Assembly (NCBI GenBank): GCA_016869175.1
Contig: VGEV01000003.1
Coordinates: 1-59,887 of the forward strand
Source: Alphaproteobacteria bacterium
Lineage (GTDB): Bacteria; Pseudomonadota; Alphaproteobacteria; GCA-2731375
Direction of reading: 5' to 3'
DNA: 59,887 bases
Made by a program: the position numbers and the translations under genes. Of this stretch, positions 1 to 59,887 are shown in pieces. How positions within the stretch are numbered: position 1 is the stretch's first letter; every line of letters starts with the position of its first letter. Under the pieces are notes generated by a model. That model did no database searches. It had not been told where the DNA came from and was given only the letters and a program-made list of their open reading frames with translations.

Positions 1-1
1 G

Positions 2-571
2 CTGCGCCGGGCCAGCGAGCGGGGCCACGCACGGGCACAAGTTCATCTGGCAATGGCACTGGCTTCTGGGCGCGGCGTGCCGCCCGATCCGGTCGAGGCG
101 GCCAGCTGGTTCCGCCGCGCGGCGGAAGCCGGCGAGCGACTGGCGCAGACCCGGTTGGGGTTGCTGCTGGAGCAGGGCCAGGGGGTTGCCGCCGACCCGG
201 CCGAGGCGGCCCGCTGGTTCGCCAAGGCCGCCGAGGCCGGGGACTCGCTGGCGCAGTTCGGATTGGCCCTGCTGCTGGATGCGGGCCGCGGCGTGCCGCG
301 CGACCGGTCGGGTGCGCTGCACTGGTATCGGCGCTCGGCGGCCCAAGGCCGACCTGAAGCGCAATTCAACCTTGCCGACTACCATCGCCAAGGCATCGCC
401 ACGCCCGCCGACCCGATCGAAGCCTATGCCTGGCTGTGGCGTGCGGCGGCGCAAGGCTTCGAACCGGCGCGCGACAACCTGCGGGCTCTTGCCCGCGAGC
501 TGGGCGCCGAACAGCGCGCCGAAGCCGAGCGCCGGGCGCGTGACTGGCAGCCCCGGCCGGAGCAGCCCTAA
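2..571 (+). CDS. Sel1-like repeat (SLR/TPR) protein, 5'-truncated by window edge
   Basis: Frame is open from position 2 (LRRASERGHARAQVHLAM...). Four ~36-aa repeats of the type AQxxLGxxxxxGxGVxxDxxxAxxWfxxAAxxG. Confidence 0.92.
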   Translation: MRRASERGHARAQVHLAMALASGRGVPPDPVEAASWFRRAAEAGERLAQTRLGLLLEQGQGVAADPAEAARWFAKAAEAGDSLAQFGLALLLDAGRGVPRDRSGALHWYRRSAAQGRPEAQFNLADYHRQGIATPADPIEAYAWLWRAAAQGFEPARDNLRALARELGAEQRAEAERRARDWQPRPEQP

Positions 572-590
572 GACGACGGTTGAGCGTGCG

Positions 591-620
591 CTCGACTGGG
601 CTTATGAGGCGGTCCTATAG
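591..620 (+). promoter_or_regulatory. Candidate sigma70-type promoter for amtB-glnK
   Basis: CTCGAC-N18-CTATAG resembles the alphaproteobacterial CTTGAC-N17/18-CTATAT consensus and lies 43 nt upstream of the amtB ATG. Confidence 0.35.
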
Positions 621-663
621 GCCAACAGAGAGACGCCGCGCGGCACGGCGGACGGGGAGAGGC

Positions 664-1962
664 ATGCGAACTCGGGAGCTTTGGCTGACCGTATTGCTGG
701 CCGCGGCGGCGGACCCAGCCTGGGCGGCGGACGCGGCGGCGCTGAACGGCGCCGATACGGCCTGGCTGCTGACAGCCACCGCGCTGGTGCTGTTCATGAC
801 CATGCCGGGATTGGCGCTGTTCTATGGCGGCCTGGTGCGCATGCGACATGTCCTGTCCGTGCTGATGCATTGCCTGGCGATCGCCAGCGTGGTCAGCCTG
901 GCATGGCTCGCGGTCGGCTACAGCCTCGCCTTCACCGCAGACCAGAGCGGGCTTGGGCTGATCGGCGGCCTGGAGCGCGCCTTCCTGTCCGAGGTCGCGC
1001 GCGACACGCTGAAGGGGACGGTGCCGGAAAGCCTGTTCTTCATGTTCCAGCTGACCTTCGCCGTGATCACGCCGGCGCTGATCGTGGGCGCCTATCCCGA
1101 GCGGATCCGGTTTTCGGCGGTGCTAGTTGTCAGCCTGCTGTGGCTGCTTGTCGTCTACGTACCGGTCTGCCACTGGGTTTGGGGCGGCGGCTGGCTTGCC
1201 AAGCTGGGGGTGATAGATTTCGCCGGCGGCATCGTGGTGCATACCACGGCTGGCGTCTCGGCCCTGGTGCTGGCGGGCCTGCTGGGGCCGCGCCGCGGCT
1301 TTCCCCGCGAAGTGCGACCGCCGCACAGCCCGGGCCTGACGGTGCTGGGGGCCGGCATGCTGTGGGTCGGCTGGTTTGGCTTCAACGGTGGCAGCGCGCT
1401 GACGGCCGATGGCAATGCCGCCATGGCGATCACGGTGACGCATATCGCCGCCTCGGCCGGCGCCATCGCCTGGGCGGCGATGGAATGGCTGCGGTTCGGC
1501 CGGCCGAGCGTGGTTGGCACGGCGACCGGCCTGATCGCCGGATTGGCCACCATCACGCCGGCCGCCGGCGCGGTCGGTCCTGCGGCCGCCATTGCGATCG
1601 GCCTGCTGGCCGGCTTGCTCTGCCAGGTCATGACCACGCTGGTGAAACAGCAATGGCGGATCGACGACACGCTGGACGTGTTCGCGGTGCACGGCGTGGG
1701 CGGGATCCTGGGCAGCCTGCTGACGGGTCTGTTCGCCGCTCTCGTTTTGGGCGGCGTCGGTTACGCCGAAGGCCAGAACATGTTGGGACAACTGGGCGTG
1801 CAGGCCCTGGGCGTAGGAGTTGTGGCTCTCTGGTCCGCGCTCGCGACGTTTTTCTGCGCCAAGGCGGCGGCGGCCCTGGGCGGGCTGCGCGCACCGGAGG
1901 AGGCGGAGATCGAGGGTCTCGACCTCGTGGCCCACGGCGAACGCGGCTACGATCTGCGCTAG
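664..1962 (+). CDS. amtB: Ammonium transporter AmtB
   Basis: Signal peptide-like N-terminus; motifs FMTMPGLALFYGG, FQLTFAVIT, DFAGGIVVH, LWVGWFGFNGGS and DDTLDVFAVHG (twin His intact); C-terminal GLD..HGE.GY. RBS GGAGAGG precedes ATG 664. Confidence 0.96.
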   Translation: MRTRELWLTVLLAAAADPAWAADAAALNGADTAWLLTATALVLFMTMPGLALFYGGLVRMRHVLSVLMHCLAIASVVSLAWLAVGYSLAFTADQSGLGLIGGLERAFLSEVARDTLKGTVPESLFFMFQLTFAVITPALIVGAYPERIRFSAVLVVSLLWLLVVYVPVCHWVWGGGWLAKLGVIDFAGGIVVHTTAGVSALVLAGLLGPRRGFPREVRPPHSPGLTVLGAGMLWVGWFGFNGGSALTADGNAAMAITVTHIAASAGAIAWAAMEWLRFGRPSVVGTATGLIAGLATITPAAGAVGPAAAIAIGLLAGLLCQVMTTLVKQQWRIDDTLDVFAVHGVGGILGSLLTGLFAALVLGGVGYAEGQNMLGQLGVQALGVGVVALWSALATFFCAKAAAALGGLRAPEEAEIEGLDLVAHGERGYDLR

Positions 1963-1986
1963 CGTGATGGCAACGGGAGCGGAAGC

Positions 1987-2325
1987 ATGAAACTGCTGAT
2001 GGCGGTGATCAAGCCGCACCGGCTGGACGCCGTGCGCGATGCCCTGACGGCCATTGGCGTGCAGGGCCTGACCGTGACCGAGGTCAAGGGCTATGGCCGC
2101 CAGCGCGGCCATACCGAGGTCTATCGGGGCGCCGAATATGTCGTCAACTTCGTGCCCAAGGTGAAGATCGAGATCGCGCTCAGCGACGAACTGGCGGAGC
2201 GCGCTGTCGAGGCGGTGCAAGCCGCCGCCCGCACCGGGCAGATCGGCGATGGCAAGATTTTCGTCTACGAGCTTGACCGCGCGGTGCGCATCCGCACCGG
2301 CGAAACCGACGCCGAGGCACTCTAG
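1987..2325 (+). CDS. glnK: P-II nitrogen regulatory protein (GlnK-type by amtB linkage)
   Basis: 112 aa; T-loop GRQRGHTEVYRGAEY with Tyr51; K58; B-loop TGQIGDGKIF; C-terminal RIRTGE. Confidence 0.93.
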   Translation: MKLLMAVIKPHRLDAVRDALTAIGVQGLTVTEVKGYGRQRGHTEVYRGAEYVVNFVPKVKIEIALSDELAERAVEAVQAAARTGQIGDGKIFVYELDRAVRIRTGETDAEAL

Positions 2326-2351
2326 CCGCCGGCCGGACCACGGAGCGCGAA

Positions 2352-3026
2352 ATGGCTTGGCTGTTGCTTGCCACGGCATTCTTCGTCGGCATTCACCTGC
2401 TGGTCGCCGGCACGCGGTTGCGCGATCGGCTGGTCGCGAATTTGGGCGAGGGTGCCTACCGGGGCCTGTTCTCACTTGCGTCGATCCTGGGCCTGGGGGC
2501 GATGGTCTGGAGCTACAACCGCGCGCCCTTCCTGCCGGTCTGGGATCTGGGGCCGGGTGCGCGGCATGCCGCGGCGCTGCTGCTGCTGCTGGGTTTCCTG
2601 CTGGCGGTGCCTGGGCTGACCACGCGCAACCCGACCGCGGTCGGTGCGGACAACGCGCTTCTCCGACCGCCGGCCGGCATCGTTGCGGTCACCCGACATC
2701 CTTTCCTTTGGGCCGTTCTGCTCTGGGCGGTGGGACATCTGTTGGCGAACGGTGATGCCGCTTCGATCGCGTTTTTCGGCGGCTTCCTGGTGCTCGCCCT
2801 GTTCGGGCCGTTCAGCATCGATGCCAAGAAGGCACGGCTGCGGCCGGACACTTGGCCGGCCTTCGTTGCTGCGACGTCCTGGCTGCCGTTCCAGGCCATT
2901 GCGCAAGGCCGGGCCCGGCTTGACTGGCGCGAGCTTGGCTGGTGGCGGCCGACGCTCGGCCTGCTGGCCTATCTCGCTTTCGTCTTCTACCTGCACGAAG
3001 CGTTGTTCGGCTTGCGGCCGATCTAG
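2352..3026 (+). CDS. NnrU family membrane protein
   Basis: Hydrophobic 224 aa with FVGIH, YRGLFSL, TRHPFLW, GHLLANGD and TSWLPF motifs typical of NnrU. Confidence 0.85.
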   Translation: MAWLLLATAFFVGIHLLVAGTRLRDRLVANLGEGAYRGLFSLASILGLGAMVWSYNRAPFLPVWDLGPGARHAAALLLLLGFLLAVPGLTTRNPTAVGADNALLRPPAGIVAVTRHPFLWAVLLWAVGHLLANGDAASIAFFGGFLVLALFGPFSIDAKKARLRPDTWPAFVAATSWLPFQAIAQGRARLDWRELGWWRPTLGLLAYLAFVFYLHEALFGLRPI

Positions 3027-3039
3027 CGGAATTCGTCCC

Positions 3040-3080
3040 TTGACTGGACAAGGGGCGGGCGATATTTAACGTTATGGTTA
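3040..3080 (+). promoter_or_regulatory. Promoter plus inverted-repeat operator overlapping the ArsR start codon
   Basis: TTGACT(3040-3045)-N17-TATTTA(3063-3068). Inverted repeat TAAC-N6-GTTA (3067-3080) spans ATG 3074. AT-rich island in GC-rich DNA; no SD sequence. Confidence 0.6.
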
Positions 3081-3427
3081 GATATCAGCAGCCGCTCGAC
3101 CGCACCTTCATCGCGCTCGCCGATCCGACCCGACGCGCCATCCTGGCGCGGTTGAGCCTGGGCCAGGCAACCGTGGGCGAGCTGGCGGCGCCATTCGCCA
3201 TGTCCTGGCCCGCGGTGACCAAGCATCTCGACGTGCTGGAGGGTGCGCGACTGATCGAACGCGAGCGGCGCGGGCGAGAGCGGCTTTGCCGGCTGCGACC
3301 GGTGGCATTGCGCGAGGCGGATGCCTGGCTGGAACCGTTCCGGCAGTTCTGGCAGGACGCGTTCGACAACCTGGCAAGGCATTTGGCGCAACCGAGCGGG
3401 GCGACCGAGGAGAGCGAGCATGGCTGA
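3074..3427 (+). CDS. ArsR/SmtB family transcriptional regulator
   Basis: ALADPTRRAIL...VGELAAPFAMSWPAVTKHLDVLEGARLI winged HTH. Confidence 0.93.
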   Translation: MVRYQQPLDRTFIALADPTRRAILARLSLGQATVGELAAPFAMSWPAVTKHLDVLEGARLIERERRGRERLCRLRPVALREADAWLEPFRQFWQDAFDNLARHLAQPSGATEESEHG

Positions 3428-3899
3428 AACCTCGGCGGTGCAGCCTGCATTGCTGCGTCTTGCCCGGCTGTTTCCGGTGAGCACCGATCGGCTTTTCCAG
3501 GCCCTGATGAACGAGGCCGAAGTGGCTGCCTGGCTGCACCCGGCCGGCATGACCTGCGCCGAGTGCCGTTGGCCGGCGCGGGTTGGCACGAATTGGCGCC
3601 TGGTGCTGGTCAACAGTGACGGCAGGCGCTTCCCGGTCGGCGGCCGATTCCTGGAGATCGTGCCCAGCCGACTCGTGCGCCTGACCTGGATTTGGGAAGA
3701 GCACGATTATGCCGGCATCGAGACGATCGCGACGCTGAGCGTCGAGCCGAAAGCCGAGGGCACTCTGCTGACCTTGGAACAGCAGGGACTGCCCGACGAG
3801 AAAGCCCGGCGCGCGCATGCGCAAGGCTTCGGCGCGTCGCTGGACAACCTGTCGCAACACGTGCGGTCGACCACGAGCAGGGAAGGAGCCAAGGCGTGA
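3420..3899 (+). CDS. SRPBCC (AHSA1/START-like) domain protein
   Basis: Overlaps the ArsR stop; RLFPVSTDRLFQA, GRFLEIVPSRLVRLTW and C-terminal HAQGFGASLDNL helix. Confidence 0.85.
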   Translation: MAETSAVQPALLRLARLFPVSTDRLFQALMNEAEVAAWLHPAGMTCAECRWPARVGTNWRLVLVNSDGRRFPVGGRFLEIVPSRLVRLTWIWEEHDYAGIETIATLSVEPKAEGTLLTLEQQGLPDEKARRAHAQGFGASLDNLSQHVRSTTSREGAKA

Positions 3900-4534
3900 A
3901 CGAGCTGGTGATCTATGGCAGCCCGCTGTCGAGCTATGTGCGGACGGTCCGCCTGGCCGCGCACGAGAAGGGCGTCACCTACACGTTGAGGGAGGTCAAT
4001 TGGCGCAAGCCCGAATACCGCGACCTGCATCCCTTCAACAAGATGCCGGCGATGAGCCACGGCGAGTTCAAGCTCTACGAGGCGCAGGCCATCGCCCACT
4101 ACCTCGACGAGGCGTTTCCAGGCCCCTCGTTGCAGCCGGCCGACGTGAAGGCGCGGGCGCGCATGGAACAGTGGATCAGCGCGATCAACGCCTACCTGTT
4201 CCCCACGCTGGTGATGGGGCTCATCTTCCAGCGCATCATCGGCCCGCTGTCGGGCAAGCTGCCGGACGAAGCGGCCATCAAGGCGATGCTGCCGGAAGCC
4301 GAGCGGCAGATCGACCTGGTGGAGCGCGCGCTGGCCGAAGGTGGCTGGCTGGCCGGCTCCAGCATGAGCCTGGCCGACCTGTTCCTGATGCCGGTCTTCT
4401 ACTATCTCAACCAGACGCCCGAGGGTCGGCCGCTGTTGCAGGCCCGCCCGAACATCCAGGCGACGGGCCGCAAGGTGGAGGCGCTGGCGAGCTTCCAGGC
4501 GACCATGCCACCCATGCCGAAAGCCGCCGAATAG
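3896..4534 (+). CDS. Glutathione S-transferase family protein
   Basis: GTG start overlaps the upstream TGA; SSYVRTVR, HPFNKMP, LYEAQAIAHYL and SLADL motifs. Confidence 0.92.
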   Translation: MNELVIYGSPLSSYVRTVRLAAHEKGVTYTLREVNWRKPEYRDLHPFNKMPAMSHGEFKLYEAQAIAHYLDEAFPGPSLQPADVKARARMEQWISAINAYLFPTLVMGLIFQRIIGPLSGKLPDEAAIKAMLPEAERQIDLVERALAEGGWLAGSSMSLADLFLMPVFYYLNQTPEGRPLLQARPNIQATGRKVEALASFQATMPPMPKAAE

Positions 4535-4540
4535 GATCGC

Positions 4541-6016
4541 TCAGCAAAACCAAGTGCGATAGGCCCGCTCCGACAGGCGGTATTCCAGGATGCGGTGATT
4601 GTTGGTGTCGCTGACCAGGAGCCGCCCGCCCGCCGCGGCGATGCCGGCCGGCTCGGCCAGCGGCAGGCAGAGCGCGTCCTCGCACAGGAACCCCTCGTCT
4701 AGGTCGCCGACGCTGCGCTGCGCCAGATCGACCCAGCGCAGCCTGGCATTGTAGCTGTCGGCGACGACCAGGCCGCCGTCGCGCCAGGCAAGACCCAACG
4801 GATGTTGCAGGCGGGCCTGCGGGAACGGCCCGTTGACATGGCCGAACTCGAACAGCCCGGCCCCCACCAGCGTGCCCACCCGCGGCCGCTCTTCCAGCGT
4901 CGCCAGGCGCAAGGACGAGGTCTCGCTGTCGACGAAGAACACCGCGTCCCGCGCCGGCGATAGCGCCAAGCCGCTGGGCTGCGCCAGCCTCGCCCGGGCC
5001 GCGTGTCCGTCGACGATGTCCTCGCCGCCGTCGCCCGCCAGCCGCGCCAGCAGGCCGCTCGTCAATTCGATCTGGCCAAGCTGGTGCGTCCCGGCATTGG
5101 CGAACAGCAGCCGGTCGCCCGCCAGTGCCAGATCCCAGGGCGAGGCGAGCGCGGCGTCGCGTGCGTCCTCCCAGCCCAGCAGCGCCCGCCCGCGTTGCCC
5201 GGCGCCAGCCAGCGTGGTGACCGTGCCGGCCGTCAGATCGACCGCGCGAATGGCATGGTTGCCGGTATCCGCGACGAACAGCCGGTCCGCCCCGGCCTCC
5301 AGGCCCTGTGGACTGTTGAAGCAGGCGGCCGCAATCCCGCCATCGGCGAAGCCGGGCCGGCCGCTGCCCAGACGCAGCAGTTCGCGGCCCTGGTCGGACA
5401 CCACCGCCACCTGGTGGTGGCCGGCATCGGCAATGGCCCAAGCGGGCTGGCCGCGAAACGACAGCGGCTTGATCTTGCCGGGAAACGACAGCCGACCGTG
5501 GACCGGCGCCGGCGCGGTGAGTTCGATGGCTGCTGGGCGCAAATGCCCGCCTCGCCGCGCTTCCTCCAGCAGGCGGCGCAGCGTCTGTATCAGGCGCGCG
5601 GCGTCGGGCTCGCCCGAACTCTGGCCGATCACATAGCCATCCGGCGAAACGATCACCAGCGTCGGCCAGACCTTTACCGCATAGTCGCGCCATACCTGCA
5701 TCTCGGGATCGTGCAGCACCGGATGGCCGATGTCGTAGCGGGCGATCGCCTGGCGGACGTTGCCGGCATCCTTCTCGGCGGCGAATTTCGGCGAGTGCAC
5801 GCCGATCACCGCCACCTCGGTCGGGAACGCCTCCTCCACCTGGCGCAAAGTCGCCAGCACGTGCAGGCAGTTGATGCAGCAGAAGGTCCAGAAGTCGAGC
5901 AGCACCAGCCGGCCCGCCAGCGCCTTCAGGCTCAGCGGTTCAGCGACATTGAGCCATTCGGTACCCGGCCGGGCAAGCTCCGGCGCCCGCACCGGTGCCG
6001 GCGCTGGTTCGCTCAA
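4541..6016 (-). CDS. Thioredoxin-like + NHL-repeat beta-propeller protein (NHLRC2-like)
   Basis: TTG start overlaps the upstream TGA; LLDFWTFCCINCLH, GVHSPKF and WPT motifs, followed by NHL repeats (FPGK, IADAGHHQ, FNSPQG, VADTGNHAIR, QPSGL, LQHPLG, VADSYN, SDTNNHRI). Confidence 0.88.
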   Translation of the reverse strand: MSEPAPAPVRAPELARPGTEWLNVAEPLSLKALAGRLVLLDFWTFCCINCLHVLATLRQVEEAFPTEVAVIGVHSPKFAAEKDAGNVRQAIARYDIGHPVLHDPEMQVWRDYAVKVWPTLVIVSPDGYVIGQSSGEPDAARLIQTLRRLLEEARRGGHLRPAAIELTAPAPVHGRLSFPGKIKPLSFRGQPAWAIADAGHHQVAVVSDQGRELLRLGSGRPGFADGGIAAACFNSPQGLEAGADRLFVADTGNHAIRAVDLTAGTVTTLAGAGQRGRALLGWEDARDAALASPWDLALAGDRLLFANAGTHQLGQIELTSGLLARLAGDGGEDIVDGHAARARLAQPSGLALSPARDAVFFVDSETSSLRLATLEERPRVGTLVGAGLFEFGHVNGPFPQARLQHPLGLAWRDGGLVVADSYNARLRWVDLAQRSVGDLDEGFLCEDALCLPLAEPAGIAAAGGRLLVSDTNNHRILEYRLSERAYRTWFC

Positions 6017-7170
6017 TTGCGCAGGCGCGGACTGACCGGGGCGAAGTCGGCCAGGGCCTGGAACAACCGGTCGACGTCGCCGCGCGTGTTGTAGACATGC
6101 GGCGTCACGCGCAAGGCATCGCCCCGTTGGCTGACATGCACGCCGCGTTCGGCCAGCTTCGCGGCGGCGCCGTGCGGCAGGCCGCCCGGAAATCGCAGAC
6201 CGATATAGTGCGCCGCGCGGTAGCGCGCGGGATGGGAACGCAGCCCCATGGCGGCGCCGCGCTCGGCGATTTCCTCGGTCAGCGGGCGCAGCGTCCGGGC
6301 GATGTTGTCGATGCCCCAGTCCAGCAGTTGGCTGAGGCCGGCGCTGGCCACCGGCAACAGCGCGAAATTGGCGCATTCGCCGACATCGAAGCGCCGGGCC
6401 TCCACGGCAAAGGGCAGTTTGCGGCCGACCAGCCGCTCGAACGCCGGATCGACCGAGCGGGAGTAGTAATTGTACTCGAGGGGGACATCGTTTCGCCGGC
6501 GCGGCGCGACATAGAGGAAGCCGACCGAGTAGGGACCGAACAACCACTTGTAGCCGGCGCAGACCGCGTAGTCGGGATCGACTGCCGCCAGATCGAATGG
6601 CCAGGCGCCCAGCGTCTGAGTCAGATCCAGCACCAGCGCCGCCCCCACCTCGCGCGTGCGCCGGGCGACCGCCACCAGGTCCACCAACGTGCCGTCGGTC
6701 CAATGGCATTGCGGCAGCGCGACGATGGCGGTGCCGGGGGTGATGGCGGCCAGGATGGCCGGCGTCCAGTTGCCGTCCTCTGGCCAGTCGACCACGGTGA
6801 AAACGGCGCCCACCGCCTTGGCCTTGATCCGCCAAGGTTCGATATTGGAGGGAAATTCGTTCGCCATCACCACCACCTGCTGGCCCGGCAGCAGCGGCAG
6901 GTTGTTGGCGGCGATGGCGATGCCGTAGCTGGCCGAGGGCACCAGTGCGATGTCCTCGGCCTGGGCGCCGAGCAACTGGCCGAACAGCGCCCGCGCCCGT
7001 TCCGGGCCGTCCAGGAAATCCTTGCCAACCACCTGCCAGGGCCGGAGCTTGCGATCGATGCCCTCGCGCCCCGCCGCCGCCGCCGTCTTCAGCAGCGGCG
7101 ACAGGTAGGCGCAGTTGAGATAGGCAACGTCCGCCGGCAGGTCGAACAGGTGTCGCTGGCTTTCCAGCAT
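6013..7170 (-). CDS. Class V PLP-dependent enzyme (C-S lyase/isopenicillin epimerase-like)
   Basis: YLNCAYLSP, EFPSN, LDLTQTLG and AGYKWLFGP (PLP Lys); C-terminal LRVTPHVYN; no NifS/SufS catalytic Cys loop. Confidence 0.85.
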   Translation of the reverse strand: MLESQRHLFDLPADVAYLNCAYLSPLLKTAAAAGREGIDRKLRPWQVVGKDFLDGPERARALFGQLLGAQAEDIALVPSASYGIAIAANNLPLLPGQQVVVMANEFPSNIEPWRIKAKAVGAVFTVVDWPEDGNWTPAILAAITPGTAIVALPQCHWTDGTLVDLVAVARRTREVGAALVLDLTQTLGAWPFDLAAVDPDYAVCAGYKWLFGPYSVGFLYVAPRRRNDVPLEYNYYSRSVDPAFERLVGRKLPFAVEARRFDVGECANFALLPVASAGLSQLLDWGIDNIARTLRPLTEEIAERGAAMGLRSHPARYRAAHYIGLRFPGGLPHGAAAKLAERGVHVSQRGDALRVTPHVYNTRGDVDRLFQALADFAPVSPRLRN

Positions 7171-7171
7171 G

Positions 7172-8131
7172 TCAGCCGCCCGCCGCCGCCATGCCGGCAT
7201 TGATCCGCCAGACCGGCTTCAGCCAGTTCTGATAGGCCGGAAGCTGGCCGCGCGTGCAGGCATCGTAGGCATCATAGAGCCGTTGGGTCAGCGGGCCGAC
7301 GCCGCCGTTGCCGACCTTCATGCCGTCGACGTTGACGACCGGCGTCACCTCGTAGCCGGAGCCGCAGAGAAAGATCTCGTCGGCCGCGTAGAGTTCGCTG
7401 CGGTCGATCTCGCGTTCCTGCACCTTCTTGCCCAGTTCCTTCTCGAACAGCGTGATCATGCTGGCGCGGGTGATGCTTTCCAGAATGCCGTCGGTCACCG
7501 GCGCGGTCATCGGCACGCCGTCGCGCACCATCATGATGCAGGCGCCGGCGCTCTCCGCCACCTTGCCCGAAGGGGTCAGCAGGATCGCCTCGTCATAGCC
7601 GTCGCCGCGCGCCTGCAAGGTGGCGAGGCGGCCGTTATGGTAATTGGCGGCGCACTTGATGCGCGGCGGCATGCTGGCATCGTCGATCCGGCGCCAGGAG
7701 CTGACTTGCGCCTTCACGGTCTTGTCAGCCAGGCTCTTCTCGTGCCGGTTGACCACCAAGCAGCCAAGCGCCACCGGCCCGCGGCTGTCCAGAAAGCCCT
7801 CGCCCAGCACGTAGGCCGACAGACGGATGTGGCTGTCGTTGCGCATCTCGTTCTTGGTCAGCACGTCGAGCAGGATCTTCTCCATCTCGTCGTTGCTGTA
7901 GGACTGTTCCAGCCGCATCACGCGCATCGAATATTGCAGGCGGTCGAGATGCTCCTTCAGGCGAAACACGTTGACCTCGCCCGACTTCTTGTTGCGGTAA
8001 GCGCAGATCCCCTCGAACACGGTGGCGCCATACTTCACCGCGCAGGACAGGATGTGCACCTTGGCCTCGCGTTCCGGCACCATCTTGCCGTCGAAGTAGA
8101 TGTAGCTGCCAGTGGCGGCGAATTTGACCAT
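7172..8131 (-). CDS. Fold-type IV PLP aminotransferase (branched-chain amino acid transaminase-like)
   Basis: YGATVFEG, HLDRL, IKCAANY (PLP Lys), AESAGAC, LESITR and EIFLCGS motifs. Confidence 0.9.
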   Translation of the reverse strand: MVKFAATGSYIYFDGKMVPEREAKVHILSCAVKYGATVFEGICAYRNKKSGEVNVFRLKEHLDRLQYSMRVMRLEQSYSNDEMEKILLDVLTKNEMRNDSHIRLSAYVLGEGFLDSRGPVALGCLVVNRHEKSLADKTVKAQVSSWRRIDDASMPPRIKCAANYHNGRLATLQARGDGYDEAILLTPSGKVAESAGACIMMVRDGVPMTAPVTDGILESITRASMITLFEKELGKKVQEREIDRSELYAADEIFLCGSGYEVTPVVNVDGMKVGNGGVGPLTQRLYDAYDACTRGQLPAYQNWLKPVWRINAGMAAAGG

Positions 8132-8158
8132 CGGGTTCCTCCGTCGGTTCGGTCTTGC

Positions 8159-8905
8159 TCAGTGATTTTCCAGTAGCGGGCCGAAGCCATGCACCTTGTC
8201 GGCGATACCGTGCGCGCGCAGCGCGTGCCAATAGGTGGCCGTGTTGATCGCCATGACCGGCTTGCCGAACCAGCGCTCGGCCTCCACCGCCAGGCGCACC
8301 ATCGACAGGTTGGTGCCGACTTGCACGATCGCTTCCACCTTGTCGTCGTTGAGGCTGATCAGGTGCCGGCGCAGCGCGTCCTCCTGCACCTCGGCGATGT
8401 TGGTGGGCGAGGTGCAGCGCAGGCCAAGGAACTTCACCACATCAAAGCCGCAATCCTGGAAGAACTGGGTGACGTTCTTGTCGGAGATCGGCTGGTAGGG
8501 CGAGACCACCGCGATGCGCTTGACCCGGTAGAGATTGAGCGCGGCTTCCAGCGCGAACGACCCGGCCGAGACCCTGACCCCGCAATGCCGCTCCAGCGCC
8601 TGGCGGCGCTCCTCGGATGCCGCGCGGCCGCCCCAGAACATCAGCGCCGACATGCCCATGATCAGGTAGTCGGGCTCGCAGGTCATGCAGCGGTCGACGG
8701 CATGGTACAGTTCGCCCTCGATCACCTTGACGAGGCTGACGAACGTCTCGTCGTCGCGGATCGGCATGTTCGGCACATGGATGCGGCCATAATGGTTGGT
8801 CACCCCGGGCGGCCGCATGTCGTCCATGTCCGGCTGCACGATGGTATTGGTCGACGGCGCCACCACCGCGAATTTCGCCCGCCAGCCCAAGGCATCCTTC
8901 GCCAT
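8159..8905 (-). CDS. Maleate isomerase/arylmalonate decarboxylase (Asp/Glu racemase superfamily)-like protein
   Basis: PSTNTIVQ, RIAVVSPY, VGTNL and KPVMAINTATYW motifs. Confidence 0.85.
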   Translation of the reverse strand: MAKDALGWRAKFAVVAPSTNTIVQPDMDDMRPPGVTNHYGRIHVPNMPIRDDETFVSLVKVIEGELYHAVDRCMTCEPDYLIMGMSALMFWGGRAASEERRQALERHCGVRVSAGSFALEAALNLYRVKRIAVVSPYQPISDKNVTQFFQDCGFDVVKFLGLRCTSPTNIAEVQEDALRRHLISLNDDKVEAIVQVGTNLSMVRLAVEAERWFGKPVMAINTATYWHALRAHGIADKVHGFGPLLENH

Positions 8906-8938
8906 CGCTTCCTCTTGCTCGTCCTTGGTCCTCGGGGT

Positions 8939-9988
8939 TCAGCCGACGCCGATATCCCCGGCATAAGCGAACAGGGCGGGCAGGCCGCCCGTGTGCACGA
9001 ACACCACGCGATCCGACGTCGTCAGACGGCCCTTGCGCACATGATCGATCAGCCCCGACATCGCCTTGCCGGTATAGACCGGATCCAGGATGACGCCCTC
9101 GGTCTCGGCCAACAGGCGGATCGCCTCGCGCGCCGCATCGGTCAGCACGCCGTATTTCTCGCCGACGTAGTTCGGCTCGTTGGCGATGTCGGCGGGCTTG
9201 ACGTCGAGCGGCAGCCGCAGGCGCTTGGCGGTGGCGTCGGCAATGCGGGCGATGGCGACGGCGCGATCCTCGTCCCAGCGGCTGGGGTTGACCACCACCA
9301 CCTTGGTCGGCCGGCCGAGCGCGGCTGCGGCCATGTGCAGGCCGGCCGGCGTCATCATCGTGCCGGCGACATAGAGATGGCTGGCGACCAGGTTGCGTTC
9401 GGCCAATTGGGCGTCCAGCTCGAGATAGCCGCTGACATAGCCGAGCGCCGAGAGCGACAGCACGTCGAGGTTGAACGGCGACAGGTAATACGGGCGCTTG
9501 CCGGCGGCCTTGAGCTTGGCCACCTTCGCCTCGAGATAGGGCGGCAAGTCCTGCATGTGGTCGACATTGACGATTTCGACGTCGGCGCCCATCAGCTTGT
9601 CGAGGAACAGGTTGCCCTGCAGCAAAGGGCCCTTGACGCCATGCACCAGCACCAGCGAGCAGTCGAGGCCCAGCTTGCGGCAGGCGGCGGTGATCTGGCG
9701 GCACCAGTTGGACTGGGTATAGGCGCCGCACACCACCGTGTCGGCGCCCTGCGCCAGGATCTCGGCGAACACGAATTCGAGCTGGCGGGTCTTGTTGCCG
9801 CCGAAGGCAAGCCCGGTCAAGTCGTCGCGCTTGATGAAGATTTCCGGCCCGCCCAGGCGCTTGCTCAGTCGCGGCAAGTGCTCCAGCGGGGTCGGCAGAT
9901 GCGCCAACGACACCCGGGGAAACTCGGCGATCTGCGCCGCCAGTTCGACCGGCGTCAGCGGCAGTCGGTTGGTGGTCGCGCGGTCCAT
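8939..9988 (-). CDS. D-cysteine desulfhydrase family PLP enzyme (ACC deaminase superfamily)
   Basis: PTPL, IKRDDLTG..FGGNKTRQLEF, LDPVYTGKAM and FVHTGG. Thr/Thr at the positions that are Glu/Leu in true ACC deaminases. Confidence 0.88.
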   Translation of the reverse strand: MDRATTNRLPLTPVELAAQIAEFPRVSLAHLPTPLEHLPRLSKRLGGPEIFIKRDDLTGLAFGGNKTRQLEFVFAEILAQGADTVVCGAYTQSNWCRQITAACRKLGLDCSLVLVHGVKGPLLQGNLFLDKLMGADVEIVNVDHMQDLPPYLEAKVAKLKAAGKRPYYLSPFNLDVLSLSALGYVSGYLELDAQLAERNLVASHLYVAGTMMTPAGLHMAAAALGRPTKVVVVNPSRWDEDRAVAIARIADATAKRLRLPLDVKPADIANEPNYVGEKYGVLTDAAREAIRLLAETEGVILDPVYTGKAMSGLIDHVRKGRLTTSDRVVFVHTGGLPALFAYAGDIGVG

Positions 9989-10052
9989 GCTTGCCTTCGG
10001 CTTGCCGGCCGCAGGCTAGCGCATTTGCCGTCGCCGGCGAAAGGCAGTCCTG

Positions 10053-13000
10053 CTATGCCGCCGCCTTGCGCGCCAGCACCTCCGACAACTTGGTCGCCAG
10101 TTCGGTCCGGCGATAGGGCTTGGCCAGCACCTCGGCGTCGGCGCCCAGGAAACCCGCCTGGGTGATGGCATTGCGCGGATAGCCGGAAGTGAACAGCACC
10201 TTGAGCTGGGGCCGCTGGCGGCGGGCCTCGACGGCCAGGTCGGCGCCGGTCATGCCGCCCGGCAGGATGACGTCGGTGAACAACAGCTCAATTCCCGGCG
10301 TCTCCTGCAAGAGTCGCAGCGCCGCGTTGGCGTCCGGCGCCACCACGACCTGATAGCCGAGCCCCCGCAGGAGCTCGGCCACATGGGTGCGCACGGCCGA
10401 GTCGTCCTCCACCGCCAGAATTACCTGTTGTGTCGCCTGCGGCTTCGTCGGTTCCTCGATGTCCGTCATTTCCTTCTCCTCGTCTACGCTCTGTGCCCGC
10501 GGCAGGTAAAGCCTCACCGCCATACCGACGCCCAGTTCGCTATGGATTCGGATTTGGCCGCCCGACTGCTGCACGAAGCCGTGCACCATGCTGAGCCCCA
10601 AGCCACTGCCCTGACCGACGTCCTTAGTGGTGAAGAACGGTTCGAAGACGCGGGCCAACACCTCGCTGGACATGCCCGTGTCGGTGTCGGTCACCGCCAA
10701 CAGGACGAATTGCCCGGCGATCGTTTCGGCCGCGCTGCCGTCCTCGCCGTCGACTTCGTCGACGTTGCTGGCTTCGATGGTCAGGCTGCCGCCCTGCGGC
10801 ATGGCGTCTCGCGCGTTGATCGCCAAGTTGAGAATGGCGGCCTCGGTCTGGGTCGGATCGATCGCGCATTGCCAGAGATCGGGCGCGGACTTGACCGCGA
10901 TGACATAAGTCGCGCCCAACGCGCGGCGCAGCAATTTGGCGGTCGTCTCCAGCAGGGCGGCCACGTCAATTCGTGCCGGCTCTAAGGCCTGCTGCTGGGA
11001 GAAGGCCAGGAGCTGCCGGGTCAGCGAGGCGCCGCGCTCCGCCGCTTCGATCACTCGGGCGACCAATTCGTGCTCGCGCGGGCGCTCGTGAATGGATTCT
11101 TCCAGCATGTCGAGGTTGCCAACCACGACGGCCAGCCGGTTGTTGAAGTCGTGCGCGATGCCCCCGGTCAATTGACCGACGGCTTCCATCTTCTGCGCTT
11201 GCCGCAGGCGCTGTTCCGTCTGGCGACGCTGCTGCGCCTCCAGCGCCAGCGACAAGATGTCGGCGACCGAACCGGCGAAGCTGATCTCATCCTCGCTCCA
11301 ATGCCGTGCTGGTCCCACATGCTCGCAGCACAGTACTCCGCGCACGCCCTCGCTGGTGCGCAAGGTGGCGTCCAGCATGGAGGCGATGCCGAGGGGCTTC
11401 AGGTAGCCGGCCGCGAACTCGGCGGTGCGCGGATCGTTCGGCGCGTCATGCGCGGCGATGGTGCGCAATTCGTCCAGTGCGTCGAAGTAAGCGGGGTAAT
11501 CCTTGGTGGCCAGGCGCATCGCGGTCTGTTGCGGGTCTTGGCCCTGAACGTACAGATGCTGCGACACGATGGCCTGGCGGTCTGCGGTGTAGAGCCAAAC
11601 GCCGACCCGGGTGACTTCCAAGACCTTCGCCACCTGCTCGCAAATCATGGGCAGTTGGGCGGCGATCTCGCCGGCCGATAGGGACTTGCTGCGCGCCAGC
11701 TTGGCCAATGCCTGGAACTGCCGGCGTTGCCGTTTGGCGTTGGCCCGCAAGGCCGCGTCGGCCCGGCGCAGGGCGGTCACGTCGGTGCGCAGGCCCAGCA
11801 GCCCGCCGTTGCTGGTGCGGCGATCCTCCATGCGCAGAATGCGGCCATCGTGCCATTCCACCTCGATCGTCTGGGCGCCGCCGGCACGTGCCGTACCGCG
11901 CATGGCCTCATAACGTGTGGGATCCGCCTCTGGCTTGGCGACCAGGCGGCGCTCGATGACAGCTTGGGTGATCTCCCGGTTCGGGGTGCCGGCGGCGAAC
12001 TTGTCCACCAAGTCGGGCAACATGTCGCGCAGCGCCTGGTTGCAGGTAACGAAGCGGTCCTCGGCGTCGTACAGCACGAAGCCGGCGCCCAGGTTCTCGA
12101 TGGCGTCGCGCAGCAGGGCCTCGCTTGCCTTTAACCGCTCGCGCATGGTGACCTCGGCGGTCACGTCGCTGGCGGAGCCGCGATAGCCCTGGAAGTTTCC
12201 CTGCTCGTCGAAGACCGGTTTGCCGGCGACCTGCATCCATTTGTCGACGTTGCCATGAGCGATGCAGCGATAGACGAAATCGCGGAATGGCCGACGTTTC
12301 TCCAGGTCCAGCAGGTGCTGGCCCCAAACGTCATGGTCGTAGTCCGCATCCAAAAGGTCGCGCCGGGTCTTGCCGTAATGCCATTGGGGGGCACGCCGAC
12401 GATGCGCTCGACATTGTCGGACATATAGATGAAGCGCAGGTCGCCGTCGGTTTCCCACAGCCAGTCGCCGGCCGTCTCAGCGAAGTCACGGAAGCGTAGT
12501 TCGCTTTGCCGCAGGGCCTCCTCAGCGCGCTTGTGCTCGGTGATGTCGACGTGGCTGACAACGAACTGGCCGTCGGCGGTGCGCTTGGAACTGCTGCGCA
12601 ACCAACGGCCGTTGCCGAGTTGGCTGACGCTGTCGGCCTCACCGGGATTGGCCAGGTGCTGCAGCTGCGCGCACTAGGCCTCAGCCGGCATGATCGCGCC
12701 GTGTGCCGTTTGCGGGCGCGCGCCCTGGCGCAGCAGCTCAGACAGCGTCAGTCCTTGGCGGACCGCATCGGCCGACAGTTCGAAGACCGCCAAGAGCCGC
12801 GTGTTCCACAGCACCAGCCGGTCGTCCGCGTCGAATAGCGCGAAGGCCTCGGTGGTGGCGGACAGCAGGTCCCAGGCGGTTTGCCGTTCCCGCAATTGCC
12901 GTTCCAGTCCGAGACGGCGTTCCTTGGCCCTCTCGTAGTCCTCAAAGCCCCGGTGGATGGCGGTGGCGGCCGCGTGCATGGCAAGGGCGAATACCACCAC

Positions 13001-13504
13001 CATCAGCGCGGTCAGGCCATGCGCCAAGTCAGGTTGCGTGCCAAAATGCACGATCCAGGGAACCAGCACGGTAGCGGAATAGACCCTGGCGACCGCGGGC
13101 AGGGCGGAAAGCGTGGCCGTGGCGCCGGCCACCATGCCGTAGGCGACCACCAGCAGCACGTGTTCATATTGGCGCGGCAGGTGGTCGACGAACAGGGCAA
13201 GGATGCCCCAAAGGCTGCCGGCGGCCAGGGCGAACAGCATGGCGCGGCGATGGCCCCGCGGCGAGATCGGCCGCGCGCGGGTCTGGCCGCGGCGGCGGAA
13301 CCACAGCAGCAGCGGCACCCCGACCGAGAGCCAACTTGCTAACAGCCAGATGGCCACGAGCGCGACCGGGAGATGTGGCCACAACAGCACTGCCGTCAGG
13401 GTGGACATGCAGAGCGTCACGCCCGCATTGATCGGCGTCTGCCGCGCGAAGGTCGCGCGGGCGCCGCCGCCAACCGTGGTCGACGCCTGGCTCACGGCTG
13501 GCAT
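10053..13504 (-). pseudogene. Disrupted membrane-bound hybrid sensor kinase (TM region-PAS-PAS-PAS-GAF-HisKA-HATPase-REC)
   Basis: Three ORF pieces join into one protein: in-frame TAG at 12674-12676, then a frameshift at the C6 run (G run 12386-12391 on +). Downstream motifs: GGIAHDFNN H-box, NLAINARDAM, FEPFFTTK, GLGLSMV and receiver LFTDVILPG. Confidence 0.85.
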
Positions 13505-13606
13505 GGCGAAGCCAGCCGCGGGCGCGCCGGGAGGGCGTGGAAGGATCTACCGAGCATGACGGTCCTTGGCTGCCCCCATAACAGAACAGGCGGGGTTGCC
13601 AAGCAG

Positions 13607-15259
13607 TTAACAAGGCATAGGCGACGGCGAGCGGGCGCGGCGGTCCTGGCGGATCAGGTCGGCGGCTTTTTCCGCGATCATGATGGTCGGCGCATTGGTG
13701 TTGCCGGAGGTGATCGTGGGCATGACCGAGGCATCCACCACGCGCAGGCCGGTCAAGCCATGCACGCGCAGGCGGTCATCGACCACGGCCAGGCCATCGT
13801 TGCCCATCCTGCAGGTGCCGACCGCGTGAAAGATGGTCGTGCCGATCTCAGCCGCCGCGCGGACCAGTTCCTCCTCGCTCTGGAACTGCCGGCCGGGCTT
13901 GAACTCCTCGGGCGCGAAACGGGCCAGCGCCGGGGCGGCGGCGATGCGCCGGGTCAGCCGGATCGCCTCGGCCGCCACCCGCCGGTCTTCCGCCGTCGCC
14001 AGGTAATTCGGCCGGATCGTCGGCTGTGTGGTGGGGTCAGCGCTCTGGATATGCACCTGGCCGCGGCTTTCGGGACGGAGGTTGCAGACCGAGGCCGTAA
14101 ACGCCGGAAACGAGTGCAGCGGCTCACCGAAACGATCCAGGCTCAGTGGCTGCACGTGATATTCGAGGTTCGGCGTTTCCAGATTGGCATCGCTTCTGGC
14201 GAAGCAGCCGAGCTGGCTCGGCGACATGGTCATCGGACCGCGCTTGAACAGGAAATATTCCAGCGCCATGCCGGCCTTGCCGAGCAGGCTGTTGGCCCGT
14301 TCGTTGAGCGTGCGGGTATGGCTGACCTTGTAGGCCAGGCGCAGCTGCAGGTGATCCTGCAGGTTCTCCCCCACCCCGGGCAGGGCATGCGCCAGGGCAA
14401 TGCCGTGTGCCGCCAGCAGCGCGGGCGCGCCGATGCCCGATAGCTCCAGCAGCTGCGGCGAGCCGATGGCGCCGGCCGACAGCAGCAGTTCGCCGCGCAC
14501 GGCGGCCTTGCGGGGCTGTCCGTGCTGCAGGAAGTCCAGGCCGATGACGCGCCGGCCTTCGAGCAGCAGGCGGGTCGCCTGCGCATGCGTCACGATCCGC
14601 AGGTTCGCTCGGCTGGCCACGGGACGCAGAAAGGCGCTGGCCGCGTTCCAGCGCACGCCGCGTTTCTGGTTCACCTGGAAATAACCGCAGCCCTCGTTGT
14701 TGCCGCGGTTGAAGTCGTCGGTCTTAGGAATGCCGATCTCCGCCGCCGCAACGCGGAAGGCGTCCAAGATCTCCCAGGTCAGGCGCATCTCCTCCACGCG
14801 CCATTCGCCGCCGCTGCCATGCGCCTCGTCGGCGCCGCCGGCGAAATCCTCCGAACGCTTGAAATAGGGCAGCACGTCGTCCCACGACCAGCCGACGTTG
14901 CCCAGCTGCCGCCATTGATCGTAGTCGCGCGCCTGGCCGCGCATATAGATCATGCCGTTGATCGAGGAGCAGCCGCCCAGCACGCGCCCGCGCGGGTAGT
15001 TGAGGGCGCGGCCGTTGAGTGCCGCTTCCGGCTGGGTCTTGAAACACCAGTCGGTGCGCGGGTTGTTCATCGTGAACAGATAGCCGACCGGGATGTGGAT
15101 CCAGAAGTAATCGTCCTTGCCGCCGGCCTCGAGCAGCAGAACGGACACGTCCGGGTCGGCCGACAGCCGGTTGGCCAGCACGCAGCCGGCGGGACCGGCG
15201 CCCACCACCACGTAGTCGAACGCGCCGATCGATTCCCCGGCGCTGTCCGCCGCTGTCAT
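13607..15259 (-). CDS. GMC oxidoreductase (choline dehydrogenase-like)
   Basis: [12 protein letters not shown] motif, [38 protein letters not shown] and GNTNAP. Confidence 0.93.
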
Positions 15260-15332
15260 GCCGTGCTCCCTGGCCCGCCCCGCGGGCCGGGGATTATCGG
15301 CGGCCAGGCCGCCCCAGGGCAATCCGCCCGCG

Positions 15333-15614
15333 CTACTTCGCCGTCAGATAGCCGTCGATGGTGGCGGCGTCCGCTGCGCGGATGGTCATGCCGTTGGGAC
15401 CGGCGCCAACGCGCGTGACCAGGGTCTTCAGGTCGCCGTTCCTGCCGAACTCGTCCCATTCCTTGGAGCCGGCCTTGAACACCCAGAGCCGATTGTCCAC
15501 CACCTTGGTGGCATAGCCCGGCTTGTCGAAACCGGCCGACTGTCGCATTTGGGCACAGCCCGCGGCCAGCGCCAGGGCCGCCACTGCCACCATCGCCAAC
15601 ATGCTTCCGCGCAT
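15333..15614 (-). CDS. Small lipoprotein of unknown function
   Basis: Hydrophobic signal with lipobox LAAGC; compact mature domain KPGYATKVVDNRLWVF...GAGPNGMTI; GC3-rich codon usage. Confidence 0.8.
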   Translation of the reverse strand: MRGSMLAMVAVAALALAAGCAQMRQSAGFDKPGYATKVVDNRLWVFKAGSKEWDEFGRNGDLKTLVTRVGAGPNGMTIRAADAATIDGYLTAK

Positions 15615-15704
15615 CCCCGCCCCCAAGCTTGCGTCGCGGCCGGACGCTAGCGGGCAGACACGACGATCGTGTTGTCGTTCGATTTCAGTTTGGTGACGGG
15701 ATCG

Positions 15705-17201
15705 TCAACGCCGGCCGCGCAGGATCGAGCCCAGCACACCGCGCACGATCTCCTGGCCGATCCGGCTGCCGACGGCCCGGACGACACTCTTGGCCAGGGC
15801 CTCGCCGATGCCCTCGCGGTTGCCACGGGGCGGCGGGCGCTGCCGTTCCATGGGCGCGTCCTCGCGCGGCAGCGCGCGTTCGCGCCGCGGCGCCACTTGC
15901 GGTGGCCGGCTGGCGGGCGTCGGCGCGGCGCGGTTCTGCAACATCTCGTAGGCCGAGACGCGGTCGAACACCCGGTCGTATTTGCCGCCATGCGGGCTGG
16001 CGGCGATCACCCGCCGGCGCTCGTCGGGCGCGAGCGGACCCAGCCGGCCGGCGGGCGGCGCGATCAGCGTGCGGGCGACGATGCCGGGCGCGCCGTCCGG
16101 CCCCAGGGTGGAGACCAGCGCCTCGCCAACCCGCAGCTGGCCGATGGTTTCGGCGGTGTCGAAGGCCGGATTGGGCCGGAACGACTCGGCCGCCGCCGCG
16201 ATCGCCTTGCGTTCCTTCGGCGTATAGCCCCGCAACGCATGCTGGATGCGATTGCCGAGCTGGCCCAGCACGACGTCGGGCAGATCGGCCGGGTTCTGGG
16301 TGACAAAATAGATGCCGACCTCCTTGGAGCGGATCAGCCGCACCACCTGCGCCACCTTGTCGAGCAGCGCTCTGGGCGCATCGTCGAACAACAGATGGGC
16401 CTCGTCGAAAAAGAACACCAGGCGTGGCTTCTCGGCGTCTCCCACCTCGGGCAGGTTCTCGAACAGTTCGGACAGCAGCCAGAGCAGGAAACTGGCGTAA
16501 AGCCGAGGCCGCAGCACCAATTGGTCGGCCGCCAGGATGTTGATGTAGCCGTGGCCCGAGGTGTCGGTGCGCAGGAAGTCGGCGAGTTCCAGCGCCGGTT
16601 CGCCGAAGAAACGCTCGGCGCCCTGCTGCTCCAACAGCAACAGCGAGCGCTGAATCGCGCCGACCGACGCCGAGGACACCTAGCCCAGGCTGCGCGAAAG
16701 CTCGCCCGCGCGTTCCCCCACCAGTTGCAGCAGGGCGCGCAGGTCCTTGAGGTCCAGCAGCAGTAGGCCTTCGTCGTCGGCCAGACGGAAGGCGATGTTG
16801 AGCACGCCCTCCTGCACGTCGTTCAGTTCCAGCAGCCGAGCCAGCAGGAGCGGACCCAGGTCGGAGACGGTGGCGCGGACGGGATGGCCTTGCTCGCCGA
16901 ACAGATCCCAGAGGATGGCGGGAAATGCCCGGCCGGCATAGCCGGCGAGGTCCAGCTCGGCCGCGCGCCGGGCCAGGAACGGCTTGTCGCCGCCAGCCGC
17001 CGCCACGCCGCAGAGGTCGCCCTTGATATCGACCGCGAACACCGGCACGCCAGCTGCCGACAGCCCCTCGGCCAGCACCTGCAGCGAGACGGTCTTGCCG
17101 GTTCCGGTGGCGCCCGCGATCAGGCCGTGCCGGTTGGCCAAACGCAGCATCAGATGCTGGGCCGCCTCGCTGGCGCCGCCGATGAGAACGCGGTCCGCCA
17201 T
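15705..17201 (-). pseudogene. DUF853/YjgR (HerA-like) P-loop ATPase interrupted by an in-frame TAG
   Basis: NRHGLIAGATGTGKT Walker A lies in 16680..17201; FFFDEAH Walker B and TQNP lie in 15705..16679. Both pieces share one frame and are separated only by TAG at 16680-16682. Confidence 0.87.
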
Positions 17202-17212
17202 CGCCGCCGGCG

Positions 17213-18094
17213 CTACTCGGCGGCGTCGCGCCGTGCGCCGCCGTCGCGATAGCGCTCACGCAGCGGCTCCCAGTCCTCCGAGCCGAAACGGCGGAACATC
17301 TCGCGGATCGGAATGTCGGCGAGCGGCGCTGGATGCTTGTTGGTCCGCTTCAACTCGGACAGCGCCGCATCGCAGGCGCCGATGATGCTCATCATCAGGA
17401 GCGCCGGGACGATGGCGATCTTGTAGCCATCCGCGGCGGCCTTGTTGAGGTCGATGTCGGGCGTCTTGCCGCCGCGCACCACGTTCAACAGGCACGGTCC
17501 CTTGACCAGTTTGGGCACTGCCGCCACTTCCTCGGGCGTCTGCGGCGCTTCCAGGAAGGCGACATCCGCGCCGGCGGCCAGCGCCGCGTTGGAGCGCCGG
17601 ACCGCTTCCTCGAAGCCGGCGCCGGCGCGCGAATCCGTGCGGGCGATGACCAGCGGTCCATGCTTGCCGCGCGCGTCGGCCGCGGCGCGGATCTTGGCGA
17701 CGAAATCCTCCAGCGGCACGAGTTCCTTGTTTTCCAGGTGGCCGCATTTCTTGGGAAAGGTCTGGTCCTCGATATGCAGGGCCGCGGCGCCGGCCTGCGC
17801 GTAGGCCTTGACCGTGCGGTAGGCGTTGAGTTCGTTGCCATAGCCGGTGTCGGCGTCGGCGATCACGGGCGCATCCACCACGGCCGCGATGCGCGCCACG
17901 TTCTCCACCATCTCCGTCATGGTGACGAGGCCATAGTCGGGATAGCCGCAAGTGGCCGCCGTGCCGGCGCCGGTCATGTAGACAGCGGGGAAGCCGGCCT
18001 GCCGCACCAGCCGCGCCGTGATGCATTCGAAGGCGCCGGGCGCCACCACCATGCCCTTGGCCATCAGGCCGCGTAGTTCGTCGGCGCGCGTCAT
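17213..18094 (-). CDS. Isocitrate lyase/PEP mutase family lyase (methylisocitrate/dimethylmalate lyase-like)
   Basis: IADADTGYG, HIEDQTFPKKCGH, IARTD and GGKTP motifs. Confidence 0.92.
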   Translation of the reverse strand: MTRADELRGLMAKGMVVAPGAFECITARLVRQAGFPAVYMTGAGTAATCGYPDYGLVTMTEMVENVARIAAVVDAPVIADADTGYGNELNAYRTVKAYAQAGAAALHIEDQTFPKKCGHLENKELVPLEDFVAKIRAAADARGKHGPLVIARTDSRAGAGFEEAVRRSNAALAAGADVAFLEAPQTPEEVAAVPKLVKGPCLLNVVRGGKTPDIDLNKAAADGYKIAIVPALLMMSIIGACDAALSELKRTNKHPAPLADIPIREMFRRFGSEDWEPLRERYRDGGARRDAAE

Positions 18095-18195
18095 CAGCTT
18101 CCTCCCGGCATTCCCCGCCGGCTGACAAGGCGGGCGGGGCAGTGTATGTCGCGGCTTCCGGCGCGCACAAGCCGGGTTCTTGGAGAGCGCCAGGA

Positions 18196-18873
18196 ATGCA
18201 TGCCGAAGTAAGGCTGAAGGCGGCCTTCGTGCCGGTGACGCCATTTCAGCAGAATTGCTCGATCCTATGGTGCGAGGCGAGCGGCCGGGGCGCCCTGGTC
18301 GATCCCGGCGGCGAGATCGACCGCGTGCTGGCGGCGGCGGAAAAGCGTGCGGTCAGGATTGAGAAGATCCTGGTGACGCACGGCCATCTCGATCACGCCG
18401 GCGCGGTGGCGGCGGCGGCCGAGCGGCTCGGGGTGCCGATCGAAGGGCCGCACCGGGACGATGCCTTCTGGATCGAGGCCCTGGCCGAGCAGGGCAGGCG
18501 CTGGGGCCTTGCCGAATGCCGGCCCTTCACGCCCGACCGCTGGTTGCAGGACGGCGACAGGGTGATGGTTGGCGAAGCGGAGCTGCGCGTCATCCACTGC
18601 CCCGGCCACACGCCCGGGCACGTGGTGTTCGTCCATGCGCCCTCGCGGCTGGCGGTGGTGGGCGACTGCCTGTTTCGCGGCTCGATCGGTCGCACCGACC
18701 TACCGCGTGGCGATCACCGGCAATTGCTGCGCTCGATCCGCGACAAGCTCTGGCCGCTGGGCGAGGACGTTCAGTTCGTGCCCGGCCACGGCCAGATGTC
18801 GAGCTTCGGCTGGGAGCGCAAGACCAACCCCTTCGTCTCCGATATGGCGCTGGCGCAGGAACTGGACGGCTAG
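18196..18873 (+). CDS. MBL-fold metallo-hydrolase (YcbL/GloC glyoxalase II-like)
   Basis: PVTPFQQNC, THGHLDH, CPGHTPGH, GDCLF.GSIGRTD and PGHG motifs. Confidence 0.92.
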   Translation: MHAEVRLKAAFVPVTPFQQNCSILWCEASGRGALVDPGGEIDRVLAAAEKRAVRIEKILVTHGHLDHAGAVAAAAERLGVPIEGPHRDDAFWIEALAEQGRRWGLAECRPFTPDRWLQDGDRVMVGEAELRVIHCPGHTPGHVVFVHAPSRLAVVGDCLFRGSIGRTDLPRGDHRQLLRSIRDKLWPLGEDVQFVPGHGQMSSFGWERKTNPFVSDMALAQELDG

Positions 18874-20039
18874 AAGGCCGCCTCCAGGATACTCATCACC
18901 GCTTCCGGCGTGCGGATGGCGCGCGGGTTGGAAAAGGTCCAGTCGTCCAGCATGCAGTTTTGCGCCAGCGTCGGCAGTTGCTCGCGGGCGATGCCGACCT
19001 GCCTGAGCGTGCGCGGCATGCCGAGCCCGGCGATGAAGCGGTCGAGCACGGCGCCGGCCGGCTCGCCGGGCTGGCCGAGGGCCGCGGCGATCTCGGCCTG
19101 GCGTTCGGCGTTGACGGCGCGGTTGTAGTCCAGCACGCAAGGCAGCATCACACAGCTCGTATGGCCGTGCGGCACGTTGGCGCTGCCTCCCAGGATGTGG
19201 CCGATGGCATGGCTGGCACCCAGCCGCGTGCCGGTGACGATGCCGGTCATGGAGATCCAGGCACCCATCATGCAGGCCAGCCGCGCTTCCAGGTCGGCGG
19301 GATCGTTCTTGACCCGTGGCAGCGCCATGCCCAGCACGCGCAAGGCGTGCAGCGCCGCGCCATCGGTATAGGGGTTGGCATCGAGCGAGCAATAGGTCTC
19401 GACCGCGTGATCGACCGCGCGAATGCCGGTCGACAGCCACAGCCATTGTGGCGTGTGCACGGTGATGGCGGGGTCCAGGATCACCGAAACCGGAATGATG
19501 CCGGGGTTCATGTAGCTCTGCTTCAGCTTCTTGCGGGCATCGGTGATGCCGGCCCGGGCATTGAACTCGCCGCCGGAGAGCGTCGTCGGCACCGCCACCT
19601 GCCGCACGTCGGGCGCGGCAAAAGCCGGGATCTGCCGCTTGCCCTTGTCATCAAGCGTGGTGCGAAAGGGCTCCAGGCCATCGACCTCGCGGATGCCGTG
19701 CTTGAGGCAGATCGTCACCGCCTTGCCGCCGTCGGTCACCGATCCGCCGCCGACGGTGACCAGCAGATCGGCCCCCGCCTCGCGCGCCTTGTTAGCGCAG
19801 GCCACCACGGCCTCGCGCGGCGAATGCGGCGGCATATCGTCGTGCAAGCCAACGCAGCGCGGGCCGAGCAGCTTGACGATGTCACCGACCACGCTGGTCT
19901 CGCGGTTCAGGCTGCGCCCGGTCAGCAGGAAGACCCGTCTTGCGCTCAGCCGGTCGGCCTCGGCCGTGACCGCCTGTGCCGCCGGCTGGCCGAAGATCAC
20001 GCGGTCGAGCTTGGTGAAGACGATGCTGCCGCTTTGCAT
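18870..20039 (-). CDS. Iron-containing alcohol dehydrogenase (maleylacetate reductase-like branch)
   Basis: GGGSVTDGGK, VPTTLSGGE, RAVDHAVE, SHAIGH and PHG motifs. Alternative start at 20069. Confidence 0.88.
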   Translation of the reverse strand: MQSGSIVFTKLDRVIFGQPAAQAVTAEADRLSARRVFLLTGRSLNRETSVVGDIVKLLGPRCVGLHDDMPPHSPREAVVACANKAREAGADLLVTVGGGSVTDGGKAVTICLKHGIREVDGLEPFRTTLDDKGKRQIPAFAAPDVRQVAVPTTLSGGEFNARAGITDARKKLKQSYMNPGIIPVSVILDPAITVHTPQWLWLSTGIRAVDHAVETYCSLDANPYTDGAALHALRVLGMALPRVKNDPADLEARLACMMGAWISMTGIVTGTRLGASHAIGHILGGSANVPHGHTSCVMLPCVLDYNRAVNAERQAEIAAALGQPGEPAGAVLDRFIAGLGMPRTLRQVGIAREQLPTLAQNCMLDDWTFSNPRAIRTPEAVMSILEAAF

Positions 20040-20070
20040 GGACCCCCCAATCGATGCTTGAGCCAGCATC

Positions 20071-20562
20071 TCAGAAATAGGCGATCAGCCGGCCGCATGC
20101 CGCGACCGCAAGCCAGAGCGCCAGCGACAACAGGGCGGCGGCCCGCAAGGCGAGCGGCAGCGGCCTGTGCGGCGGGCAGTCGGCGATGGCCGTTTCGCCG
20201 AACACGCCAACGGCGGCCGCATTGGCAAGGCCGAGCCCGATCAGGCAAGCCTTGATCCACAGCACGGGGTTTTGCGCGACATGGCTGGCCTCGGCGATGA
20301 ACAGGGCGGCGCCGCTTGCGGCCAGCAAGGCGAAGGCGGCGAGCGCCACCCGCCGGGTGGGCCGCAGCACCGCCGCCGGCGGGGTGGCGGCGAAGGCGCC
20401 CAGCAGACGCGCGTCCATGATCGCCACCGCCCCGGCAAAAGCCGCCAACGCCAGAACGTGCCCGACATTGGCCGCCGGATAGAGCCAGACCGACTGGCGC
20501 ACCGCCTCGCCGTAGGCCGACTGCTCCAGCGCCAGCAACAGTGCTGGCGCGTCTTCGCGCAT
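20071..20562 (-). CDS. 4-TM membrane protein (DUF6644-like)
   Basis: WLYPAANVGHVL, DARLLG, NPVLWIK and C-terminal GRLIAYF; start overlaps the upstream stop (TGATG). Confidence 0.7.
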   Translation of the reverse strand: MREDAPALLLALEQSAYGEAVRQSVWLYPAANVGHVLALAAFAGAVAIMDARLLGAFAATPPAAVLRPTRRVALAAFALLAASGAALFIAEASHVAQNPVLWIKACLIGLGLANAAAVGVFGETAIADCPPHRPLPLALRAAALLSLALWLAVAACGRLIAYF

Positions 20563-20924
20563 CAGCGCATCTCGATCGTCTTGCCGTCGACGGTGACGCG
20601 CTCCGCGCGCAGCTCGTTTTTCTCCACCGTCGACACATAACCAAAGGCGGATATCGTCTTGCCGACCGCCATCAGTTCCGCCAGCGCACCCCGGTTCAGC
20701 ATGCGCGAGACCGGCGCCAGCACGATGATCCAGCGCTTGCCGTTGGCCTCGACGTTGAGCACGACATGCGGGTTCTGATACTCCGACGTGACGATCAGGC
20801 CGCTAATCGTGATCGGGTTGGCGGCGTCGTAGCTGCCCCAGCCGTGGTGCGCCAGGACGACCCCGCTGGCGGTCATTGCCGCCGCCCAGAACAACGCGAT
20901 CGCAGCCCACGTTTTTCCAGCCAT
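20562..20924 (-). CDS. Exported small beta protein (DUF6152-like)
   Basis: Signal peptide ending VLA followed by HHGW; NPH motif; alternating beta-strand pattern. Confidence 0.72.
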   Translation of the reverse strand: MAGKTWAAIALFWAAAMTASGVVLAHHGWGSYDAANPITISGLIVTSEYQNPHVVLNVEANGKRWIIVLAPVSRMLNRGALAELMAVGKTISAFGYVSTVEKNELRAERVTVDGKTIEMR

Positions 20925-20994
20925 CGCTCGTCTCCCGATCCGCCGCCTGCGGGTGAACATGGATCGCGCACCAAGCAGGCGCCGCCCCGCCGTC

Positions 20995-21414
20995 TCAGGC
21001 GGCGCGGAACCTGATCTTGGGGCAGGGTTCGTTGCCGGTCGGGAGCACCGCCTGCAACTGCATGCCGATGCGGATCTCCTCCGGCTTCAGGTCGATCAGC
21101 TCGGTGATCAGGCGCACGCCGGGCGCATCGGCGAACTCAACCAGGCCGATGGTCACCGGCACGCGGGCCTTCAGATCCTCGGTGAAGGGGTGGCGCACGA
21201 CGCTCCAGGTATAGAGCGTCGCCCGGCCACTGACCGGTTGCCAGGCGATGTCGGCGGCCTGGCAATGCGGGCAGCGTTTCATCGGATACCAATGCCGCTT
21301 GCCGCAGGCCCGGCATCGCGGGAAGCTCAAGCGCCCCTGGCGAACATCATCCCAGAAGCCACGGAATTCGGGTCCGAAACGCGCCTCCTTGTCGAATTCG
21401 ACGGCAACGCTCAT
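20995..21414 (-). CDS. DUF35 Zn-ribbon/OB-fold protein
   Basis: FW..., CRACG...YP...CPHC and SGRATLYTWSVV; ATG overlaps the thiolase stop (ATGA). Confidence 0.9.
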   Translation of the reverse strand: MSVAVEFDKEARFGPEFRGFWDDVRQGRLSFPRCRACGKRHWYPMKRCPHCQAADIAWQPVSGRATLYTWSVVRHPFTEDLKARVPVTIGLVEFADAPGVRLITELIDLKPEEIRIGMQLQAVLPTGNEPCPKIRFRAA

Positions 21415-22559
21415 CGGCCGAGCACCAGGGCGGCGAAATCCGGCACCGACAGGCCGGTGACGAGGCCGAGTTCGGCGTCCTTCACCTGCACCGCGCCGGC
21501 TTCGCCGCGGAGCTGCCGCACCGCTTCGGTCACATGCTCGACTGCCAGCCGGTAGCTGTAGGACAGCAGCCCGCCATGGGTGTTGACCGGCAGCTTGCCG
21601 CCGAGCCGGGTATGGCCGGCTTGCACGAACTCCCCCGCTTCGCCCTTGCCGCAGAAGCCCAAGTCCTCGAGCTGCATGAGGCACGAGACCGTGAAACAGT
21701 CGTAGAGCTCGACGAAGTCCATATCGGCCAGCTTGAGCCCGCAGGTGCGTTCCAGATGCGCCTTGGCGGCGCCCACGCTGGGCAGGGTCATCAGGTTGGC
21801 GCGCTGGGTGAAGGCATCGTCGGCGCTGATGCGTTCGGAGGCGAACCCGACGCCTTTCACGTAAATCGGCCGCTTGCGGCAATCGCGCGCGCGCTCTTTG
21901 CTGGTCATGATGAAGGCGCCGGCGCCGTCGCTGATCAGGCAGCAATCGGGATAGCGCAGCGGATCGGCCACCACCGGCGCCTTGAAGTAATCGTCGAGCG
22001 TCATCGGCTTCATGTTCTGGCCGCGGCCGGTCCGCCGGCTGTTCTCGCGCTGGTTGATGGCGATTGCCGCCAGATGCTCCAGCTTCAGGCCGTAATCGTG
22101 CATGTAGCGGTGCGCGAACAGGGCGAAATAGGTTGGCTGGGCATTGAAGCCATAGGGCTTCTCGAAGGCGATCTTGGCGGGATAGAGGTCGTGGAAGGCA
22201 TAGGGCCCGCCCGGCCGGGTGCCCCAGTCGACGCCGAAATAGCAGAGCACGGTACGGCAAAGCCCGGTCTGGATCGCCATTTGTGCCAGCAGCGGCGCGC
22301 CGATGGTGCCGGCCCCGGCATAGGACATCGAGGCATCGAAATAGCGGTCGATGCCAAGCTGGGCCGCCAGCCATTCATGCGGCACGCTGGTTGGCATCAC
22401 CACGCCGTCGGAGACGATGCCGTCGATGTCGCCGGCCTTCAGTCCGGCATCCTCCAGCGCCGCCATGACGGCATCGACGGTCAGTGCCCGCACATCCTTG
22501 TCGGAGCGGCGCGCCGGCGGCGTCTCGCCAATGCCGACGATGGCGATTTCCTGCAACAT
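21411..22559 (-). CDS. Thiolase-superfamily protein (SCP2/Ltp2-like)
   Basis: AIVGIGET, DCCLISDGAGA, ELYDCFT, NTHGGLLS and EAVRQLRGEAG..QV; RBS GGAGG. Confidence 0.9.
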   Translation of the reverse strand: MLQEIAIVGIGETPPARRSDKDVRALTVDAVMAALEDAGLKAGDIDGIVSDGVVMPTSVPHEWLAAQLGIDRYFDASMSYAGAGTIGAPLLAQMAIQTGLCRTVLCYFGVDWGTRPGGPYAFHDLYPAKIAFEKPYGFNAQPTYFALFAHRYMHDYGLKLEHLAAIAINQRENSRRTGRGQNMKPMTLDDYFKAPVVADPLRYPDCCLISDGAGAFIMTSKERARDCRKRPIYVKGVGFASERISADDAFTQRANLMTLPSVGAAKAHLERTCGLKLADMDFVELYDCFTVSCLMQLEDLGFCGKGEAGEFVQAGHTRLGGKLPVNTHGGLLSYSYRLAVEHVTEAVRQLRGEAGAVQVKDAELGLVTGLSVPDFAALVLGR

Positions 22560-22613
22560 CGATGCCTCCATGGACTGCGCCAAGCTCACGGCCCGGAGCA
22601 CGGCCTGTCAAGC

Positions 22614-24581
22614 TCAGGGGCGAGTGTAGCTGCTCTGTTCCGCCGCCGTACCCAGCGCCGCCACGGCCTCCGGATTCAGCATGGTTGAAAGGTCGCCCGG
22701 CGGCTCACCCAGCAGCACCGCCTTCACCGTGCGGCGCAGGATCTTAAGGCTGCGATTTTTCGGCAGGTCGGCTACGAACACCACGCGCTTGGGTCGGAAC
22801 GAACGGCCCAGGCCCTTGGCCACGGCATCGGCCATGGCCTTGGCCAAGGCCGCGTCGGGCCGGGCACCCGGCGCCGGCACGCAAACACAGGACACCGCCT
22901 GGCCGCTGATCGGGTCGGGTAGGCCAACCGCGGCGGCTTCCGAGACCAGCCCGGTGCCAGTCAGCAGCCCCTCGATCTCCGCTGGCCCCGTGCGCTTGCC
23001 CGAGATCTTCAGCGTGTCGTCGGAGCGGCCGGTGACGAACCATTGTCCATCGGCATCCCTGACCGCCAGGTCGCCCTGCCGCCAGAGGTCGGGGAAGGTG
23101 CTCCAATAGGTCTCCAGATACTGTTCGCGGTCCCTCCAGAAACCACGCGTCAGGCCGATCGAGGGTGCCCGCAGCACTAGTTCGCCCACCTCGCCGGCGG
23201 CCGAGGAGCGGCCCTGCTCGTCCACCACGTCGGCCTGCATGCCGGGTATCGAGCAGGTGAAGGCGCAGGGCTTCACGGGATGCAGAAGGGTGCCGAACAG
23301 GATGCCGCCGGTGATTTCCGTGCCGCCCGACCAGTTCAGCATCGGCACCCGCGCCTTGCCGATATGCCGGAAAAACCAGTGCCAGGCTTCCTCGGTCCAT
23401 GGTTCGCCGCCCGAAACGCTGACCCTGAGCGAAGACAGGTCGAGCCCGGCGACCGATTGCGGACCCTGGCGCATCAGGCTGCGGATCGCGGTCGGTGCGC
23501 TGCCCAGCACGCTCACGCTGTAATCCTGCACCATGCGCCACATGCGCGCTTCGTCGGGGAAGTCGGGCGCACCTTCGCCCAGCACCAGGGTCGCCCCCTG
23601 CATGCCGCAGGCAATGGTCGTATAGGGCGCCACCGCCCAGCCGAAGTCGGTGAACCACATGAAGCGGTCCGTGGGCTTGAGGTCGGCGCAAAGGATGAAG
23701 TCCGTCGTCATCTTGCCCAGCACACCGCAATGGGTGACGACGATGCCCTTGGGCCGGCCGCTGGTGCCGGAGGTGAAGATCAGCATGGCCGGGTCGTCGG
23801 CCGGCACCGCGATGCTGTCCAGGCGGTCGGGCTGGCCGGCCACGGCGTCCTGCCACCAGCTATCGCGACCGGGCTGCCAGGCGAGCGAATTGCCGGCCAA
23901 TCGGTGCACGATGACGTGCTTGAGGCTGGGCGTCGCCCGCGCGGCGCCATCCATCTCGGCCTTCATCGCCACGACCTGGCCGCGCCGGCGCGTGCCATCG
24001 CAGGTGATCGCCGCCTTGGCTTCGGCCTCGTTCAACCGCTGCGCCAAGGCGTCAGCAGCGAAACCCGAATAGAGCGGCATGGCGATGGCGCCCAGCCGCA
24101 GCACGGCGTAGAGCGCCGCCACCGTCTCCGGCAACAACGGCAGGTAGATCGCCACCACATCACCGGCGCCGATCCCGCGCTGTCGCAGCGCGCCGGCCAG
24201 CCGGCTCGCTTCGCGGTCCAGTTCGGCATAGCTCCAGGTCTTGCGCTCGCCCGTCTCGGCTTCCCAGACGATCGCGGGCCTGGCTGCGACGGCGGTGCCG
24301 CGATGCCGGTCGAGGGTGTTCAGCACCACGTTGGTCGTGCCGCCAACGCACCATTGCGTCCAAGGCAGGCCGCGCGTGCTGTCGATGACCCTGGTGTAGG
24401 GCGTGGGGAAACGCAGTTCGGCGAAGCGCAACACGGCATCCCAGAACCATTCCGGATCGCCCGCCAGCCGCCCTTCCAGGGCGGTGAAATCGGTCAAAGC
24501 ATGGCGGTCGAGGAAGGCGCGCAAATTGCTGCCGGCGACCAGCTCGGGCGAAGGGCGCCAGGCGAAGCCGCTGCCGCTCAT
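22614..24581 (-). CDS. AMP-forming acyl-CoA synthetase (acetate/acetoacetate-CoA ligase-like)
   Basis: FTSGTSGRPKG, GGEPW, SGGTE, GRSDDTLKISGKR and LPKNRSLKILRR motifs. Confidence 0.92.
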   Translation of the reverse strand: MSGSGFAWRPSPELVAGSNLRAFLDRHALTDFTALEGRLAGDPEWFWDAVLRFAELRFPTPYTRVIDSTRGLPWTQWCVGGTTNVVLNTLDRHRGTAVAARPAIVWEAETGERKTWSYAELDREASRLAGALRQRGIGAGDVVAIYLPLLPETVAALYAVLRLGAIAMPLYSGFAADALAQRLNEAEAKAAITCDGTRRRGQVVAMKAEMDGAARATPSLKHVIVHRLAGNSLAWQPGRDSWWQDAVAGQPDRLDSIAVPADDPAMLIFTSGTSGRPKGIVVTHCGVLGKMTTDFILCADLKPTDRFMWFTDFGWAVAPYTTIACGMQGATLVLGEGAPDFPDEARMWRMVQDYSVSVLGSAPTAIRSLMRQGPQSVAGLDLSSLRVSVSGGEPWTEEAWHWFFRHIGKARVPMLNWSGGTEITGGILFGTLLHPVKPCAFTCSIPGMQADVVDEQGRSSAAGEVGELVLRAPSIGLTRGFWRDREQYLETYWSTFPDLWRQGDLAVRDADGQWFVTGRSDDTLKISGKRTGPAEIEGLLTGTGLVSEAAAVGLPDPISGQAVSCVCVPAPGARPDAALAKAMADAVAKGLGRSFRPKRVVFVADLPKNRSLKILRRTVKAVLLGEPPGDLSTMLNPEAVAALGTAAEQSSYTRP

Positions 24582-25363
24582 GCCGCCGAGATGCCGCCGT
24601 TGACGCTGATCGCCTGGCCGGTCAGGTGACTGGCCTGCGGGCTGGCGAGAAACACCACGAGCGGTGCGATGTTCCGCGCCGCCGCCACGCCCAGTCGCGC
24701 GCGGCCTTCCGCCTTGACGAACAACTTGCGACTGAACTCGTCGGCCATCATGCGGTCATAGGAGATGGTGTCCTTGGTGATCGAGGGCGTGACGCAGTTG
24801 ACCCGGATGCCGTGGCGAGCACCCTCGATGGCCAGCGTGCGGCTGAACATCAGCACCGCCGCCTGCACCGCGCCGTGCACGGTTTCGCCGGGCGTCGCCA
24901 CCTTGGCCGCGTCGGCCGAGAAATTGATGATCACGCCGCCTTTCTGCGCCTGCATGATGGGATAGGCGGCAGCGCAGCAATGCAGCGCGGTCAGGAAATG
25001 GATCTGGATGGGCTCCATCACCTTGTCCATCGGGATCCGCTCAAACGGCCTGGGCGTCAGCCAGCCGCCGGAGGCCGCGTTGACCAGGATGTCGATGCGG
25101 CCGAAGCGGGCCCTGGTTTCGGCCATCAGCCGTTCGGCCGCTTGGGCGTCGCTGGTGTCGGCGACGATGGCATGCGCCTCGGCCCCAGGCGCACGGCGCC
25201 GGACCTCGGCCACCGCCTCGGCGCAGCGCGCGGCGTTGCGACCATTGACGACCAGCCGGCGGCAGCCGGCCTCGGCCAATTGGCAGGCGGCCTCGCGGCC
25301 GATGCCCGAACTGGAGCCAGCCATCACCGCCACGGCGTCGTGCAGGTTCGGCACCACCGTCAA
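24578..25363 (-). CDS. SDR family protein lacking the YxxxK catalytic motif
   Basis: AGSSSGIG, FGRIDILVN, IRVNCVTP and TGQAISVNGG; TTG start after GGAGG; catalytic segment reads ETVHGAVQAA. Confidence 0.85.
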   Translation of the reverse strand: MTVVPNLHDAVAVMAGSSSGIGREAACQLAEAGCRRLVVNGRNAARCAEAVAEVRRRAPGAEAHAIVADTSDAQAAERLMAETRARFGRIDILVNAASGGWLTPRPFERIPMDKVMEPIQIHFLTALHCCAAAYPIMQAQKGGVIINFSADAAKVATPGETVHGAVQAAVLMFSRTLAIEGARHGIRVNCVTPSITKDTISYDRMMADEFSRKLFVKAEGRARLGVAAARNIAPLVVFLASPQASHLTGQAISVNGGISAA

Positions 25364-25530
25364 GCCATCCTCCGTTTCGGTGCGGCCGGAGGGTAGTCGG
25401 CACCGCTTGGCGCGGCAACCGGCAAGCCGCCGGCCCCGCGGCCGACCTGCCATGCCGGAGGCAAAGATGGCCGGCCGCTTCCGGCCGGGGCCGAACTCGC
25501 TTATGGTCGAGGCGAACGGGGGCACTTGGC

Positions 25531-26493
25531 TTGAGCGAGCTCGCCATCGTCGCGGAATCGGTGTTGCAGGCGCTGTCCGCGGGGCTGCTGATCGGCTGCA
25601 TCTACGGGCTTATGTGCCTGGGCCTCAGCCTGATTTTCGGCATCATGCGCGTAATCAATTTCGCGCAAGGCGAATTCCTGATGCTGGGCATGTATTTCGC
25701 CTTTTACGCCATGGCGGCGTTTGGCGCGCTCGGCATCCTGGGACCGCTCGTCGGCCCCTTCGTCGCGGCGCTGCTGGCGGCACCCGCGCTCTTTGTCTTC
25801 GGCTATCTGCTGCACCTGTTGCTGGTGCGTCGGGTGACCGGCGTGCGGGCGGTCGGCACCGAGGGCGAGGGGCACTACGCTCAGCTCATCCTCACGCTCG
25901 GCATCTCGCTGATCGTCGCCAATGGCAGCTTGGTCGCCTTCGGCTCTTTCCCACAGGTGGTGAAGACGCCGCTGTCCTCCACCGCGTGGGAACTCGGTCC
26001 GCTCTACGGCGATTTCGTCTTGGTTTTCGTCAACCAGGCGCGCGCCTGGTCCAGCCTGGTGTCGATCGCCGCCGCGATCGGGCTGGTGCTGTTCATGAGC
26101 CGCTCCGCGCTCGGCAAGTCGCTGCTGGCAGCCGCCGACAATCCCGAGGCGGCGATCTACATGGGCATCGACGTCGACCGGGCGCACCGCATCGCCTTCG
26201 CCATCGGCACCGCGGTGACGGCGGTGGCGGGCGGCCTGGTCGCCACCTACTATCCGTTCCAGCCCTATGTCGGCATCGAGTTCGTCATCATCATGTATGC
26301 CGGCGTGGTGCTGGGCGGGATCGGCAGCGTCAGCGGCGCCTTCCTGGGCGGCCTGTCCATCGGCTTGGTGCAACAGCTTTCCACCTTGGTGCTGCCGATC
26401 CAGCTGCAGAACGCGGCGATCTTCGTGATGTTTCTTCTGGTGGTGATGTTCCGCCCGCACGGCCTGTTCGGCCGCAGCGCGGAAAGGACCTGA
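25531..26493 (+). CDS. Branched-chain amino acid-type ABC transporter permease (LivH-like)
   Basis: GLSLIFGIMRVINFAQGEF, VVLGGIGS and RPHGLFG motifs. Confidence 0.92.
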   Translation: MSELAIVAESVLQALSAGLLIGCIYGLMCLGLSLIFGIMRVINFAQGEFLMLGMYFAFYAMAAFGALGILGPLVGPFVAALLAAPALFVFGYLLHLLLVRRVTGVRAVGTEGEGHYAQLILTLGISLIVANGSLVAFGSFPQVVKTPLSSTAWELGPLYGDFVLVFVNQARAWSSLVSIAAAIGLVLFMSRSALGKSLLAAADNPEAAIYMGIDVDRAHRIAFAIGTAVTAVAGGLVATYYPFQPYVGIEFVIIMYAGVVLGGIGSVSGAFLGGLSIGLVQQLSTLVLPIQLQNAAIFVMFLLVVMFRPHGLFGRSAERT

Positions 26494-26497
26494 GGCC

Positions 26498-28264
26498 ATG
26501 GGGGACCGGCAGTCGCTCAACCGCTCGCTGACGGCGATCGGCGTCTTCGTCGTCGTCTATGTCCTGGTGGTGCTACTGATCGACAATTCCTATTACCGGC
26601 TGATGCTGACCCTGGTGCCGATCTGGGCGACGCTGGGTCTCGCCTGGAACCTGTTCAGCGGCTACAGCGGCCTCGTCTCGTTCGGCCATGCCTCGTTCTT
26701 CGGCCTTGGCGCCTACACCGCGACCCTGCTGCAGATCCATTTCGACGTGACATTCTGGTTTGGCATTCCCTGCGGCATGCTGGTCGGCGGCTTGGCCGGA
26801 CTGGTCATCGGCTGGCCGACCTTCCGGCTGCAGGGGGTCTATTTCGCGCTGGCGATGCTGGCCTACCCGTTGGCTTTTCTCTACCTCTTCGAATGGCTCG
26901 GCTACCAGGAAGTCTCGCTGCCGATGAAGCGCGAGAACGCCGCCTACTACATGCAGTTCGACGATCAGCGCGCCTATATCGCGCTGACCCTGGGGCTGAT
27001 GACCACCGCCATGCTGATCTCGCTGTTCGTCGAGCACTCGCGCTTTGGCCTGTCGCTGGTGGCGATCAAGCAGAACGAACTGGCGGCCGAGGGCGTCGGC
27101 ATCGATACCAAGCGCTGGAAGCTGTTGGCGATCGTGCTGAGCGGGACGATCGCGGCGGCGGCGGGCGGGCTCTATGCCAAGGTGCTGCTGGTGGTAACCC
27201 CGCCGACCGTGTTCGGCATGATCACCTCGGCCCAGGCGCTGATCGTCACGCTGTTCGGCGGCGTCGGCACCTTTTGGGGGCCGGTGATCGGCGCCGGCTT
27301 CCTCATTCCCCTGGCGGAAATCCTGCATGGGGAGTTCGGTCACATCCTGCCGGGTATCCAGGGCGTCACGTTCGGCATCGCCATCGTGATCGTCATTATG
27401 CTGGCGCCTGAGGGCGTGTTCTGGAAAGTGCGCGACCGGTTTCGCCTGGGCGAGGGCAAGGCCGAACCAGCGCCCGGTTTCACCGCCGCCGAGTTGGCGC
27501 CGCCACCCGACCGGGCGGTGACCAGCGGCCAGACGGTGCTGGACGTCGGTGGCGTGTCCAAGCGCTTCGGCGGCCTGCTGGCGCTCAACCAGGTGACGTT
27601 CCAGGTCAAGGCCGGCGAGATCCTGGGCATTATCGGCCCCAACGGCGCCGGCAAGACCACCTTGTTCAACGTGTTGAACGGCTATTACCCGCCCAGCGAG
27701 GGCGGCGTCCGCTTCCTGGAGCAGGACTTGCTGGGTCTGAAGCCGAACCGCGTGTGCCGGCTGGGCATCGGACGCACCTTTCAGATCGTGCGCGCCTTTC
27801 CGCGGCTGAACGTGCTGCAGAACGTGGTGGTGGGCGCCTTCGTCCGTGCCGAGAACGATCGCGCGGCGCGGCGCATGGCCGAGGCGGCGGTTGCGCGGGT
27901 CGGTCTCGGCGGTTCGCGTCTCAAGCAGGCGGGCGGTCTGACCACCAAGGAGCTGCGCCTGATGGAACTGGCACGCGCCATCGCGCCGCGGCCGACCCTG
28001 CTGCTGCTGGACGAGCCGTTGGCCGGTCTGGGTCACGAGGAGGTCGAGGAGCTGTTTCCGATCCTGCAACGGCTGCGGGCAGAGGGCATCACCATCGTCA
28101 TCATCGAGCACACCATGCAGGCCATGGTCCGGCTGGTCGACCGCATGGTGGTGCTGGACCACGGCATGGTGATCGCCCAGGGCGCGCCGGCGGCGGTGAC
28201 GCGCGACCCCGCGGTGATCGAAGCCTATCTCGGCAAGAAATGGGCGGCGCATGCTCAGAATTGA
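26498..28264 (+). CDS. Fused ABC permease/ATPase (LivM-LivG-like)
   Basis: N-terminal WNLFSGYSGLVSFGHA permease; C-terminal GPNGAGKTT, LLLDEP and IEH. Confidence 0.92.
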   Translation: MGDRQSLNRSLTAIGVFVVVYVLVVLLIDNSYYRLMLTLVPIWATLGLAWNLFSGYSGLVSFGHASFFGLGAYTATLLQIHFDVTFWFGIPCGMLVGGLAGLVIGWPTFRLQGVYFALAMLAYPLAFLYLFEWLGYQEVSLPMKRENAAYYMQFDDQRAYIALTLGLMTTAMLISLFVEHSRFGLSLVAIKQNELAAEGVGIDTKRWKLLAIVLSGTIAAAAGGLYAKVLLVVTPPTVFGMITSAQALIVTLFGGVGTFWGPVIGAGFLIPLAEILHGEFGHILPGIQGVTFGIAIVIVIMLAPEGVFWKVRDRFRLGEGKAEPAPGFTAAELAPPPDRAVTSGQTVLDVGGVSKRFGGLLALNQVTFQVKAGEILGIIGPNGAGKTTLFNVLNGYYPPSEGGVRFLEQDLLGLKPNRVCRLGIGRTFQIVRAFPRLNVLQNVVVGAFVRAENDRAARRMAEAAVARVGLGGSRLKQAGGLTTKELRLMELARAIAPRPTLLLLDEPLAGLGHEEVEELFPILQRLRAEGITIVIIEHTMQAMVRLVDRMVVLDHGMVIAQGAPAAVTRDPAVIEAYLGKKWAAHAQN

Positions 28265-28958
28265 TGGGCTGAGTGTCGCTTATGGCGGGCTGAGGGCGCT
28301 GAGCGGTCTCGACCTGGAGGTCAATGACGGCGAGTTCGTGGCCATTGTCGGGCCGAACGGCGCCGGCAAGACGACACTCTTCAAGACGATTTCCGGCACG
28401 GTCACGCCGGTTGCCGGCCGCATCGAATTCGAGGGGCGCGACCTGCTGGCAATCCCGGCGGCCGAGCGCGCGCATCTCGGCATCGCCCACGTGCCGGAAG
28501 GCCGGCAAGTATTCAAGACCCTGTCGGTGTGGGACAACTTGCAGTTGGGGGCCTATCCACAGGCCGACCGGGGGGCTTTCGCGCGCAATATCGGGCGCAT
28601 CGTGGAGCTGTTTCCGGTCTTGCACGAGCGGCGCGACCAGCTTGCCGGCACGCTGTCGGGGGGCGAGCAGCAGATGTTGGCGATCGGCCGCGGGCTTGCC
28701 TCCTCGCCCCGGCTGCTGATGCTGGACGAACCCTCGATGGGCCTGGCTCCCACGATCGCCGATGCCATCTTCGAGCGCATCGAGGAGGTGCACCGCCAGG
28801 ACCGGGTGGCGGTGCTGCTGGTCGAGCAACGCGTGGCCGAAGCCCTGCAGTCGTGCGACCGGGGCTATGTGCTGGATACCGGCCGTGTCGTATTGTCGGG
28901 TACGCATACGCAGTTGATGGCGGATCCCACCGTCAAGCGAGCTTACTTGGGGATGTGA
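28251..28958 (+). CDS. ABC ATPase (LivF-like)
   Basis: GPNGAGKTT, VPEGR, LSGGEQQM and LDEPSMGLAP motifs. Confidence 0.94.
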   Translation: MLRIDGLSVAYGGLRALSGLDLEVNDGEFVAIVGPNGAGKTTLFKTISGTVTPVAGRIEFEGRDLLAIPAAERAHLGIAHVPEGRQVFKTLSVWDNLQLGAYPQADRGAFARNIGRIVELFPVLHERRDQLAGTLSGGEQQMLAIGRGLASSPRLLMLDEPSMGLAPTIADAIFERIEEVHRQDRVAVLLVEQRVAEALQSCDRGYVLDTGRVVLSGTHTQLMADPTVKRAYLGM

Positions 28959-28976
28959 ACGAGGGAGGACATGGGC

Positions 28977-30191
28977 ATGAAAAGAAGCATTCTTCTTTCG
29001 CTGGCGGCGGGCGTGCTGCTGTCGGGCGGCGCCATGGCGCAGCCCAAGGAGGTGAAGATCGGCCTGATCGCGCCGCTGTCGGGTCCGTGGGCGCGGCAGG
29101 GCGAGCTCATGCGCAAGGGCGCCGAGTTGGCGGTCGACGACATCAACGGCTCCGGCGGAATCCAGGGGCTGGGCGGCGCCAAGATCCGGCTGATCGTCGG
29201 CGATGCCGGCGAGAACGCGGAAAAGGCTAAGAACGCGGCGCAACGACTGCTGTCCGAACATCCCGACCTGTCCGCGGGAACCGGCGCTTGGCTGAGTTCC
29301 TTCACGCTGGCCATCACCGAGGTGACGGAACGCGCCAAGCTGCCTTGGCTGACGCTGTCCTATTCCGAGCAGATCACGGCGCGCGGCTTCAAATACGTCT
29401 TCCAGACCTCCGCCACCGCCGCCGACCAGGCGCAGAAGACCCTGCCCATCATCATCAAGGCGGCGCAGGCCGCGGGCGCGGCGAAGCCCAAGACCATGGG
29501 CGTGATCTCCGATAACACCGCCTCGCCGGTCAACTTCATGAAGTTCATGCGCGAGAAGGGGCTGCAGGAGAACGGCGTGGAACTGGTGGTGGACGAGGTG
29601 TTCACCCCGCCGTTGGCCGACGCCACGCCGCCGGTGCAGAAGGTGCGCCAGCGCCGGCCAGACATGATGCTGGTCTATCCGACCGGTACCGCGGACGTGA
29701 AACTGGTGCTGGAGAAGTTCAAGGAGTTCAACCTGGACAAGGGTCGCCTGCCGATGTTCGGCAATGGCGCGCAGTTCGGCACGCCGGAGATCCTGAACGC
29801 CGTCGGCAAGGACCTGCTGGAAGGGTTCATCTTCAGTCTGGCGAACTGGCCGACCAAGGAAACCGAGGCCATGGCCAAGCGCTTCATGGTGCGGTTCAAC
29901 GAGCCGTTCGTCGGCCAGGACCCGGTGTCCACCTATGGCGATGTCCAGCTGGTCAAGGCGGTGATCGAGAAGATGAAGAGCGCCGAGGCCGAGAAGGTGG
30001 CGGAAGGCTTGCGGGCAATCGACCTGAAGGGCGGCGTCGCGGCGTTCTATGCCGGCGGCAAGGTCAAGTTCGAGGACAACGGCCGGCGGGCCGATGCCGG
30101 CATCTACCTGGTGCAGTGGCAGAACGGCGTGCCGGTCACGGTCTATCCGCCGGAGGCGGCGCAGGCCAAGATCAATTGGCCGAAGAAGTAG
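28977..30191 (+). CDS. Periplasmic substrate-binding protein (Liv/PBP1 type)
   Basis: Signal peptide ending AMA; KIGLIAPLSG, AVDDINGSGGI and C-terminal QWQNG...VYP; RBS GAGGGAGG. Confidence 0.9.
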   Translation: MKRSILLSLAAGVLLSGGAMAQPKEVKIGLIAPLSGPWARQGELMRKGAELAVDDINGSGGIQGLGGAKIRLIVGDAGENAEKAKNAAQRLLSEHPDLSAGTGAWLSSFTLAITEVTERAKLPWLTLSYSEQITARGFKYVFQTSATAADQAQKTLPIIIKAAQAAGAAKPKTMGVISDNTASPVNFMKFMREKGLQENGVELVVDEVFTPPLADATPPVQKVRQRRPDMMLVYPTGTADVKLVLEKFKEFNLDKGRLPMFGNGAQFGTPEILNAVGKDLLEGFIFSLANWPTKETEAMAKRFMVRFNEPFVGQDPVSTYGDVQLVKAVIEKMKSAEAEKVAEGLRAIDLKGGVAAFYAGGKVKFEDNGRRADAGIYLVQWQNGVPVTVYPPEAAQAKINWPKK

Positions 30192-30209
30192 ACCGACGGC
30201 GGTTTCGTT

Positions 30210-30245
30210 CCGGGCGGCCCCGCGCGGGGCCGCCCGGCCTGTTTT
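30210..30245 (+). terminator. GC-rich hairpin/likely intrinsic terminator after the SBP gene
   Basis: Perfect 28-bp palindrome CCGGGCGGCCCCGCGCGGGGCCGCCCGG (30210-30237) followed by CCTGTTTT. Confidence 0.65.
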
Positions 30246-30257
30246 CGGGAGCAGTCG

Positions 30258-31238
30258 ATGGCCGAATGGGCCGCCCGCATTCACCGCCATGGCGGACCGG
30301 AGGAATTCCGCTATGAAGCGATCGCGCTCGGCCGGCCGGGGCCGGGCGAGGCGTTGGTGCGGCACTCGGCCATCGGCGTCAACTTCATCGATGTGAACCA
30401 CCGGCTGGGGCGCTATCCGCTGGACGACATGCCGCGCATCGTGGGCATGGAGGGGGCGGGACGGGTGGAGGCCGTGGGCGCCGGCGTCGCTTCCCTCGCG
30501 GTCGGCGACCGGGTCGCCTATGCCGGGCAGCCAATGGGCGCCTATGCCACGGCGCGGCTGCTGCCGGCCGAGCGGCTGGTCAAGCTGCCGTCCGACATCG
30601 CGGACGAACTGGCGGCGGCGATCATGCTGAAGGGCATGACGGCGCAATATCTGCTGCGCGGCAGCTATCGCGTGGCGCCGGGCGAGACGGTGCTGATCCA
30701 CGCCGCGGCCGGTGGCGTCGGGCAGATCGCCTGCCAGTGGGCCAAGGCGCTGGGCGCGCGGGTTATCGGCACCGTCGGCTCGGCCGCCAAGGCGGCGGTG
30801 GCGCGGGCGCATGGCTGTGACGAGGTGATCGTCTATTCCCGCGAGGATTTCGCGGAGCGCACGCGCCAACTGACCGGTGGCGAAGGCGTGCCGGTGGTCT
30901 ATGACAGCGTCGGCGCCGCCACCTTCGAGGGCTCGCTGCGATGCCTGCGTCCGCGCGGCATGCTGGTCAGCTATGGCTATTCCTCCGGCCTGCTGCCGCC
31001 CTTCGACCTGTTCCGCCTGAACCACATGGGCTCGCTCTACGTCACTTGCGCCTCGCTGTTCACCTACACAGCTTCGCGCGCCGACCTGCTGGCCAGCGCC
31101 GCGGAGCTGTTCCAGGTGATCCGCAGCGGCCAAGTGAAGATCGACATCGTCGCCCGCCATGCCTTGGCGGACGCGGACAAGGCGCATCGGGCATTGGAAT
31201 CCCGCGCCAGCGCCGGACCGATGCTGCTGATGCCGTGA
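30258..31238 (+). CDS. qor: NADPH:quinone oxidoreductase (zeta-crystallin/Qor family)
   Basis: GVNFID, GMEGAG, LKGMTAQYL, HAAAGGVG and VVYDSVG motifs. Confidence 0.88.
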   Translation: MAEWAARIHRHGGPEEFRYEAIALGRPGPGEALVRHSAIGVNFIDVNHRLGRYPLDDMPRIVGMEGAGRVEAVGAGVASLAVGDRVAYAGQPMGAYATARLLPAERLVKLPSDIADELAAAIMLKGMTAQYLLRGSYRVAPGETVLIHAAAGGVGQIACQWAKALGARVIGTVGSAAKAAVARAHGCDEVIVYSREDFAERTRQLTGGEGVPVVYDSVGAATFEGSLRCLRPRGMLVSYGYSSGLLPPFDLFRLNHMGSLYVTCASLFTYTASRADLLASAAELFQVIRSGQVKIDIVARHALADADKAHRALESRASAGPMLLMP

Positions 31239-31712
31239 CTACAACGGCGTTGCCAGCAAGGTCGGGATCGCGGCCGTATCGGCCAGCACCAGCTTGTCGC
31301 GGAACAAGGGCCGGCCCGCCTGGAACACCACCTGGTCGCGATAGCTGCCGACGCTGAACAGGCGCGATTGCCCCTCGGTGTCGGTCTGGTAGACGGCGTA
31401 GCTGGCCTCCAAAGACCAGGTGTCGGAGCCGAGCCGGCGGATGCGCGGGCCGCCCACCAGGTGGCGGTCACGGTGGATGTTGAAGATGTTGGCCCGGCGC
31501 AACGCCACCACCCGGTCGCTCAGCATCGCCTTGTTCTCGCACAGCATGAGCGGCTGCGGCAGGCCCAGATCGGCGTTCTCGCGCGGCAAGATGCAATAGC
31601 GGCAGGGTTCGGCGAACAGTTCCAGCCAGTCTTCCAGCCGGTCCTCGTCCAGCAGCGCCGCGTAGTCGGCCAAGAGGTCAGCGACGGCGGCCTTGGCCTC
31701 GGCCTCGCTCAC
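31239..31712 (-). CDS. Aromatic ring-hydroxylating oxygenase small (beta) subunit
   Basis: YAALLDEDRLEDWLELF, PRENADLGLP, MLSDRV, G.YRD and C-terminal IPTLLATPL (NagH/AndAd-like); GTG overlaps the alpha-subunit stop. Confidence 0.9.
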   Translation of the reverse strand: MSEAEAKAAVADLLADYAALLDEDRLEDWLELFAEPCRYCILPRENADLGLPQPLMLCENKAMLSDRVVALRRANIFNIHRDRHLVGGPRIRRLGSDTWSLEASYAVYQTDTEGQSRLFSVGSYRDQVVFQAGRPLFRDKLVLADTAAIPTLLATPL

Positions 31713-32962
31713 CTGACCGCTCCCGGCGGCTCCATGCCCATCAGCTCGGCGTAATAGGACCAGAAGCCGCGCAAGGGAATGTCGGTCACCCGGAAGTCGC
31801 AATCCACGATCGGTCCACGCCCGCCCATTTCGATGATCGAGCAGGCGTCCGGCTCGGCTTGCGTCGAGCGCTGCGCCAGCTCGATCGCCTCGCCATCCTC
31901 CATCGACACGAAACCGGCGGGTCCCGCCAGGTTCGACTGCCGCAGGCGGTGCTGGGTCAGCGCCTCGTTGTCGCCCTCGAAACCATAGAAGATCCAGAAC
32001 AACTCGAACTCTGCCACGCCCTTAGTGCGCACCTGGCGCACCGCCAGGCTGTTGTTGATCTGCTGGAAGACGCAATTGGGGAAGATCGACAGCATGGCGA
32101 GGTTGAGGTCGTCGGGGAACTCGCGCTCGAACTTCAGCAGCGCCGGATCGGCCAGCTTCAGCGCATTGGCGCGCAACTGGTGCTGGCCATACTGGGCGAC
32201 CGCGTCCTGGTCGCTGTCGCTGGCGGCATGCGCGTAGGTGAAATTGTGCCGGTGCCGGGCGTCCATGGCGACGCCGCCCTGCTGCGTCGCGCGATCGATG
32301 CCGAAGGTCACCATGAATTCGTGCAGCAGGCTGGCATGGTAGGTATCGCGCACGTTCTCCAGATAGAGCTTCCAGTTGCCGGCGATGCGCTGGCGCTGAT
32401 AGCCCAGGATCCTCAGCGGCTTGTGGGTTGCGCGCCGCAGCTTCGCGGCGGCGAGGGGGCCAAGATAGTCGGCGAGCGGCTCCGGCGCCTCGGCAAAGGT
32501 GCCGAACACGGCGCCGCTCAGACATTCGACCCGCAGCTTGCGCAGGCCGTTGGCGGCGAAGTCGAACGACGGATCGAGGCCGCCTTTGCCGTTGACACCG
32601 TTCCTGAACGGCACCCCCACCAGGTTGCCCTGCTGGTCGTAGCTCCAGCGGTGGTAGACGCAAGTGTGCACCTTGCGATTGCCGCGCTGCTCGCGGCAGA
32701 TGGTGGCGCCGCGATGCGCGCAACGGTTGACGAAGGCATGCACCCGGCCGTCGCGGTCGTGGTTGAACACCACCGGAGTGTCGCCGACCCAGACGCTGCG
32801 GAAATCGCCCGGTTTCGGGATCTCGGCCTCCAGCCCCAGGAAATTCCAGGTGGGTCCGCGGAACACCCTCTGCTGCTCGAGGTCGTAGAGCGCGCGGTCG
32901 TGATAGAGCCAGAAGGGAACCCGGCTGTAGTCCTGGCGCTGCCAGTGCACCTGCGGTTGCAT
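31709..32962 (-). CDS. Rieske non-heme iron oxygenase large (alpha) subunit, salicylate 5-hydroxylase/anthranilate dioxygenase-like
   Basis: Rieske CAHRG...CVYH; mononuclear site NWKLYLENVRDTYHASLLH and GFVSMEDGE. Confidence 0.92.
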   Translation of the reverse strand: MQPQVHWQRQDYSRVPFWLYHDRALYDLEQQRVFRGPTWNFLGLEAEIPKPGDFRSVWVGDTPVVFNHDRDGRVHAFVNRCAHRGATICREQRGNRKVHTCVYHRWSYDQQGNLVGVPFRNGVNGKGGLDPSFDFAANGLRKLRVECLSGAVFGTFAEAPEPLADYLGPLAAAKLRRATHKPLRILGYQRQRIAGNWKLYLENVRDTYHASLLHEFMVTFGIDRATQQGGVAMDARHRHNFTYAHAASDSDQDAVAQYGQHQLRANALKLADPALLKFEREFPDDLNLAMLSIFPNCVFQQINNSLAVRQVRTKGVAEFELFWIFYGFEGDNEALTQHRLRQSNLAGPAGFVSMEDGEAIELAQRSTQAEPDACSIIEMGGRGPIVDCDFRVTDIPLRGFWSYYAELMGMEPPGAVR

Positions 32963-32972
32963 GGCGGTCGTC

Positions 32973-34685
32973 CTATTCCTCGAGGCCATAGAGATCGCGC
33001 GCCGCGGCGGCGGAAATCTTGCCGAGCGCCAGGTCGCGGCGCACGGCCGCGCGGTCGCGTCGCTTGGGATCGCCCCAGCCGCCGCCGCCCGTCGTCTTGA
33101 TGCGGACCAGGTCCCCGGCCGCGAGCGCTATGCCGGTGATCTTGCTCGGCAGCCGGCGTTCGCTGGCGGCACCGGGGTTGACCGTGATTTCGGTCCTGGC
33201 GCCGTCGCCGCCCTGGGCCAGGCCATAGGGCCCGAAGCGCATCCGATCGGCCAGGACAGTGAACTGGCCCTGGCCGGTCAAGAGCCGCACGTCGCGCTCC
33301 AGGCCCAGTCCGCCGCGATGAAGGCCGGCGCCGCCCGAGTCCGGCCGCAATTCGTAGCGCTCGATCCGCACCGGATGCAGCCGCTCGATCATCTCGATGG
33401 GCGTGTTGGCGGGGTTGTGGATCTGCGCCGAGCAGCTTTCCAGGCCGTCGCGCAAGGAACTGCCGCCCCAGCCGCCCACGCCGATCTCGAACAGCACCCA
33501 GCGCATGCCGCCGTCATCGCCCAGCCCGCTCAGCATGGTGGTCGTGGACATGCCGTAGTAGGCGGCGGGAATACGCTCGGGCAAGGCTTGCGCCAGCGCG
33601 CCGTTCACCACATCGCAGGTGCGGTGCAAGGTGGCCATGCGGCCGACCACCGGCGCCGGCGGCACGGCGTTGATCACGGTGCCGGCCGGCGCCACGATCC
33701 GGACGGGTCTGAAGCAGCCCTCGTTGACCGGTATGTCGGCGCCGATGGCGGCGACCAGGCAGTAGTGCACGACCGCGGTCGTCATCGATACCGAGCAGTT
33801 GATCGGCGCCGCGCGCTGCGTGGAGGAGCCGGTGAAATCCGCCACGATCTCCTCGTCCGCGACCGTCAGGTCGACCTGGATCTCGACCGGGTTGTTCGAT
33901 ACGCCGTCGTCGTCCAGCCGGTCGGCGAAGCGATAGCGGCCGTTCGGGATGCGGCGGATGCCGGCACGCATCAGCCGCTCCGAATAGTCGAGCAGCGCCT
34001 CGATATTGGCGCCGATGGTCGCCGGCCCCCAACGGTCGAGCAGTTCGATCAGGCCCTGCTCGCCGATCCTGAGGCTGGCCATCTGCGCTTCCATGTCGCC
34101 CCAGACATAGTCGGGCAGGCGGATGTTGGCGAACAGCAGTCGCTTGATGTCGCCCTGCAGCTCGCCCCGGCGATAGAGCCGCACCGGCGGAATGCGCAGG
34201 CCTTCCTGATAGATCTGCGTCGCGGTCATGAAATAGCTGCCGGGCGCGGTGCCGCCGACATCGACATGATGCGCCACGCAGCCGGCGATGCCGGCCAGCT
34301 GGCCGCGCCAGAAGATCGGTCGGAACATCACCAGGTCCGGCAGGTGCTGGCTGCCGCCAAGATAGGGGTCGTTGACCAGGAACACATCGCCTTCCTGCCA
34401 CTCGTTGAGCGGCGCGGCGTGCTCGAGGACGAAACGCAGCGTCGGCCCCATGGCATTGACGAAGGTGGGGGCGGCGGCCGACTGGGTGATCAACCGCCCG
34501 TCGGTGTCAAGCAGCGCGGTGGCGAAGTCCAGCACCTCGCGGATCACGGTCGAATGCGCGGTGTATTGCAGCGTGACCGCCATCTGCTCGGCGACCGAGT
34601 CGAGGGCATTCTTCACTACCTGCATCATCACCGGATCGACCGCGACGGTCGCCTCGGCGTTGCCGGCAAGCTTGCGCAAGCTCAT
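32973..34685 (-). CDS. Hydantoinase B/oxoprolinase family subunit
   Basis: EQM...LQYTAHS.VIRE..DF, NDPY.GG.HLPD, HHVDVGG, EGLRIPP, DSGGAG..RGG and TGGGGWGDP motifs. Confidence 0.93.
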   Translation of the reverse strand: MSLRKLAGNAEATVAVDPVMMQVVKNALDSVAEQMAVTLQYTAHSTVIREVLDFATALLDTDGRLITQSAAAPTFVNAMGPTLRFVLEHAAPLNEWQEGDVFLVNDPYLGGSQHLPDLVMFRPIFWRGQLAGIAGCVAHHVDVGGTAPGSYFMTATQIYQEGLRIPPVRLYRRGELQGDIKRLLFANIRLPDYVWGDMEAQMASLRIGEQGLIELLDRWGPATIGANIEALLDYSERLMRAGIRRIPNGRYRFADRLDDDGVSNNPVEIQVDLTVADEEIVADFTGSSTQRAAPINCSVSMTTAVVHYCLVAAIGADIPVNEGCFRPVRIVAPAGTVINAVPPAPVVGRMATLHRTCDVVNGALAQALPERIPAAYYGMSTTTMLSGLGDDGGMRWVLFEIGVGGWGGSSLRDGLESCSAQIHNPANTPIEMIERLHPVRIERYELRPDSGGAGLHRGGLGLERDVRLLTGQGQFTVLADRMRFGPYGLAQGGDGARTEITVNPGAASERRLPSKITGIALAAGDLVRIKTTGGGGWGDPKRRDRAAVRRDLALGKISAAAARDLYGLEE

Positions 34686-34697
34686 GCTTCTGCTCCT

Positions 34698-36809
34698 TCA
34701 GGCCGACTTCCGCCGGCTCAGCAACAGGTGGCGGTGCGGATCGACCGCCAGCCGCCATCCGGCGGGCAGCAGCGTCGTCGAGTCCTTCTGTTCGATCACC
34801 GCGGGGCCGCCGAAGGCATGATCGAGCGCCAATTGCTCGCGCTCGTAGACCGGGCAGTCGACGCGGCCGAGCCCGCGGAAATGCACGGGTCGCCGCCCCT
34901 TGGGCTGCGGCGGCGTGCCGGCGGCGGCAAGGCGCGGCGGCGCCGGATTGCCAACCCGTCCGGTCGCCGTCACCTTCAGGCTGACCGCCTCGATGCCGCG
35001 GTCGGGAATGTCGTAGGCATAGCGGCGCTTGTGCTCGGCATGGAAGCGCCGGGCGGTTTCCGCCAGCGCCGCCGCATCCAGCATCGGCGCCGGCAGTTCG
35101 ATGCGCAACTCGTAGGCTTGGCCGACATAGCGGAGTTCGGCCAACGCCTGCATCGTGATATCGGCGTCGGCCACGCCGCTCGCCCGCACGACGGCCCGGC
35201 CGTCGTCGGCCAGGCGGGCAAGCAGGGCGTTGGCGGCGGTCAGATCGAGGCTCACCAGATTGCCGAAAAAGGCTTGGCGGAACTCGTGCCGAATGTCGCT
35301 GCCCAGCAGACCGACCGCCGAGGCGACGCCCGGCAGCGGCGGCACGATCACTTCGGGAACGCCCAGTTCCTCGGCGAGGTAGCAGGCGACCAGCGGACCG
35401 GCGCCGCCAAAGGCGATCAGCGCGTAGTCGGCGGGATGGCGGCCACGCTCGATCGACACCCGGCGCAGCGCGCGCACCATGAGCGCGTTGGAAACCTCGA
35501 TGATGCCGGCAGCCGCGGCCTCGGCGCTCAGGCCGAGCGGCTTGGCGATGCGCTCGCTCATGGCCCGCTCGACCGCCGGCAGGTCGAGCTTCATCTCGCC
35601 GCCCAGGAAGTAGTCGGCGCTGAGCCGGCCCAGGAGCAGGTTGGCGTCCGTGGTGGTGGGCTCGGTTCCACCCAGGCCGTAGCAGACCGGACCGGGATCG
35701 GCGCCGGCGCTCTGCGGCCCCACCCGCAATGCGTCCGCTTCGTCGATCCAGGCGATCGAGCCGCCGCCCGCGCCCACTTCGACCACGTCCATGAACGGCA
35801 CGCGGATCGGATAGCCGGTGCCGTAGCCGCCGCCGGCCTGCGCGCCGTGCCGGGCGCCGCCCACCTCGTATTCGGTGGACAACTCGATCCGGCCGCCATG
35901 CACCAGGGCCGCCTTGGCGGTGGTGCCGCCCATGTCGAACGAGATCACGTTGCCGCGACCGACCTGCCGGCCGATCGTGGCCGCCGCTACCACGCCGGCG
36001 GCGGGACCTGACTCGATGATGTTGACCGGGAAGCGGCGGATATCGGCCGAGCGCATCATGCCGCCCGAGGACTGCATGATATAAAGATCGCGCGCATAAC
36101 CGGCGTCGGCGAGCTCGCTTTCCAGACGTGCGAGATAGCGGTCGACCAGCGGCATGACGGCGGCGTTCACCACCGCCGTGCTGGTGCGCTCGTATTCGCG
36201 GAATTCCGGGCAGACCTCGGCCGAGCAGGTGACATAGGCGTCGGGTCGCATGCGACGAATGGCCTCGGCCACCCGCTGCTCCTCTTGCGGTCGCGCGTAG
36301 CTGTGCAGGAAGCAGACGGCGAAGCTGGCCACCTCGCGTGCCAGCAAGGCCGCGATGCGCGCTTCGACCTCGGTCATGTCGAGCGGTTGCAGCACCTCGC
36401 CCTTGGGATCGAGCCGGCCGTCCACTTCCAGCCTGAGGTCGCGCGGCACCAGCGGCGCCGCCAATTCCAGGCGGTGGTTGTAGACATCGGGCCGCGCATG
36501 CCGGCGGATTTCCAGGACGTCGCGGAAGCCGCGATTGGTGATCAGGCCGATCCTGGGCGTTTTCTGCTGCAACAATGCGTTGGTCGCGGTGGTGGTGGCA
36601 TGCACGATGCGCGATTGCGCCAACGCTTCGGAAAGACCGCCGTCCAGCAGCTTCTCCAGGCCCTGCATGATGCCGACCGACAAATCGGCAGGCGTCGTCA
36701 GCACCTTGTCGGCGCGGATGCCGCCCGCGCGGTCGATCACCACCACGTCGATGAAGGTGCCGCCGACGTCGATGCCGATGGTGACTTCGGGCATGTTCGC
36801 TTCACTCAT
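34698..36809 (-). CDS. Hydantoinase A/oxoprolinase family subunit (ATP-binding)
   Basis: IGIDVGGTF, TTTATNA, EFREYERTST, ESGPAAG, DMGGTT, GAGGGSIA and SAGADPGP motifs. Confidence 0.93.
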   Translation of the reverse strand: MSEANMPEVTIGIDVGGTFIDVVVIDRAGGIRADKVLTTPADLSVGIMQGLEKLLDGGLSEALAQSRIVHATTTATNALLQQKTPRIGLITNRGFRDVLEIRRHARPDVYNHRLELAAPLVPRDLRLEVDGRLDPKGEVLQPLDMTEVEARIAALLAREVASFAVCFLHSYARPQEEQRVAEAIRRMRPDAYVTCSAEVCPEFREYERTSTAVVNAAVMPLVDRYLARLESELADAGYARDLYIMQSSGGMMRSADIRRFPVNIIESGPAAGVVAAATIGRQVGRGNVISFDMGGTTAKAALVHGGRIELSTEYEVGGARHGAQAGGGYGTGYPIRVPFMDVVEVGAGGGSIAWIDEADALRVGPQSAGADPGPVCYGLGGTEPTTTDANLLLGRLSADYFLGGEMKLDLPAVERAMSERIAKPLGLSAEAAAAGIIEVSNALMVRALRRVSIERGRHPADYALIAFGGAGPLVACYLAEELGVPEVIVPPLPGVASAVGLLGSDIRHEFRQAFFGNLVSLDLTAANALLARLADDGRAVVRASGVADADITMQALAELRYVGQAYELRIELPAPMLDAAALAETARRFHAEHKRRYAYDIPDRGIEAVSLKVTATGRVGNPAPPRLAAAGTPPQPKGRRPVHFRGLGRVDCPVYEREQLALDHAFGGPAVIEQKDSTTLLPAGWRLAVDPHRHLLLSRRKSA

Positions 36810-36862
36810 GGCCGGCATTCTCGCCACCGCCCGTCATGCGTGCAACCCATGCGGCCGGCGCG

Positions 36863-37489
36863 TCAGCGCCAGGCCCAGACCGGCTGGTCGAGGCCGGCCA
36901 CGCGGATCGGGTTGCCCTTAACGGCCACCTCGCGGAACTGGTAGACCATGGCCGCGGTCGGCGCGTAGATCTGGTGCTCGAAGACCAGGATGCGCACGAC
37001 CGGCCGGTCGCTCTCGGGAATCGAGACGAATTCGGGCGAATCCTCGCGGTCGAGTTCGGCGAAGGAGACCGGGTGGATGCGCGCCACTTCCGCAGGGTTG
37101 GCGGCAAGCTGCGGCCGCTCGCCGCCCCACAGCACGACCGGCGTCACCACATAGCCTGATCGCGTGGGGTAGTCGTCCAGCCGGCCCAACACCGCGCCGG
37201 GACTGAGATCGAGGCCAATCTCCTCGTGCAGTTCGCGCAGCGCGCCTGCCTCCGCGGTCTCGCCCGGCTCCAGCCGGCCGCCCGGCAGCGCCCATTGCCC
37301 GGAATGACTGCTGAGGCGCGATGCCCGCTTGGTCAGGATCAGCGTCGGCGCGCGGTTCCGGCCGGCGATCACCGTCAGCGCCACGGCCGCGCGCTTGCGG
37401 CCGTCGGCGGCAAGCTCGCGATGCGCGAAGGCGTCCAGATGCCGCGTCATCCGCCGCCGCAAGTCGCCATCGAACGCGAGGCCGCGCAT
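36863..37489 (-). CDS. CoA pyrophosphatase (Nudix, NudL-like)
   Basis: [20 protein letters not shown] motif followed by Nudix box [10 protein letters not shown]. Confidence 0.9.
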
Positions 37490-37635
37490 GCCCGCCTCAG
37501 GGCGCCCCGGCCGTCCGGTCGACGTGGCAAGCCGGTTCCCGCGCCGCCGGCAGGGCGAGCCGCCGGATGCCCGGTTCCGCGCGCGCGTCGACGACAGCAT
37601 GCATGGTCCAATACTTTCCGGTTCGCGATCGGCCG

Positions 37636-39087
37636 TCAGCGCGGCAACAGGCTCTCACCCATCAGGAATTCGTCCACCGCGCGGGCGCATTGCCGGCCCT
37701 CGCGGATCGCCCAGACCACCAGCGACTGGCCCCGGCGCATGTCCCCGGCGGCGAACACCTTGGGGATGGAGGTGCGGTAGTCGGCCATGCTGGCGCGCAC
37801 GTTGCCGCGCGCATCGAGCGCCACGCCGCTCTCCTCGATCATGCCCGCGCGCAGCGGCCCCAGGAAACCCATGGCGAGCAACACCAGGTCGGCCTTGAGC
37901 GTGAAGCCGCTGCCGGGCAGTTCTTGCATCTGCGGCCGGCCGTCCGGCCCGCTGCGCCAATTGATGCGCACGCAGTCCAAGGCCTCGAGCTGGCCGTTCC
38001 GGCCCAGGGCCCGCTTGGTCAGAACCGCCCAATCGCGCTCGCAGCCTTCTTCCTGAGAGGACGAAGTGCGCAGCTTGAGGGGCCAGTCCGGCCAGGTGAG
38101 CGCCTTGTTTTCCTTGGCCGGAGGACGCGGCAGGATCTCGAGCTGGGTGATCGAGGCGGCACCCTGGCGGACCGAGGTGCCGATGCAATCCGAGCCGGTA
38201 TCGCCGCCGCCGATGACGATGACATGCTTGCCCTTGGCCGTGATCGTGCCAGCGGGCGCGGCCTTGGCCTCGTGGTCGCCGGCGACGCGCCGGTTCTGCT
38301 GCGGCAGGAAGTCCATGGCGAAGTGGATGCCGGCGAGCTCACGGCCCGGCACTTCCAGATCACGGGACCATTCGGCGCCTCCCGCCAGCACCACCGCATC
38401 GCAGCTCTCCATCAGCCGCGTGAAGGACAGCGCGCGGCCCACCTCGACGCCGGTGCGGAATTCAACCCCTTCCGCCGCCATCTGCCGCATGCGGCGGTCG
38501 ATCAGATGCTTCTCCATCTTGAAGTCGGGAATGCCATAGCGCAGCAGCCCGCCGATGCGGTCGTTCTTCTCGATCAGGGTCACGCCGTGGCCGGCGCGGG
38601 CCAATTGCTGGGCGCAGGCCAACCCGGCGGGGCCGGAACCGATCACCGCCACGCGCTTGCCGGTGCGGTGCGAGGGCGGCTGCGGCTGAATCCAGTTTTC
38701 CTCCCAGCCACGGTCGACGATGGCGCATTCGACGGTCTTGATGGTGACCGGGTTGTCGTCGATGTTGAGGGTACAGGCTGCCTCGCACGGCGCCGGGCAG
38801 ATGCGGCCGGTGAACTCGGGGAAATTGTTGGTGGAATGCAAGGCCTCCAGCGCTACCTGCCACTGTTCGCGATAGATCAGGTTGTTCCAGTCGGGGATCA
38901 GGTTGTTGACCGGACAGCCGCTGTGGCAGAACGGCACGCCGCAATCCATGCAGCGCGCCGCCTGGCGCCGCAGGTCCGGTTCCGCCAGCGGCTTGACGAA
39001 CTCCTGCCACGTGGTTTTGCGCGCCTCGACCTTCTCATAAGGGCGGTCCAGGCGGTCGATCTCCAGAAAGCCGGTCGGCTTGCCCAT
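37636..39087 (-). CDS. gltD: Glutamate synthase small subunit
   Basis: [41 protein letters not shown] and [14 protein letters not shown] motifs. Confidence 0.97.
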
Positions 39088-39120
39088 GGCAGCGTTGCTC
39101 CGCGAACTTTGGGGGCGGAT

Positions 39121-43761
<4,641 letters not shown>

Positions 43762-43847
43762 GCCTGTGCCCTTCCACCTCCGGTCGGTCCGTTCCGTTGT
43801 CCGCGTCCCCAACCGGACGCGGTCTGCCAGTCTAGACGAAGGCGGGG

Positions 43848-43888
43848 CTTGTAACACGAATTTGTTGCGCTGCAACTGGCCATTTGCA
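43848..43888 (-). promoter_or_regulatory. Candidate gltB promoter with overlapping inverted repeat
   Basis: On the minus strand TTGCAG-N16-TACAAG preceded by TG. Near-perfect palindrome TGCAACTGGCCATTTGCA (43871-43888) in an AT-rich intergenic stretch. Confidence 0.35.
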
Positions 43889-44005
43889 TCAAAATTCTTC
43901 ATCTGTCTGGCCGCTTCGTGCCGGCTTCCTCGGCCTACTCGGTAGACCGCCTCGACAGCCGGCCGCACTCGCTCAACAATCGGACAAACCAGCGGGGAGG
44001 CGACG

Positions 44006-44794
44006 GTGGCGGCGACGGGGCGGATAGCGGTGATCACCGGCGGGGCGAGCGGGATTGGCCATGCCACCGCCAGGCGCTTCGCCGGGGCGGGGGATTGCGT
44101 CGTGATCGCCGACCTGAACGAGGCCAATGCCGGCGAGGTGGTGAAAGAGATCGTGGGCGCCGGCGGCAAGGCGGCGGCCTATCGGCTGGACGTGGCGGAC
44201 GAGGCCGCGGTGGCGCGCGCGGCCGAGGCGATCGAGGCCCGGCATGGCCCGGTGTCGGTGCTGATGAACTCCGCCGGCCTGTTGCAGCGCCCCCGTCCGC
44301 TGGAGGAGATGGACGACCAAGAAGAAGCCCGGGTGATGGAGGTCAATTACCAGGGCACCTATCTCTGCTGTCGCCATTTCGGCATGCGCATGGCCGGGCG
44401 CGGGCAAGGCGCCATCGTCAATATCGCCTCGACCTCAGGCTATATGCGGCTGCCGATGCTGGCCTATGGCGCCAGCAAGGCGGCGGTGATCTCGCTGACC
44501 GGGGCGTTGGGCGTCGAACTCGGCCGGCGCGGTGTCCGGGTCAACGCCATTGCGCCTGGACCGGTGCTGACGCCGATCCAGCAGCGCAACATCCAGGCGG
44601 GCCTGCGCGACCCGTCCAAGATGCTGGCCGGCACGGCGATGAACCGCTGGGTGACGATGGAGGAGATCGCCGACGGCGCCTATTTCCTGTGCTCCGACCA
44701 GGCCAGCGCCATCACCGGCACCACGCTGCCGATCGATTGCGGTCTGCTGTCCGGCATCGGCTGGTCGATGATGGGGGGCATTCCCAGGGGATAG
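44006..44794 (+). CDS. Classical SDR oxidoreductase
   Basis: [21 protein letters not shown] and VRVNAIAPG motifs. Confidence 0.93.
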
Positions 44795-44809
44795 CCGTCG
44801 GCGAACGCC

Positions 44810-46486
44810 TCACACCGGCTTGAAGCTGCGGTCGAGCTCGACGTCGATCAGCACCGGACCGCGGGCCTTGAGCGCCGCCGCAAGGGCTTGGCGGACCTCG
44901 GGCAGGGTGCGCGCGGCATGCGTTTCCAGCCCCAGCGAGCGGGCGAGGCCCAGGAAGTCGATCGGCGGGTCGGTGAAGTCCATGGCGACGAACTTGTCCA
45001 TCTGCGCCGCATAGCCGCGCAGCGCGTTGGTGCGCTGTTTCAGGATGCGGTAGGAGCGGTTGTTGAGGATCACGTAGATCACCGCCACCTTGTCGTGCGC
45101 GGCGCTCCACAGCGCCTGCACGGTATACATCGCGCTGCCGTCGCCGATCAGCGCCACGACCGGCCGCTCGGGCAGCGCGAGCTTCACGCCGATCGCCGCC
45201 GGCAGGCCCCAGCCGATGCCACCGCCGCGCAGGCCATAGAAGCTCTGCGGGTCGTCGCTGTTGATCAGCTGCCGGATGCCGCCGCCCGAGGACAGCGTCT
45301 CCTCGATCACGACCGCATTGGCCGGCAGCGCCTCGCCGATGGTCTGCAACAGGGCCATCGGCTGCAGGGGCAGCTTGTCGGCCTGCGCCTTCGCCTGGGC
45401 CTTGAGCTTGTCACGTTCGGCGGCGATGGCGGACTGGTTGGCGGCCCGCCGTTCGCCCGCGCGCTTGACCTGCGCCGGGGTCATCGCGCCCTGAAGCGCC
45501 GCGACGATGTCGGGCAGCGTGGTCCTGGGATCGCCCAGCATGGCGACGTCGGCGGCGTAGTTCTTGCCAAGCTCCCAGGGATCGCTGTCCAGGTGGATGA
45601 TGCGCAAGGCCTGCGGCACCGGCTCAACGTCCGAGGGCAACGACAAGGTGAACAGATCGCCACCCACCGAGAACAGCACGTCGTGCTGGTCGAGCGCTTG
45701 GCGGATCAGGGGCGACAAGCGATTGATCGGGCCCTTGAACAGCGGGTGCGAGGTGGGGAAGGCGGCGGTATTGGCGACGCCTTCCAGATAGACCGGCGCG
45801 CCCAGCAGCTCCGCCAGCCGCACGATCTCGGCATGCGCGCCGTTCTGCGCCACGATGTCGCCGGCGATCAGCACCGGCCGCTCGGCCCCGGCCAAGAGCC
45901 GCGCCGCCTCCGCCACCGCCGCCGGATCGCCACGCAGGCCGCGGGCAACGCGGGTCGGCCGGCCCAGGTCGATGTCGGCCTCGGCGTTCAGCACGTCGCC
46001 CGGTAGCGACAGGAAGACGGGGCCGGTCGGCGGCGCCAGGGCGGTCTTGGCGGCCCGGTGGATCAGGCGCGGCAGGTCGGCCAGCCGATGCACCTCGGCC
46101 GACCACTTCACGAACGGCCGCGCCACGGTCGGCAGGTCGGCCCACAGGATGGGCTCGGTGACGTTGAAGGTCTGTTCGTGCTGGCCGGCGGTAACCAGCA
46201 GGGGCGAGCCGGCCTTCTGCGCGTCATAGAGCATGCCCATGGCGTTGCCGAGGCCGGGGGCGACGTGCAGGTTGACCGCCGCCAGCTTGCCGGAGGCCTG
46301 CGCATAGCCGTCCGCCATGCCCAGCACGGCCGCCTCCGACAGGCCCAGGATGTAACGCGGCCGGTCCTCCACCGCGAAGGCGTCCATCAGCGGCAACTCG
46401 GTGGTGCCGGGATTGCCGAACATGAACTCGACGCCCTCCTGCCGCAGCAGTTCCAGAAGCGCGCGCTTGCCCGAGATAATGGCCAT
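44810..46486 (-). CDS. ThDP-dependent enzyme, benzoylformate decarboxylase-like
   Basis: FGNPGTTELP, NLH..PGLGNAMG, GGIGWG and GDGSAMY...NN ThDP motif. Confidence 0.9.
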   Translation of the reverse strand: MAIISGKRALLELLRQEGVEFMFGNPGTTELPLMDAFAVEDRPRYILGLSEAAVLGMADGYAQASGKLAAVNLHVAPGLGNAMGMLYDAQKAGSPLLVTAGQHEQTFNVTEPILWADLPTVARPFVKWSAEVHRLADLPRLIHRAAKTALAPPTGPVFLSLPGDVLNAEADIDLGRPTRVARGLRGDPAAVAEAARLLAGAERPVLIAGDIVAQNGAHAEIVRLAELLGAPVYLEGVANTAAFPTSHPLFKGPINRLSPLIRQALDQHDVLFSVGGDLFTLSLPSDVEPVPQALRIIHLDSDPWELGKNYAADVAMLGDPRTTLPDIVAALQGAMTPAQVKRAGERRAANQSAIAAERDKLKAQAKAQADKLPLQPMALLQTIGEALPANAVVIEETLSSGGGIRQLINSDDPQSFYGLRGGGIGWGLPAAIGVKLALPERPVVALIGDGSAMYTVQALWSAAHDKVAVIYVILNNRSYRILKQRTNALRGYAAQMDKFVAMDFTDPPIDFLGLARSLGLETHAARTLPEVRQALAAALKARGPVLIDVELDRSFKPV

Positions 46487-46504
46487 GACGAAGTTCCGTT
46501 TCGT

Positions 46505-48091
46505 TCAGGAGGTGGGTTGTTTCGAGGGGTCTGGAAAGTCGGTGCAAGGCTGGCCTTGCGACCAATAGGGCTGGCGCAATTCGCGCTTCAGCACCTTGCC
46601 GCCGGCATTGCGCGGCAGGCTGTCGCGGAATTCCAGCGCCGCCAAGCGCTGGTAGCGGCCCAGGCGGGCATTCGCCCAGTCGCGCAAGGCTTCCGCGCCG
46701 GGGGGCGGCTCGGCCTTCGGCACCACCAGCGCCAGCGGCGTCTCGCCCCAGCGCGCATGCGGCACGCCAATCACGGCGGCCTCCCGCACCGCCGGATGCG
46801 CCATCAATACCCGCTCGATATCGGCCGGATAGACGTTCTGCCCGCCCGAAACGATCATGTCTTTCTTGCGGTCGACCAGATGCAGGAAGCCGTTCTCGAT
46901 CCGGCCGACATCGCCGCTGCGCAGGAAACTGCGGCCCCGGCCGTCGCGCCAGATCGCTTCCTCGGTCTTGCCGGGGTTGTTGTGATAGCCGCGCATTAGG
47001 AACGGACTGTAGCCCACGATCTCGCCGGGCGAACCATCGCCGATCTCGCGGTCCTGATGGTCGAGGATGCGGATGTCATTGCCGGGCAGCGGCCGGCCGA
47101 CGGATTCGGCCTGGCGCTCGATATCGGCAGGCCGCAGCACGCTGGCGAAACCCTCGGTCAGGCCATAGACCTCGTGCAGGCAGCCGCCGAACAGCCGGTA
47201 CAGGCGGCGCTTGGTGTCCGCCGGCATCAGCGAACCCACCGTGACCACGGCGCGGAAACTGGAGAAGTCGGCGGCCGCGCTCGCCAACTGCTGCTCGATC
47301 GCCTGGAAATGCGCCGGCACCAGGATGGTGTGGCTGACTCGGTGGCGGGCGACCAGGCGGCAGAACTCGCCGGCCTCGAAGCGCGGCATCACCACGGCCG
47401 TGCCGCCGGCGAGGAAGGTCATGTTGAGGATCGACCAGGTGGTGTTCGAATAGAGCGCGGTGCCGGTGATCGACATGGTGTCGGCGGCATAGCCGAAGGC
47501 CTGCCCCAGGATCTGGGAATAGACCAGCCGGCAACGGTGCGACAGCACGATGCCCTTGGGCAGACTGGTCGTGCCGGAGGAATAGATCAGGCAGTAGGGC
47601 GCGTTCTCGTCGATCCCGACCGCCGGGGCGGGGCCGCCGGTCAGGAAATCCGCCAGGGGCTGCCAGCCGGGTGCGGCGAAGTCGAGCGCCACCTTGGCGA
47701 GCGCGGACGGCGCCGTCGGCTGCCCGAGGGCGGCCTCGGCCTTGGCGCGCGCGCTGGCGCTGGCCAGCAGCAGCCGGGCGCCGCAATCGCTCAGCAAGCC
47801 GCCCAAGTCGCTGTCGCTGACTGCGCTGGACAGCGAGGCGACTGCGCAGCCGGCCTTGATCGCGCCGAACTGGGCAACGATCGCCGGCAACACCGGCTCT
47901 GCCAGCACCGCCACGGTGTCGCCCGGCCCCAGGCCGCGGCTGGCGAGCGCGCCCGCGACGCGCCCCATCGCCGCCTCGAAGCCACTCCAGGTCAGCGTCT
48001 CGCCGGCCACGATCAGCGCCGGCTTGTCCGGCCGGTCGCGGGCATGCAGGGCCATGAATTCCGGCAGCAGAACCTGCGGAATGTCGAACAC
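46505..48091 (-). CDS. Class I adenylate-forming enzyme (acyl-CoA ligase)
   Basis: YSSGTTSLPKG, YGLTEG, SGDVG, DRKKDMIVSGG and LPRNAGGK motifs. Confidence 0.92.
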   Translation of the reverse strand: MFDIPQVLLPEFMALHARDRPDKPALIVAGETLTWSGFEAAMGRVAGALASRGLGPGDTVAVLAEPVLPAIVAQFGAIKAGCAVASLSSAVSDSDLGGLLSDCGARLLLASASARAKAEAALGQPTAPSALAKVALDFAAPGWQPLADFLTGGPAPAVGIDENAPYCLIYSSGTTSLPKGIVLSHRCRLVYSQILGQAFGYAADTMSITGTALYSNTTWSILNMTFLAGGTAVVMPRFEAGEFCRLVARHRVSHTILVPAHFQAIEQQLASAAADFSSFRAVVTVGSLMPADTKRRLYRLFGGCLHEVYGLTEGFASVLRPADIERQAESVGRPLPGNDIRILDHQDREIGDGSPGEIVGYSPFLMRGYHNNPGKTEEAIWRDGRGRSFLRSGDVGRIENGFLHLVDRKKDMIVSGGQNVYPADIERVLMAHPAVREAAVIGVPHARWGETPLALVVPKAEPPPGAEALRDWANARLGRYQRLAALEFRDSLPRNAGGKVLKRELRQPYWSQGQPCTDFPDPSKQPTS

Positions 48092-48115
48092 TGCCCGCCC
48101 GTCCGCCGGCCGCCG

Positions 48116-49156
48116 CTACAAGCGGTAGAACTGCTTGGCCGTGTCGCGGAACAGCCAGGCCTTCTCGGTCGGCGTCGCCCTGGCGGCCAGCCGCTTGAAG
48201 GCGTTCCAGTAGGTGGCATAGCTGCCGGAGATCTTGTCTACGGGGAAGTTGCTCTCGAACATGCAGCGCTTGGCGCCGAACGCCTCGATGCAGGTTTCCA
48301 TATAGGGCCGCCAGGCGTCCGCCAGTTCCTGCGAGCTGGGCGGCCGATCGCGCTTGTGGAAGTCGAAGCCGCTCACCCGCATGCCGATGCCGCCCAGCTT
48401 CATGTAGACGTTCTGGCACTTGGCCAGTTCCAGGATGTTCTTCTTCCAGTCGGCGAACGCCTCCTCGCGCTTGCCGGCATACTTGCCGACGCCGAGCGGC
48501 CCGCCGCAATGGTTGAACACGATCGGCTGCTCGGGGAAGGCGCGGGCGAGATGGGGCACGTCAGCCAATTGCGGGTGATAGAGCCAGGCATCGAAAGTGA
48601 GGCCAAGCTGGCCCAGCTTGGCGAAACCCTCGCGGAACGGCTTGTGTTCGCGATAAAGATGCAATGGCGGGTTGGTGTGGCTGGTATGCACTTCCGGCGT
48701 GTCGCTGACACCGGCGGCGTAACGGATGCCGCGGAAACGGCCGCCGCCCGCGTTGATATGGGCGCGCAGCACCTCCTCCACGCGGCCGCCCAGGGTCAGG
48801 TCGGCCAGCCCGACGATGCCCGCCGCCACGCGCGTCTTGCCGTAGCGGCCGCTGGCCGACATGGCGGCGAGGCCGTTGACGAACTCTGTCTCGCCGACCG
48901 GGCGCAGCTCCATCGGCCCGTCAGCCTTGTAGCAGGCGGTGCATTCCAGGAAGACGGTGGCCTCGACATTATGGCCGCTGCCGGCGTCCGCCAGGATGTC
49001 CCAGATCAGGTAGCGGTGGGTAGAGAAGTCCCAGAGATGATGGTGCGGATCGATGATCGGCAGGCCCGGCTCCAGGATTTCCTCCTGGTTCATCGCCAGC
49101 CAGGTTTCGTTGATGCCGCTCATGCGGCTTTCGACCGTGCTGCCCTGCGTGCTCAT
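48116..49156 (-). CDS. Amidohydrolase_2 family protein (lactonase-like)
   Basis: IIDPHHHLW, RGIR, NHCGGP, KLGG and RCMFESNFPVD motifs. Confidence 0.9.
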   Translation of the reverse strand: MSTQGSTVESRMSGINETWLAMNQEEILEPGLPIIDPHHHLWDFSTHRYLIWDILADAGSGHNVEATVFLECTACYKADGPMELRPVGETEFVNGLAAMSASGRYGKTRVAAGIVGLADLTLGGRVEEVLRAHINAGGGRFRGIRYAAGVSDTPEVHTSHTNPPLHLYREHKPFREGFAKLGQLGLTFDAWLYHPQLADVPHLARAFPEQPIVFNHCGGPLGVGKYAGKREEAFADWKKNILELAKCQNVYMKLGGIGMRVSGFDFHKRDRPPSSQELADAWRPYMETCIEAFGAKRCMFESNFPVDKISGSYATYWNAFKRLAARATPTEKAWLFRDTAKQFYRL

Positions 49157-49296
49157 GCGGTGTCCCCCGGATCGTTCGACCAGCCAATGATAGCCGCGGT
49201 GCCGAGGCTTGCCGCAACGCAACTTTGCACGGCACTTATGCAGGCAGCCCGGCGATGTTCTAGATTGCCCGCGCCGAACCGCAACGGGGGTGGGGA

Positions 49297-50271
49297 ATGA
49301 AGAAACGGGTGATGATCCAGATGCCGATCACCGCCGGCATCAAGTCGGTGTTCGATGCGCGGCCGGACATCGAATACGAGCGCTTCACCGAACTCTCCGA
49401 GGAGAATATCCGTCAGCATATCGGCAATTACGACGCCGCCATCCTGGGCGTGGTGCCGTTCAGCGCCCGCATCATCGAGGCCGCCAGCCGGCTGAAGATC
49501 GTCGCCCGCCATGGCGTCGGCTATGACAGCGTGGACGTGGCGGCGCTGACCAGGGTTGGCGTGCCGTTGGCTGTGGTCGGTATCGCCAATTCGGTGACGG
49601 TGGCCGAGCACTCGCTGTTCTTCATGCTGGCCTTAGCCAAGCGGGCGCGCGTCTACGATCGTGAGGTGCGCAAGGGCAACTGGAACATTCGCTTCGATCC
49701 CATCGCCTTCGATCTGGCCGGCCGCACGGTCTTGATCCTGGGCTTCGGGCGGATCGGCAGAAGGCTGGTCAAGCGCTGCGTCGCCATGGAAATGAACGTT
49801 CTGGTGCATGATCCCTATGTCATTCAGGATGCCATTCGCACCGCCGGCGCCACGCCGGTGGCGGATTGGCGCAAGCGCCTGCCGGAGGTCGACTTCGTCT
49901 CGGTCAATTGCCCGAAGACCAAGGAGACCGACGGCATGATCGGCCGGGCCGAGCTGGCGGCGATGAGGAAGACCGCCTTCGTCGTCAACACCGCGCGCGG
50001 CGGCATCGTGGACGAGGCGGCGCTCTACGACGCCTTGAAACGCAATGTCATCGCCGGCGCCGGGATCGACCCCTTCGTGGTCGAACCGGCCATGCCCGAT
50101 CTGCCGCTGTTCGAGCTCGACAACATCATCGTCAGCCCGCATTCGGCCGGGGTCACCGAGGAGAGCATGTTCCGCATGGGCACCGCCTCGGCGCAGAACG
50201 TCGTCGACTGCTTCGACGGCAAGCTCGACCCCGCCAATGTGATCAACCCGGAAGTGCTGACCAAGCGCTAG
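49297..50271 (+). CDS. D-isomer-specific 2-hydroxyacid dehydrogenase
   Basis: RHGVGYD, VAEH, GFGRIG, NTARG, D.F..EP and SPHSAG motifs. Confidence 0.93.
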   Translation: MKKRVMIQMPITAGIKSVFDARPDIEYERFTELSEENIRQHIGNYDAAILGVVPFSARIIEAASRLKIVARHGVGYDSVDVAALTRVGVPLAVVGIANSVTVAEHSLFFMLALAKRARVYDREVRKGNWNIRFDPIAFDLAGRTVLILGFGRIGRRLVKRCVAMEMNVLVHDPYVIQDAIRTAGATPVADWRKRLPEVDFVSVNCPKTKETDGMIGRAELAAMRKTAFVVNTARGGIVDEAALYDALKRNVIAGAGIDPFVVEPAMPDLPLFELDNIIVSPHSAGVTEESMFRMGTASAQNVVDCFDGKLDPANVINPEVLTKR

Positions 50272-50289
50272 CGAAGAAGCGAGAGAACG

Positions 50290-51069
50290 ATGAGCGTCAG
50301 CTACAAGGATATCGGCGTCAGCGCCCAGGGCCATGTCGGCATCGTGGAAATCCGCCGCCCGCCGCACAATTTCTTCGACAACTCGTTGATCAACCAGATC
50401 GCCGACGCGTTCGAGGCGTTCGACCGCGACGACAACTGCCGGGCCAAGGTGCTGTGCGCCGAAGGCAAGTCGTTCTGCGCCGGCGCCGACTTCGCCAATC
50501 GGCCGGAGACCGGCAGCGCCACTTCGGAGACCGGCAAGCATCTCTACAAGGAAGCAACGCGCCTGTTCCGCTCGACCAAGCCCATCGTGGCGGCGGTGCA
50601 GGGGCCGGCGATCGGCGGCGGGCTTGGCCTCGCGGTGATGGCGGACTTCCGCGTGACCTGCCCGGAAGCCCGCTTCAGCGCCAATTTCAGCCGGCTGGCG
50701 TTCCATCCGGGCTTCGCACTGACCTTCACGCTGCCGCGTCTCGTCGGTCAGCAGAAGGCGGCGCTGTTGTTCTATACCGGCCGGCGCATCGACGGGGAGG
50801 AGGCGGTCAAGATCGGACTGGCCGACATGCTGGTGCCGATCGGCGAAGTGCGCCCGGCGGCGATCGGGCTGGCGGCCGAGATCGCGCAATCCGGGCCGCT
50901 CGCCGTCCGCTCGATGCGCGAGACCTTGCGCCGGGGCTTCGCGGATGCGGCCGAGGCGGCGACCGAGCGCGAACTGATGGAGCAGGAGTGGCAGCGCCGT
51001 ACCGAGGATTTCCGCGAGGGCGTGAAGGCGATGGACGAACGGCGCACGCCGCGCTTCGTCGGCCGCTGA
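50290..51069 (+). CDS. Enoyl-CoA hydratase/isomerase (crotonase) family protein
   Basis: FCAGADF, KPIVAAVQGPAIGGG and EDFREGVKA motifs. Confidence 0.92.
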   Translation: MSVSYKDIGVSAQGHVGIVEIRRPPHNFFDNSLINQIADAFEAFDRDDNCRAKVLCAEGKSFCAGADFANRPETGSATSETGKHLYKEATRLFRSTKPIVAAVQGPAIGGGLGLAVMADFRVTCPEARFSANFSRLAFHPGFALTFTLPRLVGQQKAALLFYTGRRIDGEEAVKIGLADMLVPIGEVRPAAIGLAAEIAQSGPLAVRSMRETLRRGFADAAEAATERELMEQEWQRRTEDFREGVKAMDERRTPRFVGR

Positions 51070-51081
51070 GGGCTTGCCCCC

Positions 51082-51978
51082 ATGAAGCTCGGCTACATGC
51101 TGCCGCTGATCGATGTCGGCGGCGATCCGGCGGTGGTGCGCGAACTGGCGCAGACCGCGGAAGGGCTCGGCTACGATCACCTGGGCGCGCCGGATCACGT
51201 GCTGGGCGTCAATGCCGTCAGCCGGCCCAACTGGGGCGCCCGCAACACCTCGCGCGATCTGTTCCACGATCCCTTCGTGCTGTTTGGCTACTTGAGCGCC
51301 TGCACCACCCGCATCGGTTTCTCGACGCAAGTGCTGATCCTGCCGCAGCGGCAGGCCGCGCTGGTGGCGAAGCAGGCGGCTTGCGTCGACCTGCTGTCGG
51401 GCGGGCGTTTGCGTCTGGGCATCGGCGTCGGCTGGAACGAGGCCGAGTATGTCGCGCTCAACGAGAACTTCCGCAACCGCGGCCGCCGCTCCGAGGAACA
51501 GGTGGCGGTCATGCGCGAACTGTGGGCCGCTCCGCATGTCGATTTCCAGGGCGAATGGCACCGCATTCCCGACGCCGGCATCAATCCCCGGCCGGCGGCG
51601 GGCCGCATCCCGCTCTGGTATGGCGGGCACGAGGACGTGACGCTCAGGCGTATCGCCAAATGGGGCGATGGTTGGATCATGCTGGCGCACCCGCCGGGCG
51701 AGGCGGCGAGCGCCGCCCTCGACCGGCTGCACGACTACACGCGCCAGGCCGGACGCGATCCCGCGGAGGTCGGTTTCGAGGTCTGGGTCTCCATGGGCAT
51801 CGGCAACGAGGCCAACTGGCGCGCCGAGGCGGAGGCCTGGAAGCGGCTCGGCGTCACCCATCTCACGCTCAACAACTGGTTCGGCCGCTATCACCACCGC
51901 CGCATCTCGGAACGTTCGCTGAAGGCGCATTTGTCCAGCCTGGGCCGCTACCGCGCGGTCGTCGCCGACCTCTTGTAG
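51082..51978 (+). CDS. Luciferase-like (LLM) oxidoreductase, probable F420-dependent type
   Basis: PDHVLG, HDPFVLFGYL, ILPQRQAALVAKQAA..D.LSGGRLRLGIGVGWN..EY motifs. Confidence 0.85.
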   Translation: MKLGYMLPLIDVGGDPAVVRELAQTAEGLGYDHLGAPDHVLGVNAVSRPNWGARNTSRDLFHDPFVLFGYLSACTTRIGFSTQVLILPQRQAALVAKQAACVDLLSGGRLRLGIGVGWNEAEYVALNENFRNRGRRSEEQVAVMRELWAAPHVDFQGEWHRIPDAGINPRPAAGRIPLWYGGHEDVTLRRIAKWGDGWIMLAHPPGEAASAALDRLHDYTRQAGRDPAEVGFEVWVSMGIGNEANWRAEAEAWKRLGVTHLTLNNWFGRYHHRRISERSLKAHLSSLGRYRAVVADLL

Positions 51979-52062
51979 CCAGCCCACCCGGTTCACCGGA
52001 AGTTGCTTGGACCGACGCCGGCGTCGGGCGGGACAGTAGCCTGGCGCAAAGAGGGCGGCGGA

Positions 52063-53454
52063 ATGCGGCGACTTCAGCGATGGCGTGCTGCGTGTCTGGG
52101 CGTGCTGCTGCTGTCTTGGTTGGCGCCGGCCGGGGCCACCGAACTGGCCGAGGACGAACTGGCTGATGCGGGTCTGGCGCTGATCTTCGCCGACGCCGAG
52201 ACCCGCGCGGCAGCCAGCAAGGACCTGGTCAGCCGCGGCAAACCGGACGTCGTGGCGCATTTCATCCTGGCCATGCGCTTCACGCAAGTCGAGGACGAGC
52301 GCTTTGGCGCGGCGCTGCGGGCGCTGACTGGGTATCGCGGTACCACCTGGTTCGATTGGATGCTGTGGCAGGAAAGTCGCCCGGACATTCGGCCGCATCC
52401 GAGCTTCGCCTCGATGCTGATCGCGCTGATGACGCGGATCGATCCGCGTTTCGAGGGTTTTCTTGCCCCCTTTCTGCATGAGCCCGGCCGGCAGCGGGTC
52501 CGGCTGGAAGAAGTGGTCTGGGGCGGCGTTCCGGTGGACGGCATCCCGCCGCTCGACCGGCCGAAGCGGATCGCCGCGGCCGAGGCCGGCTATCTCGCCG
52601 ACGACGATCTGGTGTTCGGCCTGGCGATTGCCGGCGATACGCGGGTCTATCCGCTGCGCATCATGGGCTGGCACGAAATGCTCAACGACGTGGTGGGCGG
52701 CCAACCGGTGTCGCTCGCCTATTGCACGCTCTGCGGCGCCGGCATCCTCTACGACACACGCCAGCCGGGCGACGCGGCGGCGATGGAGTTCTCCACCTCC
52801 GGGTTGCTCTACCGTTCCAACAAGCTGATGTACGACCGCAAGACGCGTTCGCTGTGGAACCAGTTCAGCGGCGAGCCGGTCTCTGGCCCGCTTGCCGATA
52901 GCGGCCTGCGCTTGCGCCAACTGCCGCTCACCATCGCCAGTTGGGCGGATTGGCGCACACGCCATCCGGGCACGACGGTGCTGTCGCTCGATACCGGGCA
53001 TCGACGCGACTACGGCTCCGGCGTCGTTTACCGCGATTATTTCGCCAGCCCAGGCCTGATGTTTCCGGCCGCCGTTGACGAGACGCGGCTGAAGCCCAAG
53101 GACCAGGTGTTCGTGATGAGCGAACCCGGTGCGTGGCGCGCCTGGCCGCTGTCAGCCTTCAACGACCCGCCGGTGCTGAACGATGCCATCGGCCAACGCG
53201 AAGTGGTGCTGATCGGCGAGGCGGCAACCCGCACGGTCCGGGCCTACGAACGTGCCGGCCAGCGTTTCGTCAAGGCCGACGGCGCCATGGCGCTGCGGGC
53301 GGGCGACGGCACAGGCTGGCGGATCGAGGAGGAGTTCCTGCAAGGCCCGGGCGGCCAGCGCCTGCCCAGGCTGCCCGGCCATGTGGCCTACTGGTTCGCC
53401 TGGGACAACTACTTTGGCGCCCAGGGCACGCTCTATCCCGACCCGCCTCGTTAG
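52063..53454 (+). CDS. Exported DUF3179 domain protein
   Basis: Signal peptide; WGGV..DGIPPL, HEMLND, YCTLCG, SGLLYRSNKLMYD..T.SLWNQ and YWFAW motifs. Confidence 0.85.
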   Translation: MRRLQRWRAACLGVLLLSWLAPAGATELAEDELADAGLALIFADAETRAAASKDLVSRGKPDVVAHFILAMRFTQVEDERFGAALRALTGYRGTTWFDWMLWQESRPDIRPHPSFASMLIALMTRIDPRFEGFLAPFLHEPGRQRVRLEEVVWGGVPVDGIPPLDRPKRIAAAEAGYLADDDLVFGLAIAGDTRVYPLRIMGWHEMLNDVVGGQPVSLAYCTLCGAGILYDTRQPGDAAAMEFSTSGLLYRSNKLMYDRKTRSLWNQFSGEPVSGPLADSGLRLRQLPLTIASWADWRTRHPGTTVLSLDTGHRRDYGSGVVYRDYFASPGLMFPAAVDETRLKPKDQVFVMSEPGAWRAWPLSAFNDPPVLNDAIGQREVVLIGEAATRTVRAYERAGQRFVKADGAMALRAGDGTGWRIEEEFLQGPGGQRLPRLPGHVAYWFAWDNYFGAQGTLYPDPPR

Positions 53455-55064
53455 GGTACCTTTCCCAAGATCAGGTCCGCCGCCTTCTCGGCGATCATCA
53501 GGGTCGAGGCGTTGGTATTGGCCGAGGGCATGTTGGGCATGATCGAGGCATCCACCACCCGCAAGCCTGCGATGCCCTTGACCCGCAACCGGTCGTCCAC
53601 CACCGCGGTCGGGTCGCTGTCGGGACCCATGCGGCAACTGCCCATGGGATGGAAGGCCGTCGAGCCATAGCGCATGGCGAAGTCGAGCAGTTGGTCATCG
53701 CTCTCGGCCTGCGCGCCCGGCAACTCCTCCCGCTCGAAAAACCCGGACAGCGCCGGCGAGGTCAGCAGGCGGCGGCACCAGCGCACGCCCGCCGCCGTGA
53801 CCTGGCGGTCGAGGGGGTGCGACAGGTAGTTGGGCTGTACTTGCGGTAGGTCGAACGGGTCGCGCGATCGCGCGCGCACCCAGCCGACGCTCTCCGGTCG
53901 CTCCTGGAACACCCCGCAGGTCATACCCGGGAAATCGTCCAGCACGCCGATCGCGCCGGCACGGAAGCTGGCGGGGGTGAAGACGAATTGCAGGTCGGGC
54001 GCGTCCAGCGCTTCGTTGGATTTCCAGAACACATGCACCAGCGAGGGACTGAGGCCGAGAATGCTCGGCCGGCCGATCGCCCAATTGAAGATCTCGAACA
54101 GCAGCCGCGGTCCGCGCGCCCGCTGGTTGATGGAATCGACCCCCCTGATACGCGCCACCATGCGCGCCGCGTAGTGGTCGCGCAGGTTCTCCCCCACCCC
54201 TGGCAGTTCGTGCCGCACCTCGACGCCGATCTCGCGCAAGAGCTTGGCCGGGCCGATGCCGGAAAGCTGCAACAGCTTGGGCGAGTTGAGCGTGCCGCCC
54301 GAGACAATCACCTCAGCCCTTGCCCGCACCTCGCGCTGGCCCGACAGGCTGCGGCCCGTGGCGTGCCGCACGCCGACCGCGCGCTTGCCGTCCAGCAGGA
54401 TGGCGGTCGCGTGCGCCTGGGTGCGCACCTCGATGGTGCCGCGTGCGAGGGCCGGCCGCAGGAAGGCCTTGGCCGAACTCTGCCGGCGGCCCCGGGCGAT
54501 GTTGCGCTGGAAATAGCCGACACCCGCCTGTTCGCCGCTGTTGTGGTCGGCGCAGCGCGGAATGCCCAGTTGCTGCGCGCCCGCGATGAAGGCCTCGCAG
54601 ACCGGGTGCAGCCAGTCGATGTCGGTGATGGGGGTGGGGCCGTCGCGGCCGCGCACCCGCTCCTCGCCGGCGCCGATGCGCGCCTCCGAGCGCTTGAAGT
54701 AGGGCAGCACATCGCTCCAGCCCCAGCCGCGGTTGCCGGCCTGCGCCCAGGCGTCGAAATCCATCGGCTGGCCGCGGTTATAGATCATGCCGTTAATCGA
54801 ACTGGAGCCGCCGAGCGTGCGCCCTTGCGGAAACGTCACCTGCCGGCCGGCCAGGCCGGGCCCGGCCTCGGTGGTGATCTGATAGGTGTAGGTCGGATTG
54901 TGGAACAGCTTGATGAAGCCGGCCGGCATGTCGATGTAGATCGAGCGGTCGGGTGGCCCGGCCTCAAGCAGGCAGACCGTCGTTCTGCCGTCGGCGCTCA
55001 GTCGGTTGGCCAACACGCAGCCAGCCGAACCGGCGCCGACGATGACGAAGTCGAACTCGTCCAT
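53451..55064 (-). CDS. GMC oxidoreductase
   Basis: IVGAGSAGC, GRTLGGSSSING, GENLRDH, FHPMGSC, RVVDASIMP and ANTNAS motifs. Confidence 0.93.
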   Translation of the reverse strand: MDEFDFVIVGAGSAGCVLANRLSADGRTTVCLLEAGPPDRSIYIDMPAGFIKLFHNPTYTYQITTEAGPGLAGRQVTFPQGRTLGGSSSINGMIYNRGQPMDFDAWAQAGNRGWGWSDVLPYFKRSEARIGAGEERVRGRDGPTPITDIDWLHPVCEAFIAGAQQLGIPRCADHNSGEQAGVGYFQRNIARGRRQSSAKAFLRPALARGTIEVRTQAHATAILLDGKRAVGVRHATGRSLSGQREVRARAEVIVSGGTLNSPKLLQLSGIGPAKLLREIGVEVRHELPGVGENLRDHYAARMVARIRGVDSINQRARGPRLLFEIFNWAIGRPSILGLSPSLVHVFWKSNEALDAPDLQFVFTPASFRAGAIGVLDDFPGMTCGVFQERPESVGWVRARSRDPFDLPQVQPNYLSHPLDRQVTAAGVRWCRRLLTSPALSGFFEREELPGAQAESDDQLLDFAMRYGSTAFHPMGSCRMGPDSDPTAVVDDRLRVKGIAGLRVVDASIMPNMPSANTNASTLMIAEKAADLILGKVP

Positions 55065-55083
55065 GGTGCCCCCCGAAGACGCT

Positions 55084-55112
55084 TTCGATGCCCAGCGATA
55101 CTACGCTAAGCT
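55084..55112 (+). promoter_or_regulatory. Candidate promoter for the glutaredoxin-DinB/cnbZ-like pair
   Basis: TTCGAT-N17-TAAGCT, 19 nt upstream of ATG 55132. Confidence 0.3.
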
Positions 55113-55131
55113 GGCGCCAGCGAGGGCGAGC

Positions 55132-55893
55132 ATGAGCGAACAGATCGCGGTCTTCTGGCAGCCGCACTGAACGAGCTGCCTGAGGGTCAAGGAATACCTC
55201 TCGGTCCGTGGGATCGGGTTCCGCTCGGTGAATGTGCTGGAGGATGCCGCCGGTCGCGAGGAACTGGCGGCGTTGGGCGCGCGTTCGGTTCCGGTGGTGG
55301 CACGCGACGGCCGCTTTGTGTTCGCGCAAATGTTGCAGGACGTGGTGGAATTTCTCGCGCTGCCCGACGATACCGGGCCGACGCTGAGCCCGGCGGAACT
55401 GGCGAGCCGGTTCGATGCCATCTTGGCGGTCGCGGTGCGGTTGTCGGGCCAGATGCCCGACCGGTTTCTCGAGAACCAGTTGCCGAACCGGCCGCGTTCG
55501 TGGCGGGTGCTGCTGCACCACGTCTTCCAGATCGCCGACAGTTTCCTCGACTGCCGAGCGATGGATCGCCCGTTGCGCTACGAGGACCTGGTGGCGCCGC
55601 CGCCGGAGGAGATGCGCAGCGCCGCTGCCATCGCTGTCCATGGGGCGGCGGTGCGGCAGCGTTTCGCGGCGTGGTGGGCGGGGGCCGCCGCCGCCGACTT
55701 CGGCCGGCGGGTCGAGGGGTATTTCGGCCATACCAGCTTGCACGAAATGCTGGAACGCACGGTCTGGCACGCAACCCAGCATGTGCGGCAGGTGGACACG
55801 CTGTTGCGCCAGGTGGGGGTGGCGCCGGCCGCGGCGTTGACGCCCGCGCTGCTGGCGGGCCTGCCGTTGCCGCAGAAGGTGTGGGACGAATGA
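55132..55893 (+). CDS. Probable selenoprotein: glutaredoxin-like (UxxC) domain fused to DinB-like domain, 253 aa
   Basis: ATG 55132 after GAGGG reads MSEQIAVFWQPH-TGA-TSCLRVKEYL, in frame with ORF 55228..55893. Grx cis-Pro motif RSVPVV; DinB-like LLHHVF and WHATQH His pattern. Confidence 0.78.
55180..55204 (+). promoter_or_regulatory. Candidate bacterial SECIS hairpin
   Basis: CUGAGGGU pairs with ACC(U)CUCGG around loop CAAGGAAU, starting 9 nt after the UGA; folded by eye only. Confidence 0.4.
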
Positions 55894-55903
55894 GCGGGCG
55901 GGC

Positions 55904-56656
55904 ATGAGCGCCGCCCCGATCTTCGCGGGCGGCGGCTATCGCTACGTTCCAGGGGTCTTCCAGTATTCGGGCGGCGTCGCGGCCGAGCCGGGCTTCGCCA
56001 TCCGACGGGTGCGTTTCCGGCGGCTAGTGCCGATGGCCCAGGGCTTCGGCGTCGTCGCCGCGCAGCTTGCCGCCGCCGGCCGGCCGACAACCGCGTTTTG
56101 CGCCTGCGAGCTGCGCTCGCCCGCGCAGTTCAGCGAAGCCGGCTTCCGCGCCTTCAACGAGCACTACGTCAAGACGCTGGCCGAATGGGGCCTCTACGAC
56201 GGCAAGCTCAATCCGGTGGCGCGCAGCAATGTCTGCCCGGAAGCGGGCGCGCCGAGCGAACCCTGCTTCCACGCCTTCTGTTTCACCGTCGTCCAGCCCA
56301 ATTCGCCCGCCTCCTTCGTCGTCGCGGGCAGCGGCGAGGCGCCGGAGGGCAAGGAAAACTATCGTGACCATATCGTTTGCCGGGGCGATCTCAGCCCGGC
56401 TGGCCTGCGCCAGAAGGCGCGGTTCGTGCTGGGCGAGATGGAACGGCGGATGGCGGCGCTGGGCTTCGCCTGGGCCGACTGCACGGGCACGCAGGCCTAC
56501 ACGGTGCACGACCTGCATCCCTTCCTAGCCAACGAGATCGTGGCGCGCGGCGCGGCGGCGCAGGGCCTGACCTGGCACTATTGCCGCCCGCCGGTGGTCG
56601 ACCTCGAGTTCGAGATGGACTGCCGCGGCGTCGCGCGCGAGGACGTGCTGGCTTAG
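55904..56656 (+). CDS. CnbZ-like (2-amino-5-chloromuconate deaminase family) protein
   Basis: GGYRY.PGVFQYSGGVAAEPGF, CELRSP, NPVARSNVCP and RPPV.DLEFEMD match my recollection of Comamonas CnbZ. Confidence 0.75.
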   Translation: MSAAPIFAGGGYRYVPGVFQYSGGVAAEPGFAIRRVRFRRLVPMAQGFGVVAAQLAAAGRPTTAFCACELRSPAQFSEAGFRAFNEHYVKTLAEWGLYDGKLNPVARSNVCPEAGAPSEPCFHAFCFTVVQPNSPASFVVAGSGEAPEGKENYRDHIVCRGDLSPAGLRQKARFVLGEMERRMAALGFAWADCTGTQAYTVHDLHPFLANEIVARGAAAQGLTWHYCRPPVVDLEFEMDCRGVAREDVLA

Positions 56657-56665
56657 GCGGGTCCG

Positions 56666-57592
56666 CTACTGGTGCGAGAACATCGGCTTGCCGGGCGCCG
56701 GCATGTCGGCCAGCAGCACCGTGCCCGTATCGGATTCGGTGATGAAGAGCTGCTTGTTGGCGGGCCCGCCATAGGCGAGGTTGGTGATCATCCGCCCCGT
56801 GCAGGAGACCACGCGGGCAAGCGGCAGCCCATGCGGGTCGAACAGCCAGACGGCGCCGCCGCCGGCATGCGCCACGGCCAGGTTGCCCTCGGCGTCGAGC
56901 GCCATGCCATCCGGCCCCAGCCCGCCCATGAGGTAGGCGAACACGCCCACCTTGACCGCCTCGCCATCCAGGAACGGCACCCGCCAGACCGCGTTCAGCA
57001 GCGTCACCGCCAGGTAGAGGATGCCTTCGTTCAGGTTCATGACCAGGCCATTGGGGCTGGGGATCTTGTCCATGACCATTTCCAGCTTGCCCGTGGCGGA
57101 ATAGCGCATGAGCCGGCCGGCATGGTCCTGCAGCCCGGTCAACTGACCCTGGTCGGAGAAGTAGCAGTCGCCGTTGGCGGCGAAAAACAGATCGTTGACA
57201 CCCTTGTAGCCATGGATCAGGTCGCGGCCGAGAAACGGCGTGACCTTGCCGTTCACCGGATCGACCTGCACTAGGCCGTTCTGCTGGTCGGTAACGATCA
57301 GCCGCCCGTCCTTGTGAACCTTCAGGCCGTTCGGCTCGCCGTCATACTCGCAGACCAACTGCCACTCGGCCCTGGGCGTCAGGCGGAAGATGCGGCCATA
57401 GGGGATGTCGGTGACGTAGAGATTGCCGCTGCGGTCGAACGCCGGGCCTTCCAGGAATGAACCGATCTTGGCCGGCTTCTGGAGCACCCGGCCGAGCCGC
57501 TCCACCCAGCGCGAGGGCTTGCCGTCCCGGCGCAGCTCGTCGGGCAGTTTGGCGAAGACGCGGGTCTGGATTTCCGGTGCCACCGGCAACAT
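56666..57592 (-). CDS. SMP-30/gluconolactonase family protein
   Basis: FLEGPAFD, PNGL, GVNDL, SPNGL, GPDGMALD and TNLAYGG motifs. Confidence 0.92.
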   Translation of the reverse strand: MLPVAPEIQTRVFAKLPDELRRDGKPSRWVERLGRVLQKPAKIGSFLEGPAFDRSGNLYVTDIPYGRIFRLTPRAEWQLVCEYDGEPNGLKVHKDGRLIVTDQQNGLVQVDPVNGKVTPFLGRDLIHGYKGVNDLFFAANGDCYFSDQGQLTGLQDHAGRLMRYSATGKLEMVMDKIPSPNGLVMNLNEGILYLAVTLLNAVWRVPFLDGEAVKVGVFAYLMGGLGPDGMALDAEGNLAVAHAGGGAVWLFDPHGLPLARVVSCTGRMITNLAYGGPANKQLFITESDTGTVLLADMPAPGKPMFSHQ

Positions 57593-57736
57593 GCCTTCCC
57601 CCCATAGGATTTGCTTGGCCCGGCACGCTAGGCGGCGGTTCCGGCGGGCGTCAATCGGGCAGCGCGACAGGCAGCCTTGCGCGGCCGCGCGCAACCCGCG
57701 ACTGTTAGCCCCACCGACCAGGCAAGGGGACCCGGA

Positions 57737-58945
57737 ATGGCGATCCGCGCGGGCGCGCAAGAACCGACCACGGAGCGGCCAGTGTCCGATTGCTTGGCGC
57801 GCGCGCGCGGCGTGACCCGGGTCTTGCGGGCGGAAACCAATCGTATCGAGGCGGCGCGCGAACTGACGCCGGCGGCGCTGGAAGCGATGCATGAGGCGCG
57901 GCTGTTCCGCCTGCTGCTGCCGGCATCACTGGGCGGCGAGGAACTAGACCCGGTGACGCTGTCGCAAGTGACGGAAGTGATCGCCGCCGCCGATGCCAGC
58001 GCTGCCTGGTGCCTGGGCCAGGGCTCGGGCTGCGCCATGGCGGCGGCCTATCTGTCGGCCAAGGTGGCGCGGCAGGTATTCGGGCAGGCGCGGGACGTGC
58101 TGGCCTGGGGCGCGGGCGCGCAGGGCCGGGCGGTGGCGGAGGCCGGCGGCTACCGGGTCACCGGCACCTGGCATTTCGCCAGCGGCAGCCGGCATGCCAC
58201 CTGGCTCGGCGGTCATTGCAAGGTGTTCGAGGCAGACGGTCGGGCGCGGCTCAGGGCCGACGGTCGGCAGGTCGAGCGCACGGCGCTGTTCCGGCGCGCT
58301 GAGGCGCGCATCATCGATAACTGGCAGGTCATGGGCCTGCGCGGCACGGGCAGCGACGGCTTCTCGGTTGACGGCTTCTTCGCGGCCGAGGAGATGACGA
58401 TCGATCGCGAGAACGACGACGAGCGGCGCGAGGCTGCGACGCTCTACCTGTTTCCGGCAACGCTGGTCTACGCCCCCGCTTTTGCCGGGGTCGCCATCGG
58501 CATCGCGCGGGCCACGCTCGACGACCTGCTGGCGCTGGCGAAAAGCGACAAGACGCCGCGCGGCGCCCGCACGACGTTGAAGGAGAACCCGGTCTTCCAG
58601 ACGCTGGCCGCCGAACTGGAAGCCGGCCTGCGCTCGGGGCGCGCCTATGTCTCGGGCAGTGTCGCCGAAGTCTGGCGCGCGGTCGGCGCCAGCCGCGAAT
58701 TGACGCTCGACCAGCGCATGGCGATACGCCTGTCGTCGACCTTCGTCATCAACCAGATGACCGATTTGGTGGCGCGCGCCTACCGCGCCGCCGGCGCCAC
58801 GGCGATCTTCGACGACAACCCGTTCGAGCGCCGCTTTCGCGACGCCCATGCCGTCTCGCAGCAGGCCCAGGCGCGCACCACGCATTACGAAACGGTCGGC
58901 CGCCACCTGTTGGGCCTGCCGCCCGACACGCTGATGTTTCTCTAG
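57737..58945 (+). CDS. Acyl-CoA dehydrogenase-fold flavin-dependent monooxygenase (HsaA/C2-HpaH-like)
   Basis: LLPASLGGEE, DASAAW, GTWHFASG, W.VMGLRGTGS and ERRFRDAH motifs. Confidence 0.85.
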   Translation: MAIRAGAQEPTTERPVSDCLARARGVTRVLRAETNRIEAARELTPAALEAMHEARLFRLLLPASLGGEELDPVTLSQVTEVIAAADASAAWCLGQGSGCAMAAAYLSAKVARQVFGQARDVLAWGAGAQGRAVAEAGGYRVTGTWHFASGSRHATWLGGHCKVFEADGRARLRADGRQVERTALFRRAEARIIDNWQVMGLRGTGSDGFSVDGFFAAEEMTIDRENDDERREAATLYLFPATLVYAPAFAGVAIGIARATLDDLLALAKSDKTPRGARTTLKENPVFQTLAAELEAGLRSGRAYVSGSVAEVWRAVGASRELTLDQRMAIRLSSTFVINQMTDLVARAYRAAGATAIFDDNPFERRFRDAHAVSQQAQARTTHYETVGRHLLGLPPDTLMFL

Positions 58946-59835
58946 AGCATGATTCCTTTATTCTGAAGCGTATCCTGAGTTTCTGAAGTAGTTGGCGTAT
59001 TCCTGGGGCGTGAAGGCCTTGAGGAGCTGGCCGATGCCGCGCCATGTGGCTTCGATGGTGCGGGCATCGAGCTTGCGCAGGAGGGTCTTGAGCTTGGCGA
59101 AGGGCTGTTCGATGGGGTTGAGGTCGGGCGAGTAGGCGGGGAGGAACAGGAGCTTGGCGCCGACCGCGCGGATGGCGCGCCGGATCGCCTGCCGCTTGTG
59201 GCTGCCGAGGTTGTCCATGACGACCACATCGCCGGGCCGCAGGGTTGGGACGAGCATCTGCTGGACGTAGGCCAGGAAACTGCGGCGGTTGATCGGCCCA
59301 TCGATGACGCAGGGCGCTTCGATCCGATCCCAGCGCAAGGCAGCCAGGAAGGTGAGGGTGTGCCAGCGCCCATGCGGGAGCTTGGCCACCAGCCGATCGC
59401 CGCAGCGGCAGCGGCCGTGCCGGCGCGTCATGTTCGTCTTGGCCCAGGCCTCGTCGATGAAGACCAAGCGTCGGGGGTCAATCCGCCCCTGATACTTCTT
59501 CCACTGCGCCCGCCGGCGCGCCACGTCGGGCCGGTCCTGTTCGGTGGCGTGCAGGCTTTTTTTGAACGTCAGCCGCTCCACCCGAAGGAAGTGCCAGATC
59601 GCCTTCAGGCTCACCCGCATGCCGCGGTCCGAGAGTTCGCCTTGGATCGCCCGCAGCGTCAGGTCGGGCCGCACCGCCAGTCGCTCCAGCAGCCAAGCGC
59701 GCTCACCCGCCAGCCGCAGCGGCCGGTTCCGCCAACCCATCGGCGAAGCTGCCGCACTCCTAGTCCGACGCTTGCGCTGCGACCACCTCACAACGCTCGC
59801 AACACTCACCTCAAACAGACGCGCAGTCTCTCGGC
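58945..59835 (-). mobile_element. IS630-family insertion sequence (left part displaced by a second IS)
   Basis: End sequence TA|GAGCATGATTCC directly after a TA dinucleotide in CTAG context; carries a DDE transposase; cut at 59835. Confidence 0.85.
58958..59835 (-). pseudogene. IS630 transposase, 5'-interrupted
   Basis: RETARLFEVSVASVVRW HTH; FIDE, MDNLGSHK and LPAYSPDLNPIE DDE triad. The first ~20 codons expected for this family are replaced by the IS3-type end. Confidence 0.85.
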
Positions 59836-59887
59836 TGAACCGCGCCGGGTTTCCCGGAGGCTCCGACTTGTGAGAAGGAGGAGTTGC
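59836..59887 (+). mobile_element. Left end of an IS3-family (IS51/IS629/IS6110-like) element, truncated by window edge
   Basis: TGAACCGCGCCGGGTTTCCCGGAGGCTCC resembles the TGAACCGCCCCGG...CCGGAGAC terminal repeat of this group; it is followed by strong RBS AAGGAGG. Confidence 0.85.

What the first reader, a model, noticed from the sequence alone, without database searches (positions are those of the whole stretch)
55132..55893. Hidden selenoprotein candidate: UxxC glutaredoxin fused to a DinB-like metal/thiol-transferase domain
Seen: an RBS-preceded ATG at 55132 gives MSEQIAVFWQPH*TSCLRVKEYLSVRGIGFRSVNV. The only internal stop is TGA (55168-55170, codon 13), exactly where the attacking Cys of a glutaredoxin CxxC lies: after beta-strand 1, before the helix CxxxKxxL, with the cis-Pro motif SVP downstream. 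The ORF track starts only at 55228 and loses the active site. The C-terminal half has the DinB/YfiT-like His pattern (LLHH...WHATQH). Established: UGA aligned to a redox CxxC Cys is the standard signature of bacterial selenoproteins, and DinB-fold proteins include thiol S-transferases and thiol-dependent isomerases. Inference: one polypeptide coupling a selenol redox centre to a thiol-conjugating domain. I do not know of a characterised example, and His just before Sec is unusual. Caveat: TGC/TGT to TGA is one substitution, and this window holds two real pseudogenes.
Basis: partly seen in the sequence, partly recalled or inferred. Interest (0 to 1): 0.88.

Follow-up and report, generated by a model that had tools for sequence, protein, structure and literature searches.

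The report
Conserved glutaredoxin–DinB fusion selenoprotein
The "stop" codon near the start of this gene is almost certainly read as selenocysteine, which makes it a real and widespread two-domain selenoprotein that gene callers routinely truncate and whose biochemical job is still unknown.

Summary
The gene is ATG 55132 to stop 55891-55893 (253 codons) with one in-frame TGA at codon 13 (55168-55170), in a U-T-S-C motif of a Pfam glutaredoxin domain. The C-terminal half has a DinB/YfiT fold with an invariant three-His site.

- **Conservation of the TGA:** it sits at the same aligned codon in all 109 homologous loci read (103 distinct sequences, 42-66% identity, many proteobacterial lineages).
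- **Translation across it:** the peptide upstream (VFWQP) is kept while its codons vary synonymously.
- **Cys homologues:** full-length forms with Cys at that codon exist.
- **Sec machinery:** the genome carries selA, selB, tRNA-Sec and selD.
- **SECIS candidate:** a hairpin 30 nt after the TGA (55200-55218, GUG loop) shows frozen synonymous sites and compensatory changes.

A pseudogene or a sequencing error is excluded.

No NCBIfam model reaches its cut-off. Nothing I could search in the literature describes a DinB-containing selenoprotein. It may still be hidden under generic "Grx" or "Grx-like" families in metagenome surveys.

The function is inferred, not shown: a selenol/thiol redox centre working with a metal-dependent thiol-transferase-like domain, perhaps on electrophiles.

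The parts
55122..55126 (+). Shine-Dalgarno-like GAGGG, 5 nt before the ATG
   Evidence: Read directly from the sequence. Purine-rich stretches stand at the same place in homologues.
55132..55893 (+). Full coding sequence of the Grx-DinB selenoprotein: 253 codons plus the TGA stop, with one internal UGA read as Sec
   Evidence: The start at M-x-x-x-I-[KR]-V-F-W-Q-P is conserved in homologues.
55168..55170 (+). In-frame TGA, codon 13: the proposed selenocysteine, first residue of U-T-S-C
   Evidence: TGA at this aligned codon in 109 of 109 rows, 103 distinct. Cys stands here in full-length homologues P0006, P0034, P0041, P0080, P0089, P0090, P0093 and P0106.
55177..55179 (+). Cys16 codon (TGC), the resolving Cys of the UxxC motif
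   Evidence: Cys in 109 of 109 rows, coded by TGC 51 and TGT 58.
55200..55218 (+). SECIS-like hairpin CUCGGUCC-GUG-GGAUCGGG: 8 bp with a GUG triloop, its base 30 nt after the UGA
   Evidence: 86.7% of cells pair on A1, with 44:52 as CG 19 / UA 8, and 92.9% on A3. The effective codon number of codons 24-28 is 1.0-1.2, against 1.3-3.7 for the other degenerate codons. 105 of 109 rows fold into the centred hairpin; the window's copy has -9.2 kcal/mol.
55144..55320 (+). Glutaredoxin/NrdH-like thioredoxin-fold domain, residues 5-63
   Evidence: Pfam PF00462 at E 1.1e-11. PDB profile hit 7c10_A Glutaredoxin at E 2.9e-11. Fold matches 3zit_A (TMt 0.89) and 7c10_A (0.85).
55291..55293 (+). Pro54 codon, in the S-V-P motif at the cis-Pro position of the thioredoxin fold
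   Evidence: Invariant in 47 of 47 sequences of A2. Its identity as the cis-Pro is inferred from its position before strand 55-58 of the model.
55390..55812 (+). DinB/YfiT-like four-helix-bundle domain, residues 87-227 of the model
   Evidence: Foldseek matches 6iz2_A (TMt 0.82), 2p1a_B (0.75) and 1rxq_A YfiT (0.65). Pfam DinB_2 matches residues 104-221 at E 6.9e-4, below the cut-off for this copy, but 42 of 47 family members match at E <= 0.001.
55519..55521 (+). His130 codon, first His of the putative metal triad
   Evidence: Invariant in A2. The neighbouring H129 is not invariant (Y or F in some).
55768..55782 (+). H213-A-T-Q-H217: the HxxxH pair of the putative metal triad, within invariant W212, H213, Q216, H217, R219 and Q220
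   Evidence: Invariant columns of A2.

Best explanation
Window 55132-55893 (+) encodes one 253-residue selenoprotein.

**How it is made.** UGA at codon 13 (55168-55170) is decoded as selenocysteine by the genome's own SelA/SelB/tRNA-Sec/SelD system. A short hairpin within the coding sequence (55200-55218, GUG loop) directs the insertion.

**Architecture.**
- The N-terminal 80 residues are a glutaredoxin/NrdH-like thioredoxin fold. Its active site is Sec13-Thr-Ser-Cys16 at the start of helix 1, with Pro54 at the cis-Pro position.
- The C-terminal 170 residues are a DinB/YfiT-type four-helix bundle. It has an invariant His130/His213/His217 site of the kind that binds a divalent metal in DinB-fold thiol transferases.

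**Shown.** The recoding, the two folds, the conserved residues and the wide distribution.

**Inferred.** The selenol/thiol pair cycles between selenolate and selenenyl-sulfide. It acts on, or regenerates, a thiol-linked substrate held at the metal site of the DinB domain. That would make a self-contained, GST-like 'thioredoxin fold plus helical domain' enzyme for electrophile or disulfide chemistry. The exact substrate is unknown.
For: **Recoding**
- TGA stands at the same codon in 29 of 29 full-length copies in the window's genome and relatives, at 42-65% identity.
- It also stands there in 80 of 80 best loci of 599 relatives found in species genomes.
- Codons 7-11 upstream keep V, F, W, Q and P in 106-109 of 109 rows. 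They do so while using 4, 2, 1, 2 and 4 different codons.
- Eight full-length table-11 gene calls carry Cys at this position.
- Among the 120 best database hits listed, most calls are N-terminally cut, with scattered lengths of 213-240 aa. So no conserved internal start exists.

**Machinery**
- selA, selB, tRNA-Sec and selD all lie on C80.
- 28 of 31 TGA-carrying genomes have a strong SelA, against 7 of the 30 others.
- In 7 of 80 loci, selA and selB follow 94-406 nt downstream on the same strand.

**SECIS**
- The hairpin pairs in 86.7% and 92.9% of cells, and no shuffle reaches the observed score.
- There are compensatory changes, for example 44:52 as CG 19 / UA 8.
- Codons 24-28 (S, V, R, G, I) are almost frozen at synonymous sites. 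For example, CGT is used for Arg in 100 of 103 sequences.

**Folds**
- The AF2 model has pLDDT 89.4 and pTM 0.72.
- Foldseek gives DinB/YfiT and Grx/NrdH-like hits.
- Pfam supports both domains, and the His triad is invariant.

**Weak functional hint**
- An Old-Yellow-Enzyme flavin reductase lies directly upstream on the same strand in 14-16 of the relatives' loci, all in one genus group. It is also adjacent in 3 unrelated loci of the 80.
Against: - No selenium incorporation has been measured.
- The 65 nt after the UGA do not fold better than shuffles (z = -0.45). The minimum-energy fold of that stretch is a different structure.
- RNAalifold kept only 4 pairs of the hairpin.
- The hairpin starts 30 nt after the UGA. 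By my recollection of the published bacterial SECIS model, that is at the far end of what is allowed.
- Three relatives (L010, L012, L013) lack this hairpin and have another one upstream.
- No Rfam family matches.
- Three TGA carriers show no SelA: G013 (96% complete), G024 (94%) and G042 (77%).
- This copy's own DinB_2 score (20.5 bits) is below Pfam's cut-off of 24.8.
- The gene neighbourhood is not conserved across the family. So cooperation of the two domains, and any substrate, are unsupported by direct evidence.
Confidence: 0.85

Rival explanations
1. The TGA is a nonsense mutation or a sequencing error in an ordinary CxxC glutaredoxin-DinB gene, which would make this copy a pseudogene.
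For: TGC or TGT to TGA is a single substitution. Cys forms of the family exist.
Against: TGA stands at the same codon in 109 of 109 rows from independent assemblies of many lineages, with 103 distinct sequences and 0 TGC/TGT. There are no other stops or frameshifts in any full-length copy. Both sides of the TGA are under purifying selection.
Confidence: 0.01
2. The TGA is a true stop. A 12-residue leader peptide is made, and the functional protein starts downstream (for example at GTG 55228). It would lack the redox motif and be in effect a DinB protein with a crippled thioredoxin fold.
For: This is what the mechanical ORF list and most public gene calls give: 221 aa here, 213-240 aa elsewhere.
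Against: - The called starts differ from record to record, at 213, 219-222, 231 and 235-240 aa, so there is no conserved start.
- The upstream peptide and the U-[TS]-S-C motif are conserved at the protein level with synonymous variation.
- Cys forms are continuous, full-length proteins.
- Pfam Glutaredoxin aligns from residue 5, across the TGA.
- The gene co-occurs with selA and is linked to it.
Confidence: 0.03
3. The UGA is read through, but not (or not only) as Sec. It might be read as Cys or Trp by near-cognate or SelB-delivered Cys-tRNA-Sec when selenium is scarce, so the working protein is often the CxxC form.
For: Cys forms are evidently functional in other lineages. Three TGA carriers had no detectable SelA, though their assemblies are 77-96% complete. 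That Cys can be inserted at UGA under selenium limitation is my recollection of work in other bacteria, not a result here.
Against: A full sel gene set is present in this genome. 28 of 31 carriers have SelA. Long-term retention of TGA and of a constrained hairpin would be pointless if Cys were the intended residue.
Confidence: 0.08
4. It is a selenoprotein, but the two domains do not cooperate chemically. The DinB domain would be a docking or regulatory module, and the Grx domain would be a general disulfide reductase like NrdH or Grx.
For: The Grx domain on its own resembles stand-alone redoxins: 7c10_A at E 2.9e-11 and NrdH 1h75_A at 1.5e-6. No conserved partner gene was found.
Against: The fusion is kept in every one of the 109 loci, with an invariant His triad and a block of invariant polar residues in the DinB domain: R120, R122, E208, R209, W212, Q216, R219 and Q220. 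That pattern looks like an active site, not a docking surface. pTM 0.72 suggests a defined mutual arrangement.
Confidence: 0.2

Closest known systems
Selenoprotein glutaredoxin (Grx, PF00462, UxxC), as listed in the prokaryotic selenoprotein reviews (PMC13188914 and PMC9312934, tables read as passages). Its Cys homologue is cGrx1 (PDB 7c10).
   Same: Both have a thioredoxin fold with Sec as the first residue of UxxC at the N-terminus of helix 1. 7c10_A is the best PDB sequence match (E 2.9e-11) and a fold match (TMt 0.85).
   Different: Those proteins are single-domain, about 80 residues long. Passages read from the 2006 survey (PMC1794560) list glutaredoxin selenoproteins for Geobacter, Alkaliphilus and Moorella. 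This protein carries a 170-residue DinB domain, has the motif H-U-T-S-C and occurs in Alpha-, Beta- and Gammaproteobacteria-labelled genomes.
DinB/YfiT-fold proteins (PF12867, PF05163): YfiT of B. subtilis (1rxq), DR0053 of D. radiodurans (6iz2) and BCE_2162 (2p1a). From my own knowledge, the superfamily includes bacillithiol and mycothiol S-transferases, the N-domain of mycothiol-dependent maleylpyruvate isomerase, and the iron-binding N-domain of EgtB.
   Same: Both have the four-helix bundle (TMt 0.82, 0.75 and 0.65). The H...HxxxH triad is conserved. One family member also matches MDMPI_N at E 4.1e-5.
   Different: The solved ones I matched have no fused thioredoxin-fold domain and no Sec. 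No two-domain match exists among the PDB hits. They use a free low-molecular-weight thiol. Here a protein-borne selenol/thiol pair is tethered to the domain.
Glutathione S-transferases and E. coli Grx2 (a thioredoxin-fold N-domain plus a helical C-domain)
   Same: The overall logic is the same: a thioredoxin-fold domain followed by an all-helical domain in one chain. Foldseek lists many GSTs and Grx2 at E 6e-4 to 1e-2.
   Different: The whole-chain superpositions are poor, with rmsd 10-16 A and TM 0.25-0.36. The helical domain here is a DinB bundle with a His3 site, not the GST C-domain. Pfam GST_N_3 scores only E 0.028, below its cut-off. This is an analogy of design, not membership.
UXX-star glutaredoxin-like selenoprotein families of NCBIfam (NF041212, NF041114, NF041211, NF047338)
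   Same: They are Grx-like selenoproteins with Sec in a Uxx motif. There are weak hits to the N-domain: NF041212 at E 1.6e-6, 28.3 bits.
   Different: All are far below their cut-offs (28.3 against 66, 19.6 against 97, 14.2 against 100, 12.1 against 72). In those families the Uxx motif is at the C-terminus, as their name says. Here the motif is N-terminal UxxC.

Membership tests
Bacterial selenoprotein (SelB/SECIS-dependent UGA recoding) | In-frame UGA conserved at one aligned codon in orthologues | tested here: met
   109 of 109 rows, 103 distinct.
Bacterial selenoprotein (SelB/SECIS-dependent UGA recoding) | Cys-containing homologues aligned to the UGA | tested here: met
   Eight full-length 252-aa homologues have Cys at that position. 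They come from table-11 gene calls, which cannot read through a TGA.
Bacterial selenoprotein (SelB/SECIS-dependent UGA recoding) | Coding conservation continues upstream of the UGA in the same frame | tested here: met
   Codons 7-11 keep their amino acids in 106-109 of 109 rows while using up to 4 synonymous codons.
Bacterial selenoprotein (SelB/SECIS-dependent UGA recoding) | Stem-loop (bacterial SECIS) shortly downstream of the UGA with a G/U-containing small apical loop | tested here: inconclusive
   For: a hairpin at 55200-55218 with a GUG loop is conserved, shows compensatory changes and has frozen synonymous sites. Against: it is absent in 3 relatives, it is not the MFE fold of the 65-nt stretch (z = -0.45), there is no Rfam model, and bSECISearch was not available. 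The spacing and loop rules are recalled, not tested.
Bacterial selenoprotein (SelB/SECIS-dependent UGA recoding) | selA, selB, selC (tRNA-Sec) and selD in the same genome | tested here: met
   On contig C80: selA at 538-1644 (514 bits), selB at 1699-3591 (402 bits, cut-off 242), tRNA-SeC at 6407-6501, and selD at 7700-8614 (263 bits, cut-off 125).
Bacterial selenoprotein (SelB/SECIS-dependent UGA recoding) | Selenium actually incorporated (75Se labelling or mass spectrometry) | not testable with these tools
   This needs an experiment.
Glutaredoxin / NrdH-like thioredoxin fold (PF00462) | Pfam model above the gathering score | tested here: met
   45.1 bits against 22.9, over residues 5-63 with Sec read as Cys. 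37 of 47 family members match; the others are N-terminally cut calls.
Glutaredoxin / NrdH-like thioredoxin fold (PF00462) | C/UxxC at the N-terminus of helix 1, a cis-Pro before strand 3, and the thioredoxin fold | tested here: met
   U13-x-x-C16 stands before helix 14-25. P54 is invariant before strand 55-58. Fold matches are 3zit_A (TMt 0.89) and 7c10_A (0.85).
Glutaredoxin / NrdH-like thioredoxin fold (PF00462) | Reductant specificity: glutathione-binding residues of Grx, or reduction by thioredoxin reductase as in NrdH | not tested
   All NCBIfam Grx and NrdH equivalogs are far below their cut-offs, for example NrdH at 34.9 against 85.75.
DinB superfamily (PF12867 DinB_2 / PF05163 DinB) | Pfam model above the gathering score | tested here: inconclusive
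   This copy scores 20.5 bits against a cut-off of 24.8 for DinB_2, and 16.4 against 23 for DinB. Across the family, 42 of 47 members match DinB_2 at E <= 0.001, best 6.1e-9.
DinB superfamily (PF12867 DinB_2 / PF05163 DinB) | Four-helix bundle of DinB/YfiT topology | tested here: met
   6iz2_A: TMt 0.82, rmsd 3.7 over 154 columns. 2p1a_B: 0.75. 1rxq_A: 0.65. The model has pLDDT 89.4.
DinB superfamily (PF12867 DinB_2 / PF05163 DinB) | Conserved His triad (H ... HxxxH) that binds a divalent metal | tested here: met
   H130, H213 and H217 are invariant in 47 of 47 sequences. Metal binding itself is not testable here, and the triad's role is recalled from the family's literature.
UXX-star Grx-like selenoproteins (NF041212 and relatives) | NCBIfam model above its cut-off | tested here: not met
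   28.3 against 66, 19.6 against 97, 14.2 against 100, and 12.1 against 72.
Glutathione S-transferase | GST N- and C-domain models or a good whole-chain superposition | tested here: not met
   GST_N_3 scores E 0.028, below its cut-off. Whole-chain rmsd is 10-16 A and TM is 0.25-0.36.

The most novel reading that the evidence does not exclude
The tethered Sec13 selenolate replaces the free low-molecular-weight thiol (bacillithiol, mycothiol, cysteine or glutathione) that other DinB-fold enzymes activate at their His3-metal site. The protein would then carry its own 'cofactor'. The selenolate, positioned at or ligated to the metal, adds to an electrophile or an activated C=C bond, as in thiol-dependent maleylpyruvate isomerases or S-transferases. 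Cys16 then resolves the adduct. This would be the first cofactor-independent, selenium-based DinB enzyme. It could be the main reason why this group of aerobic Proteobacteria keeps the Sec machinery, since this genome shows no Sec-type formate dehydrogenase.
Probability: 0.15. Interest if true: 0.85.

Novelty: new variant of a known kind. Interest (0 to 1): 0.62.

Why it matters
**Annotation.** Relatives of this gene were found in at least 599 species-level genomes, and the 80 best of them all carry the TGA. Gene callers routinely cut it off at its active site: public calls are 213-240 aa and are named hypothetical, DinB, or NrdH-redoxin partial. Recognising the family would repair many annotations. 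It would also add a family that neither NCBIfam 20.0 nor the 2022 and 2026 reviews I searched list.

**Biology.** It is a selenoprotein of Alpha-, Beta- and Gammaproteobacteria-labelled genomes. An early survey (PMC1794560, passage read) called formate dehydrogenase the only selenoprotein in the Sec-decoding Alpha- and Betaproteobacteria and Pseudomonadales it examined. This genome keeps the sel genes without a Sec-type FdhA.

**Enzymology.** A selenol redox centre tethered to a DinB metal site is an untested design. It could reveal a new way of doing thiol-transferase, reductase or isomerase chemistry.

Tried and rejected
- **Thermodynamic test of the SECIS.** The 65 nt from the UGA fold no better than shuffles (z = -0.45), and the MFE fold is another structure. 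I therefore relied on comparative evidence.
- **RNAalifold on 29 sequences.** It kept only 4 pairs, with a consensus energy of -1.76 kcal/mol.
- **A first hairpin nearer the UGA.** GGGU/ACCU (columns 23-26 with 35-38), and CUCC/GGAG in one genus, is not kept across lineages. I rejected it as the common element. In L010, L012 and L013 a different hairpin (GAAAGA-GUU-UCUUUC) may serve instead.
- **Rfam scan of 55100-55320.** There was no relevant match.
- **Conserved operon.** The window's neighbours are a GMC oxidoreductase, a CnbZ-like deaminase and an SGL lactonase.
  - The CnbZ-like and SGL genes were not found beside any homologue.
  - A GMC homologue lies near the gene in 3 of the 29 other loci from the genome search of relatives (all one genus) and 1 of 80.
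  - SDR, amidase and luciferase-like genes recur only in 10-16 of 80 loci, in mixed orientations.
- **Sec-type formate dehydrogenase in this genome.** None is above the cut-off and there are no in-frame stops.
- **The glycosyltransferase on C80.** I suspected that the glycosyltransferase between selB and tRNA-Sec might be a selenosugar synthase. NCBIfam calls it a PEP-CTERM/XrtA system glycosyltransferase (525.7 bits against 442), so I dropped the idea.
- **Phylum-wide sample.** Only 1 of 250 other genomes has the gene, and it carries a TGA. The family is therefore patchy, not universal.
- **Literature searches.** These found no description:
  - selenoprotein + DinB + glutaredoxin: 2 papers, the one listed irrelevant
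  - selenocysteine + DinB-like: 0
  - DinB + glutaredoxin domain + fusion: nothing relevant among the 15 listed
  - NrdH + selenoprotein: 9, none relevant by title
  - DinB superfamily + selenium: 1, irrelevant
- **Term searches inside papers.** 'DinB' occurs 0 times in PMC2398784, PMC13188914, PMC12013277, PMC13326102, PMC9312934, PMC1794560 and PMC5029168. In PMC1088965 I searched only 'Grx' and 'glutaredoxin' and read its section 8; neither shows a second domain.
- **What I could not check in print.** The supplements of these papers were closed, and figures are not held. So I cannot exclude that the 'Glutaredoxin' family of the Sargasso Sea survey (10 sequences) or the 'Grx-like' family of the GOS survey (42 sequences) is this family under a generic name.
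- **Model geometry.** I could not read the coordinates of the model, so the Sec-to-His-triad distance is unknown.
- **Not used.** I did not use complex prediction, sequencing runs or reads.
Full report
**Observation.** GAGGG (55122-55126) precedes ATG 55132. The frame gives MSEQIAVFWQPH, then TGA at 55168-55170 (codon 13), then TSCLRVKEYL... and runs open to TGA 55891-55893. The mechanical ORF list starts this frame only at GTG 55228, giving 221 aa. With the TGA read as a residue the product has 253 residues. Pfam Glutaredoxin matches residues 5-63, across the TGA, at E 1.1e-11 (45.1 bits, cut-off 22.9). DinB_2 matches residues 104-221 weakly (E 6.9e-4, 20.5 bits, below the cut-off of 24.8). 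No NCBIfam model reaches its cut-off. The nearest are generic Grx/NrdH models and the UXX-star selenoprotein models, all far below threshold.

**Is the TGA conserved?** I searched 61 genomes, the window's own and 60 relatives, with the read-through protein.
- This gave 29 full-length matches at 42-100% identity, each with exactly one TGA inside. Two partial matches also had the TGA. One copy was cut by a contig end before codon 26.
- Extracting and translating them showed the TGA at the same aligned codon in 29 of 29. The motif is FWQP[H/G/A]-U-[T/S]-S-C-L.
The best 80 loci carry Alpha-, Beta- and Gammaproteobacteria labels, plus single Acidimicrobiales and Planctomycetota labels.
- All 80 have TGA at that codon. 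The motifs are FWQPHUTSCL in 76, YWQPHUTSCL in 2 and FWQPHUTSCI in 2.
- Together that makes 109 rows, of which 103 are distinct. At least six of the 80 look identical, in the 81-nt stretch, to loci already fetched from relatives. None has TGC or TGT.
- In an even sample of the phylum, only 1 of 250 other genomes has the gene, again with TGA. The family is patchy, but it is common in the window's own family, where 30 of 32 genomes match.

**Is it translated across the TGA?** Codons 7-11 upstream encode V, F, W, Q and P in 106-109 of 109 rows. They use 4, 2, 1, 2 and 4 different codons. That is purifying selection on a peptide that would be pointless if translation began after the TGA.
- Public gene calls for relatives are mostly cut at the N-terminus, with scattered lengths (213, 219-222, 231, 235-240 aa). 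So there is no conserved internal start.
- Eight relatives of 252 aa are continuous and carry Cys at the position: FWQPHCTSC in P0006 and FWQPWCTSC in seven others.
- These come from table-11 gene calls, which cannot read through a TGA. They are therefore true Cys forms, the classic Sec/Cys pair.

**Machinery.** Contig C80 of the same genome holds all four genes.

| Gene | Position on C80 | Score |
|---|---|---|
| selA | 538-1644 | E 2.2e-154 |
| selB | 1699-3591 | 402 bits, cut-off 242 |
| tRNA-SeC (anticodon tca) | 6407-6501 | found by ARAGORN |
| selD | 7700-8614 | 263 bits, cut-off 125 |

- Across the 61 genomes, 28 of the 31 that show the TGA copy have a strong SelA. The exceptions are G013, G024 and G042, at 96, 94 and 77% completeness.
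- 7 of the other 30 genomes also have a strong SelA. Relatives are not independent, so this is a consistency check and not a statistic.
- In 7 of the 80 loci, selA follows 94-406 nt downstream on the same strand, with selB behind it (L051, L054, L055, L069, L104, L105, L118). L093 also has selB.

**SECIS.** In the nucleotide alignments (A1 with 29 rows, A3 with 81 rows) a hairpin stands 30 nt after the UGA. In the window it is CUCGGUCC-GUG-GGAUCGGG at 55200-55218.
- On A1, 86.7% of cells pair. No shuffle of 500 reaches the observed pairing or covariation. Slid registers reach at most 61.6%. Pair 44:52 is C-G in 19 rows and U-A in 8.
- On A3, 92.9% of cells pair, with further compensatory cells.
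- The strongest signal is at synonymous sites. Codons 24-28 (S, V, R, G, I) have an effective codon number of 1.0-1.2: TCG 90 of 92, GTC 74 of 74, CGT 100 of 103, GGG 68 of 71 and ATC 80 of 84. The other degenerate codons between 5 and 39 show 1.3-3.7.
- The Cys forms vary in just these residues (AGRGV, SGRGI, SSRGV, SSREV). This suggests the freeze in the Sec forms is imposed by RNA and not by the protein.
- 105 of 109 rows fold into the centred hairpin when the 19 nt are folded alone, at -4.2 to -10.7 kcal/mol; the window's copy has -9.2.
- Against this reading:
  - Three relatives (L010, L012, L013) lack the hairpin and carry another stem upstream.
  - The 65-nt stretch as a whole is not unusually stable (z = -0.45).
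  - RNAalifold keeps only four pairs.
  - Rfam has no match.
  - The stem lies far from the UGA by the published bacterial SECIS rules as I recall them.
- I therefore call it the likely SECIS, not a proven one.

**Architecture.** An alignment of 47 family members (A2) shows these invariant residues: P54, R120, R122, H130, Y197, G199, E208, R209, W212, H213, Q216, H217, R219 and Q220. H129 varies.
- AlphaFold2 on this alignment gives pLDDT 89.4 and pTM 0.72. The N-terminal part runs beta-alpha-beta-alpha-beta-beta-alpha, with the UxxC before helix 14-25, and a helical bundle follows.
- Foldseek matches the C-terminal part to DinB/YfiT proteins: 6iz2_A (TMt 0.82), 2p1a_B (0.75) and 1rxq_A YfiT (0.65).
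- It matches the N-terminal part to small redoxins: 3zit_A (0.89) and 7c10_A cGrx1 (0.85). No solved chain covers both domains.
- GST and Grx2 chains appear only with rmsd 10-16 A.
- A profile search of PDB sequences hits only the N-domain, best 7c10_A at E 2.9e-11.
- DinB_2 is matched by 42 of 47 family members, and MDMPI_N by one.

**Function.** This part is inference.
- From general knowledge of the families, a UxxC or CxxC thioredoxin-fold centre does selenol/thiol-disulfide exchange. DinB-fold enzymes use a His3-bound metal to activate a low-molecular-weight thiol for conjugation or isomerisation.
- The strict fusion and the invariant polar cluster in the DinB domain argue that both halves are catalytic.
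- Gene context gives only hints.
  - In this window the gene lies between a divergent GMC oxidoreductase (53451-55064) and a CnbZ-type 2-amino-5-chloromuconate deaminase. The deaminase starts 11 nt downstream (55904-56656; NF049982, 401 bits against 220).
  - The CnbZ-like gene is not found beside any homologue, and a GMC homologue lies nearby in only 3 of the relatives' loci and 1 of the 80.
  - In one genus group an Old-Yellow-Enzyme flavin reductase (PF00724) ends just before the gene in 14-16 loci.
  - A homologue of that reductase is adjacent in 3 unrelated loci of the 80: L114, L121 and L099.
- These hints fit an electrophile, enone or quinone theme but do not establish it.

**Comparison with what is known.** UxxC glutaredoxin selenoproteins are an established kind (tables of PMC13188914 and PMC9312934, read as passages).
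- The Sargasso Sea and GOS surveys list 'Glutaredoxin' (10 sequences) and 'Grx-like' (42 sequences) UxxC families from marine metagenomes (PMC1088965 and PMC2398784, passages and one section read).
- I could not see their sequences, figures or supplements. This family may already have been counted there under a generic name.
- Nothing I could search mentions a DinB domain in any selenoprotein (term searches).
- NCBIfam 20.0 has no model for it. I therefore rate it a new variant of a known kind.

**Verdict.** The selenoprotein interpretation is supported at about 0.9. The pseudogene and sequencing-error readings are excluded. The mechanism beyond 'selenol/thiol redox centre fused to a DinB metal site' is open. 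Interest is moderate to high for selenoprotein and redox enzymology, and for genome annotation.

Noticed in passing
window 55904-56656 (+): The 250-aa gene that starts 11 nt after the selenoprotein's stop has no Pfam family. It matches NCBIfam NF049982, CnbZ 2-amino-5-chloromuconate deaminase, at 401 bits against a cut-off of 220. It is not found next to any of the other 109 homologous loci (29 from the search of relatives, 80 from the species collection).
   Followed up: partly
own genome, contig C80:1-8719 (loci L033, L041): selA, selB, tRNA-Sec and selD lie on one contig. SelD is fused to an N-terminal pyridine nucleotide-disulfide oxidoreductase domain: TIGR03169 Nterm_to_SelD at 442 bits against 310, plus TIGR00476 at 260 bits. 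The longest open frame (6278-8719) overlaps the tRNA-Sec gene (6407-6501), so the true start must lie downstream of it. A PEP-CTERM/XrtA-type glycosyltransferase sits between selB and tRNA-Sec.
   Followed up: partly
own genome (whole): No formate dehydrogenase alpha subunit reaches the TIGR01553 cut-off, and none of the 10 weaker matches has an in-frame stop. The Sec machinery of this genome therefore seems to be kept for other selenoproteins. The rest of its selenoproteome was not surveyed.
   Followed up: no
loci L051, L054, L055, L069, L104, L105, L118 (and L093): In these genomes (mostly Hyphomicrobiaceae or Filomicrobium labels, one Magnetovibrio) the Grx-DinB gene lies directly upstream of selA-selB on the same strand, with gaps of 94-406 nt.
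   Followed up: partly
loci L015-L031 (genus group g6/g2), L114, L121, L099: An Old-Yellow-Enzyme NADH:flavin oxidoreductase (PF00724, E 1.4e-67) ends just before the Grx-DinB gene in one genus group. A homologue is adjacent in three unrelated lineages.
   Followed up: partly
relatives G003, G009, G013 (L010, L012, L013): These three copies (motif FWRPGUTSC) lack the common hairpin. They carry a different 6-bp stem, GAAAGA-GUU-UCUUUC, about 18 nt after the UGA. G013 also shows no strong SelA.
   Followed up: no
family f1 genomes: Two subtypes coexist in the window's taxonomic family. One is an H-U type, 59-65% identical to the window's copy, whose closest relatives carry Gammaproteobacteria labels. 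The other is a G-U type at 46-51% identity. One genome of the G-U genus (G016) carries the H-U type, which suggests transfer or replacement.
   Followed up: no
window 58958-59809 (-) and 49633-53001 (-): A DDE_3 transposase (E 3e-30) lies near the window's end. A 1122-aa ORF has no Pfam family at E <= 0.001.
   Followed up: no
own genome C164:1315-1518 (+): A stand-alone glutaredoxin-like ORF (34% identity to residues 1-68, no stop inside) is the only other match to the protein in this genome.
   Followed up: no
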